A DNA stretch of 47,713 nt, from positions 1 to 47,713 of the forward strand of contig JBHLNZ010000020.1 in the NCBI GenBank assembly GCA_048941015.1, given 5' to 3'. The position numbers were made by a program, and so were the translations under genes. Origin of the DNA: Promethearchaeota archaeon (GTDB lineage Archaea; Asgardarchaeota; Lokiarchaeia; Sigyniarchaeales; SOKP01). Every line of letters begins with the position of its first letter. The first letter of the stretch is position 1. The notes beneath the pieces are model-generated. The model had not been told where the DNA came from, did not search any database, and saw nothing but the letters and a program-made list of their open reading frames with translations. Below, one piece after another: positions 1-47,713 of the stretch.

Positions 1-203
1 AAGGCCATTATTATCCCTATTAATATACCAGCCTGTCCCAAATATTTATAAAACCAATAAAAAAGGTAAGTGGCAAGCAAATAAAATGAACCATGTGCTA
101 AATTTAAAATACCCCCAACTCCATAAACTAAGGATAATCCTAATGCTAATAATGCTAAAATTGAACCTTGAACTAAACCAAAAAATAATATCTCTTCAAT
201 CAA
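1..203 (-). CDS. livH: Branched-chain amino acid ABC permease, LivH type (N-terminal part; runs off window)
   Basis: Manual translation from TTG at 203: LIEEILFFGLVQGSILALLALGLSLVYGVGGILNLAHGSFY, containing the LivH signature (A.GLSL.YG..GI.NLAHG). Divergent from a LivK-like binding protein. Confidence 0.85.
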   Translation of the reverse strand, partial: MIEEILFFGLVQGSILALLALGLSLVYGVGGILNLAHGSFYLLATYLFYWFYKYLGQAGILIGIIMA

Positions 204-438
204 ACTTGCTAGACACCTATAGTCTTAGTTGTTTTTTTTAAATGTTGAAATGATTACTAATTTTAAATATTATTGTTAAAATTATTTTGAGTTGATAATA
301 TAAAAAGCTTATTCGTGAAATCTTTATATTTTTTTGTTAAAATAAGAAATTTTTCAAAAGAAATTATAAATCTTTAAATATATCTTTATCTGAAATAGAT
401 AATGTAAATCTAAATTTATACTAAAAAGTGATTAAAAA

Positions 439-1920
439 ATGGAACAACTAACTAAAAGAATTCTAGCCATCGTTCTAATTGCAGTTGTTGGTGTAGGAGT
501 AGGTATAACGGTTTGGATATTTGTAGCTCCTTATAATTGGACTTATAGAGATTGTCCCGGTGCTCCAGAGGATATAACCTCAGATCAGATAATTCGTATC
601 GGTGTTTTGGGTGGTATGACTGATATTCAAGGAAAAGGTGCGTGGGAAGGGGCATATTTGGCAGCAAAGGACATAAATGAAGCTGGTGGTGTAGTAGTTG
701 GGGGAAAACAGTATTATTTTGGGGTAACTAATGAAGATACTCAAGAATCTTATACGAGTTTAGATACTGCCGCTGGTGTTTCAGCAGCTCAAAGGATTAT
801 AAACTACAAAAAGGTACAATTTACAGTCGGTGGATTCAGATCTGAAGCAGTTTTAGCATATCTGGAAGTTATTATGGATAATAAACTAATTTACATCAGT
901 ACTGGACCTGCTACTAATGTATTCACTATGAATGTCGGGGGTTTTGCGCCAGGGGATTATCCTTCTGAAGGATTAGTTGATTATCCTGGAAGTAATTATA
1001 ATCGATATAAATACTACTTTAGAGCTACTCCTATTAATTCAACCTCTTTAGGTAGAGAAATCCTTTGCATGGTTGCAGGATTAATGAAACAAGTTAATGC
1101 TACGGTTCCTCAAAACTTAACTAAAGTATCTATACTAAGAGAAGACCTGACTTGGACGGTAGGCTTGGCGAATGCAATTGAGGCTAGTTTAGCATATGTA
1201 GCTGGCTTAATAGGTTATTCTGGTATAACGGTCGTAGAACATATAGCTTATCCTATTACAACTGCAGCAGCAACTTTTACGACTTATATGAATACAATTA
1301 ACAGTTCAGGAACTCAAATTCTTATCCCGATCATATCTGCTCAAGGTGGGCAATATATGACTCAAGCTTATGCTGCATTGAAGCCGAACTTTACAATTAT
1401 AGGAATAGATGTCCAAGGGCAGCTAGAATCATACTGGGGTGACACAAATGGTGATTGTGCGTTTGAAACCATGATGCAAACTGTCACAGATACTAATAGA
1501 ACATCAAAGACTCAAGCTTTCTGGGATGATTATGTTGCAGAATGGGGTGATAGTCCTCTCTATACCGCAACCGGAGGTTATGATGCCGTATATCAATTAT
1601 TATATGCTATTAATGGAAGCCAATCGTTCGATTCTGACGATGTTGTAGCCGAGTTAGAGACAATTACAGTAGATAATCCACTGGAAGGTGTTGGATCAGT
1701 ATTTGCGTATACAAGTAATCACGATGTTGTAGAAGGATGGCCACATGGACTTGCGTTATTCGCCCAATGGTTACCTGGAAATGTTAAGCAAATAGTTAAA
1801 TCTCCAACTACTTTATGGTTAGGTCCTCCTGTGAGATTCGATAAATTATATCCCGACACTCTAATAGGAGTCGGTGATTATCAACTGCCAACATGGACCG
1901 GCTGGGCTTTTAACAGCTAG
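439..1920 (+). CDS. Membrane-anchored ABC substrate-binding protein, Leu/Ile/Val-binding (LivK-like) family
   Basis: N-terminal TM anchor; IRIGVLG..T..QG, AAKDINEAGGV, GGFRSE, YYFR, GYDAV motifs. Confidence 0.85.
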   Translation: MEQLTKRILAIVLIAVVGVGVGITVWIFVAPYNWTYRDCPGAPEDITSDQIIRIGVLGGMTDIQGKGAWEGAYLAAKDINEAGGVVVGGKQYYFGVTNEDTQESYTSLDTAAGVSAAQRIINYKKVQFTVGGFRSEAVLAYLEVIMDNKLIYISTGPATNVFTMNVGGFAPGDYPSEGLVDYPGSNYNRYKYYFRATPINSTSLGREILCMVAGLMKQVNATVPQNLTKVSILREDLTWTVGLANAIEASLAYVAGLIGYSGITVVEHIAYPITTAAATFTTYMNTINSSGTQILIPIISAQGGQYMTQAYAALKPNFTIIGIDVQGQLESYWGDTNGDCAFETMMQTVTDTNRTSKTQAFWDDYVAEWGDSPLYTATGGYDAVYQLLYAINGSQSFDSDDVVAELETITVDNPLEGVGSVFAYTSNHDVVEGWPHGLALFAQWLPGNVKQIVKSPTTLWLGPPVRFDKLYPDTLIGVGDYQLPTWTGWAFNS

Positions 1921-1980
1921 ACATAAAAAGTAAGAATTAATTCATTATTTTTTTTATAAATTTTCTTGTTTTTTTCTATT

Positions 1981-2949
1981 TTATCTACTTTCCGAGCTCA
2001 ATGTTCTAATCTTATTATTAAAACTTTCGAATTCATTTAGAATTTTATTCGAGACAAGATCAAAAACCACTGTTAGGGAATACATACGTCCTGAACTGTA
2101 GCTCTCAGCTAAGCTCAAAATTGTAATGAAGCTTTTTTCATTTTTATGGAATGTTGGAATAATATATTGCCATTTGGAAAAGAAGATATATTTTTTACTT
2201 AATCGAAGGGTTTTTTCCAAATATTTCATATCTAAGGTATCATTCATTATTTTAGATTCTAACAGCACCCATTCCCTTGAAATAAATTGAACCTTTTTCA
2301 TTAATTTATACATGATGAAATTTTCAGAATTTTGATTTTGATAAATATAATAAGTGAATGGCAACAATCCTGGAATGTAATAACTATTCTTTGGTAATCT
2401 GAATTGTATCCAGATTTTCGTAATCATCCTATAAGAAATGTAGATGAGGTAAAAACCAGAGATGTAATTGATTAATTTTGAAAAATATAATTCTGGCCAC
2501 AGAAAAAAAGCAATTAAATAAAACATTATAATTCCTCCGGATATTAATGCTAAATATATATTAATCGCTCTATCTATAAAAAACCGAAATCTTTTTTTGG
2601 TGAAAGGAAATAATAAAGGAATTTTTGAAGCTCCCATAAAGTCAAGAATTATATGTAAATCATAAAACAAAAACCCAATCGTCCAAGCTATTAAAAAAGA
2701 ATGATGAGTTATTAAGGTAAAAATAAATGCAAATGGCAGCGAAATTAATAATCCAACAAAAAATGAATGAGAAATTCCTTTATGAGATAATAAATTAGAT
2801 TTTCTAAATTTTTTGAATGGTTCTAAAAAGATATCGAAATCAGCTAAAACTGCCATTAATCCTCCAAATAAAACGAGTTCAAATCCAAATGAATTCAATG
2901 TAAAGATACTAATTATTATTCCTATTAGAAAATGAGTGAAAATATCCAT
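1981..2949 (-). CDS. Membrane-bound metal-dependent hydrolase (YdjM/LexA-binding family)
   Basis: MDIFTH, ADFD, HKGISHS, HIILD motifs; several TM helices. Confidence 0.8.
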   Translation of the reverse strand: MDIFTHFLIGIIISIFTLNSFGFELVLFGGLMAVLADFDIFLEPFKKFRKSNLLSHKGISHSFFVGLLISLPFAFIFTLITHHSFLIAWTIGFLFYDLHIILDFMGASKIPLLFPFTKKRFRFFIDRAINIYLALISGGIIMFYLIAFFLWPELYFSKLINYISGFYLIYISYRMITKIWIQFRLPKNSYYIPGLLPFTYYIYQNQNSENFIMYKLMKKVQFISREWVLLESKIMNDTLDMKYLEKTLRLSKKYIFFSKWQYIIPTFHKNEKSFITILSLAESYSSGRMYSLTVVFDLVSNKILNEFESFNNKIRTLSSESR

Positions 2950-3106
2950 GATTATAAATTTTCAAAATAAGAGCTGTTTTTTAAGTTTCTTATTTAATTC
3001 TAAAAAGAACATGTTAATATTAAATCGATAGGAAGCAAGCCTATTGTCCATCTCTCACTAAAATTTTTTTGAAAGATATCATTCAATTTTTCGATTTATT
3101 ACTTAT

Positions 3107-3135
3107 AAGATAATGAGTAAAAAATTCATTATCTT
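3107..3135. repeat. Perfect 10-bp inverted repeat (terminator or operator)
   Basis: AAGATAATGA (3107-3116), 9-nt spacer, TCATTATCTT (3126-3135); downstream of the hgc-like operon. Confidence 0.55.
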
Positions 3136-3202
3136 TTCCATATTTTTTGCGTATTAATGATTTAAACTTTGCAATATTTAATCTATTTTTCACTTTTTCT
3201 CA

Positions 3203-3568
3203 TCAACACCCAACATCTGGTTGCAATTGAATCCTACTGTCAGGATATAAATCAAAATAAATGTTATCACGAATTGGATTAAATTTTTTCATAACCCCAT
3301 TTTCATTAGGGCCATAAGCAAAAATTCCTACGTCTTCATATATCTTATCTTCTTCAATATTTACGAGTAATTGCATATAATTATGGATATATCCTTCATT
3401 AATAGGGAAGATATAATCAGTTGTATTTTGCATCTCTAATTTGTCAACTAAAGCTAGACACTCGATAAACGTAGCATCATCCTTTACAAGAAGATTATAT
3501 TCTTTACCTTTTTGTAGTCCTTTAATAGGTAGACTAATTTCAAACGTAATTTTTTTAACTATTACCAC
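3203..3568 (-). CDS. Putative beta-grasp (MoaD/SAMP/Urm1-like) protein ending in Gly-Cys
   Basis: Pattern KITFEI...LLVKDDATFIECL...QLLVN...DLYPDSRIQLQPDVGC resembles the ThiS/MoaD C-terminus (L..GD.I.I.P.V.GG), with GC in place of GG. Confidence 0.55.
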   Translation of the reverse strand: MVIVKKITFEISLPIKGLQKGKEYNLLVKDDATFIECLALVDKLEMQNTTDYIFPINEGYIHNYMQLLVNIEEDKIYEDVGIFAYGPNENGVMKKFNPIRDNIYFDLYPDSRIQLQPDVGC

Positions 3569-3593
3569 CTTTTTTTGGAATTTTAATAATAAT

Positions 3594-3869
3594 TTAAATT
3601 AACCCCCTCTCTTTTAATAGATCAGGTAAATCTCTTTTTAGCAGATAAGATGTAGTATATTTTTTATCTCCGTCAACCATTACACAATTTCCGTGTAAGT
3701 TTAAGTTTCTTGCTTCATCAGAATTTAAATTTTTGGTGTTATATTTGATATATTTCATGTATGGAGTAAGTACTTCAAAAATTCTGTTCATAAATTTATC
3801 CCATTCACAAGCACATGCGTCTAGTGGAATATAAATTTCTACTTTTAACTTATTATCTATCTCATTCAA
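3594..3869 (-). CDS. Small thioredoxin-fold CxC protein, ArsD-metallochaperone-like (91 aa)
   Basis: Probable start TTG 3869 after GGTG SD; the ORF-track extension overlaps the ferredoxin gene. KVEIYIPLDACAC and NCVMVDG parallel ArsD IFDPAMCC and LLLDG. Confidence 0.55.
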   Translation of the reverse strand: MNEIDNKLKVEIYIPLDACACEWDKFMNRIFEVLTPYMKYIKYNTKNLNSDEARNLNLHGNCVMVDGDKKYTTSYLLKRDLPDLLKERGLI

Positions 3870-3909
3870 AATAGACACCAATATTATTTGAACATTCTTT
3901 ATGCGATTT

Positions 3910-4239
3910 TTAACCGCAGTTACACGATTTCTTCTCGTTTTTAGCACGAGCTCTTGCATTCCATAAGCAACCACATCCTTCAATTTCTTGCATAATAATT
4001 GCTTGGGTTGGACAATTTCTACTGCATGCACTACATTCTGTACAGAGCTCAGGATTATTAATTTCGAACTTACCATCACTATTTGATACAGGGAGTCCAA
4101 AAGGACATATTTCTCCACATAACCCACATCCAGTGCATCTTGAAGGTTCGATAAAAATCTTAATATCTAAAGCTTTGAATATATTCTCTAAAGAACTTGT
4201 TCCACAACAAGAGTCTTCTTTTATTTCTACCATACTCAT
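3910..4239 (-). CDS. hgcB: 2x[4Fe-4S] ferredoxin, HgcB-like
   Basis: CTGCGLCGEICP and CTECSACSRNCP (HgcB C(M/I)ECGAC-like), then EGCGC and a Cys-rich tail SCNCG; directly downstream of the hgcA-like gene. Confidence 0.75.
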   Translation of the reverse strand: MSMVEIKEDSCCGTSSLENIFKALDIKIFIEPSRCTGCGLCGEICPFGLPVSNSDGKFEINNPELCTECSACSRNCPTQAIIMQEIEGCGCLWNARARAKNEKKSCNCG

Positions 4240-4300
4240 CCTTTTTTATATTTTTATGATTTTTATTTTTATTTTAATTTTTATTTTTTTGTCTTACATT

Positions 4301-5959
4301 TTAAAAATATATTATTCCAATTACTAAACATAAAATCGAGATAATTAATAAGGTTAGATTAATTTTTCTGAAAACAGGATATTCGATTTGAATTTCTCGA
4401 GGGCTTGTAGCCATAGTATAACCACTAAATGACATAGTTGAAAAGAAACTGATCCAAAAGTAAAAAACGATACTCCATAAGATCTTAAAGATTGAATTTT
4501 GAATGAAGAGATTGATTAAACTTAAAATGATAACATTAAGTGTTCCGAAAAATATACTTTTGTATAAAAATTTCCTTGTGAATTTAGAAAATGGAAATAA
4601 GTATGCAATTATTACATTAGTTATTATAATCCAAATTGCTAATTCTAGAACCCACCATAATTTATTCATCCAGTTTAAGGCAATCAATATAATTGTTAAT
4701 CCTAATAATGGATACAGAAAAATTTTTCTAAATAAAAATGTTGTATGAGTAATAAATGCACGACTTCGGTGTGGAATTGTAAATTTAGCTAGTTTCATTT
4801 TTTCAGGTTTTTTATTAGGTTTATCTTTTAAATAATTAGGAATATCTTTTGACCATACTGGCCCATATTTAATTTTATAAGGAAATTCTTTAGAGTCTAT
4901 TCTAAGTTGTGGAATGGCAACGCCTCCTGCAGATAATTGAGGAAGAATTAAAGTCCTATTTTCAGTAAAGTTTTGAATTCCTGTTGCTCTAATTGCTTCT
5001 ATAAGTTGGTTATTTCCAAAATCATTACCGCGAGCAGCACACCATACATTAATTCCATTAGAATCAACACATAAAACCCATGCATCAATACTTTTGATGT
5101 TTCGCATTACATTGATATAAGTATAATCATAATTTGCAGTAACAATAATAGGAGAATCTTTATCAGGATTCCCTGATTTATATACTCCGGGCTCAATAGG
5201 CACCCTATCAATTTGTCCCGTAAATAAACACCTATATATTCGAAATTGAGATGATAGCCCTTTAAACTTTCTCTGTTCAGGGAAATAATAACCGGGTTCG
5301 TTATCATTATTAAATATAGCTTTTTTCAGTACAATAGCCTTGATAGTACCATGTTTCCATTCCTTTTGTTCAGCAATTTCAAATCCGATCGGTTGTATAT
5401 AATTGAAAAACCATTTTAGGAGAAAGGTACTTTTTAATTTAAGTCTTCTAAGTTTTTTCCTGTACCACCATCTCTTAACATGGAAAGCTAACTTCCAAAA
5501 ACCAGAAGGAACAAATTCAGCTGCTAAAATCAAAATCCCATTTTTTTTTAATGCTTTCCAAGAATTTCGGAGAAAAATTTGTTGTTCAAATGGTCGCAAT
5601 TCAGAGAGCATGAATTTACTAACAATTATATCCTGCGATTGTTCTTCTACTGGTAAATCTATGAATGAGCCAATTTGATAAGTAAGCGATCCCTGTTTTA
5701 AATCAGAAGGATAATTTTTCATCGCATAATCAATCATTTCAAAGTTAATATCTATTGCTTTAATATTATTTCCTTTATAGGCTAATTTTGTTGCTAGTGA
5801 TCCTGTACCACAACCTACTTCTAATATTGAGTTTGCTGAATTAATTTTTTCAATAATCCAATCTTCTACTTTTTTATTCACACCTTTAGTAAGAGCTGTG
5901 AATTTTGAATCATATGATTCTGGCTCTTCTTCCAGTTTACGCATGTATACTACTGCCAA
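4301..5959 (-). CDS. hgcA: Fusion of class I SAM-dependent methyltransferase with HgcA-like corrinoid domain and C-terminal TM bundle
   Basis: Motif I LEVGCGTG. Corrinoid domain IEPGVY..GNP...SPIIVTANY, GINVWCAARG (NVWCAARG at 5027-5050), LILPQL, YGPV..DIP.YL. About 5 TM helices ending MSFSGYT..TS....E, like HgcA MNFTG.T..TS. Confidence 0.8.
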   Translation of the reverse strand: MAVVYMRKLEEEPESYDSKFTALTKGVNKKVEDWIIEKINSANSILEVGCGTGSLATKLAYKGNNIKAIDINFEMIDYAMKNYPSDLKQGSLTYQIGSFIDLPVEEQSQDIIVSKFMLSELRPFEQQIFLRNSWKALKKNGILILAAEFVPSGFWKLAFHVKRWWYRKKLRRLKLKSTFLLKWFFNYIQPIGFEIAEQKEWKHGTIKAIVLKKAIFNNDNEPGYYFPEQRKFKGLSSQFRIYRCLFTGQIDRVPIEPGVYKSGNPDKDSPIIVTANYDYTYINVMRNIKSIDAWVLCVDSNGINVWCAARGNDFGNNQLIEAIRATGIQNFTENRTLILPQLSAGGVAIPQLRIDSKEFPYKIKYGPVWSKDIPNYLKDKPNKKPEKMKLAKFTIPHRSRAFITHTTFLFRKIFLYPLLGLTIILIALNWMNKLWWVLELAIWIIITNVIIAYLFPFSKFTRKFLYKSIFFGTLNVIILSLINLFIQNSIFKILWSIVFYFWISFFSTMSFSGYTMATSPREIQIEYPVFRKINLTLLIISILCLVIGIIYF

Positions 5960-6011
5960 TTTTTTCCAACCATACCTTTTTCTTAAATTTAATATAAAAA
6001 AAATGCTAAAT

Positions 6012-7097
6012 TTATTTCCAAAATCCTTTCTTTCTAAGGTATTTTCCTAAATAAACTATGGAAAGCATTACTGGAACTTCCCAGAATAAACCCATTGTTG
6101 TTCCCAAAGCAGCTATAGATCCGATTCCATATATAGCAATAGCAGTGGCGATTGCAATCTCGAAATGACTTGAAGAACCTATTATTACTGTGATTACTGC
6201 TTCACGATACTTCAATTTAAATAGTTTCGTTATTATAACATTATAACCAACAACTATAACAAAACCCACTAAGAGAGGAACTGAAACTAATAGTAATAAA
6301 TCGGGATTATGTATTAAAACATCACCATTTAAAGAAAACAATACGACTAGTGTTGTTAGTAAAGCTACTATTGATATTTTGCCCACAAAGGGTCGATAAG
6401 TATCATTAAACCAATCCAATCCTTTTGAAGAAACGATTATTCTCTTACTTATTATTCCTAAAAATAATGGTAAACCGATAAAAAATATCAACGATATTAG
6501 TAAAAGCCACGTATTTATTGGAATATTTTTAATTCCCGTTAATAAGGAAACCATACCAACATAACCGAAAATTATAGTGATCGTATTTAAACTGGTGGTG
6601 ATTACATTTTGCTCTTGGTTTCCTTTTGCCATCCAACCCCACACTAATACCATTGCAGTACATGGAGAACTGGACAATAAAATAATCGCAACTGATAGTT
6701 GTCTCATAGTTTCCGAAGACCCGGGAAGAAAAATATTGACCATTGCTAAACCAACGAATGGTGCTATTAACCAATTAGAAACTATAGTCATTATTATTGG
6801 TTTTGGGTTTCTCCCCAATTTTTTTAATTCAGAAGCTTGAATATTTAGCATTGCAGGATACATCATTAAAAAAAGGCATATACCTATAGGGATTGAGATT
6901 CCACCAATCTGTAATGCATCAATAGTTTCGCTAATTTGTGGGATTAACTGAGATAATATTATTCCAGTTATTATGCATAAAATTACCCAAAGAGGCAACA
7001 ATTTTTCAAAATAGTTAATTTTCCTCGATTTTACTTCTTCGGTTCGTCCTTCATCAGCTTTTTTAATTAAATTGCTTTCTAAATTTTCTTCAACCAT
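6012..7097 (-). CDS. acr3: Arsenite efflux permease, Acr3 family
   Basis: LMMYP, NWLIAPF, SPCTAMVLVW (catalytic Cys), SSHFEIAIA motifs; about 10 TM. Confidence 0.93.
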   Translation of the reverse strand: MVEENLESNLIKKADEGRTEEVKSRKINYFEKLLPLWVILCIITGIILSQLIPQISETIDALQIGGISIPIGICLFLMMYPAMLNIQASELKKLGRNPKPIIMTIVSNWLIAPFVGLAMVNIFLPGSSETMRQLSVAIILLSSSPCTAMVLVWGWMAKGNQEQNVITTSLNTITIIFGYVGMVSLLTGIKNIPINTWLLLISLIFFIGLPLFLGIISKRIIVSSKGLDWFNDTYRPFVGKISIVALLTTLVVLFSLNGDVLIHNPDLLLLVSVPLLVGFVIVVGYNVIITKLFKLKYREAVITVIIGSSSHFEIAIATAIAIYGIGSIAALGTTMGLFWEVPVMLSIVYLGKYLRKKGFWK

Positions 7098-7141
7098 TTT
7101 TAATCAAAAATTATGATTAGGGCTTGAGTTACTAATAGAGT

Positions 7142-7171
7142 GATTCAAATAAAAATATTCCGATTTGAATC
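7142..7171. promoter_or_regulatory. Inverted repeat, candidate ArsR operator
   Basis: GATTCAAAT (7142-7150), 12-nt spacer, ATTTGAATC (7163-7171), in the acr3/arsR divergent intergenic region. Confidence 0.5.
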
Positions 7172-7247
7172 CAATTTATTCGATATGGGTAAAATTTTTA
7201 TAATTTTATAGCTTCTATTAAGATAATAATAACGAGAAAGAATTCTA

Positions 7248-7640
7248 ATGAAACAAAAAAGGAAATCAGAAATTAAAGGAATGCTATGTAGCTGTGAGGA
7301 ATGCATCGATAGTGAATATATATTTAAAAATTTGCAAAATTTTGGTTATAATTTAAAACACGATGATAATTTCAATAGCATTTTAAACATTTCAAATGCT
7401 TTGGGTAATAAAGAACGATTAACAATACTATTTTCATTAAAAGAAAAAGCTCGTTGCGTTTGTGAATTAGAAGCTATATTAGACAAATCTCAACCGTCAA
7501 TATCTCATCATTTGCGAGAGCTTGAAAAAGCAGATTTAATTAGGGGCTGGAAAAAAGGTAAATTCACCTATTATTCATTTTTCAAGGATGAATTAAAAAA
7601 ATATTTAGATCTTTTAAATCGGGAATTTAATTCAATTTAA
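7248..7640 (+). CDS. arsR: ArsR/SmtB-family metalloregulator
   Basis: ALGNKERL.IL, CVCEL (alpha3 CxC site), SQPSISHHLREL; extra N-terminal CSCEEC. Confidence 0.9.
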   Translation: MKQKRKSEIKGMLCSCEECIDSEYIFKNLQNFGYNLKHDDNFNSILNISNALGNKERLTILFSLKEKARCVCELEAILDKSQPSISHHLRELEKADLIRGWKKGKFTYYSFFKDELKKYLDLLNREFNSI

Positions 7641-7747
7641 ATTCAAAATTCAAATAAATATTAGTTTTTTATCTATAAACTATAAATATTAAGTTTAAAT
7701 GGCAAAATTCGTATTTTTATGGTATAAATAATTTCATGTGAAAAATT

Positions 7748-7996
7748 TTGCCTAAACCAGTACCAGACATTGAAGATAATTTAAAAGTGTGTCGAAAATC
7801 TTGTGGATTATGTCCCTCGTTCAAACTAAATAAATTAAATGAATTTGAACCTCATGTCTTGTTCTGTGCAAGAGGCAAAACTTCGATACCTAAAGAGCAA
7901 GTTGTTAATAAGGGATGCAGTTGTTTTGGTTGCGAGTTGTTTTCTAAATATGAATTAGAGAAAGGTTATTTCTGTATGCCTTGGAAACAAAAATGA
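7748..7996 (+). CDS. Small Cys-rich protein, DUF2769-like
   Basis: C...C..CPSF, LFCARGKT, GCSCFGC, YFC pattern. Confidence 0.65.
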   Translation: MPKPVPDIEDNLKVCRKSCGLCPSFKLNKLNEFEPHVLFCARGKTSIPKEQVVNKGCSCFGCELFSKYELEKGYFCMPWKQK

Positions 7997-8259
7997 ATTC
8001 CAAATTTTCTAATTTTTTACTAAATTTTGTTTTTAAGTTTAGCTGGTAAATATAATAATAAATTTTCTTACCCTTTTGATTTAATTAAATGAGGGTCATA
8101 AAAAATCATAAATTTAAGCGTAAGATTTTAAGTTCAAGGCATTAAATTTAAGTTTTTTGGTCTACAAAACAGTTAACGCTAAATATAAATATGTAAATCG
8201 CCATAAACATAATGTTCATAAAATAATCTTAAATTAGTTGGTAAAATTTGCATAACAAT

Positions 8260-9471
8260 ATGTCAAAATACTATCGCATTATTACTCCAAATGAAGTTAA
8301 TATTTCACGAGATGATATCTTCTATAGGGATAAGTTTAATGATATCATTAATTATCTAAAGGTTATGTTAACCAACAATGAAGAATCAATTATACAGCAG
8401 TATATCGAACCTAAAGGAAAACTTCTTATCAATATCTCTCCTGGAACAGATATAATTGATTTTTTAAAGTTAATCTCGAAAAATTATTATCTAGATTTTT
8501 TGTTATTAGATTATGAGCAAGTTTTAAAGAATCAAGATAATTTCTATGATAATTTTAGTCATATCTTAAAACTTATTATTGAAGAGAAAAAAATTATAAA
8601 TGATAAGGACGAAGATATAGAAAGAAGTGGAAAATTAAAAAGAGAGAATAAGATATCACGGTTATTATTAATTAATCAACATGAATTGTCAACAAATTTA
8701 CTTGAAGAGAAGCAACTATTAAAAACTTATTTAATCTCTCAGAAAAATTCTGATAATAACATAAATTATATTGATCAAGGGATAATTTTAGTCTGGATTA
8801 ATAAAAATGTTCATGAAATTAAAGAAAATTCTAGAGATATCTTTCAAGTCTTTGATATGTATGTAAAAGTTCCAATCTTAAATAGAATTGAAAGAGAAAC
8901 AATACTCAGAAATTTTTCTGAAAAAAATCCTAAAATTGTATTTAATATTGATAAGATTGTAGAGTTTACTCATAATTGGGAGATAAAGGATATTACACAA
9001 TTATTAAAAGTCGCTATTTTTAAACATTTTCTAAATGCTGATCTTAATGATAAATCTAATGAAATAACTGATATTATCATAGATCTTATTGAATCTGATG
9101 AATTTATTCCCTCAATTCTTACTAAAGATAATGATAAAAAGAATAATTCCACGGAAATAAATAAAGATCGAGATGTAAATCGTAGCTTCAATTCTATTGA
9201 AAAAATTATTAATGAAATCCAGAATGAACCAATGTCAGAATTTATGTTAAATCAGTTATATGAAAATGCTGTTTCAAATAATTATACTGAATTATTAATA
9301 ATAATAGATAAACTTGAAAAAAACGCGATCCTCGAGGAAAATGATAAAAAGATAATAGCAAGATATCCATTTATTTTAAATGACAGCCCAACTAAAGCAC
9401 GGATTAATTTAGAGAAAGCAAAGAAAAGGATTGACAATATAATACGAGCATTTGAAAAAAAACATGCATGA
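8260..9471 (+). CDS. Degenerate (probably inactive) AAA+-fold protein
   Basis: PKGKLLINISPGTD in place of PKGILL.GPPG.GKT; FDMYVKVPILNRIERETIL and lid-like region resemble Cdc48/FtsH AAA modules. Start ATG 8260. Confidence 0.6.
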   Translation: MSKYYRIITPNEVNISRDDIFYRDKFNDIINYLKVMLTNNEESIIQQYIEPKGKLLINISPGTDIIDFLKLISKNYYLDFLLLDYEQVLKNQDNFYDNFSHILKLIIEEKKIINDKDEDIERSGKLKRENKISRLLLINQHELSTNLLEEKQLLKTYLISQKNSDNNINYIDQGIILVWINKNVHEIKENSRDIFQVFDMYVKVPILNRIERETILRNFSEKNPKIVFNIDKIVEFTHNWEIKDITQLLKVAIFKHFLNADLNDKSNEITDIIIDLIESDEFIPSILTKDNDKKNNSTEINKDRDVNRSFNSIEKIINEIQNEPMSEFMLNQLYENAVSNNYTELLIIIDKLEKNAILEENDKKIIARYPFILNDSPTKARINLEKAKKRIDNIIRAFEKKHA

Positions 9472-12400
9472 GGAGAAAAAAACGGCTTCTTCATTGAATA
9501 TCGAGGAAAAGAATCATAAGTACTTTGCAAAAAGAAATATTTTTATAAAAAAAGTTATCTTAGAAAACTTTTTATCATTCCAAAGGGATGAAGTCGATTT
9601 TTCAGGAGATTCAAAAGAGGAATATCCGAGGTTTATTTTAATTATTGGTCCTAATTGGTCAGGTAAAACTTCTATTTTTCAGGCAATTAAATTTGCTTTA
9701 GGAAGTAATGAAAGAGATGAACGATATAAGAAATGGTCTGATTTTATTAGGAATGGTCAAGATCATACGATGGTAGAGCTTCACATTAAATATGATAATA
9801 AATTAGTTAAAATAAGAAGGATAGTGATGAAAGGACAGTCTCCTTTCTATGAAATTGCGAGAGAAGCTAATGGATCTTTTAAAAAAATTCACGCATTTGA
9901 GGTACAAAAGCTTATTTCAGATTTCAATATTAACCCAGATAATCATTTTGCATTTGTAAGCCAAGGAAAAATCGATACAGTTAAAAATCTTAAGCCAATT
10001 GAACTATGTACATTTATAGAAGAAGGAATTGGTTTAAAGGGATTGAGAGACGAGATTTTACAACAAAAAAATAGTATAACAAATTTGAATAAAGAATTTC
10101 ACTCTATAGTGAGCAAAAAAAATTCGCTAAATATTAGTCTTGAACTTCTCCAACCCAAACTAGAACGTCTCACTCAAAAGAAAAAATTGTTAGAAATAAA
10201 AATAAGTTATCAAGATGAATTATTATGGGCAAATAAACATGTAATTGAAGAAGAAATCAAAATTTTGAAAAAAAAAGTTGAGAGTTTTCAAATTGAAATA
10301 AATAAGATGAAAATAGAAGCGAAAAAACTTGAGAACTCAATTAAAGAAAAATTATTGAAAATTAGGGAGCTAGATGAAGAAATTAATGAAATTTCTAAGA
10401 AATTAGGTGAATTGAGCTATAAAAAGCAAGGATTAATTGATCAAATCGAAACTTGGCAATTAAAAAAGAAAGAAGCAAAAAGGGAATTAGATAGTTTATC
10501 AGAAAGTATTTCTAAAATAAATAAAATATGTGAAAATTTTAAGTCCCAAAAGGACAGTATAGATAAAGAAATTGCAGCTATAAAAAAAGAAAAACATTCA
10601 ATAAAGTTTAAGATTGACAATTTAATAAAAGAACAAAATGAGTTAATAATAAAGATTGAACAGAATAAGGAATTTTTAGATAAGTACAATCGATTACTTT
10701 CAAAAAAGGAAAATTTGGAGAGAAAAATTGAGGAAAATACTTTAAAAATTAAAGATATAAATCACGATATAAATGAAATTTTTCAGAGCTTTAAGGATAT
10801 TGAATATAAATTAGATAAAAATAAGTGGTTTTTAGAAAATCCTTCAAGATCTTTATTAGATCAACTCGATAAAAATTTAGAAAAAATTAGCACAGAAATT
10901 TATGAGATTGATAACAAATTAAGGAGAATCGAATTTGAAAAGTCTAAAAAAGTGCAAGGATTAAAACTTTTAGAAGCGTCATTAAAAGAACGAAAAATAA
11001 TCCTTCCCTCTAATATTAATATCTTAAAAGAAGAAATTACGAGAAGAAATCTGGCAGTTAAGGGGCCCATAATAGAGTATCTCAAGTATGATGATGAGTT
11101 AAGTTATGCAATAGAATCTGTTCTTGGTGAAAAATTATTATATAGTTTTGTTGTTAAAGATTGGGACACTTTAAATTTACTAAATAAATTGAAAAAAAAA
11201 TACAATGCATATTGTAATATATATATTCCTAAAGAGGTGAGGATTGCTCCTCTCTCTGAATTTTCTGCTGATGGGGTCATTGGATACATAGCGGAATTGA
11301 TTAATGTTATTGATAATGACATAGATATTAAGAAAGTTATTTATTCCATAGTTAAAAATTGTTTAGTAGTAAAAGATTATTATTCGGGAAAAAATCTTTA
11401 TAAAAATCATGATTTTAAAGGAAAATCTGTAACTTTAAAAGGAGAACAAATAATTTCTTATAAATATGTTTATGAAACGCCTTATATAAAGAAATTAAAA
11501 GGTTTATTGAGTGCAGGAACTCAAAAAGAACAATCAATATTGTTAGAGCATCAAATAAAGACTTTAAATGAACAGATTATTCAACTTAAACTTGACCAAT
11601 CGAAGTTAGACATTAACCAAAAGGAGATTTTCCGTAAAAAGGAGGCATTTAACGATTTACTATATAATTTTAATCAAAAACAACGATTAACCAAAAGGAA
11701 AAATGAACTATATCAATTGATTTACGACTTTGAGCAAAATAATAAGGAGATCAATGAAAAAGTTAAATCACTAAAAATTCAAATAACTCGCTTAGAAGCT
11801 CAAAAAGATCCTGAATTTTTTAAATGGAATGACCGAATTAAAGAGATACCTAATGAATTGAATTCATACAACGAAAATTTGAAAAAATGGGATTTACAAT
11901 TAAATCAAAATTTAGATACATTAAAAGAGATTAAAGAAAAATTAAACGATTATAAAATGAAACTAAATAATATAAATTCCGAATATCAAACTAAAAAAGA
12001 AAATTTTCAAAAGGCAGATAATCAAGCATTTGAAACTTATAGAAACTTAGAAAATGTTGACCTTGAAATTGAAAATGCTGAGAAAAAAGTAGCGGAGTTT
12101 AAGGAATTAAAAACAATTTATCAAGAAGAAAAAGAAGTAATTAACAAAAATTATATTCAACTAAAATTGAATTTAGAGCAAGAAATTATCAAAATTAACT
12201 TATTAAAGCAAGAAATACTTAAGAATGAAAGAGATTTAGAAAGAGTTAAGCGTGAAATAGGCTCAAAAATCTTAGAAAAAACTGAGATCCGCTCAATTGA
12301 TGAAATAAAATTAGATCTCTCAAATATCGAAAAGGAACTATTAAAATATTATGATGTGGACGAATCATTAGTTGTAGAAAAAGAACAAATAATTGCAGGA

Positions 12401-12958
12401 TTGAAGCAAATTACGAAAAATCAGAAAGATTTAGAAAAAGATATAAAATCTGCAATAAAAACCGAAGGTAAAATGGAAGAAACCTATTATCAGAAATTTA
12501 AATTAGTCCTGAATGAATTAAATGAAAAAATTAATCAAAAGTTTGAAAGTACAAATATAAAAATATATAGTTTATTGGAATTAACTGGTGAATTTGAAGA
12601 ATTGGGAATAAATATTAAAGCAGCTACTTCAAAAGATCAATTGAAATCGTGCACTGCTTTAAGTGGTGGTCAGATATCTATGGTTTCGATTTGTTTAATA
12701 CTTTCATTACAAGAAATTAAACCATCATCGCTCTGTATGTTTGATGAAGCGGGTATGTTTTTAGATGATAAGAATTCAGAAGCCTCATATCAGATGATAA
12801 AGGCTACACTTGAATTAAATCCGATTCAATTGATAATTTTCTTGCCAAATTCTTCAAAGAGTTTATATCAATTAGCAGATAGGATAATTGGAGTAGCTCG
12901 AGTTGGTAAGAATGAGATATCAACAATATTTAAACCAAAAATAATTAAAAACCGATAA
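9464..12958 (+). CDS. smc: SMC ATPase, SMC5/6-like
   Basis: Walker A GPNWSGKT, Q-loop FVSQ, long coiled coils, hinge (GPI....YAIESVLG..L.SFVV), signature LSGGQ, Walker B MFDEA, QLIIFLP. Start overlaps the upstream stop. Confidence 0.9.
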   Translation: MHEEKKTASSLNIEEKNHKYFAKRNIFIKKVILENFLSFQRDEVDFSGDSKEEYPRFILIIGPNWSGKTSIFQAIKFALGSNERDERYKKWSDFIRNGQDHTMVELHIKYDNKLVKIRRIVMKGQSPFYEIAREANGSFKKIHAFEVQKLISDFNINPDNHFAFVSQGKIDTVKNLKPIELCTFIEEGIGLKGLRDEILQQKNSITNLNKEFHSIVSKKNSLNISLELLQPKLERLTQKKKLLEIKISYQDELLWANKHVIEEEIKILKKKVESFQIEINKMKIEAKKLENSIKEKLLKIRELDEEINEISKKLGELSYKKQGLIDQIETWQLKKKEAKRELDSLSESISKINKICENFKSQKDSIDKEIAAIKKEKHSIKFKIDNLIKEQNELIIKIEQNKEFLDKYNRLLSKKENLERKIEENTLKIKDINHDINEIFQSFKDIEYKLDKNKWFLENPSRSLLDQLDKNLEKISTEIYEIDNKLRRIEFEKSKKVQGLKLLEASLKERKIILPSNINILKEEITRRNLAVKGPIIEYLKYDDELSYAIESVLGEKLLYSFVVKDWDTLNLLNKLKKKYNAYCNIYIPKEVRIAPLSEFSADGVIGYIAELINVIDNDIDIKKVIYSIVKNCLVVKDYYSGKNLYKNHDFKGKSVTLKGEQIISYKYVYETPYIKKLKGLLSAGTQKEQSILLEHQIKTLNEQIIQLKLDQSKLDINQKEIFRKKEAFNDLLYNFNQKQRLTKRKNELYQLIYDFEQNNKEINEKVKSLKIQITRLEAQKDPEFFKWNDRIKEIPNELNSYNENLKKWDLQLNQNLDTLKEIKEKLNDYKMKLNNINSEYQTKKENFQKADNQAFETYRNLENVDLEIENAEKKVAEFKELKTIYQEEKEVINKNYIQLKLNLEQEIIKINLLKQEILKNERDLERVKREIGSKILEKTEIRSIDEIKLDLSNIEKELLKYYDVDESLVVEKEQIIAGLKQITKNQKDLEKDIKSAIKTEGKMEETYYQKFKLVLNELNEKINQKFESTNIKIYSLLELTGEFEELGINIKAATSKDQLKSCTALSGGQISMVSICLILSLQEIKPSSLCMFDEAGMFLDDKNSEASYQMIKATLELNPIQLIIFLPNSSKSLYQLADRIIGVARVGKNEISTIFKPKIIKNR

Positions 12959-13609
12959 ATGATTGAATTTCAAGATTTAACGGAAGAAATAAACAAATTG
13001 GTTGATGGAATAAAGAAAGAAATTTATTCAAGTAATGTTTCTTTATTAGATTTAGAATTAAGGCCAATTTTTCAAAAATTAGAAGAGACTCTTTCTATTT
13101 ATAATATTGAAAATTATGCTGAAACCTATAGAGATGCATGTAAGCTTTTAAATCAAAAATTTGAAGAATTAAAGATTTTATTAAGTTCCATTGACAATAA
13201 GAAAAAATTTTATGAATATATCAAAAGTGAACCAGATGACGAAGAGATCTCTCAATTAATGAAAGATTGTTGGCGTGAAACATTTATTATCGATTCAATT
13301 TCATTAAACTTTTTAGATTATATTAAAGAACGATTTTTAAAACTTAAAAAAACACCTATAAAGATAGAACATTTAAACAAAGCAAGTAAACAGGGAGACT
13401 TTTTATTAGAAATTCCCAAACAAAGTTTTACTGAAAGGATGATAAATTATTTTGTAATTATTAAGGAAAAATTACCATGCAAATTTCATGAAGTTTTTGA
13501 AGAAGAGAGCGATCAGATTAAAGTCTTTGAAAATTTTGTTTTTATATTACATCTTCTTCAATTAGGTAAAATTAAATATCAAAAAGAAACAGAAACATTG
13601 TATATATGA
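12959..13609 (+). CDS. Kleisin-like (ScpA/Nse4-type) subunit
   Basis: Abuts the SMC stop; C-terminal winged helix FVFILHLLQLGKIKYQ matches the kleisin F..LL.L...G.I...Q motif. Confidence 0.7.
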   Translation: MIEFQDLTEEINKLVDGIKKEIYSSNVSLLDLELRPIFQKLEETLSIYNIENYAETYRDACKLLNQKFEELKILLSSIDNKKKFYEYIKSEPDDEEISQLMKDCWRETFIIDSISLNFLDYIKERFLKLKKTPIKIEHLNKASKQGDFLLEIPKQSFTERMINYFVIIKEKLPCKFHEVFEEESDQIKVFENFVFILHLLQLGKIKYQKETETLYI

Positions 13610-13621
13610 GGATGATAAGGT

Positions 13622-14131
13622 ATGAATGAAATATCAATTTTAATGCATTTATTAAGTAGAAAAAAAAGTCAATATCAAATAGGAGCAACGAGAGAAGAGA
13701 TAATAAGTTATTTAAATCTCAAGGGTAAAAATAAAAATATTCTCTTTCTAGATTTGATAACAAATTTATCTAAATATGTTGAACCTTTAGGCATTCAAGT
13801 AAAATATAATTCCTTAAATTCTCATTGGTTTATATCATTTGATTCCGGAATAAGTGAACTCACATTTACCAGTCCCTTTGAAGGGGCACCTAGATTAGCA
13901 GGAACATTATTATGTATATTAATTTGTTGCTTACAACATTCAGGAAATACGACTGTTCAGGAAGTTAAAAAATTAAGAAAAAAAAAAGGAATCTTAGAAG
14001 ATTTAAAAGAATTAAGTAAAAGAGGGTATATTTTATTAGAAAATGATAAAATAGTGCTCACACCATTGATAGCATACCAATTAGATATGCATAAGCTCTT
14101 CATAAAATTAGCATTAAAACTAAAAGAATGA
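13622..14131 (+). CDS. Kite-like tandem winged-helix protein (ScpB/Nse1-Nse3 type)
   Basis: 169 aa, two WH-like halves (L..YVEPLGIQV; LKELSKRGYI...IVLTP); follows the kleisin. Confidence 0.65.
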   Translation: MNEISILMHLLSRKKSQYQIGATREEIISYLNLKGKNKNILFLDLITNLSKYVEPLGIQVKYNSLNSHWFISFDSGISELTFTSPFEGAPRLAGTLLCILICCLQHSGNTTVQEVKKLRKKKGILEDLKELSKRGYILLENDKIVLTPLIAYQLDMHKLFIKLALKLKE

Positions 14132-14133
14132 AT

Positions 14134-14769
14134 TTAATGAGATGTTGTTATCTTTAATATCATCTCAGCAACATTATTATTATAGGTTTCAATATCTTCA
14201 AAATCTTCAACTGTTTCACCGCATGTGATAAAGATATCAGTCACATTAATTTTTCTCTTATTGAAGAAATCTTTAATTTTTTTAGTAATTTTCTCAATTT
14301 CTTTTTCTTTATCTCCTTCTAATAAATCAAGTTTATTTATACATACATATATTTTATCTGGGAAAAATCGGACATCGTTAAAGAACTCAAACTGTCGATC
14401 TAAATCACGATCAAGTGAAAAAACTGCGATTATTTGAGTCGCGATTCTGGAGATCGTAATGATACCCATTTTTACTACCGCACGGGCTCGATCTCCACCA
14501 GGAGCAAAAATAGTATGAGCTTTGCCAGATGAGTCTTCTCTAAACACTACACGGTTAGGATGTATAGTCTTTGTCTCTTTCTCATCTAAAGTATCTTGCT
14601 TATTACCTCTTGGAACGGTTGCTTCACCAGAGAAATCAGTTTTTACAACAGTGCACTTCATTCCGCCTTTAACATTTTCAATTTCTCCCCTGTTTAAGTA
14701 TCTGACAAACAATCGTAAAATAGATGTCTTACCTACTGATATATCTCCCAGTAATCCAATATTGACCAT
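14134..14769 (-). CDS. Small P-loop GTPase with atypical G3 (MglA/Arf-like)
   Basis: G1 GDISVGKT, G4 NKLD, G3 position FAPGG (no Asp). Confidence 0.8.
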   Translation of the reverse strand: MVNIGLLGDISVGKTSILRLFVRYLNRGEIENVKGGMKCTVVKTDFSGEATVPRGNKQDTLDEKETKTIHPNRVVFREDSSGKAHTIFAPGGDRARAVVKMGIITISRIATQIIAVFSLDRDLDRQFEFFNDVRFFPDKIYVCINKLDLLEGDKEKEIEKITKKIKDFFNKRKINVTDIFITCGETVEDFEDIETYNNNVAEMILKITTSH

Positions 14770-15582
14770 TTATGCCTCACCCTCTAATAATTTGTTTAAA
14801 AGTAATTCATAATCGGGAATTAGAAATTGCTCTAAAAACGCGTTATTATGCGCTTCAATGAGAGAAATCAGAACTTCTTTTAAATTTTTTGCATTATTTG
14901 CATATTCTATTAAGCTTTCAGGAGATGGATCAGAATTGAAATCCCTTGCTTTTTCTTCAAATCCAAAATTAGAACGATCGGGAAGAGAATCGAAAAATCC
15001 AAATGCAGAATATCCTTGATATTGGAAAAAAACAAAAAACCTTGTTTTAATTGAAGAGATTACTTTTGTGAGATACGCTGAAGGATAAATCTCTCCTAAA
15101 ATGAGATCTTCATCTTGTTCGATTACAAAGTAAGGAGAAATGGGAGAAACTTGATTACCATACATTTCTCTTGGAGGTAAGGAAATAAAGGGTAATTTTT
15201 CAGAAACAATTGTCCAAAGGTCTTCTCTGTTTTTTTCGGAGAGGATTTCTTTAATTTCATCATAAGCAAAGTAAAAATCGGATTGAAGGGCTAATAATGA
15301 GCTCAAATAGACTGATAATGAAGCAAAAGTTGCTTCTAACAATGGTCTCCTGCTTTCGTCTGATGCAGAAGGTTTAACAGCACCTTTCCAAGCGCGGAGT
15401 CCTGTATAAACAAATCCTTTTATATCAAAAAAGCTCCCCGAGAGGAAAATAAATGATGGGACATAACCTTCTTCTCTGGTCAATAAATCTCTTGATTTAT
15501 TAATCAATGTATCTTCTAGGACTTTATCATTAAATTTTGAGTGAACAACTGGCATAATTAGCCATTTCTTTTTCTTAGGCAA
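14770..15582 (-). CDS. Hypothetical protein coupled to the GTPase gene
   Basis: 270-aa ORF whose stop abuts the GTPase ATG; no recognisable motif. Confidence 0.6.
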   Translation of the reverse strand: MPKKKKWLIMPVVHSKFNDKVLEDTLINKSRDLLTREEGYVPSFIFLSGSFFDIKGFVYTGLRAWKGAVKPSASDESRRPLLEATFASLSVYLSSLLALQSDFYFAYDEIKEILSEKNREDLWTIVSEKLPFISLPPREMYGNQVSPISPYFVIEQDEDLILGEIYPSAYLTKVISSIKTRFFVFFQYQGYSAFGFFDSLPDRSNFGFEEKARDFNSDPSPESLIEYANNAKNLKEVLISLIEAHNNAFLEQFLIPDYELLLNKLLEGEA

Positions 15583-15729
15583 ATTTAATGCACATCTCTA
15601 ACAGTTTTTAAAAATAATATAAATTCTGAATAATTAATTTTTTGTATTTTTATTAAACAATATGTTATTTGTATATAATATTTTACGGTTAAATATCGTA
15701 GATTATTATATCGTTATTTTAATTATATT

Positions 15730-16332
15730 TCAAGCAGAACCTTGTTCGCATGATAATAATTCTCGAACTTTTGAAGTAATTAAATCGTAATCACTCATCG
15801 AATTTAAGTTTGAAATATGAATATATTCAATCTTATCTGTATTTTTAAAAAAGTTATAGGATACCTGCAAATTTGGATTTTTTTCTTTAATTTTAATTAG
15901 TGCTCCTTTTAAAAAAATTCTAATAAAATCTTCGGAGGTTTCTTTTATTGCTCTATTTTCAGGATCAAAAAATTTTACTTCTAAACGTTTAAAATCATAA
16001 AAATTAAGTATACATAACAAATCCTTTTCTTGTTTATTTTCACTGGAAAAGATTTTTCTTTTTATATTAGTACCCTTAAAATCATCTTCAGCAATTTCCG
16101 TATTAAAATAATCTTTTTTTAATGATTCTGAAAAAATCTCATCAGCACTTGAAAATGATTTGCTTGAAATGATTGAATTTAAATATTTTAATATAGATTG
16201 TAATTCAGACAATTCAGTTTTTAACTCTTCTAATTGATCTTTCTTCCTGTAGTAAAGGTTTTGAATTATTGAAAGAATTTCAGATAACTTTTCTGTCTCA
16301 GTTTCTTTGTCTTTAGAATCCATTGACTTCAT
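15730..16332 (-). CDS. Hypothetical protein with N-terminal coiled coil
   Basis: Heptad-like LEELKTELSELQSILKYL; 200-aa ORF. Confidence 0.6.
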   Translation of the reverse strand: MKSMDSKDKETETEKLSEILSIIQNLYYRKKDQLEELKTELSELQSILKYLNSIISSKSFSSADEIFSESLKKDYFNTEIAEDDFKGTNIKRKIFSSENKQEKDLLCILNFYDFKRLEVKFFDPENRAIKETSEDFIRIFLKGALIKIKEKNPNLQVSYNFFKNTDKIEYIHISNLNSMSDYDLITSKVRELLSCEQGSA

Positions 16333-16410
16333 ATATATTTTTAAAGAACTTAAATTTATTTATTTATTTAGTGCTAGATGAATTAAGTAATTTTTTAAAG
16401 TGAAAATAAA

Positions 16411-17274
16411 TTGAATTCAATGATAATTACTCCTAAACCAGATGATCCTGAAGTTAAAATTCTTTCCAAGGAATTTGAAAAAATAGGATATAAAGTTCAA
16501 TATTTTATTCCTTCAAGGATAAAGGTTAAGATAAATATTAGTAATTTCTCTGATAATTTTAGGGGACTAGATCCTTATGCAGCTCTTGTGAGAGGTTTTG
16601 GTGCAGCACCAACTCAAAGGATATTTTTTAGACTGGATTTATTAAGTGCAATTGAGGAGTATGGAATAAAGTTAATCAATTCAAGAGAATCCTTAGAAAT
16701 TGCCAGTGACAAATTCCTAACATCACTATATTTAGAGAAACATAAAATTCCAACTCCTAAAACAGTAGTTTGTGAAAATCCAGATGATGCTTTAGAATCC
16801 TTTGACGAACTTGGAGGTGATATGGTAATTAAACCTTTATATGGATCTAGAGGAGTTGGAATAACCAGAGTAAATGATAGAGGTTTTGCAGAAAATGTTA
16901 TTTATGCACTGGGACAACTCAACGAAATTTTTTATCTTCAGGAATTTATTGAACATTATAACAGAGACATAAGGATTCTAGTGATTGGGGATAAGGCTAT
17001 AGCTGGAATGTATAGAGTAAGTGATAATTGGAAAACAAATATTCATGCAGGAGCACGTTCAGAACCATTAGAAATAACAAGTGAATTAGAGTCTTTAGCC
17101 ATCAAAGCAGCAAAAGTCACTAAAACTGATATTGCTGGTGTAGATATTATCGAGAGTGAGAGCGGTTATTTAGTTTTAGAAGTTAATTCTATTCCCGGTT
17201 TTACAGCGTTACAGAAAGTAACAGATATCAATTTAGCTGCTGAAATCGTATCTTACTTTTTAAAAAATACTTGA
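16411..17274 (+). CDS. RimK-family ATP-grasp alpha-L-glutamate ligase (MptN/CofF-like)
   Basis: DKF, IPTPKT, VIKPLYGSRGVG, QEFI, DIR, WKTN, GVDI, LEVNSIPG. Confidence 0.88.
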   Translation: MNSMIITPKPDDPEVKILSKEFEKIGYKVQYFIPSRIKVKINISNFSDNFRGLDPYAALVRGFGAAPTQRIFFRLDLLSAIEEYGIKLINSRESLEIASDKFLTSLYLEKHKIPTPKTVVCENPDDALESFDELGGDMVIKPLYGSRGVGITRVNDRGFAENVIYALGQLNEIFYLQEFIEHYNRDIRILVIGDKAIAGMYRVSDNWKTNIHAGARSEPLEITSELESLAIKAAKVTKTDIAGVDIIESESGYLVLEVNSIPGFTALQKVTDINLAAEIVSYFLKNT

Positions 17275-17341
17275 AATTATGTAAAATCTATAGAAGTAAA
17301 ATAAAAATTAGATATTAATAAAAAAAATCATAAGTACAATT

Positions 17342-17677
17342 CTATAAATCTTCGATCAATCCAATTAAAGCAGCGATTATCACTAATACGCAAGCCCAAA
17401 TTCCAGCACCAAAGAGTACTAATAAAATACCGAGTATGAATAAAACTAGCCAATGAAATGGAAGTGGTCTATCAGGTTTCAATGCTACTAAAAATGTTAG
17501 AACTACAATAACTAAACCAATAATGAAATTTAAAACAGCATTTAATGCAAATACAGGATCAATAAATCCATAATTTTCTAAACCGGCTAATCCTAATATT
17601 AAAGTAATTAATCCCACTAATGCTCCAAGTATTGTTAAAAATTTCATTAATTGTTGATTTTTATAGTGTTTTTTCAT
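17342..17677 (-). CDS. Small membrane protein (about 4 TM)
   Basis: Hydrophobic 111-aa ORF. Confidence 0.65.
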   Translation of the reverse strand: MKKHYKNQQLMKFLTILGALVGLITLILGLAGLENYGFIDPVFALNAVLNFIIGLVIVVLTFLVALKPDRPLPFHWLVLFILGILLVLFGAGIWACVLVIIAALIGLIEDL

Positions 17678-17808
17678 TAAATGTCAACTCTTTTAAAATT
17701 GATATTGTTATTAAGTGTTTAAATTATAAAAGAATTTATTGTTTTTTATATTGAAATTTTTAAAATCAAATAAGAAGCTTTTATTTAATTTTTAATCTGA
17801 ATATAAAT

Positions 17809-18753
17809 ATGATTCCAAAATGTAATAATACTATGCAGAATATATTAGCGCATACTTATTCTATTGTTGCAAGAGATCCTAAAACGGGATTAATGGGTGT
17901 AGGAGTGCAAAGTCATTGGTTTTCAGTTGGGAGCGTTGTATCATGGGGGGAAGCAGGAGTTGGGGTTGTTGCTACACAATCTTTAGTCAATAAATCTTTT
18001 GGATTACGCGGTTTAGATTTATTAAGAGAGGGTAAAAAACCTCAAAAAGCTATTGAGATTCTTCTTTCAGATGATGAGGGGAGGAATGTAAGGCAATTGT
18101 CTATATTGAATGCTCAAGGAGATGTGGCTACTCATACGGGATTACAATGTATAAAACATGCAGGTCATATTGTAGATAATAATTTCTCTGTGCAAGCAAA
18201 TATGATGCTCTCAGATAAAGTATGGTCAGTAATGGCTGAATCATTTAAAACAAATAATAATTTACCTCTACCAGAACGAATAGTAAAAACTTTAGAAGCT
18301 GCAGAATCAGTCGGAGGTGATATAAGAGGTAAACAATCTGCGGCATTATTAATTGTTGAAGGTAAAGCACCAGAAAATAAATGGGACGATCCTTTAATCG
18401 ATCTCAGAGTAGAAGATCATTTAGAACCATTAAAAGAATTAAGTAGATTATTGAAAATATGGAGGGCGTATGAACATATGAATAATGGTGATTTAGCAAT
18501 TGAACAGAAAGATATGAAAAAAGCACTCAAAGAATATAATGCCGCAATGGAAAAATTCCCGGAAAATCTTGAAATGAAATATTGGACAGCTGTATCTTTA
18601 GCAAATAATAGTAAAATAGATGATGCCTTGGTGTTATTTAAAGAAATTTTTGAGAGAGATAATAACTGGCGTTTACTGACTGAACGGCTACCGGAAGCAG
18701 AATTATTAAATGTAGAAAAAGAAGAATTAAAAAGAATTTTATCTATAAAATAA
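17809..18753 (+). CDS. DUF1028 Ntn-hydrolase-like protein with C-terminal TPR
   Basis: HTYSIVARD, GVVATQ, GGDIRGKQSAA, DLRVEDH..PL.EL.RL; TPR-like tail. Confidence 0.85.
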   Translation: MIPKCNNTMQNILAHTYSIVARDPKTGLMGVGVQSHWFSVGSVVSWGEAGVGVVATQSLVNKSFGLRGLDLLREGKKPQKAIEILLSDDEGRNVRQLSILNAQGDVATHTGLQCIKHAGHIVDNNFSVQANMMLSDKVWSVMAESFKTNNNLPLPERIVKTLEAAESVGGDIRGKQSAALLIVEGKAPENKWDDPLIDLRVEDHLEPLKELSRLLKIWRAYEHMNNGDLAIEQKDMKKALKEYNAAMEKFPENLEMKYWTAVSLANNSKIDDALVLFKEIFERDNNWRLLTERLPEAELLNVEKEELKRILSIK

Positions 18754-18822
18754 GAATATTATCCTTTTCATATTATCCAGATATTCTCGCATTATAAATA
18801 AGAGCTTTATGGAAAAAAAAAT

Positions 18823-18993
18823 GTGATTGAAGAAAAAATATCACGTTATAAGAATAGCATCGCAACTGCAAAAGTGATATCTAAAAATCCGTATGCAGAT
18901 CATGCATATTATGAAAATTTAATTTCGAGATTTGAGAAAATCTTAAAATTTTATGAAAATTTAAAGATTTCGAAGAGTTTAAAAGAAAATTAA
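18823..18993 (+). CDS. Small hypothetical protein (56 aa, not in ORF track)
   Basis: From GTG: MIEEKISRYKNSIATAKVISKNPYADHAYYENLISRFEKILKFYENLKISKSLKEN; amphipathic, fills the gap. Confidence 0.45.
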   Translation: MIEEKISRYKNSIATAKVISKNPYADHAYYENLISRFEKILKFYENLKISKSLKEN

Positions 18994-19019
18994 AAAAAAT
19001 TGCTTTAGATTAATTTCTA

Positions 19020-19610
19020 TTATTTAAAAAGATTTATATCAAATTCATTTTTTAAAATTTCAAAAATTCTATGCATAGGGAGACCTATAACATTCGTAGG
19101 AGAACCATTGATAGTCTTAATAAATAAGCTAGCTTTATCTTTGATTGAATAGGCTCCTGCTCTACCCTGCCATTCATCATTCTTTATATAATTCCAAATT
19201 TCATCATCAGTTAAATTTAGGAATTCTACAGATGTTATGGAATAATCAACTATTATTTTCGGGTTATTAGTCTCTGTTATTGCAAATCCAGTAATGAGAT
19301 TATGAGACGTATTATTTAATTTTTTTAATATATTAAATGCCTCAGTTTCATTGTTAGCCTTTCCAATAATTTCTCCATTGAGTTCAATAAGGGTATCCGC
19401 AGCGATGATAATCGAATTTCTTTTTAATTTTTGTTTAACATCTAAGACTTTAGCTTTCGCCAATTCTATTACTAATTTAAAAGGATCTAGAATTTTTTCC
19501 TTGTATGTTTCTTCATCGATAGTAGCAACTACAACTTCAATTGGAATTTTTACTTTCTTAAGAAGATCTCTACGATCAATTGATTTTGAAGCTAATACAA
19601 TATTTTTCAT
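19020..19610 (-). CDS. maf: Maf-family nucleoside triphosphate pyrophosphatase
   Basis: IVLASKS..R..LL, IAADT, IIGK, RAGAY, NVIGLP. Confidence 0.9.
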   Translation of the reverse strand: MKNIVLASKSIDRRDLLKKVKIPIEVVVATIDEETYKEKILDPFKLVIELAKAKVLDVKQKLKRNSIIIAADTLIELNGEIIGKANNETEAFNILKKLNNTSHNLITGFAITETNNPKIIVDYSITSVEFLNLTDDEIWNYIKNDEWQGRAGAYSIKDKASLFIKTINGSPTNVIGLPMHRIFEILKNEFDINLFK

Positions 19611-19738
19611 TTGAAGAGATCAGAACTTAAGATATTTTTTATATCAAATACTTTTAATTTTAAATCAATTGTACATTTTATAATATTTTATATATAATTT
19701 TACGATATGATTAATTAAAAGAAATTTTATAAAATGAT

Positions 19739-20845
19739 ATGCAATTTTTTTTCTTTTGGTTTTTATTAATATTTTTCGCATTTTTACTAATATTATATTA
19801 TTTCTTAAAATTTTTGGATGAGAATAGTAAACTAAACAATTTTTTTGGGTTTTTTGCTATTTTTCTTGTCTTTACTCATGTTATAATGTTTCTTTTATTA
19901 ATTTTTCAAGAAATTTCCCTTGTTTCAGGCATCATAAAGCTATGGAGTTTGTCTTTAGGTTTACCTATATTAATAATTGGCGGATTAATTATAATTTCAA
20001 CAGTATTTGCGCATTTTTTCAAATATATGTTTAAAAAGAGAGATTTTACATCATTTGGAAATAAAATAAGGACTAGTTTAAATGAAAAAAGTAAACTTAG
20101 GAATGATACTTATCGTAAAATACCACACATTCTCATATTTGTCGGTTTATTTATATTGTGGTATATTGGTATAATTTTTGTAAGAAATGTAACTGGAACT
20201 ACGGAAGGAATGATCCCTATTGAAAATAATATGCTTTATTTATATTTACGGTTACTTACAGAGCCTGATAGTATTATAGAGGTCCTTTTTTCATTAGGTT
20301 GGTTTTACTATCTACTGTTCTTCTTCTTTTATATATTCTGTCTTTGTATGTTAGCAAATGAATATACCCGTAAGTCAAAAAGAGTCTATTTTTTATTCAA
20401 CTTTTTTTGTACTATTTTCCTTTGTGATGAGGAAAAAAGGGGATATGGAACATATCTCTATTTTGGTATTGGTCAATTATTTACCGCTTTTTTATGCCCT
20501 CCTATGGTTTTATTTACGATTTTAGGGATAAGTTCAATAGCAGATTTAATGACAAGTCAGATTGGTATTAAATTTGGAAAGAATCATATAAAATGGAATG
20601 AAGATAAAACATGGGAAGGAACACTTGCTGGTACAATAAGTTGCTTTATTATAACTTTATTTTTTATGGGAGTTATCTGGGGTTTAATTTTTTCTACGGC
20701 ATTTCTTATTTTTGATATAATGACTAGAAAACCAATCAATATATCAGACAATCTGTTAGTTCCAATTGGATTAACAATAATTTTTGTATTTATTAGATTT
20801 TATTTTAATTTAAATTACTTCACTATTATATTAACTTGGATTTGA
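19739..20845 (+). CDS. CTP-dependent polyprenol/diacylglycerol kinase family (dolichol/phytol kinase-like)
   Basis: RKIPH, ADL...IG.KFG, KTWEG, ISDNL; multi-TM. Confidence 0.75.
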   Translation: MQFFFFWFLLIFFAFLLILYYFLKFLDENSKLNNFFGFFAIFLVFTHVIMFLLLIFQEISLVSGIIKLWSLSLGLPILIIGGLIIISTVFAHFFKYMFKKRDFTSFGNKIRTSLNEKSKLRNDTYRKIPHILIFVGLFILWYIGIIFVRNVTGTTEGMIPIENNMLYLYLRLLTEPDSIIEVLFSLGWFYYLLFFFFYIFCLCMLANEYTRKSKRVYFLFNFFCTIFLCDEEKRGYGTYLYFGIGQLFTAFLCPPMVLFTILGISSIADLMTSQIGIKFGKNHIKWNEDKTWEGTLAGTISCFIITLFFMGVIWGLIFSTAFLIFDIMTRKPINISDNLLVPIGLTIIFVFIRFYFNLNYFTIILTWI

Positions 20846-20909
20846 TTAGCCTAAATAAATTTAGAATCATATTTTATATTTGTAAAAATTTTTAAATAAT
20901 TAGATTTTA

Positions 20910-21953
20910 TTGATAAAAGAAATGTATTATTTACCGACGAGTTTTATCTTTTTTGGATATGCATTTTTTACTTTGTTATATATAATAAGAAAAAGAGAAG
21001 AAAAGATTCAAAAACATTTATTTGTAAATGAATTGCTAATTGTATTGTTGTTTATTAATGCAGGAATTATGTTTCCTTTTATGTATCAATTTAACTCGCC
21101 TCTACTATCTAAAGATACCTTAAATTTTTTATGGTTTTTATCATCTTTATTTTTTTTGATTGAAATGGGAGTCTGGGCCATAACACTCATATATAATTAT
21201 GTGATTTCAAAAAAAAATCCTGTAATTATGGGTGAAAGAGATTATAAGAAATATTGTGATAAATTCATTGAAAATTGGACTGATGATTTGAAAAGTGAAT
21301 TCGGAAGAAAAATGTTACATTTATTTACATCTGCTGTTATATTTTTTTTCTGGACTATAGGGGGTTTGCTTGAAAATTATGGAATTTTAGAACAATTTGG
21401 ATTAGATATATATAGTTTTTCGTATTGGTGGATTATTACCATTGGATTTGCTTTTGTGTTTATGTTTCAAATTGCAGATTTAGCTAGATTAAATAGATTT
21501 TATATGCTTCCAAACTGGGCTAAATTTTGGTTTTTATCTATGAGAAAGGAAGAATTAGACACTTTTATTGGTTCTACACCGTTAGTATTATCATTTGTTC
21601 CTTTTATTTTTGCACCATTTCCAATATTTGCAGCAGTAGCATTAATCACGACAGGAGCAGACGCAATAGCTTGTTTAATAGGGAAAAAATTCGGAAAATA
21701 TAATTTAAAAAAGGATTCTAAAAAGACAATTGAAGGATTTATTGGCGGTGGAATTAGTACCTTTTTAATAGTCATTATAATAATGATTCTATATAATAAT
21801 TGGATCTCTATAGACTTAATAAAAATTATTTTAATGGCAATTATCGCAATGATAATCTTTTTATTAATAGATTTTTACACGGTAAATATTTCGGATAACA
21901 TTTTAAATCCTATTTTTACAGGTTTAGCAATGTGGGTAATCTTTTTAATCTGA
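20910..21953 (+). CDS. CTP-dependent polyprenol/diacylglycerol kinase family, second paralog
   Basis: RKMLH, GADA.A.LIGKKFG, KTIEG, ISDNI. Confidence 0.75.
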   Translation: MIKEMYYLPTSFIFFGYAFFTLLYIIRKREEKIQKHLFVNELLIVLLFINAGIMFPFMYQFNSPLLSKDTLNFLWFLSSLFFLIEMGVWAITLIYNYVISKKNPVIMGERDYKKYCDKFIENWTDDLKSEFGRKMLHLFTSAVIFFFWTIGGLLENYGILEQFGLDIYSFSYWWIITIGFAFVFMFQIADLARLNRFYMLPNWAKFWFLSMRKEELDTFIGSTPLVLSFVPFIFAPFPIFAAVALITTGADAIACLIGKKFGKYNLKKDSKKTIEGFIGGGISTFLIVIIIMILYNNWISIDLIKIILMAIIAMIIFLLIDFYTVNISDNILNPIFTGLAMWVIFLI

Positions 21954-21960
21954 GTAGAAA

Positions 21961-22254
21961 TTATCCACCAAAATATAAATATAGGAATGCGATATCATCG
22001 CCATCTTTTAGTATTGTTTTTAAGAAATTTTCATCCCTATAACTCCGACCATTAATAATAATTGATAAAAAAGAACTAAACTCTTCAGGTTTTTTTTTAT
22101 CCCACAAAAGTTCCTTAAATTTCTCGCCATATTTTGAGTAAAAGTACTCAAATAATTCCTTTAAAGTTAATTCTTTTTCTAATTGTAGAATATCGTTTGT
22201 CTTTTTTGTAACTTCATTAAATGGAGGCTCAAATCTCAATTTTAAAGAAATCAT
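21961..22254 (-). CDS. MoaD/ThiS/SAMP ubiquitin-like protein
   Basis: IIINGR...T.LKDGDDIAFL...GG terminus; probable start ATG 22254. Confidence 0.85.
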   Translation of the reverse strand: MISLKLRFEPPFNEVTKKTNDILQLEKELTLKELFEYFYSKYGEKFKELLWDKKKPEEFSSFLSIIINGRSYRDENFLKTILKDGDDIAFLYLYFGG

Positions 22255-22440
22255 ATTAAAAATCCCCTTTATCTTATGTTTAGTTTGCAAAAATGATATA
22301 TTTTTAAGAATATAAAATTTTGACGGTAATGTTTTTTAATCAAATTAAAATATTGGTTTTAAAAGATATTAAAGTTTTAACAAGAAATTTATAAAAAAAA
22401 TATATACCTTTCGTTTATTAAGTAAATTGAGGTATATGTT

Positions 22441-23454
22441 ATGGCTCAAGTAATTTTCATTTCTAAAAAAGATGTACGCGATGCGTGGTTAACAGCTTTA
22501 ACTGAGGTTCTATATAATGGAGATGATATTAAAACAGAATATGATAAACCTGGAGATCCCTTATCTAAGGATGCTTCAGTACTAATTGAAATTAAAGAGC
22601 CTATGAGCAATCCAATTAAACGAAATGATAAATTAATGTCAATAAAAACTAAGTATGGAAATTCTTTTGAGATTTATGGTTGTATAGCAGATACATATTT
22701 AATTGGCTCAATACAAAGTGGATATATAGAGGAGATTATGGAAGGAGTCAATGATCATTACATTTGGGATTCAGGTTCGAGTTTTCCATATTCTTATCAT
22801 GATAGAATATATAATTATTCTCCATTTTCATTAGAAGATACTATTCATGTGGATTATGATTTAGAGATAGTAGATAAAAATTTCGTAAAAAACCACCAAA
22901 AACTAATAAATGCAGGCAAGATTCAAAAAAGTAATGATTCGACTATATGGAAATTGAAAAATCTTGTTGAATTTGACTTAGAAAAACCATTACACGAACA
23001 AATTGGAATTAGTAAAATCCCGATTGGAATTGTCAATTTTCCTAAACTTAATCAAATAGAATATATTATACAAAAGTTAAAAGAAAAACCTTATTCTAGG
23101 AGAGCTCAAGCAATAACATGGAGACCTCTTGTTGATCCTTTTCATATTGATCCGCCCTGTCTTCAAAGAATTTATATGAGAATAAAAGAAGATAAATTAA
23201 TTATGCAAACAACGTGGAGGAGTAGGGATCTTTTTCGAGCTTGGGAAGCTAATGTGAACGGGATGATAAGAATTCAAAAATATGTTGCCGAAGAGCTAGG
23301 GGTAGAAATTGGTCATTACTTAGATTTTAGTAATTCACTGCATATATATGGAAATACAATTTCAGAAGTTAAAGATATGTTATTACGGATGCGAAATAAA
23401 GGAGAGGATTTTCCCCATGAAGCGAATGAATTATTAAAAAAAGATGGGATTTAA
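22441..23454 (+). CDS. thyA: Thymidylate synthase, archaeal ThyA type, with insertions
   Basis: YSYHDR, SRRA.A.TW, PPCL (catalytic Cys), RSRD....N, SLHIY. Confidence 0.8.
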   Translation: MAQVIFISKKDVRDAWLTALTEVLYNGDDIKTEYDKPGDPLSKDASVLIEIKEPMSNPIKRNDKLMSIKTKYGNSFEIYGCIADTYLIGSIQSGYIEEIMEGVNDHYIWDSGSSFPYSYHDRIYNYSPFSLEDTIHVDYDLEIVDKNFVKNHQKLINAGKIQKSNDSTIWKLKNLVEFDLEKPLHEQIGISKIPIGIVNFPKLNQIEYIIQKLKEKPYSRRAQAITWRPLVDPFHIDPPCLQRIYMRIKEDKLIMQTTWRSRDLFRAWEANVNGMIRIQKYVAEELGVEIGHYLDFSNSLHIYGNTISEVKDMLLRMRNKGEDFPHEANELLKKDGI

Positions 23455-24212
23455 GTTTCAAAAATTCTTGGAAATACTGTTTTAGTATTTTCATAGATTT
23501 GTCTTTCCAATTTTCCGAGTTGCATATTTTTCAATTGAGAAATTGAAATTAAAACATCTTTTATCATAGAAGGAGTACCAATTTTTCCAGAGTATTTTAC
23601 AGGTCCATCACTTTCTAATAAAAGATGCTCATTATCTATAAGTGTGGCTGTTTTTTTAACAGCTGGAGAATAGGACAAAGCAGGAGTAATAGAGAAGTAA
23701 TATCCCCTGTCCATACCTAATTTTAAATAATCTTCTGGTCCAGAATACCAATGAATATTAATATTGGGAAGATTATATGAAGGAAGGGTATCGAAAACGA
23801 GTTTTTCGGCTCCCTTAGTATGTATATTAACGGGTAATACTAACATCTGAGCCAATAATAACATATTTTCAAAGATTTTTTTCTGTAAAGGGTACAAATC
23901 CTTATCCTTAATAAAATAGTGATCTAAACCTATTTCTCCTATACAACAAATTTTATTTTGATTTTTAGTAATTAGTTCAATAATTGAATCTAATTGATCT
24001 TCTATTTGATTGTTATTTTGAACTTCTTCAGGATGAATTCCTAAAGCAGGATATATGGAATTATATCTTTCAGAAATCTCTAACACTCTTTCCTGGCTGA
24101 TAGTACTCATAGAGACTGCAATAATTTTTTGAACTCCTGCATCATTTGCTTGTTTTATTATTTGATCAAGGGCGAGATACAGATTTGCGTGACAATGGAT
24201 ATCAATAAGCAT
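23451..24212 (-). CDS. tatD: TatD-family hydrolase
   Basis: DIHCH, GIHP, GEIGLD, HWYSG, ESDGP. Confidence 0.9.
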   Translation of the reverse strand: MLIDIHCHANLYLALDQIIKQANDAGVQKIIAVSMSTISQERVLEISERYNSIYPALGIHPEEVQNNNQIEDQLDSIIELITKNQNKICCIGEIGLDHYFIKDKDLYPLQKKIFENMLLLAQMLVLPVNIHTKGAEKLVFDTLPSYNLPNINIHWYSGPEDYLKLGMDRGYYFSITPALSYSPAVKKTATLIDNEHLLLESDGPVKYSGKIGTPSMIKDVLISISQLKNMQLGKLERQIYENTKTVFPRIFET

Positions 24213-24281
24213 AATATAATCATTTGAAAATTTGAGAAAATAATTTTTTAATATCTTTAAAAATAGAATAATTAATATTAT

Positions 24282-24617
24282 TTATAAACTATTTATTTCT
24301 GCTCTTAAATCCACAATTTGTTTAACTAACCTAAATTTACCTCTTGGGTATTCCTTACTATCTAAGTAATTCATTAGTTGATCTAATTCCTTTATTAAAT
24401 AGGTTTTTATATCTTCTTTGGTTACATGCCCTAATATCTTTGGAATAGGCTCAAATCTCTCAGATCGTTTTACTCTTAAATCAGATATCGCCTTTGCGAG
24501 TTGTGCCTGAAATCCTTTTGATTCAGCAGGATCCACACCATCAAGCATATCTAACGAAGTTTTTAATCCTTTAATAAATGCTTCTAAGTCCCTAATGTCT
24601 ACTTGATCTTTATTCAT
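24282..24617 (-). CDS. Hypothetical helical protein
   Basis: 111-aa ORF, ATG start. Confidence 0.55.
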   Translation of the reverse strand: MNKDQVDIRDLEAFIKGLKTSLDMLDGVDPAESKGFQAQLAKAISDLRVKRSERFEPIPKILGHVTKEDIKTYLIKELDQLMNYLDSKEYPRGKFRLVKQIVDLRAEINSL

Positions 24618-24757
24618 CCTAAATACAATAATTTAGTTAATGAAATTCTTATAATTATATTCTAAATCATCATACTTAAATATTATATCTTTTTCAATTA
24701 TTCATTTAAGAATATTTGATTTCTTGTCTGAGTTAATTATTTAATTTGATTTATCTT

Positions 24758-25531
24758 TTAAAAATTGTCGTAATTTTTATTTGAAATCTCATCACATAAA
24801 ACTTCAGCTAAAGTCGACAAGACTACATCTTTCAATTTATCATTATAAAGTCTAATTTTATCTGAAAATTCAATTTGTAGAGTTTGACTATTTCTTATTT
24901 TACTCGCACCATATTGTTTTGTTATATACCCTCCCGTTAAAACATATTCACTTCTCATAGGATGCCCTGGAGCAATTGGGATATTCAAGTTAAGAAACCT
25001 TTTAATAATTTTTCCCCTTATATTTTGTTTCCAAAATTTTCTTGAAACATTATTTTGCAAAATTGTTTTTAAATTATTAGACCCTAAAATTAAATCAACG
25101 TCACGAAAACCTTTAGGTCTTTTATTTTTTTCAAAACCATGAATATCAATCAATAAAGAGGATTTAAAATGCTTTAAATTATTGTTAATTAGTTCTATAA
25201 TCTTTTGATGATAAAATCTATAAATTTCTTTAGCAACTTTTGAATCTTTATTATATGCTTCAGATTCAGGTCTGTTTAAATCAATTTTACTCCGATGTAT
25301 AGTAGAAATTAAATATGAAGGCAAACTGGTTTTAAAATTTCTAATTCTATAAAATTCCTTTATCTTTTTAATTAGAATTAATGCTAATTCTTCAGTCTTT
25401 TTATCTGTACCACTTATCCCATTAGAACGGAAAGGAATACTTTTAATTTTTAAAGTTCCTCCATGCGGAACTGAAATAATTAAGGGAATATCACCTTTAT
25501 GATATTTTATAAAATTTTCAATATTTTTCAT
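24758..25531 (-). CDS. N-formylglutamate amidohydrolase family protein
   Basis: ISVPHGG, R.KIDLNR, YH, IDIHG, GGYIT, QIE. Confidence 0.8.
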   Translation of the reverse strand: MKNIENFIKYHKGDIPLIISVPHGGTLKIKSIPFRSNGISGTDKKTEELALILIKKIKEFYRIRNFKTSLPSYLISTIHRSKIDLNRPESEAYNKDSKVAKEIYRFYHQKIIELINNNLKHFKSSLLIDIHGFEKNKRPKGFRDVDLILGSNNLKTILQNNVSRKFWKQNIRGKIIKRFLNLNIPIAPGHPMRSEYVLTGGYITKQYGASKIRNSQTLQIEFSDKIRLYNDKLKDVVLSTLAEVLCDEISNKNYDNF

Positions 25532-25586
25532 TTTCTAGAATACTTCTATTAATTAGAGAGGTTTAAAATTTAAAGGAAAAAAAAAT

Positions 25587-26033
25587 TTAAGGAGAGAGAG
25601 TTAAAGCCCGAAGAATTACAAAAACACCGAGCCATAATCCAAATCCAACTATTCCAAATATGTAATAAGCCCAGATATTTTTTTCAAAGATAAAATGACA
25701 AAATAACCATGAGCCTATTGCTCCAATTACTCCGCAAATAAGATCACCTATGATATTCTCTAGACTATCAGCACGCCCTTCGAATTTCCAACCAAGATCT
25801 ATAAATAAGAAGTTTTCTAAGATTTCCCATAATATAAGGATGACAAACGTTAAAATGAAAACGAACAACAACGAAAATATTGGCACATTCCCCTTACTTT
25901 TTGGAATTGTGTAGAACAAGCTAAAAAACAAAAAAACACCTATCCCAAAACAAATGTGACCAATTGAAAAGTAATCGAACCATGCTATTCCAACTTGACT
26001 TGGATCTGTTCCAATTAAATCGACAAAAAACAT
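25587..26033 (-). CDS. Membrane protein (D..S.GH / WE..E / D motif family)
   Basis: FDYFSIGH, LWEILEN, N..GD; 4 TM. Confidence 0.6.
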   Translation of the reverse strand: MFFVDLIGTDPSQVGIAWFDYFSIGHICFGIGVFLFFSLFYTIPKSKGNVPIFSLLFVFILTFVILILWEILENFLFIDLGWKFEGRADSLENIIGDLICGVIGAIGSWLFCHFIFEKNIWAYYIFGIVGFGLWLGVFVILRALTLSP

Positions 26034-26125
26034 TATAATTTCACTTTTAAATTAATTACAGATTTAATTTTAATTAAATTTTAAATATATTATAAAAGTA
26101 CATTGAATTAAATTTGTGTTTTTAA

Positions 26126-27409
26126 TTGCGGCAAGATATAATTTTAGTTTTATATTATCAAAAAGAAAATATTTATAGTTTTAATGCGTTAATTGGGGCG
26201 ATAGAAACTATAAATGAATTAGATGATATAAAAGTCTATTTTATTCGGGAAAAGGTTGATCTTATTAAATCTTTAAAGGAATTCTGTAAAAAATTTAATA
26301 AGATAATCGTAGGAATTTCCTTTTTCACTACTCAATTGTGGGAAATATATGACTTAGTTAAAAAATTAAGAAAAGAATTTAAAAATAAGATTTTTTTACT
26401 AGCAGGAGGACCTCATCCTACGGGTGATCCAAGAGGTACACTTAAAATGGGTTTTGATCTAGTAGCGGTAGGAGAAGCAGAAGAAACATTAATTGATATA
26501 CTTAAGAAATTTAAAAAAAAAGAAAAGTTATTAGATATAAAAGGAACAGCATTTCTTGACAATAATAAAGAATATAATTTTGGTGGAAAAAGACCAGTCG
26601 TAGAATTAGATAGATATCCCCCAATTCCTTTAAAAAGTGTAAAATTTGGAGCTATTGAAATTACAAGAGGTTGTCCATATATATGTTATTTCTGCCAAAC
26701 CCCTCATATTTTAGGATCCTATCCAAGACATAGAAGTATTGAATCAATATGTAGAATTGTCAAGTTTATGAAGAAATATAATAAATTAGATATTAGATTT
26801 ATTACTCCGAATGCCTTTTCTTATGGTTCTTCCGATGGTAAAAAATTAAATCTTACTGCACTAGAAAATCTATTGGTTGAAATAAAAAAGATCATTTCTC
26901 CACGAGGAAGAATTTTTTTAGGTTCATTTCCTTCTGAAGTGAGACCAGAACACGTAAATGAAAGAACTTTAGATTTAGTGTTAAAATATGCGGCTAATGA
27001 TAACATCATTATTGGAGCTCAGTCAGGCAGTCAGAAAGTCTTAGATTTGTGTCATAGAGGTCATACTATTCAAGATGTTTACAAAGCAGTCGAATTAACA
27101 ATCGATTCAAAACTTAAAGCAAATGTAGACTTTATTTTCGGTCTACCTCATGAAACTGAAGAAGATATAGATCTCACAATAGAAGTTATAAAAGACCTAG
27201 TAAATATTGGCGCTCGTATCCATACTCATTCTTTTATACCCTTACCTCAAACTGCGTTTTCAAAAATGAGTGTAAAGAAATTGGATAAAAAGTTAAGAGT
27301 TATGATTCAGGAACTTAATTCTAAAGGAATTGCATATGGAGATTGGAAAAAACAAGAAATTTTAGCTCTGAAAATAGCAGACTACCTTAAATCTGATAGA
27401 TTTTCTTAA
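26126..27409 (+). CDS. B12-binding domain radical SAM protein (MJ1487-like)
   Basis: AGGPHPTG, GEAE, EITRGCPYICYFC, GSFPSEVRPE, GAQSGS, DFIFGLP. Confidence 0.88.
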   Translation: MRQDIILVLYYQKENIYSFNALIGAIETINELDDIKVYFIREKVDLIKSLKEFCKKFNKIIVGISFFTTQLWEIYDLVKKLRKEFKNKIFLLAGGPHPTGDPRGTLKMGFDLVAVGEAEETLIDILKKFKKKEKLLDIKGTAFLDNNKEYNFGGKRPVVELDRYPPIPLKSVKFGAIEITRGCPYICYFCQTPHILGSYPRHRSIESICRIVKFMKKYNKLDIRFITPNAFSYGSSDGKKLNLTALENLLVEIKKIISPRGRIFLGSFPSEVRPEHVNERTLDLVLKYAANDNIIIGAQSGSQKVLDLCHRGHTIQDVYKAVELTIDSKLKANVDFIFGLPHETEEDIDLTIEVIKDLVNIGARIHTHSFIPLPQTAFSKMSVKKLDKKLRVMIQELNSKGIAYGDWKKQEILALKIADYLKSDRFS

Positions 27410-27411
27410 TA

Positions 27412-28245
27412 TTATGAGGGAATGAAATATAATTCTCCCTTTTTCTCGATAAAGCCCTCCTTCATTAGGATCTCAAGAACATTTTTCGTCCTATCTGGCT
27501 TTTCCTTTAATTTTTTTATTATGTTTTCTTCTGAAAGTGGTTGTAGTTTTAATAGCATCTTAAGGATTCTTCCTCTTAACTCACGGTTAGAACCTTCAAA
27601 TTTGGATTGCTTTTTGTAATGAGCACTCCTTTTATTTAATTCAGGATGTGTTTTTTTGAGCATAACTCCATAATCCATTAATGCATAATACCATTCACGC
27701 GGATTTTTAAAATCCATAGTTTTTTGAACTAATTTTAGTATTTCATTATCTTTTACTGAATAATTTCCTGGAAAGAAAAAATAGATATAAACACGCCTTA
27801 TATTTGTTTCAATAAAAATAGTTGGAAGATTATAAGCAAATGATGCTATTGATGAAGCAGTATTATGCCCTATTTGTGGAAATGATTGCAGTATTTCAAT
27901 ATCTTTAGGGAGTTTTCCATTATATTCGTTGATAATTCTTTCCGATATTGTTTTTAATGCAATAGCTCTTCTATTATAGCCCAAACCTTGCCAAGCTTTT
28001 AGAACATCTTCAAGTGAAGCATCAGCAAGTTCTTGAAAATTAGAAAATTTTGCAGTAAAGTTTAAAAACTTATCAGAAACTCTTCCAGTTTGAGTTTGCT
28101 GAAGCATAACTTCTGATACTAGAACGTTATATGGTGTAATATTCTTTCTAAAGGGGAACTCTCGCGCATTATTTTTATAATAATTATAGATAATCTCCTG
28201 AAATATTTTAATGATCTCAGGACTCAGTTTTTTTTTTTTATACAA
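27412..28245 (-). CDS. mutY: A/G-specific adenine glycosylase lacking the Fe-S cluster
   Basis: VSEVMLQQTQ, WQGLGYNRRA, HhH, ALMDYG; the protein has no Cys residues. Confidence 0.85.
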   Translation of the reverse strand: MYKKKKLSPEIIKIFQEIIYNYYKNNAREFPFRKNITPYNVLVSEVMLQQTQTGRVSDKFLNFTAKFSNFQELADASLEDVLKAWQGLGYNRRAIALKTISERIINEYNGKLPKDIEILQSFPQIGHNTASSIASFAYNLPTIFIETNIRRVYIYFFFPGNYSVKDNEILKLVQKTMDFKNPREWYYALMDYGVMLKKTHPELNKRSAHYKKQSKFEGSNRELRGRILKMLLKLQPLSEENIIKKLKEKPDRTKNVLEILMKEGFIEKKGELYFIPS

Positions 28246-28368
28246 TTCATGAAATTGTGTAATTAGAATAATTTTGCACCCTAAGCTATATTATGATGTG
28301 AAATAAAAGGCTTTAAATGAATTTTATTTCAATAAAATATAAAAAAAACTACTTATTGAATTCAAGGT

Positions 28369-30282
28369 TCATTTTGAAATATTGAAAAAGAATTCAGTTA
28401 CTCCCCCTTCAATTTTTTTAAGTGTTAATTTATAGCCTGAAGTGTCTATTAAATGAAGCATAGGTTTATTTTCCAGTAAAATAGTACCACCAAAGGTTTT
28501 ATAATTCAATTCCCGTCCAATTTGAACCAGATAATTTAATAAAAATCTCGTTATTCCTAATCCACGCCAATCTTTATGGACTACAAAAGCCAATTCCGCA
28601 AGAGATGGTTGTATGGTTTTGAAAAATGCACCTAGAGCAATAATTTTAGTTTCTCCATTTTCGCTATATTCGCCTACCAAAATCATATCAGTTGTATAAT
28701 CAATATTTACCATTGGTTGGATTTTCTTGTGACGAAAGTCATGAACAGGAGTAAAAAATCTAAAATATCTATCTTTTTCATCCAAAGAATAATGGAGTTC
28801 CTGTATCATTCTCTCATCTGTGGGTTTAATAGGCCTAATTTTTATTTTCTTACCATTCTTCAATTCTAAAATTGTTTCATATTTTTCAGGATAGATAGCA
28901 ATTCTTCCATCAATAGAAATGGGGAGCTTTTGATCGGAATAAACATATTTCCATTTTTTAGCATGCTCTAAAAGTACTTCTCGAAAATCAGGGTGGGCAA
29001 TATTTATCATTTCAAGAACTCTTTCCCTTACACTTTTTCCGTATAAATATGCAATACCCCATTCGGATACTATATAATGAACATCTCCACGAGTAATGAC
29101 TACTCCTGAACCTGGCTGGAGATATGGAACAATTCGAGAAACTATTGTTCCATCTTCTAATGTCGCAGTTGATGGAACCACCATTATTGGCTTTCCTTCT
29201 TTGGAGCGCCCGGCACCTCTTATAAAATCTACTTGTCCACCAATACCACTGTAAAATTGATGGCCAAGAGAATCGGCATTAACTTGTCCTGTTAAGTCCA
29301 CAGTTAAAGCTGCATTTATCGCAACTTGCTTTTTGTTCTTGCTAATTACGTAAGGATCGTTACAATAGTCACAGGGATGAAATTCTACCATAGGATTATC
29401 ATTTACAAAATCATATAAACGTTTTGAACCCATTACAAATGAACAGATAATTTTATCTTTATGAATCGATTTCTTTTTACAAGTTACAACACCTTTTTCA
29501 ACTAAATCCACAATTCCATCTGAAAAGACTTCACTATGAATACCTAAATCTTTTTTTTCGATCAATTCAGCAGTTACTGCATTAGGAATAGTGCCAATAC
29601 CCATTTGAATAGTAGATTCATCCTCTACCAATGAGGCAACGAATTTTGCTATTCTTTTTTCTACATCATCAGGTTCTTCATAAACAAATTCAATGATATT
29701 ATGATCAGAAACTACATATGCATCAATATCATCCATGTGGATAAATGAATCACCGAGCGTACGAGGCATATTTGGATTAATTTCAGCAACAACATTTTCA
29801 GCTGATTCTGCTATAGGTTTTACGATATCAACGTTTATACCAAAACTACAAAATCCATATTTGTCTGGTGGACAAACCTGAATTAAAGCAGTATCTAAAT
29901 GCATTTTTCCAAGTTTGAATAACCATGGGATTTCCGACAGAAGCATTGGAGTATAGTCAGCTTGTCCAGATCTGATGTATTTACGGAGAGATTTCCCGAT
30001 AAAAAATGCATTATGTCGGAATAGATCTTCAATACCTCCAGCAGTTTCATAATAATCTAAATCACTTAAACTTAGGAAATGTAAAATCTCAACATCAGGA
30101 AGGTCAGGTCCAAGTTCAATTAATTTTTTTGTTAATTCTATTGGTTCTGAACATCCAGAATCAATAAAGATTCGATCTCCCGGTCTAATAAATTTCTTTA
30201 TAGCATTTGAAAGAGATACTTCTTTTTTATTATATTTTTTTAGTGTAGAAGTTAGGTTATCATATGCCGGTTTTGCCAACAA
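28369..30282 (-). CDS. Acetyl-CoA hydrolase/transferase fused to a GNAT domain
   Basis: MPRTLGD, QMGIG.IP, LGIHSE, SGIGGQVDF.RGA; C-terminal RPIKPTD..RYFRFF..WRGLGI. Confidence 0.9.
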   Translation of the reverse strand: MLAKPAYDNLTSTLKKYNKKEVSLSNAIKKFIRPGDRIFIDSGCSEPIELTKKLIELGPDLPDVEILHFLSLSDLDYYETAGGIEDLFRHNAFFIGKSLRKYIRSGQADYTPMLLSEIPWLFKLGKMHLDTALIQVCPPDKYGFCSFGINVDIVKPIAESAENVVAEINPNMPRTLGDSFIHMDDIDAYVVSDHNIIEFVYEEPDDVEKRIAKFVASLVEDESTIQMGIGTIPNAVTAELIEKKDLGIHSEVFSDGIVDLVEKGVVTCKKKSIHKDKIICSFVMGSKRLYDFVNDNPMVEFHPCDYCNDPYVISKNKKQVAINAALTVDLTGQVNADSLGHQFYSGIGGQVDFIRGAGRSKEGKPIMVVPSTATLEDGTIVSRIVPYLQPGSGVVITRGDVHYIVSEWGIAYLYGKSVRERVLEMINIAHPDFREVLLEHAKKWKYVYSDQKLPISIDGRIAIYPEKYETILELKNGKKIKIRPIKPTDERMIQELHYSLDEKDRYFRFFTPVHDFRHKKIQPMVNIDYTTDMILVGEYSENGETKIIALGAFFKTIQPSLAELAFVVHKDWRGLGITRFLLNYLVQIGRELNYKTFGGTILLENKPMLHLIDTSGYKLTLKKIEGGVTEFFFNISK

Positions 30283-30394
30283 GAATTCACCAAAATAATT
30301 ATAATATTACATTTATCAATAGGATTATAAGGGTTTTAAATGTATTTTAAATTTGAGGAAATGATTATATCTACCCATCCCTTTTTAATAAGAC

Positions 30395-31027
30395 TTAAAT
30401 TACTCCGCTATAAGAAGAGAGAATTAAATCAGCAATTTTATTCATGTATTTCCCTTTTTGAATTTTACAGATACGTGCAACTTTTTTAAAATTAAAAGAT
30501 TCTGCTAAAGAATCTAAATAAACTATATTATACAGAATCGAAACATACTTATTATTTTCCATATAGAGGTTATCTAACACGATCTGCATTTGATTATAAC
30601 TTAATTTATTGGATTTTTTTTTAATTCTTCTACTAATTTCTTCTAAGGCTTCGTTAAATTGAATATCACGTATTCTTGAAATAAGAGAACTTACTACAAC
30701 CGTATAAAGAATGAGAGTATCAATTTTCGTATCATGCATAGCTGTAAGTTTTATTTGGATCTCCTGATATATCTCTTTCAAATAATTTTCATCCATTCCT
30801 TTAATTTGCTCGAACGGGTTAAGAAATTTTAAATAGTTGCCTTGTAAAAACAAGTGAAGATTATTATAAAAAATATTTTTAAATCTTTTAACGATCAATC
30901 CTGAATTTTTAATTTTTATAGAAATTTCGGGTGTTCTTCCAATGATCGTATCTGTGCCACTTTTATAAAATTGTTGTTCAATTAAATTGTCTGTGGCATT
31001 TAGAAGACGCTGTAATTCTGTGTTTAT
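30395..31027 (-). CDS. Hypothetical protein, probable ATA start
   Basis: Frame stays open 43 codons upstream of the TTG at 30898 to ATA at 31027 (INTELQRLLNATDNLIEQQ...), preceded by a GGGGTG SD. Confidence 0.55.
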   Translation of the reverse strand: MNTELQRLLNATDNLIEQQFYKSGTDTIIGRTPEISIKIKNSGLIVKRFKNIFYNNLHLFLQGNYLKFLNPFEQIKGMDENYLKEIYQEIQIKLTAMHDTKIDTLILYTVVVSSLISRIRDIQFNEALEEISRRIKKKSNKLSYNQMQIVLDNLYMENNKYVSILYNIVYLDSLAESFNFKKVARICKIQKGKYMNKIADLILSSYSGVI

Positions 31028-31267
31028 CGCAAAAACACCCCTTATAATTTCTTCTTAAATTTGAAAATATAATAAAAGCTATAGGATTTAATTTTAACGT
31101 TATATAAAACTGATATAATTTGATATTATTAAACATAATAGTTAGATTCAATAAAATTAATTACGGAATGTTACATCTATATGCTTAATTATTCATATTA
31201 AAAATCAAACAAAATTCTTTTTAACAAAATATTCACGTAAAATATTAAAAAAATAAGGTGAAAAAAA

Positions 31268-32983
31268 ATAGGTTTAAAATTAGCATCTACTCTGGCGATA
31301 TTATTTCTATTTGGGTTAATATATGCTGTGGTATTTACAATTGGAATTTGGTTTTTACCTAACACCATTTGGGGATTATTGTTAATGGTTGGTTTTACAA
31401 TCCTAATAGTTCTTTTCCAATATGGTATAAGTCCTTTGATAATTAGATGGATATATAGAATTGATTGGATCCCTTATGAACAATTTTTAGCCCAATATCC
31501 TTATTTAGGTGAAGCATTAGACAAAGTGGTCGCAATTCAAGGAATTAAAACTCCCAGAATGGGGATTATTCATGATTTAAATCCCAATGCATTTACTTTT
31601 GGTTGGACTAAAAATAGTGCCAGAATTGTTATAACTGATGGAATCTTACATTTTTTAGATGAAGATGAGCAAACAGCTGTCCTTGCTCATGAATTAGGAC
31701 ATGTTGTTCATAACGATTTTATATTAATGACTGTGGTTTTTGCTATACCTCTAATACTTTTAACTATTGCAAGATGGTCCTATTACGCAGCTCGATTTTC
31801 TAGTGTTGGAAGGGATCGGGAGAAGGGTAGCTATCTTCCGTTGATATTGTTAGTTGTCGCAATTTTATCTTATATAGCATACTTTATCGGGTATTTAACA
31901 TCATTATTTATTAGCAGAATCAGAGAATATTATGCAGATCAGCATTCTGCAGAACTTACTGAGAATCCAAACTTTTTATCAACTGCACTAGTTAAAATCG
32001 CTTATGGTTTATTAGTAGGTGTTTCCGAAGTAGAAGTTAAAGAAAGAAATAAATCAAAAGTGAGAGCATTACGGGGATTAGGTATTTTTGATCCTAAAAA
32101 AGCAAGTCATTTAGCAGTAGTAAGTACAGGTGGTTCAGGCACGTATTCAAAAAATGCGATCCAAGCAGCAGCAGGATGGGATTTATTTAATCCATGGGCA
32201 AAATATTTTCAGGTTTATAGCACACATCCTCTCCCAGCTAAAAGAATTCAACGATTAAATGAACAATGTGAACAATATGGAAAGTCTGCTGAAATTGATT
32301 TTTCTAATGCAAGAAAGATTAAAGAAGAACAAGCAGGAAAGTCTTTAGTGGGAGAATTTCTTACTGATATATTCGTTAAATATTTACCCACCATCATTTT
32401 CATAATTTTGATTGCCCTTACTATAATTTGGTTCTTTGGATTTATAGGATGGCTATCTTTGGGTATGTCAACAATTTGGAATAATATATTGTTAATATGG
32501 GCAATCGGTTTTTATATTATGGGATTCGGAGTTATTATTAGAACCAAATTCATGTATAGAAGCGGATTTAATCCCAGCAAAGTAGTAGATCTCGTAACAA
32601 ATATAAAAGTGTCTCCTGTTCGCTCCGTCCCTGCTATTATTGAAGGAAGGATCATAGGAAAAGGTATTCCAGGCTATTATTTCAGTGATGATCTGTTTTT
32701 CCAAGATGATACTGGTTTAATGTATATTGACTATAGATTTGGATTAAGTATTGTAGATTTTTTCTGGGCAATCGCAAGAGTTGATAGATTAATTGGTCAA
32801 AGAGTTCGAATTCAAGGTTGGTATAGGAGAGGTCCTAGTCCATATTTACAAATTGATACTTTATGGACTGAAAGTGGAAAACGGTATAGAAATTATTCAA
32901 AGCACATGACTTACATCCTAGCAGTAGTATTTTTCTTAATCGGTGCTTTCATTTTCTATTTATGGATTGCTCCTATTCTATAA
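31268..32983 (+). CDS. htpX: HtpX/M48 membrane zinc protease with C-terminal OB-fold-like extension
   Basis: PNAF, HELGH, SRIREYYAD, STHP...RI. Probable ATA start at 31268 after an AAGGTGA SD (ORF track starts at 31328). Confidence 0.88.
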   Translation: MGLKLASTLAILFLFGLIYAVVFTIGIWFLPNTIWGLLLMVGFTILIVLFQYGISPLIIRWIYRIDWIPYEQFLAQYPYLGEALDKVVAIQGIKTPRMGIIHDLNPNAFTFGWTKNSARIVITDGILHFLDEDEQTAVLAHELGHVVHNDFILMTVVFAIPLILLTIARWSYYAARFSSVGRDREKGSYLPLILLVVAILSYIAYFIGYLTSLFISRIREYYADQHSAELTENPNFLSTALVKIAYGLLVGVSEVEVKERNKSKVRALRGLGIFDPKKASHLAVVSTGGSGTYSKNAIQAAAGWDLFNPWAKYFQVYSTHPLPAKRIQRLNEQCEQYGKSAEIDFSNARKIKEEQAGKSLVGEFLTDIFVKYLPTIIFIILIALTIIWFFGFIGWLSLGMSTIWNNILLIWAIGFYIMGFGVIIRTKFMYRSGFNPSKVVDLVTNIKVSPVRSVPAIIEGRIIGKGIPGYYFSDDLFFQDDTGLMYIDYRFGLSIVDFFWAIARVDRLIGQRVRIQGWYRRGPSPYLQIDTLWTESGKRYRNYSKHMTYILAVVFFLIGAFIFYLWIAPIL

Positions 32984-33125
32984 ATAAAAGTTTTTTTTTC
33001 TATTATTTTTCAAAAAGAATACTGCTAAGAGAGAGAATTCTCCTTTTAGGAAATATTAATTAAAAAGTTTAATAAAAAAAAAATTTTGAAGTTATCCTTA
33101 AATGATTGAATGAAATTAGACTTAT

Positions 33126-33554
33126 CTAATCCATCATATCTTCAAGAGCTTCTAATGCCAATTCAATAATTTCTTGAAAAGCCATAGCATCTTGTAAATT
33201 ACCTTCTACAGTGATATCTCCAGCCATGTATGCTGAAGTAGCATCTACCTCACCGAGAAGTAATCCTGCTCCAACTTCTTTAGTAGCTGAGAACGTGAAA
33301 GATGGATTATCGACATCACCTTCTCCAAATTCTAAAGTACCATCATGAGCTTTTAACCAAAATTTGGCATCAGCGTCAGTTATAATCATTTGGATGGTAA
33401 TATCCATATCTTCTAATTCTTCCTTAAGATCCTCATTTTCATCTGCAACTTGCTTGAATACTTCATATACCTTTAAGGTGTCATTAACATCCGAAGCTGC
33501 AGCGCCAGCATCCATTTTTTCTTTCATCCATTTTAATAATGATTCATCAACCAT
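33126..33554 (-). CDS. SCP2 sterol/lipid-binding domain protein (acidic), copy 1
   Basis: GEVDATSAYMAGDITVEGNLQDAM; start ATG 33554 after an AGGTTG SD. Confidence 0.85.
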   Translation of the reverse strand: MVDESLLKWMKEKMDAGAAASDVNDTLKVYEVFKQVADENEDLKEELEDMDITIQMIITDADAKFWLKAHDGTLEFGEGDVDNPSFTFSATKEVGAGLLLGEVDATSAYMAGDITVEGNLQDAMAFQEIIELALEALEDMMD

Positions 33555-33768
33555 TTTAATTTTCAACCTTCTTTTTGTTATTTGTATTTTATTTAATTTC
33601 GTGTTTAAACAAATACTACTTATTATAAACTTTTAGGATTTAAAAAGGTTTTATTTCGTCGATATTTAGATTTAAAATTCCCAAATAAATATTAAACCAA
33701 GAGAGAAAAAGAAAAAATAAAATTTTTTGAAATTGGTTTTAAGTACTCATTATTAATGAGTATTGAAT

Positions 33769-34197
33769 TTAATCTGTTAAATCTTCAATTGCTTCAATGG
33801 CTAATTCAATAATTTCCTGAAAAGCCATAGCATCTTGAAGATTTCCCTCAACTGTGATATCTCCAGCCATGTATGCGCTGGTAGCATCAACTTCACCGAA
33901 TAACATTCCTATACCAACTTCTTTAGTGGCGGAAAATGTGAAAGATGGGTTATCGACATCTCCTTCCCCATATGTAAGTGAACCTTCTGTTGCTTTCATC
34001 CAATATTTGGCATCAGAGTCCGTAACAATCATTTGGACAGTAATGTCCATATCTTCTAATTCTTCTTTAAGATCTTCATTTTCTTCGCCAATCTGTTTGA
34101 AAAGTTCAAACATCTTTAAAGTGACACCGACATCCGCGCCAGCGGCGCCACCGTCCATCTTTTCTTTACATTCATTTAATAATCCTTCGTCAACCAT
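33769..34197 (-). CDS. SCP2 domain protein (acidic), copy 2; tandem paralog
   Basis: Highly similar to copy 1, including the leader AAGGTTGAAAA.TAAAATGGTTGA. Confidence 0.85.
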   Translation of the reverse strand: MVDEGLLNECKEKMDGGAAGADVGVTLKMFELFKQIGEENEDLKEELEDMDITVQMIVTDSDAKYWMKATEGSLTYGEGDVDNPSFTFSATKEVGIGMLFGEVDATSAYMAGDITVEGNLQDAMAFQEIIELAIEAIEDLTD

Positions 34198-34488
34198 TTT
34201 AGTTTTCAACCTCTTTTATAAACCTTTCTTTAATTATCTTAAAGTTTTTTATAAGTTAATTTTTAAGGAGTTGTGATTAAAGATAATTCGTTTTGATTTA
34301 AAAAGCTTTAATTTTTAACATGAGTTAGCAAAAAGTTTTTATTGATGTAAAATCAAGATCTAAAGGCTAATTACTAACAATTTTGAGAAGAATAGATTTA
34401 ATCTATCATTAAAAATCTTAAGAAGTAGTGTTATTTTATTTATGCTATGATTAAATGCTAAATTATTTGGATTTAATTGAGAAAATAA

Positions 34489-34596
34489 TGGCGCCCACAG
34501 CGGGATTTTCATAGTGCGTGTAATACGCAACATTTTTTGAACCCGCGTCGCAGGAGTGACAGTCCCGAATGCTAGACCGGGCTACACTATGTGGGC
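34489..34596 (-). tRNA. tRNA-Asp(GTC) with 30-nt intron in the T-loop (about 59/60) and encoded CCA
   Basis: Reverse complement GCCCACA..CGGGA CTGTCAC TCCTG..GCGGG TTCAAA[intron 34506-34535]T CCCGC TGTGGGC G CCA. Confidence 0.9.
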
Positions 34597-34852
34597 ATAA
34601 AAGATTAAGAAGAACTCTAAAAATAACAAATTTATAACAATTGAAATAATTAAAAATATAAAAATTTTATCTTATAATTATCTTAAACTTAAATTTACAT
34701 AATATTATCTGAATTCGTATCTCAAAAATCTTTTTTTAATATTCAAGAGAGTATTAATATCGATATAAACAAATTTAAAGGAGAAAAAAGATTGAATAGC
34801 TAGAGGTATAAGAAAATTTTTTATATATCTAATAAGGCGTCAAAACTTTTTT

Positions 34853-35293
34853 ATGATCAATCGTAGAGCTATAAGTAATTTATTAAAGAATTTAGAAGGA
34901 GATAAGGAGGATTTTATAAAAGGTTTAGATATGATCATAAAAGCAGGGGTAAAAATCGTGAATTCAACCGAGGAACTTAAGGAAGAATTGATTGGATTTG
35001 ATGATATTTATCAAACATCCGTAATAGATCTTGGTTTTAATTATTGGCTCCAAGTTTCTGATGGTAAGTTAAGCTATCAAAAAGGATTAAATTCTGATGC
35101 TTCTTTTAAAATGAATTATACTAAAGAATTGATTATTAAGATTTTAAAAGGGGAGATTTCTGGAACAGATGCCTTTATGAAGGGTAAAATTAAGGTTGAA
35201 GGAGAAATCTCTCAAGGATTAAGGTATGTGAAACTTTTTCGAATTTTCACGAAGTATTTAGAAAAAAAGAATGGAAATTCGAATCATAATTGA
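34853..35293 (+). CDS. SCP2 domain protein, copy 3
   Basis: ILKGEISGTDAFMKGKIKVEG motif. Confidence 0.8.
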   Translation: MINRRAISNLLKNLEGDKEDFIKGLDMIIKAGVKIVNSTEELKEELIGFDDIYQTSVIDLGFNYWLQVSDGKLSYQKGLNSDASFKMNYTKELIIKILKGEISGTDAFMKGKIKVEGEISQGLRYVKLFRIFTKYLEKKNGNSNHN

Positions 35294-35413
35294 GTACTTA
35301 TCACCTTAATATTAAAGTCAAATTTATATAAGTATTCCTTATTATAAACAATAAAAATTTGTGAAGAATTTTCCCGTAAATAGATTGATTTTAATATAAG
35401 GTATTGCATAGTT

Positions 35414-35869
35414 ATGATTGACACAAAAGTAATGAATTTGATGTTGATTGAACTTGACTCTAGTGATGAAAAATTCAAGAGTGCATTAGATAAATTCATA
35501 AAGATGGGAATAAAACTTATTCAGAGTTCTGAAGAGTTTCAAGAAGAGTTAAGTATGTATAGCGATCTTCTATTTCATGTATTTATTAGTGACATAGATT
35601 ATAATATCTGGTTAAAGAAAATAGGTACAGAATTATCCTATAACACTAGTTTTTATGAAAAAGCTTCAGAGGAGTTAAGAACAATCCATTTTATATTAAC
35701 AAAAGAAATTATGAAAAGAATTTTCAGGAAAAAATTAGATCCTACAGAAGGATGGTTTAAGGGTATCATCAAAATTGATGGCGAACTTTCAGATGTTATC
35801 CTGGCAAGAAACTTATTAAAATCTTTCACTGAGTTATTTAGCTATCATTTAACAAACAAGTTAGTTTAA
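35414..35869 (+). CDS. SCP2 domain protein, copy 4 (divergent)
   Basis: LDPTEGWFKGIIKIDGEL motif; N-terminal half like copy 3. Confidence 0.7.
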   Translation: MIDTKVMNLMLIELDSSDEKFKSALDKFIKMGIKLIQSSEEFQEELSMYSDLLFHVFISDIDYNIWLKKIGTELSYNTSFYEKASEELRTIHFILTKEIMKRIFRKKLDPTEGWFKGIIKIDGELSDVILARNLLKSFTELFSYHLTNKLV

Positions 35870-35949
35870 TTTTTTTTCAATTGAACTTGAAAAAATTTTT
35901 TATAAATCATAAATAACAATATTATAACTTCAATCTTATTTAAATTAAA

Positions 35950-36024
35950 GGGCCTATAATCTAGTCTGGATAGGGTGCCCGGCTTCGGACTGGGATGTCG
36001 CAGGTTCGAATCCTGCTAGGCCCA
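35950..36024 (+). tRNA. tRNA-Arg(TCG)
   Basis: GGGCCTA/TAGGCCC acceptor stem, CCCGG CTTCGGA CTGGG anticodon arm, GCAGG TTCGAAT CCTGC T-arm, A20 in the D-loop. Confidence 0.9.
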
Positions 36025-36145
36025 CTCTCTAAAATATACTTTTTTATCCCATTTTTCATAGAAAAAAGCAAATAATGTCTTCTTATTCATCTTAATAAAT
36101 TATAAAGACTAGACTTAAATGTTAATTTTAACCAAAAAGGATCTT

Positions 36146-36434
36146 AGAAGATATTGAGAGAATCATACAACTTATGAGAGATTTAAAAATAAGAAAAAAT
36201 TGGTGTTGAAGATGCGAGTGCTTATCGTATATAAATCTTCAAGTTCCTTCTTATGGGTAGTTTTTCGGAAGAACGGAGTTAGAATTCATAATTTTCGATT
36301 TGATACAGGCAAAGAATCCGTTTTCTTATCATATCCCGATTTCGAACCCTATAAGCAAATCTTTCTAAAAAATAAAAAACGAATTAAGTCTTAAGAGATA
36401 CCCTTTAAAAAAAGATTCTATCTCAATATCTTCT
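36146..36434. repeat. 14-bp inverted repeats bracketing about 290 bp (MITE-like?)
   Basis: AGAAGATATTGAGA (36146-36159) and TCTCAATATCTTCT (36421-36434); encloses a 64-aa ORF. Confidence 0.4.
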
Positions 36435-36713
36435 TCAATTTTGAAAAAATAGTTTGTGTACAAAAATTTTACGTACAAAAAATTTGAATTTTATTTTTCT
36501 ATATTTACAGAATGGTGTAAAGAGTCTATTTAACTATTTTATCTTTGTTTTTTATTAAAATTTAATTTTGTGTAAATATATAAATATAATTTTTTGGCTT
36601 TTGTACACGAATGATAGTTTCTTGACACAAAAAGAAAACATTTATATACAAAAATTTCCTAATTTATCTTTAGCTAACAAATCACAAATTTATTTTATAA
36701 CAAAATAAATATT

Positions 36714-37514
36714 ATGATTGTATTAGAAAGCCCCTTTCCTGAATTGGAAGAAAAAGATAATACATTAGAAGTATTAGGAATAGGTTTAGTGTCCATTTCA
36801 GTAAAAACACATAATATCATATTTAGAAAAGGGATTGGTTCTTCGCAATTAAAGATATTAATAAAAATTTATAAAAAGGAAATTCTCAAAAAGAAAAAAG
36901 GAAAATTAGTTGACTTAAGGGGAACTTACACTGTTTATGTACACTTTTACAAGGCTAAAAATGACATAGTTACCCTTTTTTATATTAATGAAAATAATAA
37001 ATTGATTAATTACGATAAGTTATGTTTAATTTCAAATCACCTTTTTAACTTATATAAGGAAAATGCTCCTAATTCAGAAATTAATAGAATTTGTAAGAAC
37101 ATAACTCCAATTTTAAGCGGTATATCTGCATTATTTATAATAAGTACTTGCGGTCATTGCTTCTATAAAAGGATTAATAAAGAAAAGAAATTTTTAGCAA
37201 AAAATTATATCCAAGTAGGGGGATTTATTTCAGCAATTTTAGCGTTTTCAAAGGAAATATTATGCCAAGAATCTGGAGAGACTCTGCAAACAATTAATTT
37301 TGAAAATCAACAATTCGAACTTCAGGTTAAGAATGAAGTTATATTTGCTTATTTATTTAATAACAATAATAATTCGGATAATATTAAACGATATGTTAAT
37401 CTCCTTGTTGAAGAATTTTTCGAGATGTATAGCACCAAAATAGAGAAATTTAACGGTGATCTTACCCCTTTCGATGAATTTGAAAAAGTTATAGATAAAT
37501 ATTTCGTGATATAA
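36714..37514 (+). CDS. Longin-like domain protein
   Basis: C-terminal LFIISTCGHCFY...GGFISAILAFSKE.....LQTINF....F...F.GDL..F..F, typical of Asgard longin folds. Confidence 0.65.
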   Translation: MIVLESPFPELEEKDNTLEVLGIGLVSISVKTHNIIFRKGIGSSQLKILIKIYKKEILKKKKGKLVDLRGTYTVYVHFYKAKNDIVTLFYINENNKLINYDKLCLISNHLFNLYKENAPNSEINRICKNITPILSGISALFIISTCGHCFYKRINKEKKFLAKNYIQVGGFISAILAFSKEILCQESGETLQTINFENQQFELQVKNEVIFAYLFNNNNNSDNIKRYVNLLVEEFFEMYSTKIEKFNGDLTPFDEFEKVIDKYFVI

Positions 37515-37636
37515 TCCATTTTATGTAATGTGTTAAAGTTTTTATAGTAAATTTGAAATTTTTTTTGGCGGGTATCAGTCACGGGGGATATTTGCACGAA
37601 AAAATATTAATAAGTCTAATCTATAATAATATAGTA

Positions 37637-37993
37637 ATGACGGTTTTGTTAGATTTGGATTTAGTTGTAAATAATTTAGTAGAGGAATTTGGCAGCTTAG
37701 TCTATTTTATTTTAGTTTCCTCCGAAAATGGAGCTGTAATCAAATCCTATATTAACGAAGAGGAATTTAACAAGGCCTCAATCTCTTTAAATATTTCTCA
37801 ACTTTACGAGCTTGCGGAAGAAACAGCAGAATCAATAGGACTACATCTCCCAGATTTTAATATAATCCATTCTGATAATTATTATATTTTATCTATTAAA
37901 CTTTTAGAAAAATTGATTATTTTGCTTACTACTGATCAAATTAAAGTAAAGGAAGTATTTCGGATAATCAATAAATCAGTTGCTCCTTCCTAA
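37637..37993 (+). CDS. Roadblock/LC7-like protein
   Basis: Start ATG 37637; helix, ILVSSENGAVIKS, helix, beta-strands; 118 aa. Confidence 0.65.
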   Translation: MTVLLDLDLVVNNLVEEFGSLVYFILVSSENGAVIKSYINEEEFNKASISLNISQLYELAEETAESIGLHLPDFNIIHSDNYYILSIKLLEKLIILLTTDQIKVKEVFRIINKSVAPS

Positions 37994-38079
37994 AAAAAAA
38001 ATCTTAAATCTTAAATATTGGTCTCTCTAAATCATATATATTATTTTAATTTTAATAAATTAAACACTTAAGAAGTGAA

Positions 38080-38580
38080 TTGAGTATGCATTATGAGAGA
38101 AATCAATATTCTGAAGGTTTCAGTATTTGTGGATTAATCATTGCGGGAGCTTTTTTATATTGGGGTTTTCAGACTTTTTGGAGTCCTTGGATTGTAGGTC
38201 ATTGGAATCTCTGGTGGTTAGGTTTCATCTGGATTGCAATTGGTTTAGCAATAATATCAAGTCAAATTTATGCGCTCACCAATAGAGGGAGACTTAGAAC
38301 GATCATTAAAAACGAGATTTTACAAAATCCGAGTGCAAGCGTCGAAGAGTTGGCTCAAAGTACAGGTATTAGCATTAAGGATGTAAGAGCAATTGTTTTG
38401 GATCTAAAAGGAAGAGGCGAATTGAGAGGCAAATTTTCTTCAAAAACAGGTCAAATGAAAAATGTAGAAGTGTCAGAAGAAGTCCCAGAGCCTCCAAAAG
38501 GAAAATTTTGCTCAAATTGTGGAACTCCGATTAAGAAAGAGGACGCAATGTATTGTGAATTTTGTGGTGCCAAAATTTAA
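38080..38580 (+). CDS. 2-TM + winged helix + zinc-ribbon protein, paralog 1
   Basis: Two TMs, SVEELAQSTGIS HTH, CSNCG...CEFCG. Confidence 0.75.
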   Translation: MSMHYERNQYSEGFSICGLIIAGAFLYWGFQTFWSPWIVGHWNLWWLGFIWIAIGLAIISSQIYALTNRGRLRTIIKNEILQNPSASVEELAQSTGISIKDVRAIVLDLKGRGELRGKFSSKTGQMKNVEVSEEVPEPPKGKFCSNCGTPIKKEDAMYCEFCGAKI

Positions 38581-38701
38581 TTTTTTCTTTAATATTTTTT
38601 TATTTCTTATTTTAGTATTTTCTTAAATTTTAAAAATTGGACTCTAAAAATCATTTAAATCTTATTTCTTTTTTATAATTAAAACAAAGAAAGTGATATA
38701 A

Positions 38702-39202
38702 TTGAAATACAAAAGAGACCAATACACCACTGGTTTTTCAATTTGTGCTTTATTAATTGCAGGCATGTTTTTCTATTGGGGAATAAATGCTTTCCTTAAC
38801 GGTTTTTGGCGATTTGGTATAAATTGGATGGGCTTTTTATGGATTGGTATAGGAGCAGCAATAATGGCTAGTCAAGTTGCTGCTTTAACTAATAGAAGCA
38901 AATTAAGAAATATTGTACTTCAAGAATTTGAACAAAACCCAAATATTTCAGTAGAAGAAATAAGTGCTAATACAGGTATATCAGTTAAAGATATTCGAGG
39001 AATAGTTTTAGATTTAAGAGGAGAAGGAAGAATTAGAGGAAAATTTTCCGAAACTACAGGAGAAGCTAAATCGATGGAAGTTGTTCCAAAAACAGAAGAA
39101 CCCAAATTAACGCCGGAAAAAGCAAAATTTTGTCCTAATTGTGGCACCCCAATTGAGCGAGAGAGCGCTGCCTTCTGTGCCTATTGCGGTTCAAAATTAT
39201 AA
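38702..39202 (+). CDS. 2-TM + winged helix + zinc-ribbon protein, paralog 2
   Basis: Same architecture; CPNCG...CAYCG; clear similarity to paralog 1. Confidence 0.75.
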   Translation: MKYKRDQYTTGFSICALLIAGMFFYWGINAFLNGFWRFGINWMGFLWIGIGAAIMASQVAALTNRSKLRNIVLQEFEQNPNISVEEISANTGISVKDIRGIVLDLRGEGRIRGKFSETTGEAKSMEVVPKTEEPKLTPEKAKFCPNCGTPIERESAAFCAYCGSKL

Positions 39203-39271
39203 TATTAATTATTTTTTCTTATTTTATATTTTTTGTAATCAATTGTAATTATTATTAATTAATATGCAAAT

Positions 39272-40660
39272 TTATTTTAATAAGAATAAATCACAAATGT
39301 GGTTAGCTATAATTTTTCCATGAGCTACCGCATCAACCACACTCTTTGATCCTGTTACACAATCTCCCCCAGCTAAAACTTGTGGAATAGATGTGAAAAA
39401 TTTATCGTTTATTTCAATGGTGTTCCAACTAGTGATTCTTAATTCATTTGTATCAAATTTATCTAAATCTGGCTCCTGTCCAACTGCTTCAATCATGTAA
39501 TCTGCTTCAACTTTAAAATTTGAATTTTTAATTGGAATTGCTTTTGGACGTCCAGATGAATCTTCATCTCCTAATTCCATTCTCTGGCATACTGCACCTT
39601 GTAATTCTTCTTCTGTACATATAAACGCAACCGGATTAGTTAAAAAGCTGATTCTTATCTCTTCTTCTAAAGACTCTCTAATCTCAGTTTTACCCGCAGG
39701 CATTTGTTCTTGATTACGTCGATAAATAATTGATACATCAGCTCCTAGTCGTTTTGCCACTCTTGCCGCATCAGTTGCAGTGCTTCCACCTCCAATTACT
39801 GCAACTCTCTTATTCTTGAGAATGGGGGTTTTCTTTTTTAAATTATAGTTTTTCAAAAATTCCAAAGCTTGTAAAACTTTATTTGATTCTTCACCTGGAA
39901 GTCCTATATGCTTTGGTTTATGGGTTCCAATTCCTATTACTACCCCATCATATCCAGATTTAAATAGATTCTTAATTGTGAAGTTATCATCAACAGATTG
40001 ATTGGTTTTAAACTCAATACCTAAAGCTCTTATATTCTTGAGCTCATTATTTAAAATTTCTCTAGGTAGTCTGAAAGCAGGAATCTCTGAAATTAACATC
40101 CCTCCTATAACATCAAGTTTTTCAAAAACTGTAACTTTGATTCCAAATTTCCGTAGATAGTACGCTGTGCTTAAACCTAGAGGTCCAGAACCTATTATTG
40201 CTACCTTTTTTCCTATATCTGGTTTACATTCGAAATACTCATCAATTGGTTCATAATTGTCTACTAAATAACGCTTTATGGTTGGAATCTGTATAGGATC
40301 TCCTTTTTTTCCTGCAGTACAATGTAACTGACAATATCCTGGGCAGATTCTTTCAACGCTCCTTGGGAATGGATAATGTTCATAGATGATGCGAAGAGCT
40401 TCTTCAATATTATTCTCTAAAACATTTTTAATGATTTCCCTTGAATTGCAATGGGTTGGACAATACTTCATACAAGGGGGAGGTTTTGCTTCAGGATCGC
40501 TTTTTTTAAAACATTGATAGCATCTTTCACATTCTTTTATGACCTCTTCAAACTTGGTATATCCCAAGTTGACTTCTTTAAAAGAATTTATTCTCTGTTC
40601 AATAGGTAAATATTGACAATCAATGGCTTTTTTACTTCGAACTTTTACTTCTTTTTCCAA
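39272..40660 (-). CDS. GltD/NfnB/SudA-like Fe-S flavin NAD(P) oxidoreductase
   Basis: F.EV.LGY, RCYQC, C...CP, RICP..CQ..C, GSGP.G, GGGSTA.D, GGDCVTG. Confidence 0.88.
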   Translation of the reverse strand: MEKEVKVRSKKAIDCQYLPIEQRINSFKEVNLGYTKFEEVIKECERCYQCFKKSDPEAKPPPCMKYCPTHCNSREIIKNVLENNIEEALRIIYEHYPFPRSVERICPGYCQLHCTAGKKGDPIQIPTIKRYLVDNYEPIDEYFECKPDIGKKVAIIGSGPLGLSTAYYLRKFGIKVTVFEKLDVIGGMLISEIPAFRLPREILNNELKNIRALGIEFKTNQSVDDNFTIKNLFKSGYDGVVIGIGTHKPKHIGLPGEESNKVLQALEFLKNYNLKKKTPILKNKRVAVIGGGSTATDAARVAKRLGADVSIIYRRNQEQMPAGKTEIRESLEEEIRISFLTNPVAFICTEEELQGAVCQRMELGDEDSSGRPKAIPIKNSNFKVEADYMIEAVGQEPDLDKFDTNELRITSWNTIEINDKFFTSIPQVLAGGDCVTGSKSVVDAVAHGKIIANHICDLFLLK

Positions 40661-41007
40661 ATTACTTACCGTTAATAGGAATTGAAATTTAGGATAAAAT
40701 GTTTAATAATTTTCACTTATTAACTAATTTAAAACAGTAATAATTCTATATATTCAAGCAAAAGTCTAAATTTAAAAAGATTTAGTTTATAATGTATAAT
40801 TTCTCCTTCAATTTATTGTTGAAAATAAAAGTTAGAAATATTTCAAATTCCTATTAAATTAAAGTCAAATTTTAATATAGCTATGGAATATATATCTATT
40901 AAAGCTAATGGAAATCACTCTAAATTTAAATAAAGTTAAATAAGACAATTAATTTTATATTTATATCACTTTTTCTTGAAGTTATTGTTTATAAAAGGTG
41001 GTTAACA

Positions 41008-41142
41008 ATACCAAAGAATTCTTATGAAGAAAAACAACAACTTAAAAATGAAAGATTGCGAAAGAAGAGTATTAAAAATACTAATTCAAATCGCAAAAAG
41101 TCTCTATTAGAAAAAGAATCTGAATTTATAAAAAAATTATAA
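41008..41142 (+). CDS. Putative small basic protein (44 aa, ATA start)
   Basis: AGGTGG SD, 6 nt, ATA CCA AAG...: MPKNSYEEKQQLKNERLRKKSIKNTNSNRKKSLLEKESEFIKKL. Confidence 0.3.
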   Translation: MPKNSYEEKQQLKNERLRKKSIKNTNSNRKKSLLEKESEFIKKL

Positions 41143-41258
41143 TCAATTATTCAATTTATCTTCTTTTTAATGTGGTTTATTATTATTAGACTGGAGTGGT
41201 TTAATAGTGGATTTTAGTAAAATTTTAATTACAAATTGGATGCTAAATTTTTGTGATT

Positions 41259-41414
41259 ATGATGAACGAAGAAAATATACTAGAGGAATTAAAAGATTTA
41301 AAAAAAAAAGTGGAACATATTCGAGATATTAATCGAACTACAAATATATTGTTAGCTTTATTTCTAATATTATTTTTATTGATAGCATTGGTTAATGGTT
41401 TCCGTTGGTTTTGA
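41259..41414 (+). CDS. Small coiled-coil tail-anchored membrane protein (51 aa)
   Basis: MMNEENILEELKDLKKKVEHIRDINRTTNILLALFLILFLLIALVNGFRWF. Confidence 0.5.
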   Translation: MMNEENILEELKDLKKKVEHIRDINRTTNILLALFLILFLLIALVNGFRWF

Positions 41415-41449
41415 CACACATGAGGAGGCACGCTAACTTTTATATCTTT

Positions 41450-42442
41450 CTAAGGTGGATACCTAAGTTCATAAATACTTTTTCCTCCATTTAGAGGTCC
41501 TTTAATATAAAGCTCAATTTCTTTAGGATCTCTTTGGGTAATACCCTCAATTGGAGGTAATTGCCCCGGTGGAAAAGTCTTTAATATATCATTTACTAAT
41601 TTTTCCAAGTAATCTAAGAAAGCTTCGATGCCAGGCTCTCCTTTTTCGAAAGTTGCTTTACTTGGACAACCTACATGACCTTCAGGATATGCAGATACTT
41701 CTATTGGACCAAAACCAACTTGACCATACCATCGAATTGGTTTTTGATAGATATTTCCTGCTTTATCAACATGCCCATCAGGCATCCAGCCTACTACTTC
41801 ATTATCTTCACAAGAATCTATCTTTTTAATCATTTCGGGGAATAATGTCATTGAAAAAGAGGTTTCTGCTTCATCAGCATGAATAAATGGTGTTTCAAAA
41901 GGTCCTCCATGCTCTTTATCCTTACAATATTCAGGAATCGCATGATACCAATTTACGTTACATATAACTGCAGGTAATTGGTAATTTTTAGCCCATTCAT
42001 GAATTGCACTGGGAATTACGTATTCTTGTCCATGCCCATTCAATAGGATCATTTTTCTGAATCCCATATTCCAACATCCTGCCATCACTGCTCGTAATAA
42101 TCCTTTAAAAATTTCTTCAGGAACTATTATAGATCCTGGCATTCCTACATGGTGATAAGGATGTGAACCATACCACGTTGGTTGGGCTACAGTACATCCT
42201 GTTTTTTGTGCTACTAACTCTGCCATTCTTGTTACGAGAAAAGTATCTTCTCCTATACAAGCCGCAGGACCATGGTTTTCTGTAGAACCAACAGGAATAA
42301 TAATAATATCATTTTTTTTAACACGCTCTCGAATTTCATTTATAGACATGTTTTGTAGGTAGATCCCATCTGGTAAATCCATGTGACCTCTGCATAATTT
42401 ATCACATGGAGGGGGTAAATTCCATGATTTATCTTTTTTCAT
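41450..42442 (-). CDS. iolN: 3-dehydro-scyllo-inosose hydrolase (creatininase family)
   Basis: IPVGSTENHG, GEDTFLVTRMAE, HPYHH.GMPG, NGHGQE, ETPFIHADE.ETS, HVDKAGN; closely matches Thermotoga IolN as I recall it. Confidence 0.85.
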   Translation of the reverse strand: MKKDKSWNLPPPCDKLCRGHMDLPDGIYLQNMSINEIRERVKKNDIIIIPVGSTENHGPAACIGEDTFLVTRMAELVAQKTGCTVAQPTWYGSHPYHHVGMPGSIIVPEEIFKGLLRAVMAGCWNMGFRKMILLNGHGQEYVIPSAIHEWAKNYQLPAVICNVNWYHAIPEYCKDKEHGGPFETPFIHADEAETSFSMTLFPEMIKKIDSCEDNEVVGWMPDGHVDKAGNIYQKPIRWYGQVGFGPIEVSAYPEGHVGCPSKATFEKGEPGIEAFLDYLEKLVNDILKTFPPGQLPPIEGITQRDPKEIELYIKGPLNGGKSIYELRYPP

Positions 42443-42921
42443 ATTTTAATCACATAATATCAATTTTTAATTATTTTAAAACAAAAACAAATGAAAAAGT
42501 TTTGCTTAATTCTTCAACCATTCTTGTATGTATTCTATAAGTTGCTTATTTAATTTTGGATCCTGCCTGATTTTACTCTAATCTCATCTTTCAGGTTTTT
42601 AAATACCTAAGACTTTGCATAGTTTGGCGGCGTCTTTTGATAATACTTTATATTTGATAGCAATATATATCTGGGGTATTTTCCAAATCAACTTTTTAAG
42701 GTTTTTATCTAATTTTTTCTAAATTTATATGCCTATTTGTAAATTTTATCATTTTTATAGCATTTTTAACACTCTCTTCTTTAGGAATTAACCATTGGAA
42801 GAAATCATAATGTTTAATAATAAAAACATATAATTCTTCTTTTAATACAAAAATGTGAAATCTTACATAATTGTCATTTAATTTAAATAGAGTTTAAAAA
42901 CCATCTAAATAAAGGATATAA

Positions 42922-44610
42922 ATGACAGAAAAGAAAGTCCCCACGAAGAAAAAAGCTCCGAAAATTGGAGAATTAAAGAAAACCTTAACAGTAGGTGGTA
43001 TTATCTCTGCTATCGCGGTAGTAGGTATTATAATGGGAATATACATTATCTCAAAATCTACTCAATATGGGGGTGTTTTATACGTGTGTGCTTCTGCTCT
43101 TCCATACACTATCGATCCAATCGATGTTATGGATCCAGGAGATGCAGATACCATCAATCAAGTTACAGAAGGTTTGTTTGGTATTGGTGAGAATTCAGAA
43201 ATAATTTATTGTCTTGCAACAGATGATGAGTGGAGCATTGATGGCATTAACCTTACTTGTATACTTAGACAGGGAGTAAAATTCCATGATGGAACTCCTT
43301 TTAATGCTTCAGCTGTTAAATGGAATATCGACAGAACATATAGACTTATTGACAATGTCCCGTTTAACTTTCTATGGTTACTCCCTGATGGGAGGCCTAT
43401 TATCAATGAAACTATAGTCTTAGATGAATACACTATTAAATTCATATTAAATACTCCTTATGCTCCTCTTCGAAGTTTATTTGCATCGACATATTCGTAT
43501 ATAGTATCCCCTACCGTTACACCTGCTAATAGATTTATTGATCGATTCACTGAAAGTCTTGTAGGAACGGGTCCATTTAGGTTTGATTTTTATGCGGAGG
43601 ATGATAAGGTTTCATTATCTGCTAATACAAATTATTGGGATGGTAGACCTTTACTTGATAAATTAATTTTCCTCAGACCAACAAAATCCGTGGAAGAAGC
43701 ATTAAAATCAGGTGAAATTCATATGAAAAAAGCTGTTAGGTTCAATGAAACAACACTCAATTACTTCAGAAATAATCCTTCGTTTACCGTATCAGATCCA
43801 ATACCGTTCCCATATCGCGATATAATCTTAATGAATAACAAATTGATAAACGTAAAAATGAGAAAAGCAATCTCCTATGCATTCAATTATTCGAACTATC
43901 AATTATCCTTTCGTTATGTTAGAGCTAAAGGTCCCATTCCAGAGGGAATTTTATATTGTAATACATCCGGTATAGATGTTCCTTATTATAATATTTCAAT
44001 CGCAAGACAAGCTTTAAAAGATGGAAATTGGCCGGGAACGGAAACCTTAACTGCAAACGATGACGTTAGCCCTGGTAATCCTTGGGAATTAGTTGCTACA
44101 AGTTTAACACCCCTCGCGACTTATAATTATTCAGCCTGCTATAATTGGGAGTGGAGTATCGAGTATGGGGATCGAATTTATGAAGACCTTAAACAAATTG
44201 GGGTAAAAATTGAACCTGTTAATTTATCGTCGTCGCAGTGGTTGAGCATTTACCTTGAATTGGAGGATTGTCATAGAGATATGTTTGAACTTGCTTTTGA
44301 CTTTTGGATTGCGGATTATAACGATCCTAGCAATTTTATTAATGAATTTTATACAAATAAAAAGAAAGGGTATAATGCTGGACAATTTAATGATACACAA
44401 ATACAAGAATGGATGGATGCAGCTTTATATGAAATAGATCCCAACGCCAGGAGACTATTATACTATTTAATTCAAAAAACTCTTCTTGAAGATCTTTATC
44501 CGAGTGTTTTTCTTAATTCTTGGACACGCACAGATGTTTACGTATCGAATTTAATAGGTTGGAATCCCCACCTATTTAAAGATTCATTTAAAAACGTTTA
44601 TTTTAAATAA
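42922..44610 (+). CDS. ABC substrate-binding protein family 5 (DppA/OppA-like), membrane anchored
   Basis: LRQGVKFHDGTPFNA.AVKW, GTGPF, MRKAISYA, W.ADY.DP. Confidence 0.88.
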   Translation: MTEKKVPTKKKAPKIGELKKTLTVGGIISAIAVVGIIMGIYIISKSTQYGGVLYVCASALPYTIDPIDVMDPGDADTINQVTEGLFGIGENSEIIYCLATDDEWSIDGINLTCILRQGVKFHDGTPFNASAVKWNIDRTYRLIDNVPFNFLWLLPDGRPIINETIVLDEYTIKFILNTPYAPLRSLFASTYSYIVSPTVTPANRFIDRFTESLVGTGPFRFDFYAEDDKVSLSANTNYWDGRPLLDKLIFLRPTKSVEEALKSGEIHMKKAVRFNETTLNYFRNNPSFTVSDPIPFPYRDIILMNNKLINVKMRKAISYAFNYSNYQLSFRYVRAKGPIPEGILYCNTSGIDVPYYNISIARQALKDGNWPGTETLTANDDVSPGNPWELVATSLTPLATYNYSACYNWEWSIEYGDRIYEDLKQIGVKIEPVNLSSSQWLSIYLELEDCHRDMFELAFDFWIADYNDPSNFINEFYTNKKKGYNAGQFNDTQIQEWMDAALYEIDPNARRLLYYLIQKTLLEDLYPSVFLNSWTRTDVYVSNLIGWNPHLFKDSFKNVYFK

Positions 44611-44664
44611 ATATTAAGTTATAACTCAGTGGAATGTATAAAATAGGTAAACTTCAGCCAATTT

Positions 44665-45642
44665 CTAATCACTATGAAGATAAATAGAACGACATGTAGA
44701 GCAAGGATTTGTAATGTAAAATGTCATGTTATAATTATTTATTGTAGGAAAATCAAAAGAAATAAACCAAGTCTTTTCATTATCGTAGTCGGTAGAAAAT
44801 CCCTCCTGAGGTGAATTGGGAGACCCAGATAATAAAGGGAAATAAATCCATGCTCCAATAATTGCACTTTTATCTTTATAACCAATAGAGAATTTACCAT
44901 CAAATACCCAAGCAATACCGGTTATATTAGCATCCATATCTTTTTCTTGAGAGATAAAAACGTTCATATCACCCCCTGTATTATTTAGTATCCAATTACT
45001 GTTTTGAATGTATTCCACATTATATGACTTTAACTCTAATTTTCCTTCATTCGTTATTCCAGTTATGTTTCCTCCTATTGAGCATCCTTGAAAATCATAT
45101 AATATGTTCCCTTTGGATAAATCAGTTCTTAAGTTACCAATGGAAACTCCATATGGAACAGTAATTTCAAAATCTCCATCATCTAATATGAGAAAAATAT
45201 CTAAAACTACATCCTTTCTAATATTTACAACTGTATTAACATTCTTCCTTAAAGAGGGATCAAACCAATCATCAGATATAATTTCTATTGAAAAGTTCAC
45301 TATCGAATTTCTATTTTCCAATTCTGGGGTGATATCGAAAAAATCCTCATGGGACTTTCCAGCTATATTTGTTCCACTCATTTCAATATTTACTTCCACC
45401 TTTACAAGATAATCAACAGAAGGTTCAATGTATCTTACCTCAATATCACCTACCTCAATATCAAGATCTAAAGCTTGGATTTCAGAAGAATTATTAGAAT
45501 AATAGGGGTAAGTAAACTGTTTATCAATAACATCATAACCTGATAAAGTAAAATGTAAAGAAAGAATCGAGATTGGGATAATAATTAGTCCAAAACTAAT
45601 TATCATAGATAATGCAAATACACTAGTTCCTTTGTTTACCAT
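44665..45642 (-). CDS. Membrane-anchored beta-rich extracellular protein (DUF4097/adhesin-like)
   Basis: N-terminal TM; repeated I....GD/GN/GK beta-strand units. Confidence 0.5.
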   Translation of the reverse strand: MVNKGTSVFALSMIISFGLIIIPISILSLHFTLSGYDVIDKQFTYPYYSNNSSEIQALDLDIEVGDIEVRYIEPSVDYLVKVEVNIEMSGTNIAGKSHEDFFDITPELENRNSIVNFSIEIISDDWFDPSLRKNVNTVVNIRKDVVLDIFLILDDGDFEITVPYGVSIGNLRTDLSKGNILYDFQGCSIGGNITGITNEGKLELKSYNVEYIQNSNWILNNTGGDMNVFISQEKDMDANITGIAWVFDGKFSIGYKDKSAIIGAWIYFPLLSGSPNSPQEGFSTDYDNEKTWFISFDFPTINNYNMTFYITNPCSTCRSIYLHSD

Positions 45643-45778
45643 AATTAAATAGTCTTAAATTGAATTCAATGCCTCTAATGATTTTGTTAAGAGTTGTTTC
45701 TATTTAAATCAATCCCTTAAAAAATTACATCTTTGATTCTGTAGCAAATTAAAATGCAGTTAAGTACAATTGAATAAT

Positions 45779-45829
45779 TTAATGACAAAAAATATGGCCT
45801 GTCTTTGGAGGTAAATTCCATTTACCCAT
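45779..45829 (-). pseudogene. Relic 5' end of an iolN-like gene
   Basis: MGKWNLPPKTGH-IFCH-stop versus intact IolN SWNLPP...GHMD; shares GGTAAATTCCAT with 42414-42425. Confidence 0.5.
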
Positions 45830-45924
45830 TTTTATTATTCACATTAAGTTTAATTTTGTATTAATAATTTCAATGAATACTATATGTCAAATTTTTTAAT
45901 AATTGCAAATAATTAGTTAATTGT

Positions 45925-46737
45925 ATGTTGCTCAGTATAGTTGCTGGGTTAAATGAATCCAAGAGTAATCAAGAAACCGTAATTAAGAGGTTTTCTTCAT
46001 TATGTCAGTTATTAAAGCCATTGAATTATGACGGAATTGAACTTAGCCTCCTAGAACCAGAAAAAATAAATATCATAAAATTGATTGAAGTAGCAGAATC
46101 CTACGACATGAAAATACCTGCGTTGGGAACTGGGAGTACCTATGTTAGGTTTGGTTATTCTTTTGGGGATCAAGATGATACAATTCGAAAAAAAGCTATT
46201 GAAAGAATAAAATGTTATGTTGATTTTGCGAAAGAAACTGACTCAAAAATAATTATTGGTTTAATCAGAGGAAGGTATAAATATGATAATAATCCCCAAA
46301 AGGAGAAAATAAATATCATTTCTTCAATGAAAGAAAGTTGTTGGATTGCAGAAGAAAATAACGTTCAACTCGTTTTTGAACCAATAAACCGCTTTGAAAT
46401 CGATTCTTATAATACAATCTCGGAATCAGTCGATTTAATAGAAGAAATCGGGTCTGATAATTTAAAATTGTTAGTTGACTCTTTTCATATATATTTAGAA
46501 GAAGATCCTGGTTTTATTTGGGATTATTTAGAAGAAATTGCGCATTATGTGGGACATATTCACCTTGCTGACACTACTCGGCGCGCTCCAGGATCAGGTC
46601 ATTTTGATTTTAAAACCTTTTTGAATATATTTAAAAAATCAGGGTATAATAAATTTGTATCAATTGAAACTATAATGAATCCTTCCTTTGAAGAAGTAGC
46701 AAAAGAATCTGCTGAATATTTAAGAATAATTTTATAA
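45925..46737 (+). CDS. iolO: 5-keto-L-gluconate epimerase-like TIM-barrel
   Basis: GTG..Y, IRKKAIER, IIGLIRG, EPINRFE, DSFH, HLAD..R.APGSGHFDF, S.E. Confidence 0.78.
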   Translation: MLLSIVAGLNESKSNQETVIKRFSSLCQLLKPLNYDGIELSLLEPEKINIIKLIEVAESYDMKIPALGTGSTYVRFGYSFGDQDDTIRKKAIERIKCYVDFAKETDSKIIIGLIRGRYKYDNNPQKEKINIISSMKESCWIAEENNVQLVFEPINRFEIDSYNTISESVDLIEEIGSDNLKLLVDSFHIYLEEDPGFIWDYLEEIAHYVGHIHLADTTRRAPGSGHFDFKTFLNIFKKSGYNKFVSIETIMNPSFEEVAKESAEYLRIIL

Positions 46738-46790
46738 AAATGAAGAATAAATAAGAAAAAAAAGAGTATTGAAATTTAAAATAAAAAAAA

Positions 46791-47345
46791 TTATTTTACT
46801 TCAATTTTTTTCTTTTCCTTTTTCTCAGGTTCTTTCTTCGGAATTTTAACAGTTAAAATCCCTCTATCTAGATTTGCATCAATTGATTCTTCATCAATGT
46901 TTTCTGGTAAATTAAAAGCTCTGTAATAGGTGGAGGAGCTATATTCTCTTCGTATATATCCTTCCTTTTCTTCCTTTTCTTCGCGTTTCTGTTCTCCTTT
47001 GATTTCCATAAGTCCATCTTGGAAAGATATTTCAATATCTCCCTTGTCTAAACCAGGTAATTCTGCAGTTATTGCATACTCGTTTTCATTTTCAGTTATG
47101 TTGGATAAAGGTGTTCTGAAAACAGGCATATCTTCCCATTTAACTGGTTCATATCTTCTTCTTCTAAAAGGCCAGAACAAACTATCATCAAAGTTTCTCC
47201 AAAGATTATCAAACATTCTATCCATTTCCTGAAATAACGAAAAAGGACTTTCTCGTCTAATGGCTAATTCTCGAGATTTTTTATTCCCTTCAGTTTTTTC
47301 TTCTTTTTTACCTTTCTTAACTTCTATTTTTTTATCATTATCCAT
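46791..47345 (-). CDS. hsp20: Small heat shock protein Hsp20
   Basis: AELPGLDK.DI, RRE.....YRAF.LP, A.LDRGILTVKIPK. Confidence 0.92.
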   Translation of the reverse strand: MDNDKKIEVKKGKKEEKTEGNKKSRELAIRRESPFSLFQEMDRMFDNLWRNFDDSLFWPFRRRRYEPVKWEDMPVFRTPLSNITENENEYAITAELPGLDKGDIEISFQDGLMEIKGEQKREEKEEKEGYIRREYSSSTYYRAFNLPENIDEESIDANLDRGILTVKIPKKEPEKKEKKKIEVK

Positions 47346-47568
47346 CTATTTCACCTCATAAATATATTTTATTTAGATTATAGAGATTTGGTTAATGATA
47401 TATTGTAAACCACCAATTGACAATAAATCATTTCATATATTTAAATCTTATGACTCAAAAAATTAAATAGGAAAAAAAATTAAATTATAAAAATCGACCT
47501 CGATTTGGTTGATTCTTGATTAATTTTAATTTTTTTTATCTTAGGAATTATTTATCAATGAATTAGGA

Positions 47569-47713
47569 TTAATAGCTAATTTTTGCAGATATTTTACAAT
47601 GTTTTTTATTGGTTTGTAATAATTTTAAATTTTCTGGAACTTCACTAAGAGTAATTTCTTTTGTAATCATAGGTGTTACATCCATACCTGCTGCCATAGA
47701 TGAAATTACATTA
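47569..47713 (-). CDS. iolM: C-terminus of scyllo-inosose 3-dehydrogenase-like Zn-ADH (partial)
   Basis: NVISSMAAGMDVTPMITKEITLSEVPENLKLLQTNKKHCKI-stop resembles the IolM C-terminus as recalled (VISLMASGMD....K...EE.PE....LQT.K..K). Confidence 0.6.
   Translation of the reverse strand, partial: NVISSMAAGMDVTPMITKEITLSEVPENLKLLQTNKKHCKISAKISY

Follow-up and report, generated by a model that had tools for sequence, protein, structure and literature searches.

An arsenite-export operon of an Asgard archaeon holds a B12 membrane protein related to, and distinct from, the mercury-methylating enzyme

The mercury-methylating protein HgcA (NF040863) combines a corrinoid-binding domain, whose cap helix bears a Cys, with a multi-helix membrane domain, and its partner HgcB (NF040864) is a 2x[4Fe-4S] ferredoxin with extra Cys (PMC11588087). 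Purified HgcAB takes its methyl group from SAM and passes it through a Cys-ligated methylcob(III)alamin (PMC11588087). In P. mercurii ND132, hgcAB is controlled by ArsR and responds to arsenic; no methylarsenicals were produced by this strain, whose HgcAB is canonical and ArsR-regulated (10.1101/2022.10.17.512643). A related arrangement pairs CpaM, the corrinoid protein-associated methyltransferase (NF043040), with an HgcAB-like fusion (NF043039). According to PMC10083202, which cites Podar 2015, Hg methylation was absent from the one 'fused'-side protein of the HgcA tree that had been tested. The selenoprotein genes of Lokiarchaeia known to carry the eukaryote-like lokiSECIS encode SPS, VhuU, VhuD, HdrA as well as PrxL (PMC4989117), and a later list holds seven families (PMC11227280).

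The window (the whole stretch analysed, 47,713 nt of a Promethearchaeota archaeon) contains five co-oriented minus-strand genes, namely acr3 and the genes for a methyltransferase-HgcA-like fusion, an HgcB-like ferredoxin, a CxC protein and a beta-grasp protein, with successive gaps of 52, 61, 40 and 25 nt; arsR and a Cys-rich DUF2769 gene lie on the plus strand, divergent from acr3 (Table 1). This layout was as described in the original prediction (gaps of 25-61), and its labels for acr3, a CVC-type arsR and the Cys-rich neighbour were borne out. The acr3 product scored 267 bits against TIGR00832, just below the cut-off of 282.8, and 124.8 bits against PF01758, and tblastn gave a single match, so that acr3 is the sole copy in the genome. 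ArsR scored 56.6 bits against PF01022 and 71.5 bits against NF033788 (cut-off 55), and its R-C-V-C-E-L-E motif is kept in the orthologous loci L003, L005, L008, L012 and L014. Orthologues of the DUF2769 gene adjoin arsR in L003 and L005. The inverted repeat between arsR and acr3 is an operator candidate only, because the same pattern was not found in orthologous loci.

Table 1 Features of the arsenic-resistance cluster (window coordinates)
Feature	Position	Strand	Remark
Second short hairpin	3025..3044	-	just 3' of lokiSECIS
lokiSECIS (eukaryote-like SECIS)	3047-3082	-	directly 3' of selenoprotein stop
Beta-grasp selenoprotein gene, 161 residues, Cys-Sec-Sec	3083..3568	-	read-through of TGA-TGA
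Thioredoxin-fold (predicted) CxC protein, 91 aa	3594-3869	-	TTG start inside longer spurious ORF
HgcB-like 2x[4Fe-4S] ferredoxin	3910-4239	-	NF040864 and Fer4 families
Class-I SAM methyltransferase fused to HgcA-like corrinoid/TM protein	4301-5959	-	
HgcA-like corrinoid-binding domain and C-terminal transmembrane domain	4304..5203	-	residues 253-552
Variant cap helix NVWCAARG	5027..5050	-	Co-ligating Cys kept, canonical GK replaced by RG
CpaM-like class-I SAM methyltransferase domain (N-terminal)	5324..5953	-	residues 3-212
ACR3-family arsenite efflux permease (acr3)	6012..7097	-	TIGR00832, PF01758
Candidate operator, perfect 9-nt inverted repeat, 12-nt spacer	7142..7171	.	arsR-acr3 intergenic region
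ArsR/SmtB metalloregulator (arsR)	7248..7640	+	CVC site and N-terminal Cys cluster
Cys-rich DUF2769 protein, 82 aa	7748..7996	+	downstream of arsR; PF10967, 43.9 bits (cut-off 22.8)

Our best explanation, held as a whole with somewhat less than even confidence, is that this is a Lokiarchaeial arsenic-resistance cluster under ArsR-type control, built of three separately conserved modules. The first would be arsR(CVC)/DUF2769 divergent from acr3; the second, the CxC protein and the beta-grasp selenoprotein, would accompany acr3 throughout the archaeal family; and the third, a two-gene corrinoid module, would have been inserted between acr3 and the second in this genus.

The fusion protein is 60-87% identical across orthologues. 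Its methyltransferase domain scored 136.8 bits against CpaM (NF043040), below the cut-off of 180, and also matched Methyltransf_11/25/31; the GCGTG motif and the next acidic residue were invariant in 17 orthologues, as was the cap helix NVWCAARG. The HgcA-like part covered positions 30-321 of the 325 in the HgcA model NF040863 (169 bits, cut-off 275) and scored 181 bits against NF043039 (cut-off 285) and 57 bits against PF03599. The ferredoxin contains a pair of CxxCxxCxxxCP motifs and a GCGC motif, its tail is Cys-rich (CNCG in the window, CCG in most orthologues), and its gene came next after the fusion gene in all 14 close orthologous loci. Its HgcB-like label stands as homology, with 50.5 bits against NF040864 (cut-off 99). 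The pair shares with HgcAB the domain plan, the partner ferredoxin, a methyl group that probably comes from SAM, and ArsR or ars genes as frequent neighbours, and differs in its N-terminal methyltransferase. With CpaM and the HgcAB-like fusion it shares a class-I methyltransferase, an HgcA-family corrinoid protein, an HgcB-type ferredoxin and the lack of the canonical GK; however, in the window the corrinoid protein has the methyltransferase instead of the ferredoxin as its fusion partner and keeps its C-terminal TM domain, the ferredoxin has a gene of its own, and both cut-offs are missed (137 vs 180; 181 vs 285). A typical CpaM and HgcAB-like pair is present on contig C92 of the same genome (244 bits vs 180, 372 bits vs 285), adjoining a deazaflavin-dependent nitroreductase-family gene; its cap helix reads NVWCGACG.

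Such homology, which spans the corrinoid, TM and ferredoxin parts of HgcA and HgcB, together with the retained Co-ligating Cys and N-V-W-C-A-A, the Cys-rich tail and the published occurrence of ars genes beside bona fide hgcAB (PMC10349881, 10.1101/2022.10.17.512643), is what would be seen if the pair were a true mercury methylase acting as HgcAB on Hg(II), its ArsR/ars context being regulatory only, as in ND132. We consider this improbable. GK was found in none of the methyltransferase-fused forms, whereas NVWCAAGK was found in 41 of 41 unfused HgcA loci; neither the HgcA nor the HgcB cut-off was reached; a quick tree placed the HgcA-like part outside the canonical HgcA clade (SH-aLRT 99) and on the CpaM/HgcAB-like side; and the fused HgcAB of P. 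furiosus, when tested, showed no Hg methylation (PMC10083202). Judged by its sequence, the fusion protein is an HgcA-like paralogue of the mercury methylase and not a canonical HgcA; the predicted fusion is present, and the cap helix, scores and tree speak against the canonical identity given to it.

The corrinoid protein, the fused SAM-methyltransferase and the ferredoxin plausibly form a self-contained methyl-transfer module. A methyl group would be moved from SAM onto Co(I) by the corrinoid domain or by the methyltransferase domain fused to it; the methyl-Co(III), ligated by Cys, would hand it to a soft metal(loid), and the ferredoxin would re-reduce the cobalt. Because of the gene context, As(III)/Sb(III) would be the leading candidate substrate, and B12-based methylation of As or Sb by the module is plausible but unproven. 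Counting against this reading are the absence of methylarsenicals in ND132, the coexistence of ArsM, the absence of an ArsM-like Cys triad from the fused methyltransferase domain in the 17-orthologue comparison, the missing Hg methylation of the one tested 'fused'-side protein, and the genomes in which the corrinoid pair lies apart from acr3. The fused methyltransferase domain scored only 23.6 bits against the ArsM model NF008823 (cut-off 263), and an ArsM is encoded on contig C17 of the same genome (353 bits vs 263). In the relative L014, arsM even lies between acr3 and the fusion gene in the same operon (347 bits). Since ArsM coexists in this way, a second arsenite methylase is not obviously needed, and the supposed ArsM independence of the pathway is not supported.

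Synteny was counted in 61 genomes of the same family. Among the 26 with a close orthologue of the fusion gene, acr3 lay at most 65 nt upstream of it in 12 (gap 37-65 nt), and the corrinoid pair lay away from acr3 in 14; the position between acr3 and the CxC/selenoprotein genes was restricted to this genus and two relatives. No ars gene flanked the pair in six fetched loci (L002, L004, L006, L007, L011 and L013), and the genes annotated next to it in L013 encode MarR, cupin and MFS proteins. Because the pair is often away from acr3 or ars genes, its arsenic context is lineage-specific. The gene order is kept only at about the level of the genus. Elsewhere, ars genes beside the fusion orthologues include arsM in L014, arsC in L005 and arsR; in 5 of the 6 loci with divergent Thorarchaeial fusions, arsR is the gene immediately upstream and has the same orientation, and ArsR-family genes also lie beside very divergent fusions in L008 and L010.

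This independent movement, the six loci without flanking ars genes, the C92 pair without an ars gene in the 3.8 kb examined, the ArsM already present and the CCl4 dechlorination reported for HgcAB (10.64898/2026.04.26.720869) could all be accommodated if the corrinoid module had another role than metal(loid) methylation and its presence in this genus's ars operon were a secondary insertion of little functional meaning. Halomethane reductive dehalogenation, removal of methyl groups from methylated metalloids or from other methyl compounds, and methylation of organic substrates are examples of such roles. We regard a role of this kind as rather unlikely, given the recurrence of ArsR-family genes by very divergent fusions, the 12 genomes in which acr3 abuts the fusion gene, and the Cys-rich ferredoxin tail and Cys-on cap helix, which are soft-metal handling features in HgcAB (PMC11588087).

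The CxC protein had no Pfam or NCBIfam match. Its CxC, at the position of the thioredoxin CxxC, is invariant; the search found 174 relatives, and among the matches listed every source name is an Asgard MAG. An AF2 model (pLDDT 87.5) matched thioredoxins with Z 9-10 and rmsd 2.1-2.6 A over about 80 residues, and a thioredoxin fold is predicted. Like ArsD and other thioredoxin-fold proteins of ars operons, it is small, has vicinal Cys where helix 1 begins and is encoded beside an arsenite pump. However, ArsD has a CC...C motif instead of CxC, and the window protein does not match the Pfam ArsD profile (PF06953), which had zero matches in the whole genome, and the cluster showed no arsA partner. 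That ArsD was absent from the top structural matches, these being top matches only, carries little weight. The ArsD-like label is not supported by the profiles and was corrected to a thioredoxin-fold CxC protein.

The fifth gene had been read as ubiquitin-like, ending at a Gly-Cys. Its beta-grasp fold was retained in our analysis; its end was not, since an in-frame TGA-TGA at 3200-3205 precedes the true stop TGA at 3083-3085, and the Cys, rather than being terminal, is followed by Sec-Sec. The read-through frame is kept in L001, L003, L005, L009 and L014, as well as in metagenomic proteins predicted with TGA=W. All ~75 family matches spanning the Sec site have 2-3 in-frame TGA, and no Cys-containing homologue was found, among these matches included. 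The genome encodes SepSecS and a TGA-containing SelD. In the AF2 model (pLDDT 88.5, pTM 0.86), a 38-residue helical tail packs on the domain. The predicted fold resembles the MoaD/ThiS/CysO/SAMP carriers (Z 6-7 with SAMP1, CysO and MoaD; 6.1-7.3 across the carriers, rmsd about 3 A, 77-92 residues), and the reactive residues occupy the place of the carriers' C-terminal Gly-Gly. In contrast to the carriers, the protein has the tail and, instead of a terminal Gly-Gly, Gly-Cys-Sec-Sec (Asp-Sec-Sec in L001 and L003); no sequence profile matched it.

A selenoprotein copy lay within about 5 kb of acr3 in about 41 of 53 genomes, and the CxC gene lay directly upstream of a selenoprotein copy in at least 31 of 43. 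Since these genes co-travel with acr3 and the corrinoid pair is inserted locally, both small proteins probably function in the handling of arsenite and not for the corrinoid enzyme; they would bind or reduce arsenite, or hand it over for export. The original prediction instead had a relay, independent of ArsM, in which the CxC protein, the tail of the ferredoxin and the beta-grasp protein supply methylcobalamin with As(III), Sb or Hg(II). Each of the three does have a soft-metal motif (CxC in the first, a CC or CxC tail in the second, Cys-Sec-Sec in the third), their genes are co-oriented with short gaps in the window, and the beta-grasp model is similar to the beta domains with which transcobalamin and haptocorrin bind cobalamin, with Z about 7, a value in the range expected for models merely sharing the beta-grasp fold. 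This relay is nonetheless quite improbable: most genomes without the corrinoid module at that locus still have the CxC and selenoprotein genes linked with acr3, and ArsM is present in the genome and in the L014 operon. The gene content, with corrected labels, and the arsenic context of the predicted cluster are supported; the thiol relay is not.

Directly after the selenoprotein stop lies a lokiSECIS that agrees with the published definitions (PMC4989117, PMC11227280): AUGA, a 9-bp stem, a 12-nt A-rich loop ending AG (11-12 nt in the known Lokiarchaeial genes), then GA. As in those genes, the hairpin immediately follows the stop codon and the final stop is itself UGA. Its centroid fold yields a hairpin, its position is kept in L003, L005, L009 and L014, and the same format was found 3' of three FlpD/VhuD-type selenoprotein genes in the genome. 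Unlike the listed families, which do not include it, the window's selenoprotein is linked to acr3; a beta-grasp protein with two adjacent selenocysteines is uncatalogued. Because the fifth gene reads through TGA-TGA and is followed by the lokiSECIS, the unit extends to about 3025, beyond the originally given 3203-7996. The second hairpin, next to the lokiSECIS, is kept in 5 of 5 loci, with one compensatory change from A-U to G-C in L003.

The cluster consists of five genes on the minus strand and a divergent pair on the plus strand. Its layout was established from the list of ORFs, from profile searches, and by reading the DNA directly, and the order foreseen in the original prediction, five co-oriented genes facing an arsR and a gene for a Cys-rich protein, was confirmed by all three. 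The gaps between the five minus-strand genes were 52, 61, 40, and 25 nt. The TIGR00832 match of acr3 (267 bits against a cut-off of 282.8) covered model positions 2-325 of 327.

Features of the acr3 cluster and the hairpin that follows it
Feature	Position	Strand	Evidence or remark
lokiSECIS hairpin	3047-3082	-	directly 3' of selenoprotein stop
Fifth gene, predicted beta-grasp selenoprotein, 161 residues	3083-3568	-	read-through of TGA-TGA
CxC protein, 91 residues	3594-3869	-	TTG start within longer spurious ORF
HgcB-like two-cluster ferredoxin	3910-4239	-	
Methyltransferase-HgcA-like fusion, 552 residues	4301-5959	-	CpaM NF043040 and HgcA NF040863 matches
acr3	6012-7097	-	TIGR00832, 267 bits; PF01758, 124.8 bits
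arsR	7248-7640	+	PF01022 and NF033788 above cut-off
DUF2769 Cys-rich protein	7748-7996	+	divergent from acr3, alongside arsR

The designation of arsR as CVC-type also stood, since both ArsR HTH profiles were matched above cut-off and CVC was kept in the orthologues. With its HTH and a CVC metalloid site in helix 3, the window ArsR is a predicted As(III) sensor. Between arsR and acr3 there is an inverted repeat (window 7142-7171) whose perfect 9-nt arms stand 12 nt apart, a candidate ArsR operator; this pattern was not found in the orthologous loci. At the related locus L014, the interval between arsR and acr3 contains a gene (5227-5973) for a DUF166 protein with weak similarity to the (seleno)protein DfsP (34.5 bits vs a cut-off of 200). 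The DUF2769 orthologue of locus L003 (5715-5954, minus strand) carries one in-frame stop inside its conserved region.

The fifth ORF seems to end in Val-Gly-Cys followed by TGA-TGA at 3200-3205, and its product had been taken for a ubiquitin-like protein with a terminal Gly-Cys. The terminal position was abandoned because the frame continues past TGA-TGA and is conserved for ca. 38 codons further. TGA-TGA was present in 5/5 orthologous loci with sequence at this site; four loci close the frame with TAA, whereas the window does so with TGA (3083-3085). Metagenome proteins called with TGA as Trp continue in the same way and carry W-W there. The read-through protein was found in 53 of the 61 genomes of the window's GTDB family, often as tandem paralogues; all of the ca. 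75 matches spanning the site in these 53 genomes had two or three in-frame TGA codons, and the sole three matches without TGA end before residue 119. No homologue with Cys at the Sec position was found, the apparent full-length homologues being W-W forms in which TGA had been called as Trp. The window's own genome encodes SepSecS (474.6 bits) and SelD (184.5 bits, with one in-frame TGA). From the sequence, the fifth gene is a predicted selenoprotein gene.

The hairpin after this gene consists of AUGA, a 9-bp stem, a 12-nt loop that opens with six A's and closes with AG, and then GA. The lokiSECIS, a eukaryote-like SECIS hairpin of Lokiarchaeial selenoprotein genes, is described as AUGA, a 9-bp stem, an 11-nt loop with an A-rich start and a final G preceded by A, and GA (PMC4989117), and the window hairpin also fits the type-I model of PMC11227280. 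It was kept at the same site in L003, L005, L009, and L014, where the loop is 11 nt; the stem changes among those loci were one-sided, with pairing preserved. Rfam detected no SECIS, either in the window or downstream of the SelD gene of this genome. It is therefore uninformative here, and the published lokiSECIS rules and same-genome controls were applied. As a control, a loose lokiSECIS pattern gave 76 matches in 7.2 Mb on both strands, and the most similar of them sit directly after three FlpD/VhuD genes (PF02662, 127-147 bits with TGA read through). Covariation statistics on the five SECIS sequences were uninformative, these being too conserved, and the MFE z-score of the hairpin (-0.38) was not significant.

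The predicted structure of the 161-residue product had a pLDDT of 88.5 and a pTM of 0.86, with the post-Sec tail packed on the domain. The predicted fold was a beta-grasp, nearest to SAMP1, CysO, and MoaD (Z 6-7); unlike these carriers, which end in Gly-Gly, the selenoprotein has Cys-Sec-Sec at that position. The cobalamin-binding beta domains of transcobalamin scored equally against the model, and this Z of about 7 would indicate a shared fold only. PMC4989117 and PMC11227280, which list five Loki and seven Asgard selenoprotein families, do not include the Cys-Sec-Sec family. An alternative in which the sequence beyond TGA-TGA would be a small gene of its own was rejected on three grounds: there is no start codon at that place in L009, the tail packs on the domain with a pLDDT of ca. 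95 in the predicted structure, and TGA-TGA is universal, whereas the true stop is TAA in 4/5 loci.

Tandem paralogues of the selenoprotein with ca. 40% identity occur in many genomes (L009 2641-3087; G195:C32:56529-57468 and G220:C53:11393-12423 in genomes of the window's GTDB family). One subgroup has a third in-frame TGA. L005 also has a third TGA, at a position where others have Gly or Ala. In the window (3566-3580), the GTG start of the selenoprotein gene overlaps its own Shine-Dalgarno-like GGTGG. Several orthologues (L003, L005, and L009 being those considered) have no in-frame ATG, GTG, or TTG upstream of the conserved N-terminus, which hints at a non-canonical start codon in these genes.

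Neither the selenoprotein nor the CxC protein encoded upstream of it matched any Pfam or NCBIfam family. The CxC protein had been called ArsD-like; this label was dropped, as the ArsD profile PF06953 gave nothing for it at E up to 1 and nothing anywhere in the genome, and a thioredoxin fold was predicted instead. The AF2 model (pLDDT 87.5) has the order beta-alpha-beta-alpha-beta-beta-alpha and places the redox motif where helix 1 begins, and it aligned with thioredoxins at Z up to 10.0 (rmsd 2.1 Å, 78 residues aligned). ArsD was not among the top structural matches, and a profile of the family found no PDB relative by sequence. The predicted structure supports the description 'thioredoxin-fold CxC protein'. 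The family comprised 174 relatives, for which all source names shown were Asgard MAGs, and CxC was invariant.

In four genomes, an open frame of ca. 372 codons has the CxC match at its end (G138:C103:9449-9703, G222:C8:18552-18812, G223:C267:4024-4278, and G205:C65:1282-1536), suggesting that the CxC protein is fused to an upstream protein in one genus. The CxC region (window 3800-3835) and the Cys-Sec-Sec region (3176-3211) have the common short pattern C-x-C/U-E-x-x-K-x-x-N-R; when the two profiles were compared, this resemblance had no significance (probability 1.9%).

Residues 3-212 of the fusion protein form a class-I SAM methyltransferase whose top NCBIfam match was CpaM NF043040 (136.8 bits vs a cut-off of 180, model positions 2-215 of 216); a bacterial fusion, L020, scored 229.6 bits against the same model. 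This methyltransferase domain fell far short of the ArsM cut-off (NF008823, 23.6 bits vs 263). Residues 253-547 matched the corrinoid and membrane domains of HgcA NF040863 over model positions 30-321 of 325, at 169.2 bits against an equivalog cut-off of 275. The HgcA layout is kept, the corrinoid-binding domain preceding a transmembrane domain at the C-terminus, and the cap-helix Cys (Co ligand) is invariant. The HgcA cap-helix motif N(V/I)WCA(A/G)GK is not present in the window protein, which has NVWCAARG instead; this cap helix and the SAM motif were both invariant among 17 orthologues with about 62-87% identity. Among 80 related loci, all of the unfused HgcA genes (41/41) carry NVWCAAGK, and GK is missing from every methyltransferase-fused form, the cap helix ending in ARG in the Asgard and Thorarchaeial fusions and in AGG in most bacterial ones (Chloroflexota, Poribacteria, and others). 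Methyltransferase fusion thus strictly correlates with the loss of GK.

In a quick ML tree, the canonical HgcA genes formed one clade (support 99), and the window protein fell outside it in a separate Asgard clade (support 99). The latter was sister to the Thorarchaeial fusions (support 95), and next to this group came the bacterial fusions together with the HgcAB-like protein that the same genome encodes (support 89). The placement agrees with a published picture of two HgcA clades in which Asgard sequences are on the 'fused HgcAB' side (PMC10083202); the same source notes that the sole tested member of that side does not methylate Hg. Of the earlier description as a methyltransferase-HgcA protein, the fusion with corrinoid and membrane domains stands, but score, cap helix, and clade indicate that the corrinoid protein is HgcA-like and not HgcA.

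The ferredoxin encoded next has two CxxCxxCxxxCP motifs, GCGC, and a tail that reads CNCG in the window and CCG in most orthologues. It therefore shows the traits expected of HgcB, namely two motifs and extra conserved Cys including a C-terminal pair, which upholds the label HgcB-like, although its NF040864 score of 50.5 bits was below the cut-off of 99.

A second locus of the same genome (L089 1246-3080, on contig C92) encodes a stand-alone CpaM (244 bits vs 180) and, after it, an HgcAB-like fusion protein (372 bits vs 285) with the cap helix NVWCGACG. With this textbook pair, the genome has the three-part system twice, its parts being fused differently in each; in the window, the class-I methyltransferase is tied to the HgcA-family corrinoid protein by fusion. 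The C92 pair adjoins a gene of the deazaflavin-dependent nitroreductase family, and no ars genes were found in the 3.8 kb examined around it. CpaM and the HgcAB-like proteins are, to our knowledge, NCBIfam annotation families without known function.

Synteny was compiled from related loci found by tblastn and from genome searches, combining the coordinates of the fusion, selenoprotein, CxC, and acr3 searches. The HgcB-like gene comes after the fusion gene in 14/14 close loci. Close fusion orthologues were confined to the window's GTDB family (29/41 genomes sampled), and other Asgard families had fusions at 30-36% identity. acr3 abuts the fusion gene, with a gap of 37-65 nt, in 12/26 genomes, which are all doubly sampled gene-bearing genomes of the window's genus and two genomes of a neighbouring genus. 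Six or more of the close loci retrieved had no flanking ars gene, and the annotated neighbours at L013 were MarR, cupin, and MFS. acr3 lies within ca. 5 kb of a selenoprotein copy in ca. 41 of 53 genomes, and a selenoprotein copy is immediately preceded by the CxC gene in at least 31 of 43; the order is frequently acr3-CxC-selenoprotein with nothing between. On this family-wide synteny, the cluster is an acr3/CxC/selenoprotein unit into which the corrinoid pair is inserted in the window's genus. Conservation of the whole gene order reaches only to about genus level.

The arsenic context is reinforced by the neighbours of orthologues. In L014, an arsM gene (347 bits) separates acr3 from the fusion gene, and in L005 the selenoprotein gene has arsC after it. 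The Thorarchaeial fusions have arsR immediately upstream, and arsR and an FMN reductase gene precede the orthologue in L008. At L012 (5921-7681, a Promethearchaeum MAG), the slot between acr3 and the fusion gene is occupied by another thiol-disulfide module, with genes for a TlpA-like thioredoxin and for a membrane protein of the DsbD/CcdA type.

The core of the original prediction survives as a hypothesis: the cluster would encode an ArsR-controlled, self-contained module that passes methyl from SAM to cobalamin and on to a metal(loid). This fits the finding that HgcAB takes its methyl group from SAM (PMC11588087). The supposed independence from ArsM failed, as ArsM is encoded on contig C17 of the same genome (353 bits; NF008823 cut-off 263) and arsM is within the same operon in L014. 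The proposed thiol relay to methylcobalamin loses support, since both small proteins go with acr3 across the family. Neither type of ArsC was found in the 95%-complete genome, and it is therefore a reasonable alternative that the CxC/Sec pair might reduce arsenate or hand arsenite over to Acr3. As for the substrate of the methyl-transfer module, P. mercurii ND132, whose HgcAB is ArsR-regulated, made no methylarsenicals (10.1101/2022.10.17.512643), which counts against arsenic, and halomethane dehalogenation has been proposed as a role of HgcAB (10.64898/2026.04.26.720869). We regard it as rather unlikely that the fusion protein and ferredoxin act as a cobalamin-dependent arsenite/antimonite methylase, a second route beside ArsM that would be fed or relieved by a selenium-based CxC/Cys-Sec-Sec carrier pair and coupled to Acr3 export. 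If this were true, metalloid methylation would be the native job of the non-canonical HgcA half.

Links between hgcAB and ars genes have been published for bacteria, and the case for a link of hgcAB to arsenic is so far based on regulation in one bacterium. The cluster offers a natural experiment, with a distinct, strongly conserved HgcA paralogue that has its own SAM-methyltransferase domain and whose gene stands, throughout the genus, directly behind the sole arsenite pump gene. In surveys for 'hgcA', the strict cap-helix motif rightly excludes the fusion, and looser HMM searches may miscount it as a mercury methylator. In a literature search of incomplete coverage, no papers were found on CpaM, on Asgard methyltransferase-fused HgcA or its place in ars operons, on HgcA-type arsenic methylation, or on the Cys-Sec-Sec protein. 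The acr3-linked Cys-Sec-Sec protein points to selenium-based arsenic handling in these archaea. Elsewhere in the genome, on contig C31 at ca. 43579 (minus strand), a short Cys-rich frame interrupted by several TGA codons is followed by a lokiSECIS-format hairpin (9-bp stem, 11-nt loop ending in AG); this frame may be a further small selenoprotein gene.

Follow-up and report, generated by a model that had tools for sequence, protein, structure and literature searches.

A CpaM-like methyltransferase fused to an HgcA-like corrinoid protein beside arsenic resistance genes in an Asgard archaeon

Does a gene that joins a SAM-dependent methyltransferase to an HgcA-like corrinoid protein reveal the enzyme that charges the cobalamin of HgcA? 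This question is raised by a single locus in the window, a 47,713-nucleotide stretch of contig JBHLNZ010000020.1 from a Promethearchaeota archaeon. A first-pass annotation had described one open frame with a Rossmann methyltransferase, a corrinoid domain and an HgcA-type transmembrane tail, and had interpreted it as a Rosetta-stone fusion identifying the enzyme that loads or reactivates the cobalamin methyl group. It proposed profile searches and domain phylogenies as checks, and named an artefactual junction as what could overturn its reading. The description itself is borne out by the open reading frame, by Pfam and NCBIfam profiles and by an AlphaFold2 model, which together divide the gene as follows.

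4301..5959, minus strand: whole gene, a CpaM-like SAM methyltransferase joined to an HgcA-like corrinoid domain and a five-helix transmembrane anchor; 552 aa, TTG start
5324..5953, minus strand: class I SAM methyltransferase domain, residues 3–212, with motif I LEVGCGTG
5204..5323, minus strand: conserved linker with a helix, equivalent to the N-terminal helix of stand-alone HgcAB-like proteins
4778..5203, minus strand: HgcA-like corrinoid-binding domain, a CdhD/CFeSP-type Rossmann fold by Pfam CdhD, PDB 2h9a and Foldseek
5027..5050, minus strand: cap-helix motif NVWCAARG, with the Cys93-equivalent Cys retained and GK replaced
4304..4777, minus strand: five transmembrane helices, from the AlphaFold2 model and alignment A1

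A single uninterrupted reading frame fills the interval, and the TTG at position 5959 is favored as its start because the N-termini of orthologues read MAVxYMRKLE; residue numbers G44, G46, G48 and D65 and the helix positions of the AlphaFold2 model nevertheless follow a 547-aa numbering from the ATG at 5944. The model of the fused protein has a pLDDT of 90.7 and a pTM of 0.86, the latter hinting at a fixed arrangement of the domains. Its long helices (390–422, 430–453, 459–481, 485–509 and 515–546) correspond to five transmembrane segments, the fifth of which occupies the position taken by the ferredoxin in HgcAB-like fusions (alignment A1). A complex prediction pairing the methyltransferase domain (1–215) with the HgcA-like part (236–547), run with alignments, scored 0.10 against a mark of 0.32 and carries no weight for or against.

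A fusion of this kind could be produced by assembly or gene calling that wrongly joins two adjacent genes, and a paralogous locus in the same genome does keep the two genes separate and adjacent. However, the frame is uninterrupted, and the linker is both conserved and confidently folded in the AlphaFold2 model, with a junction helix at residues 230–242 and a junction consensus (EPGYYxPxxKxFKGxxSQLRIYRC) that runs without a stop or frameshift in alignment A2. Among the matches listed, at least 120 proteins have the same full-length architecture at 62–100% identity, drawn from more than 100 independent NCBI, JGI, ENA and Logan assemblies. Query residues 1–547 are matched without stops in 55 sampled genomes, and a full-length orthologue is present in 58 of the 68 genomes sampled within the source family. 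The same arrangement, with the ferredoxin encoded separately, is shared by all 19 Asgard species-representative loci examined and by two loci from bacteria. Conservation across independent assemblies and sampled genomes rules out the artefact that the first-pass annotation had warned of, for which we see virtually no chance. The fusion is a genuine and widely conserved gene.

The methyltransferase half of the protein resembles CpaM. Residues 3–212 match the NCBIfam model NF043040 over profile positions 2–215 of 216 with 136.8 bits, which is below the family cut-off of 180, and the next family scores 44.5 bits. In a tree of methyltransferase domains, 38 CpaM-like domains, including this one, stand apart from six other methyltransferases (SH-aLRT 91). 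This near-complete profile coverage and grouping uphold the earlier suggestion that the N-terminus recalls CpaM. The domain also matches Pfam Methyltransf_11/25/31, and its Foldseek neighbors are generic class I enzymes (3sm3, Coq5 and PmtA 8ys9). The class I SAM-binding motifs are intact, comprising LEVGCGTG and an invariant acidic residue after β2, with G44, G46, G48 and D65 invariant among 41 homologues at identities down to 23%. The only cysteine of the domain sits in motif I. Because NCBIfam already names NF043040 "corrinoid protein-associated methyltransferase CpaM", the link between the methyltransferase and a corrinoid protein is already known through curation, and the corrinoid protein in question is the paralogue, not true HgcA. 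Our literature search found no publication describing a fusion of a methyltransferase to HgcA, none on CpaM with a corrinoid, and none joining HgcAB-like proteins to a SAM-dependent methyltransferase.

That the partner is a paralogue of HgcA follows from the second half of the protein. Residues 243–344 match Pfam CdhD (PF03599) with 57.1 bits, above the cut-off of 24.8, and the corrinoid domain also matches the CFeSP gamma subunit (PDB 2h9a, E 7e-10) and, by Foldseek, an HgcAB model (9a0b_A, TMt 0.59). Of the CFeSP large subunit (CdhE/AcsC), just profile positions 256–359 of 387 are matched, and its N-terminal [4Fe-4S] and TIM-barrel regions are absent. The genome's real CdhD lies on another contig (C34). 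Residues 253–547 match both the HgcA model NF040863 (169.2 bits, below the cut-off of 275) and the HgcAB-like model NF043039 (181.2 bits, below the cut-off of 285 and covering only profile positions 14–256 of 350). The residues N, V, W and C of the NVWC motif are invariant in alignments A1 and A2, the Cys being the putative cobalt ligand equivalent to HgcA Cys93, and the five-helix C-terminal membrane domain expected of HgcA is present in the AlphaFold2 model (390–546). The cap helix, however, reads NVWCAARGND and departs from N(V/I)WCA(A/G)GK, the motif by which HgcA is defined (PMC5893877). In a quick maximum-likelihood tree of 118 rows, the canonical HgcA clade (70 rows, SH-aLRT 95) excludes the fused protein, which falls in the other clade (46 rows, support 86) together with the paralogue from its own genome, itself a 372-bit match to the HgcAB-like model. 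The attached CpaM-like domain is a further mark of that clade. No ferredoxin is fused at the C-terminus, as the frame lacks CxxCxxCxxxCP and the ferredoxin is the next gene. By its profile scores, cap helix and tree position the protein is thus a member of a paralogous HgcAB-like clade, sister to true HgcAB. A canonical HgcA identity is rejected on the same three counts, and the first-pass reading is overstated insofar as it implies HgcA itself.

These features bear on whether the protein could be a working mercury methylase, that is, an HgcA orthologue that has gained a SAM-binding domain, with its Asgard carriers being true methylmercury producers. The cobalt-ligating Cys, the five helices and an HgcB-like partner with cysteine tails are all kept, and Asgardarchaeota appear among the putative methylators in surveys that search with the looser motif N(V/I)WCA(A/G) (PMC12484752). 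Nonetheless, we regard this as improbable given the position outside the canonical clade, the lack of NVWCAAGK and the HgcA score below its cut-off. In addition, the two tested sister-clade members, P. furiosus and M. methylutens, formed no methylmercury (PMC5893877; PMC10083202), although both carry ferredoxin fusions without the cysteine tail, which makes this argument an indirect one. Any survey that takes the looser motif as the HgcA signature will score these abundant Asgard genes as methylators of mercury (PMC12484752), but by sequence they are paralogues and not HgcA. One earlier study placed Asgard sequences in a "fused HgcAB" clade after the first 327 poorly aligned alignment positions had been trimmed (PMC10083202), a step that may have removed the methyltransferase domain.

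Within the paralogous clade, the association with CpaM is pervasive. The order of the three modules (methyltransferase, HgcA-like protein, HgcB-like ferredoxin) is constant and only the fusion point varies. The methyltransferase may be free beside a fused HgcA-like–ferredoxin protein, as on contig C92 of the same genome (an unfused CpaM of 244 bits beside the HgcAB-like paralogue) and in two further loci, L098 and L099; it may be fused to the HgcA-like protein with a free ferredoxin, as here; or all three modules may be fused, as in seven proteins. Of 25 loci whose cap helix departs from GK, 24 have CpaM, as against none of 55 canonical hgcA loci, a count that also agrees with the earlier statement that canonical HgcA has no such domain. 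The trees of the methyltransferase and corrinoid domains share all strongly supported clades (99/100, 100/100 and 98/97), showing that the two have co-evolved. Because CpaM accompanies this clade, is missing from the canonical loci and has a congruent tree, the fusion is strongly supported as a true Rosetta stone for the methyltransferase and the HgcA-like corrinoid protein.

The Rosetta-stone part of the original claim therefore stands, but its extension to true HgcAB does not. The fusion does not identify a loader of true HgcAB, since it belongs to a paralogous clade, no canonical locus carries CpaM, and HgcAB uses SAM directly in vitro without a methyltransferase partner (PMC11588087). The latter report also bears out the earlier remark that SAM serves as methyl donor to HgcAB, and it implies that a dedicated loader is not chemically required.

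If the methyltransferase domain does act on cobalt, it might do so for repair alone, re-methylating Co(II) with SAM and a ferredoxin electron while an unlinked enzyme supplies the catalytic methyl group from methyl-pterin or a methylamine. The activation of MetH is a precedent for such SAM-driven repair, a ferredoxin partner is always present, and the genome presumably holds several further corrinoid methyltransferase modules. MetH or MttB have also been suggested by other authors as donors to HgcA (PMC12484752). Yet in about 30 loci examined no pterin or methylamine methyltransferase is conserved alongside, and the operons examined share no other methyl-donor enzyme, whether of MeTr, MtrH or MttB type. 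Moreover, SAM is the catalytic donor in the sister enzyme, and the 1:1 stoichiometry imposed by fusion exceeds the needs of a rare repair reaction. A role restricted to repair therefore seems unlikely to us.

The neighboring genes provide clues to the electron source and to the possible methyl acceptor.

3910..4239, minus strand: HgcB-like 2x[4Fe-4S] ferredoxin, 109 aa, with an N-terminal SCC, GCGC after cluster 2 and a C-terminal CNCG
3594..3878, minus strand: small ORF of about 90 aa, start approximate, CxC motif DACACEW; downstream of the hgcB-like gene in orthologous operons
3203..3568, minus strand: small ORF of 121 aa ending in VGC; downstream in orthologous operons
6012..7097, minus strand: ACR3-family arsenite efflux permease (TIGR00832), 52 nt upstream of the fusion on the same strand
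7248..7640, plus strand: divergent ArsR/SmtB metalloregulator with CVC site RCVCELEAIL and an N-terminal CSCEEC

The ferredoxin gene lies downstream of the fusion in all orthologous loci. Its product has two CxxCxxCxxxCP motifs and scores 50.5 bits against the HgcB model NF040864, below the cut-off of 99. GCGC is conserved in the cysteine tails, and orthologues mostly end in CCG, the copy here having CNCG and the extra N-terminal SCC. The equivalent cysteines of HgcB (C73 and C94/C95) are needed for mercury methylation (PMC11588087). The two small ORFs that follow are conserved, but even relaxed thresholds brought up no Pfam or NCBIfam family for either. The first is found by tblastn at 51–71% identity in six orthologous loci and has an Atlas lead to Thioredoxin_3 at 0.90; the second is found at 39–69% identity in five of these loci and has weak β-grasp Atlas leads, ThiS or ubiquitin-like, below 0.8.

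Upstream, the setting is that of an arsenic operon, which the first-pass annotation of this gene had left unmentioned. The permease scores 267 bits against TIGR00832 (cut-off 282.8), and a search of the same genome returned no second ACR3 match. The regulator scores 71.5 bits against NF033788, above the cut-off of 55; a SahR-type regulator is rejected given the metalloid-type CVC site, the ligand class being a prediction. The spacer between the regulator and acr3 (7098–7247) contains an inverted repeat at 7142–7171. The 52-nt gap between acr3 and the fusion contains a T-run and a TATA-like element, and co-transcription of the two is at best putative. Across orthologous loci, ArsR or ACR3 adjoins the fusion in 9 of 15 (10 of 16 when this locus is counted), and in the Thorarchaeota loci, at just 32% identity, an ArsR is directly upstream and co-directional in five of six. 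No ars genes are nearby in the remaining six of the 15, one of which has a MarR regulator instead. Since the gene comes after a CVC-type ArsR and the sole ACR3 of the genome, arsenite is the leading candidate acceptor, and a thiophilic metalloid such as arsenite is a plausible substrate in view of the ars context and the cysteine-rich tails of the ferredoxin. The more specific proposal, that the fused protein and its ferredoxin use cobalamin to methylate arsenite or a related metalloid (Sb, for example) under the control of ArsR, is one we advance only tentatively, as a minority prospect. A bona fide ArsM is encoded elsewhere in the genome, and in a Loki relative a true ArsM sits between ACR3 and the fusion. 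Methylation of arsenite is therefore already provided for, and the corrinoid system may have another target. Deletion of hgcAB in P. mercurii did not clearly alter As(III) resistance (bioRxiv 10.1101/2022.10.17.512643).

Alternatively, the methyl group of SAM might go from the methyltransferase domain straight to the final substrate, be it a metalloid, a thiol or a membrane lipid, and not to cobalt, leaving the corrinoid and ferredoxin modules to a second methylation, to reductive chemistry such as dehalogenation or to substrate binding. Small molecules are the usual targets of class I methyltransferases; the peripheral-membrane phospholipid N-methyltransferase 8ys9 is among the nearest folds (TMt 0.75), and the unfused CpaM weakly matches PmtA. 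A 2026 preprint (10.64898/2026.04.26.720869) further reports dehalogenation of halomethanes by HgcAB. However, with no cysteine outside motif I the domain lacks the As(III)-binding triad of ArsM, and it scores 23.6 bits against the ArsM model NF008823 (cut-off 263), so an ArsM-like role is rejected. The simplest reason for this domain to have co-evolved with the corrinoid domain and to be covalently fused to it is a direct hand-over of the methyl group. We thus consider direct methylation of the final substrate a rather poor prospect.

Our results are better accommodated by a model in which the locus encodes a self-contained CpaM/HgcAB-like corrinoid methyltransferase system that passes methyl groups from SAM to cobalt and on to a thiophilic metal or metalloid, arsenite being the leading candidate, a model we hold to be probable by a small measure. 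The HgcB-like 2[4Fe-4S] ferredoxin would reduce the Cys-ligated cobamide of the HgcA-like domain to Co(I), and the N-terminal CpaM-type domain would transfer the methyl group of SAM to it, giving CH3-Co(III) and SAH. This SAM-to-cobalt step may occur at every turnover or, less likely, as a rescue step alone. The methyl group would then pass to a thiophilic metal or metalloid that the ferredoxin holds at the membrane face with its cysteine-rich tails. SAM-to-Co(I) chemistry is documented for the sister enzyme HgcAB (PMC11588087).

What the HgcA superfamily does physiologically has long been asked, and the methyltransferase-fused branch gives a clean handle on this question. With a built-in donor module, a cysteine-tailed ferredoxin and a place in the main arsenic operon, SAM as donor and As, Sb and Hg as acceptors are directly testable. 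The split between the clades, with CpaM confined to the sister clade, points to two solutions for charging cobalt and is relevant to the way in which canonical HgcAB, lacking a recognizable SAM-binding domain, uses SAM. If the metalloid-methylase reading is true, enzymes would have a second way of methylating metalloids that does not depend on ArsM, and the native job of the superfamily would be revealed, mercury methylation being a side activity of the canonical branch.

Among known systems, ArsM is likewise a class I SAM methyltransferase of ars operons and, in the Loki relative, is encoded directly upstream of the fusion. MetH and CmuA resemble the fused protein in that a methyl-handling or SAM-binding module is covalently joined to a corrinoid module, which keeps the loading or reactivation of cobalt inside a single polypeptide. 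However, they have no fold in common with the fused protein: the MetH activation domain falls outside the class I Rossmann methyltransferases, and in both MetH and CmuA the corrinoid sits in a B12-binding Rossmann domain that supplies a His ligand, unlike the Cys-on CFeSP type. Unlike the fused protein, neither has a membrane anchor. HgcA and HgcB of P. mercurii ND132 (NF040863 and NF040864) are closer, sharing a Cys-on CFeSP-type corrinoid domain, five transmembrane helices, a separate Cys-tailed 2[4Fe-4S] ferredoxin, SAM as the likely methyl source, and frequent ArsR and ars neighbors. They differ in having no methyltransferase domain or neighbor at any of the 55 canonical loci, in the motif NVWCAAGK where NVWCAARG is found here, and in belonging to a separate clade, the locus scoring 169 bits against 275 for HgcA and 50 against 99 for HgcB. 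The closest match is CpaM with HgcAB-like (NF043040 and NF043039), which has all three modules in this order, falls in the same clade in both domain trees, and shares the non-GK cap helix with its Cys and the N-terminal motif Y-M-[KR]-x-L-E...Y-D. Relative to that system, under both of whose family cut-offs the fused protein falls, the fusion point has shifted to the boundary between methyltransferase and HgcA-like domain, the ferredoxin is separate, and a fifth transmembrane helix stands in place of the fused one. The free ferredoxin has cysteine-rich tails that those fused to HgcA-like proteins lack, and the gene lies in an ars operon, whereas the paralogue on contig C92 has no ars genes nearby.

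We found that the methyltransferase, corrinoid and HgcA-type membrane segments reported in one frame by the first-pass annotation belong to a single gene on the minus strand, as borne out by the ORF, profile searches and a structural model. The gene and its surroundings are arranged as follows (:: denotes fusion).

Window 4301-5959, minus strand: methyltransferase::HgcA-like gene, a single unbroken ORF of 552 aa from TTG 5959.
Window 3910-4239, minus strand: HgcB-like ferredoxin, the next gene, with two CxxCxxCxxxCP motifs.
Window 3594-3878, minus strand: small ORF with the CxC motif DACACEW, conserved downstream of hgcB-like in orthologous loci.
Window 3203-3568, minus strand: small ORF ending ...VGC, conserved likewise.
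Window 1981-2949, minus strand: YdjM-family membrane hydrolase, downstream.
Window 8248-12958, plus strand: unannotated 407-aa and SMC-like 1168-aa proteins, past arsR.

An in-frame ATG (5944) lies five codons past TTG 5959, but TTG is favored as the start because orthologous fusions begin MAVxYMRKLE. The suspected resemblance of the N-terminus to CpaM held up: NF043040 matched residues 3–212 at 136.8 bits over nearly the whole profile (positions 2–215 of 216), with the second-best family at just 44.5 bits. Pfam CdhD matched residues 243–344, and the HgcA and HgcAB-like models matched residues 253–547 at 169 and 181 bits; the searches thus divide the ORF into three parts. These scores are below the NCBIfam cut-offs for CpaM (180 bits), HgcA (275 bits) and HgcAB-like (285 bits), and the ferredoxin is below that for HgcB. 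An AlphaFold2 model from 41 homologues was confident (pLDDT 90.7, pTM 0.86; numbering from ATG 5944, to which five is added for the 552-aa ORF), with a Rossmann methyltransferase, a linker helix, a corrinoid domain in which NVWC forms a short cap helix, and five long helices (390–546). In Foldseek, the methyltransferase part resembles generic class I SAM methyltransferases and the remainder resembles the published integrative HgcAB model 9a0b_A. The SAM-binding residues G44, G46, G48 and D65 (same numbering) are invariant and intact, as is NVWC across alignments of the HgcA-like domain. Five transmembrane helices put the C-terminus on the opposite side of the bilayer, whereas HgcA-like::ferredoxin fusions have four, followed by a cytoplasmic ferredoxin.

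The fusion is not an assembly artefact, a candidate explanation that we rejected given full-length homologues in independent assemblies, stop-free matches and a conserved linker, helical in the model. A search over 5.8 billion proteins returned, among the matches listed, at least 120 full-length homologues (62–100% identity) from NCBI, JGI, ENA and Logan assemblies, labeled Prometh-/Loki-, Hod-, Heimdall-, Hermod-, Odin- and Thorarchaeota. At E <= 1e-30, matches occurred in 108 of 301 genomes sampled across the phylum, including 58 of 68 from the window's family and 24 of 27 from its genus; about 55 span residues 1–547 without a stop.

Our results indicate that the protein is, by sequence, an HgcAB-like paralogue and not canonical HgcA. 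Its cap reads NVWCAARG, retaining the Cys, where canonical HgcA has NVWCAAGK, the defining HgcA motif (PMC5893877). Sorting hits among 1.8 billion cluster representatives by domain makeup gave four architectures.

Canonical HgcA: 320–360 aa, cap NVWCAAGKG[TS].
HgcA-like::ferredoxin fusions: the "HgcAB-like" family.
Methyltransferase::HgcA-like: the window type.
Methyltransferase::HgcA-like::ferredoxin triple fusions: 582–644 aa.

In a quick maximum-likelihood tree of the corrinoid-plus-transmembrane region (118 rows, rooted on the genome's own CdhD), canonical sequences formed one clade (70 rows, SH-aLRT 95), and the window protein grouped with all methyltransferase-fused, triple-fused and HgcA-like::ferredoxin forms in a second (46 rows, support 86). 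This placement agrees with Lin et al. 2023, in which Thor- and Lokiarchaeota sequences fell within a "fused HgcAB" subtree, from an alignment with the first 327 poorly aligned positions trimmed (PMC10083202). The members of that subtree that have been tested, P. furiosus and M. methylutens, made no methylmercury (PMC5893877; PMC10083202). Surveys that rely on a relaxed cap-helix motif (PMC12484752) probably count Asgard archaea wrongly as "mercury methylators".

The proposed Rosetta-stone fusion proved real and informative, although it bears on the HgcAB-like paralogue and not on HgcA itself. We surveyed the neighborhoods of 80 species-representative loci fetched by the pattern GINVWC[AG]A. 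None of the 55 canonical GK-cap loci had even a CpaM-like neighbor, in keeping with the statement that canonical HgcA has no such domain, whereas 24 of the 25 non-GK-cap loci had a CpaM-like methyltransferase, the exception being a contig too short to tell. Fusion states were complementary: the ferredoxin was separate wherever the methyltransferase was fused (19/19 Asgard loci, one Anaerolineales and one Poribacteria locus), and the methyltransferase was separate in three bacterial loci with HgcA-like::ferredoxin fusions. A divergent methyltransferase::HgcA-like gene had its ferredoxin downstream, a triple fusion stood without partner genes, and a ferredoxin partner was always present in orthologous and surveyed loci. 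Two further HgcA-like::ferredoxin genes (L098, L099) had a 212–222-aa methyltransferase right upstream. The same genome carries an unfused pair on another contig (L012:4891-6725, contig C92), in which a 219-aa CpaM (244 bits) immediately precedes a 366-aa HgcAB-like fusion (372 bits, cap NVWCGACGDD); both exceed their cut-offs. Next comes a deazaflavin-dependent nitroreductase-family gene, with two isoprenylcysteine-methyltransferase-like genes close by, and this locus has no ars genes. The CpaM-linked clade also extends to bacteria (L056, L067, L049, L069, L087), with methyltransferase::HgcA-like fusions in Anaerolineales and Poribacteria MAGs and methyltransferase plus HgcA-like::ferredoxin pairs in deltaproteobacterial, Victivallaceae and unclassified bacterial MAGs.

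Separate trees of the methyltransferase and HgcA-like domains were congruent, recovering the same strongly supported groups: the window's nine rows (99 and 100, respectively), Thorarchaeota (100 and 100) and a 17-row group that takes in every triple fusion, every separate pair and four methyltransferase::HgcA-like forms (98 and 97). In the methyltransferase tree, CpaM-like domains were set apart from six other class I methyltransferases (support 91). Methyltransferase, corrinoid protein and ferredoxin are thus an old co-evolving unit in which the boundaries between genes have shifted repeatedly. This pattern strongly supports a direct functional link between methyltransferase and corrinoid protein, one that is probably also physical.

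In the mechanism that we propose, reduction by the ferredoxin would yield Co(I), which would accept the SAM methyl group from the CpaM-type domain and then pass it on to an acceptor. Transfer from SAM to cobalt is supported by the sister enzyme HgcAB, where methylcob(III)alamin forms from SAM (PMC11588087), by the fusion, which implies 1:1 stoichiometry of the two domains, and by the finding that another methyl-donor enzyme was conserved in none of about 30 loci examined. However, canonical HgcAB performs this step in vitro without a partner (PMC11588087), which counts against certainty. The domain could instead methylate something besides cobalt, and a peripheral-membrane phospholipid methyltransferase is among its closest Foldseek folds. 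It could also serve only for reductive reactivation, for which MetH is the precedent. ArsM-like metalloid binding was rejected, since the domain's sole Cys lies within motif I. The system opens the HgcA superfamily's native function to direct testing.

The neighborhood points to a thiophilic metal(loid) as the putative acceptor, with arsenite as the leading candidate, based on ACR3/ArsR context, synteny and a Cys-tailed ferredoxin together. Located 52 nt upstream of the fusion is an arsenite permease of the ACR3 family (267 bits; cut-off 282.8), the only one found in this 95%-complete genome. The divergent ArsR opposite has a CVC site in its DNA-binding helix, characteristic of ArsR proteins that sense As(III). 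The 150-nt arsR-acr3 spacer holds a perfect 9-nt inverted repeat (GATTCAAAT-N12-ATTTGAATC, window 7142-7171), a candidate ArsR operator that may reflect chance in this very AT-rich region. In relatives the gene order is ArsR, (DUF166), ACR3, (ArsM), methyltransferase::HgcA-like, HgcB-like, two small Cys ORFs and YdjM. ArsR and/or ACR3 adjoin the fusion in 9 of 15 orthologous species loci (10/16 with the window); ars genes are missing at the other six, one of which has a MarR regulator instead. A Loki relative has a true ArsM between acr3 and the fusion (L013:5079-5960; 347 bits, cut-off 263). In the Thorarchaeota group, at just 32% identity, a co-directional ArsR is immediately upstream in 5 of 6 loci. 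The free ferredoxin has a GCGC following cluster 2 and ends in CCG (in the window copy, CNCG, with an N-terminal SCC as well), at positions paralleling HgcB cysteines required for Hg methylation; HgcA-like::ferredoxin fusions, in contrast, lack a Cys tail. Two caveats apply to arsenite. The window's own genome has a true ArsM away from the fusion (L007:1279-2112, contig C17; 352 bits, cut-off 263), adjoined by a MarR regulator and orthologous to the one in L013. Canonical hgcAB, moreover, frequently neighbors ArsR or ars genes, its arsenic function being unproven (PMC7438021; bioRxiv 10.1101/2022.10.17.512643); in our survey, ArsR occurred at 10 and ACR3 at 6 of 55 canonical loci.

Several other genes were noted. 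DUF166 (PF02593), weakly matching the DfsP (seleno)protein model, lies between arsR and acr3 in L013:3227-3973 and L015:4155-4898, and as a fragment in L022; the window's locus has none. Neither small ORF matched a curated family; Atlas gave a thioredoxin-like lead (PF13192) for the DACACEW ORF, and the ...VGC ORF had weak beta-grasp leads. The YdjM, 407-aa and SMC-like genes are placed identically in contigs L013, L015 and L021 (Loki and Heimdall). ORFs of similar size on both strands at window 33126-39202 (four of 146 aa, two of 166 aa, from the ORF list only) may be a paralogue array.

In summary, the fusion belongs phylogenetically to the CpaM/HgcAB-like system and is predicted to work likewise. 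The literature that we searched contained no paper describing CpaM or the methyltransferase::HgcA fusion; the kind has been catalogued but is as yet uncharacterized, and the association is already encoded in the NCBIfam name CpaM, so that the window adds only another fusion state. What sets this variant of the system apart from the curated forms is its fusion point, a fifth transmembrane helix, a Cys-tailed free ferredoxin and an ars-gene setting.
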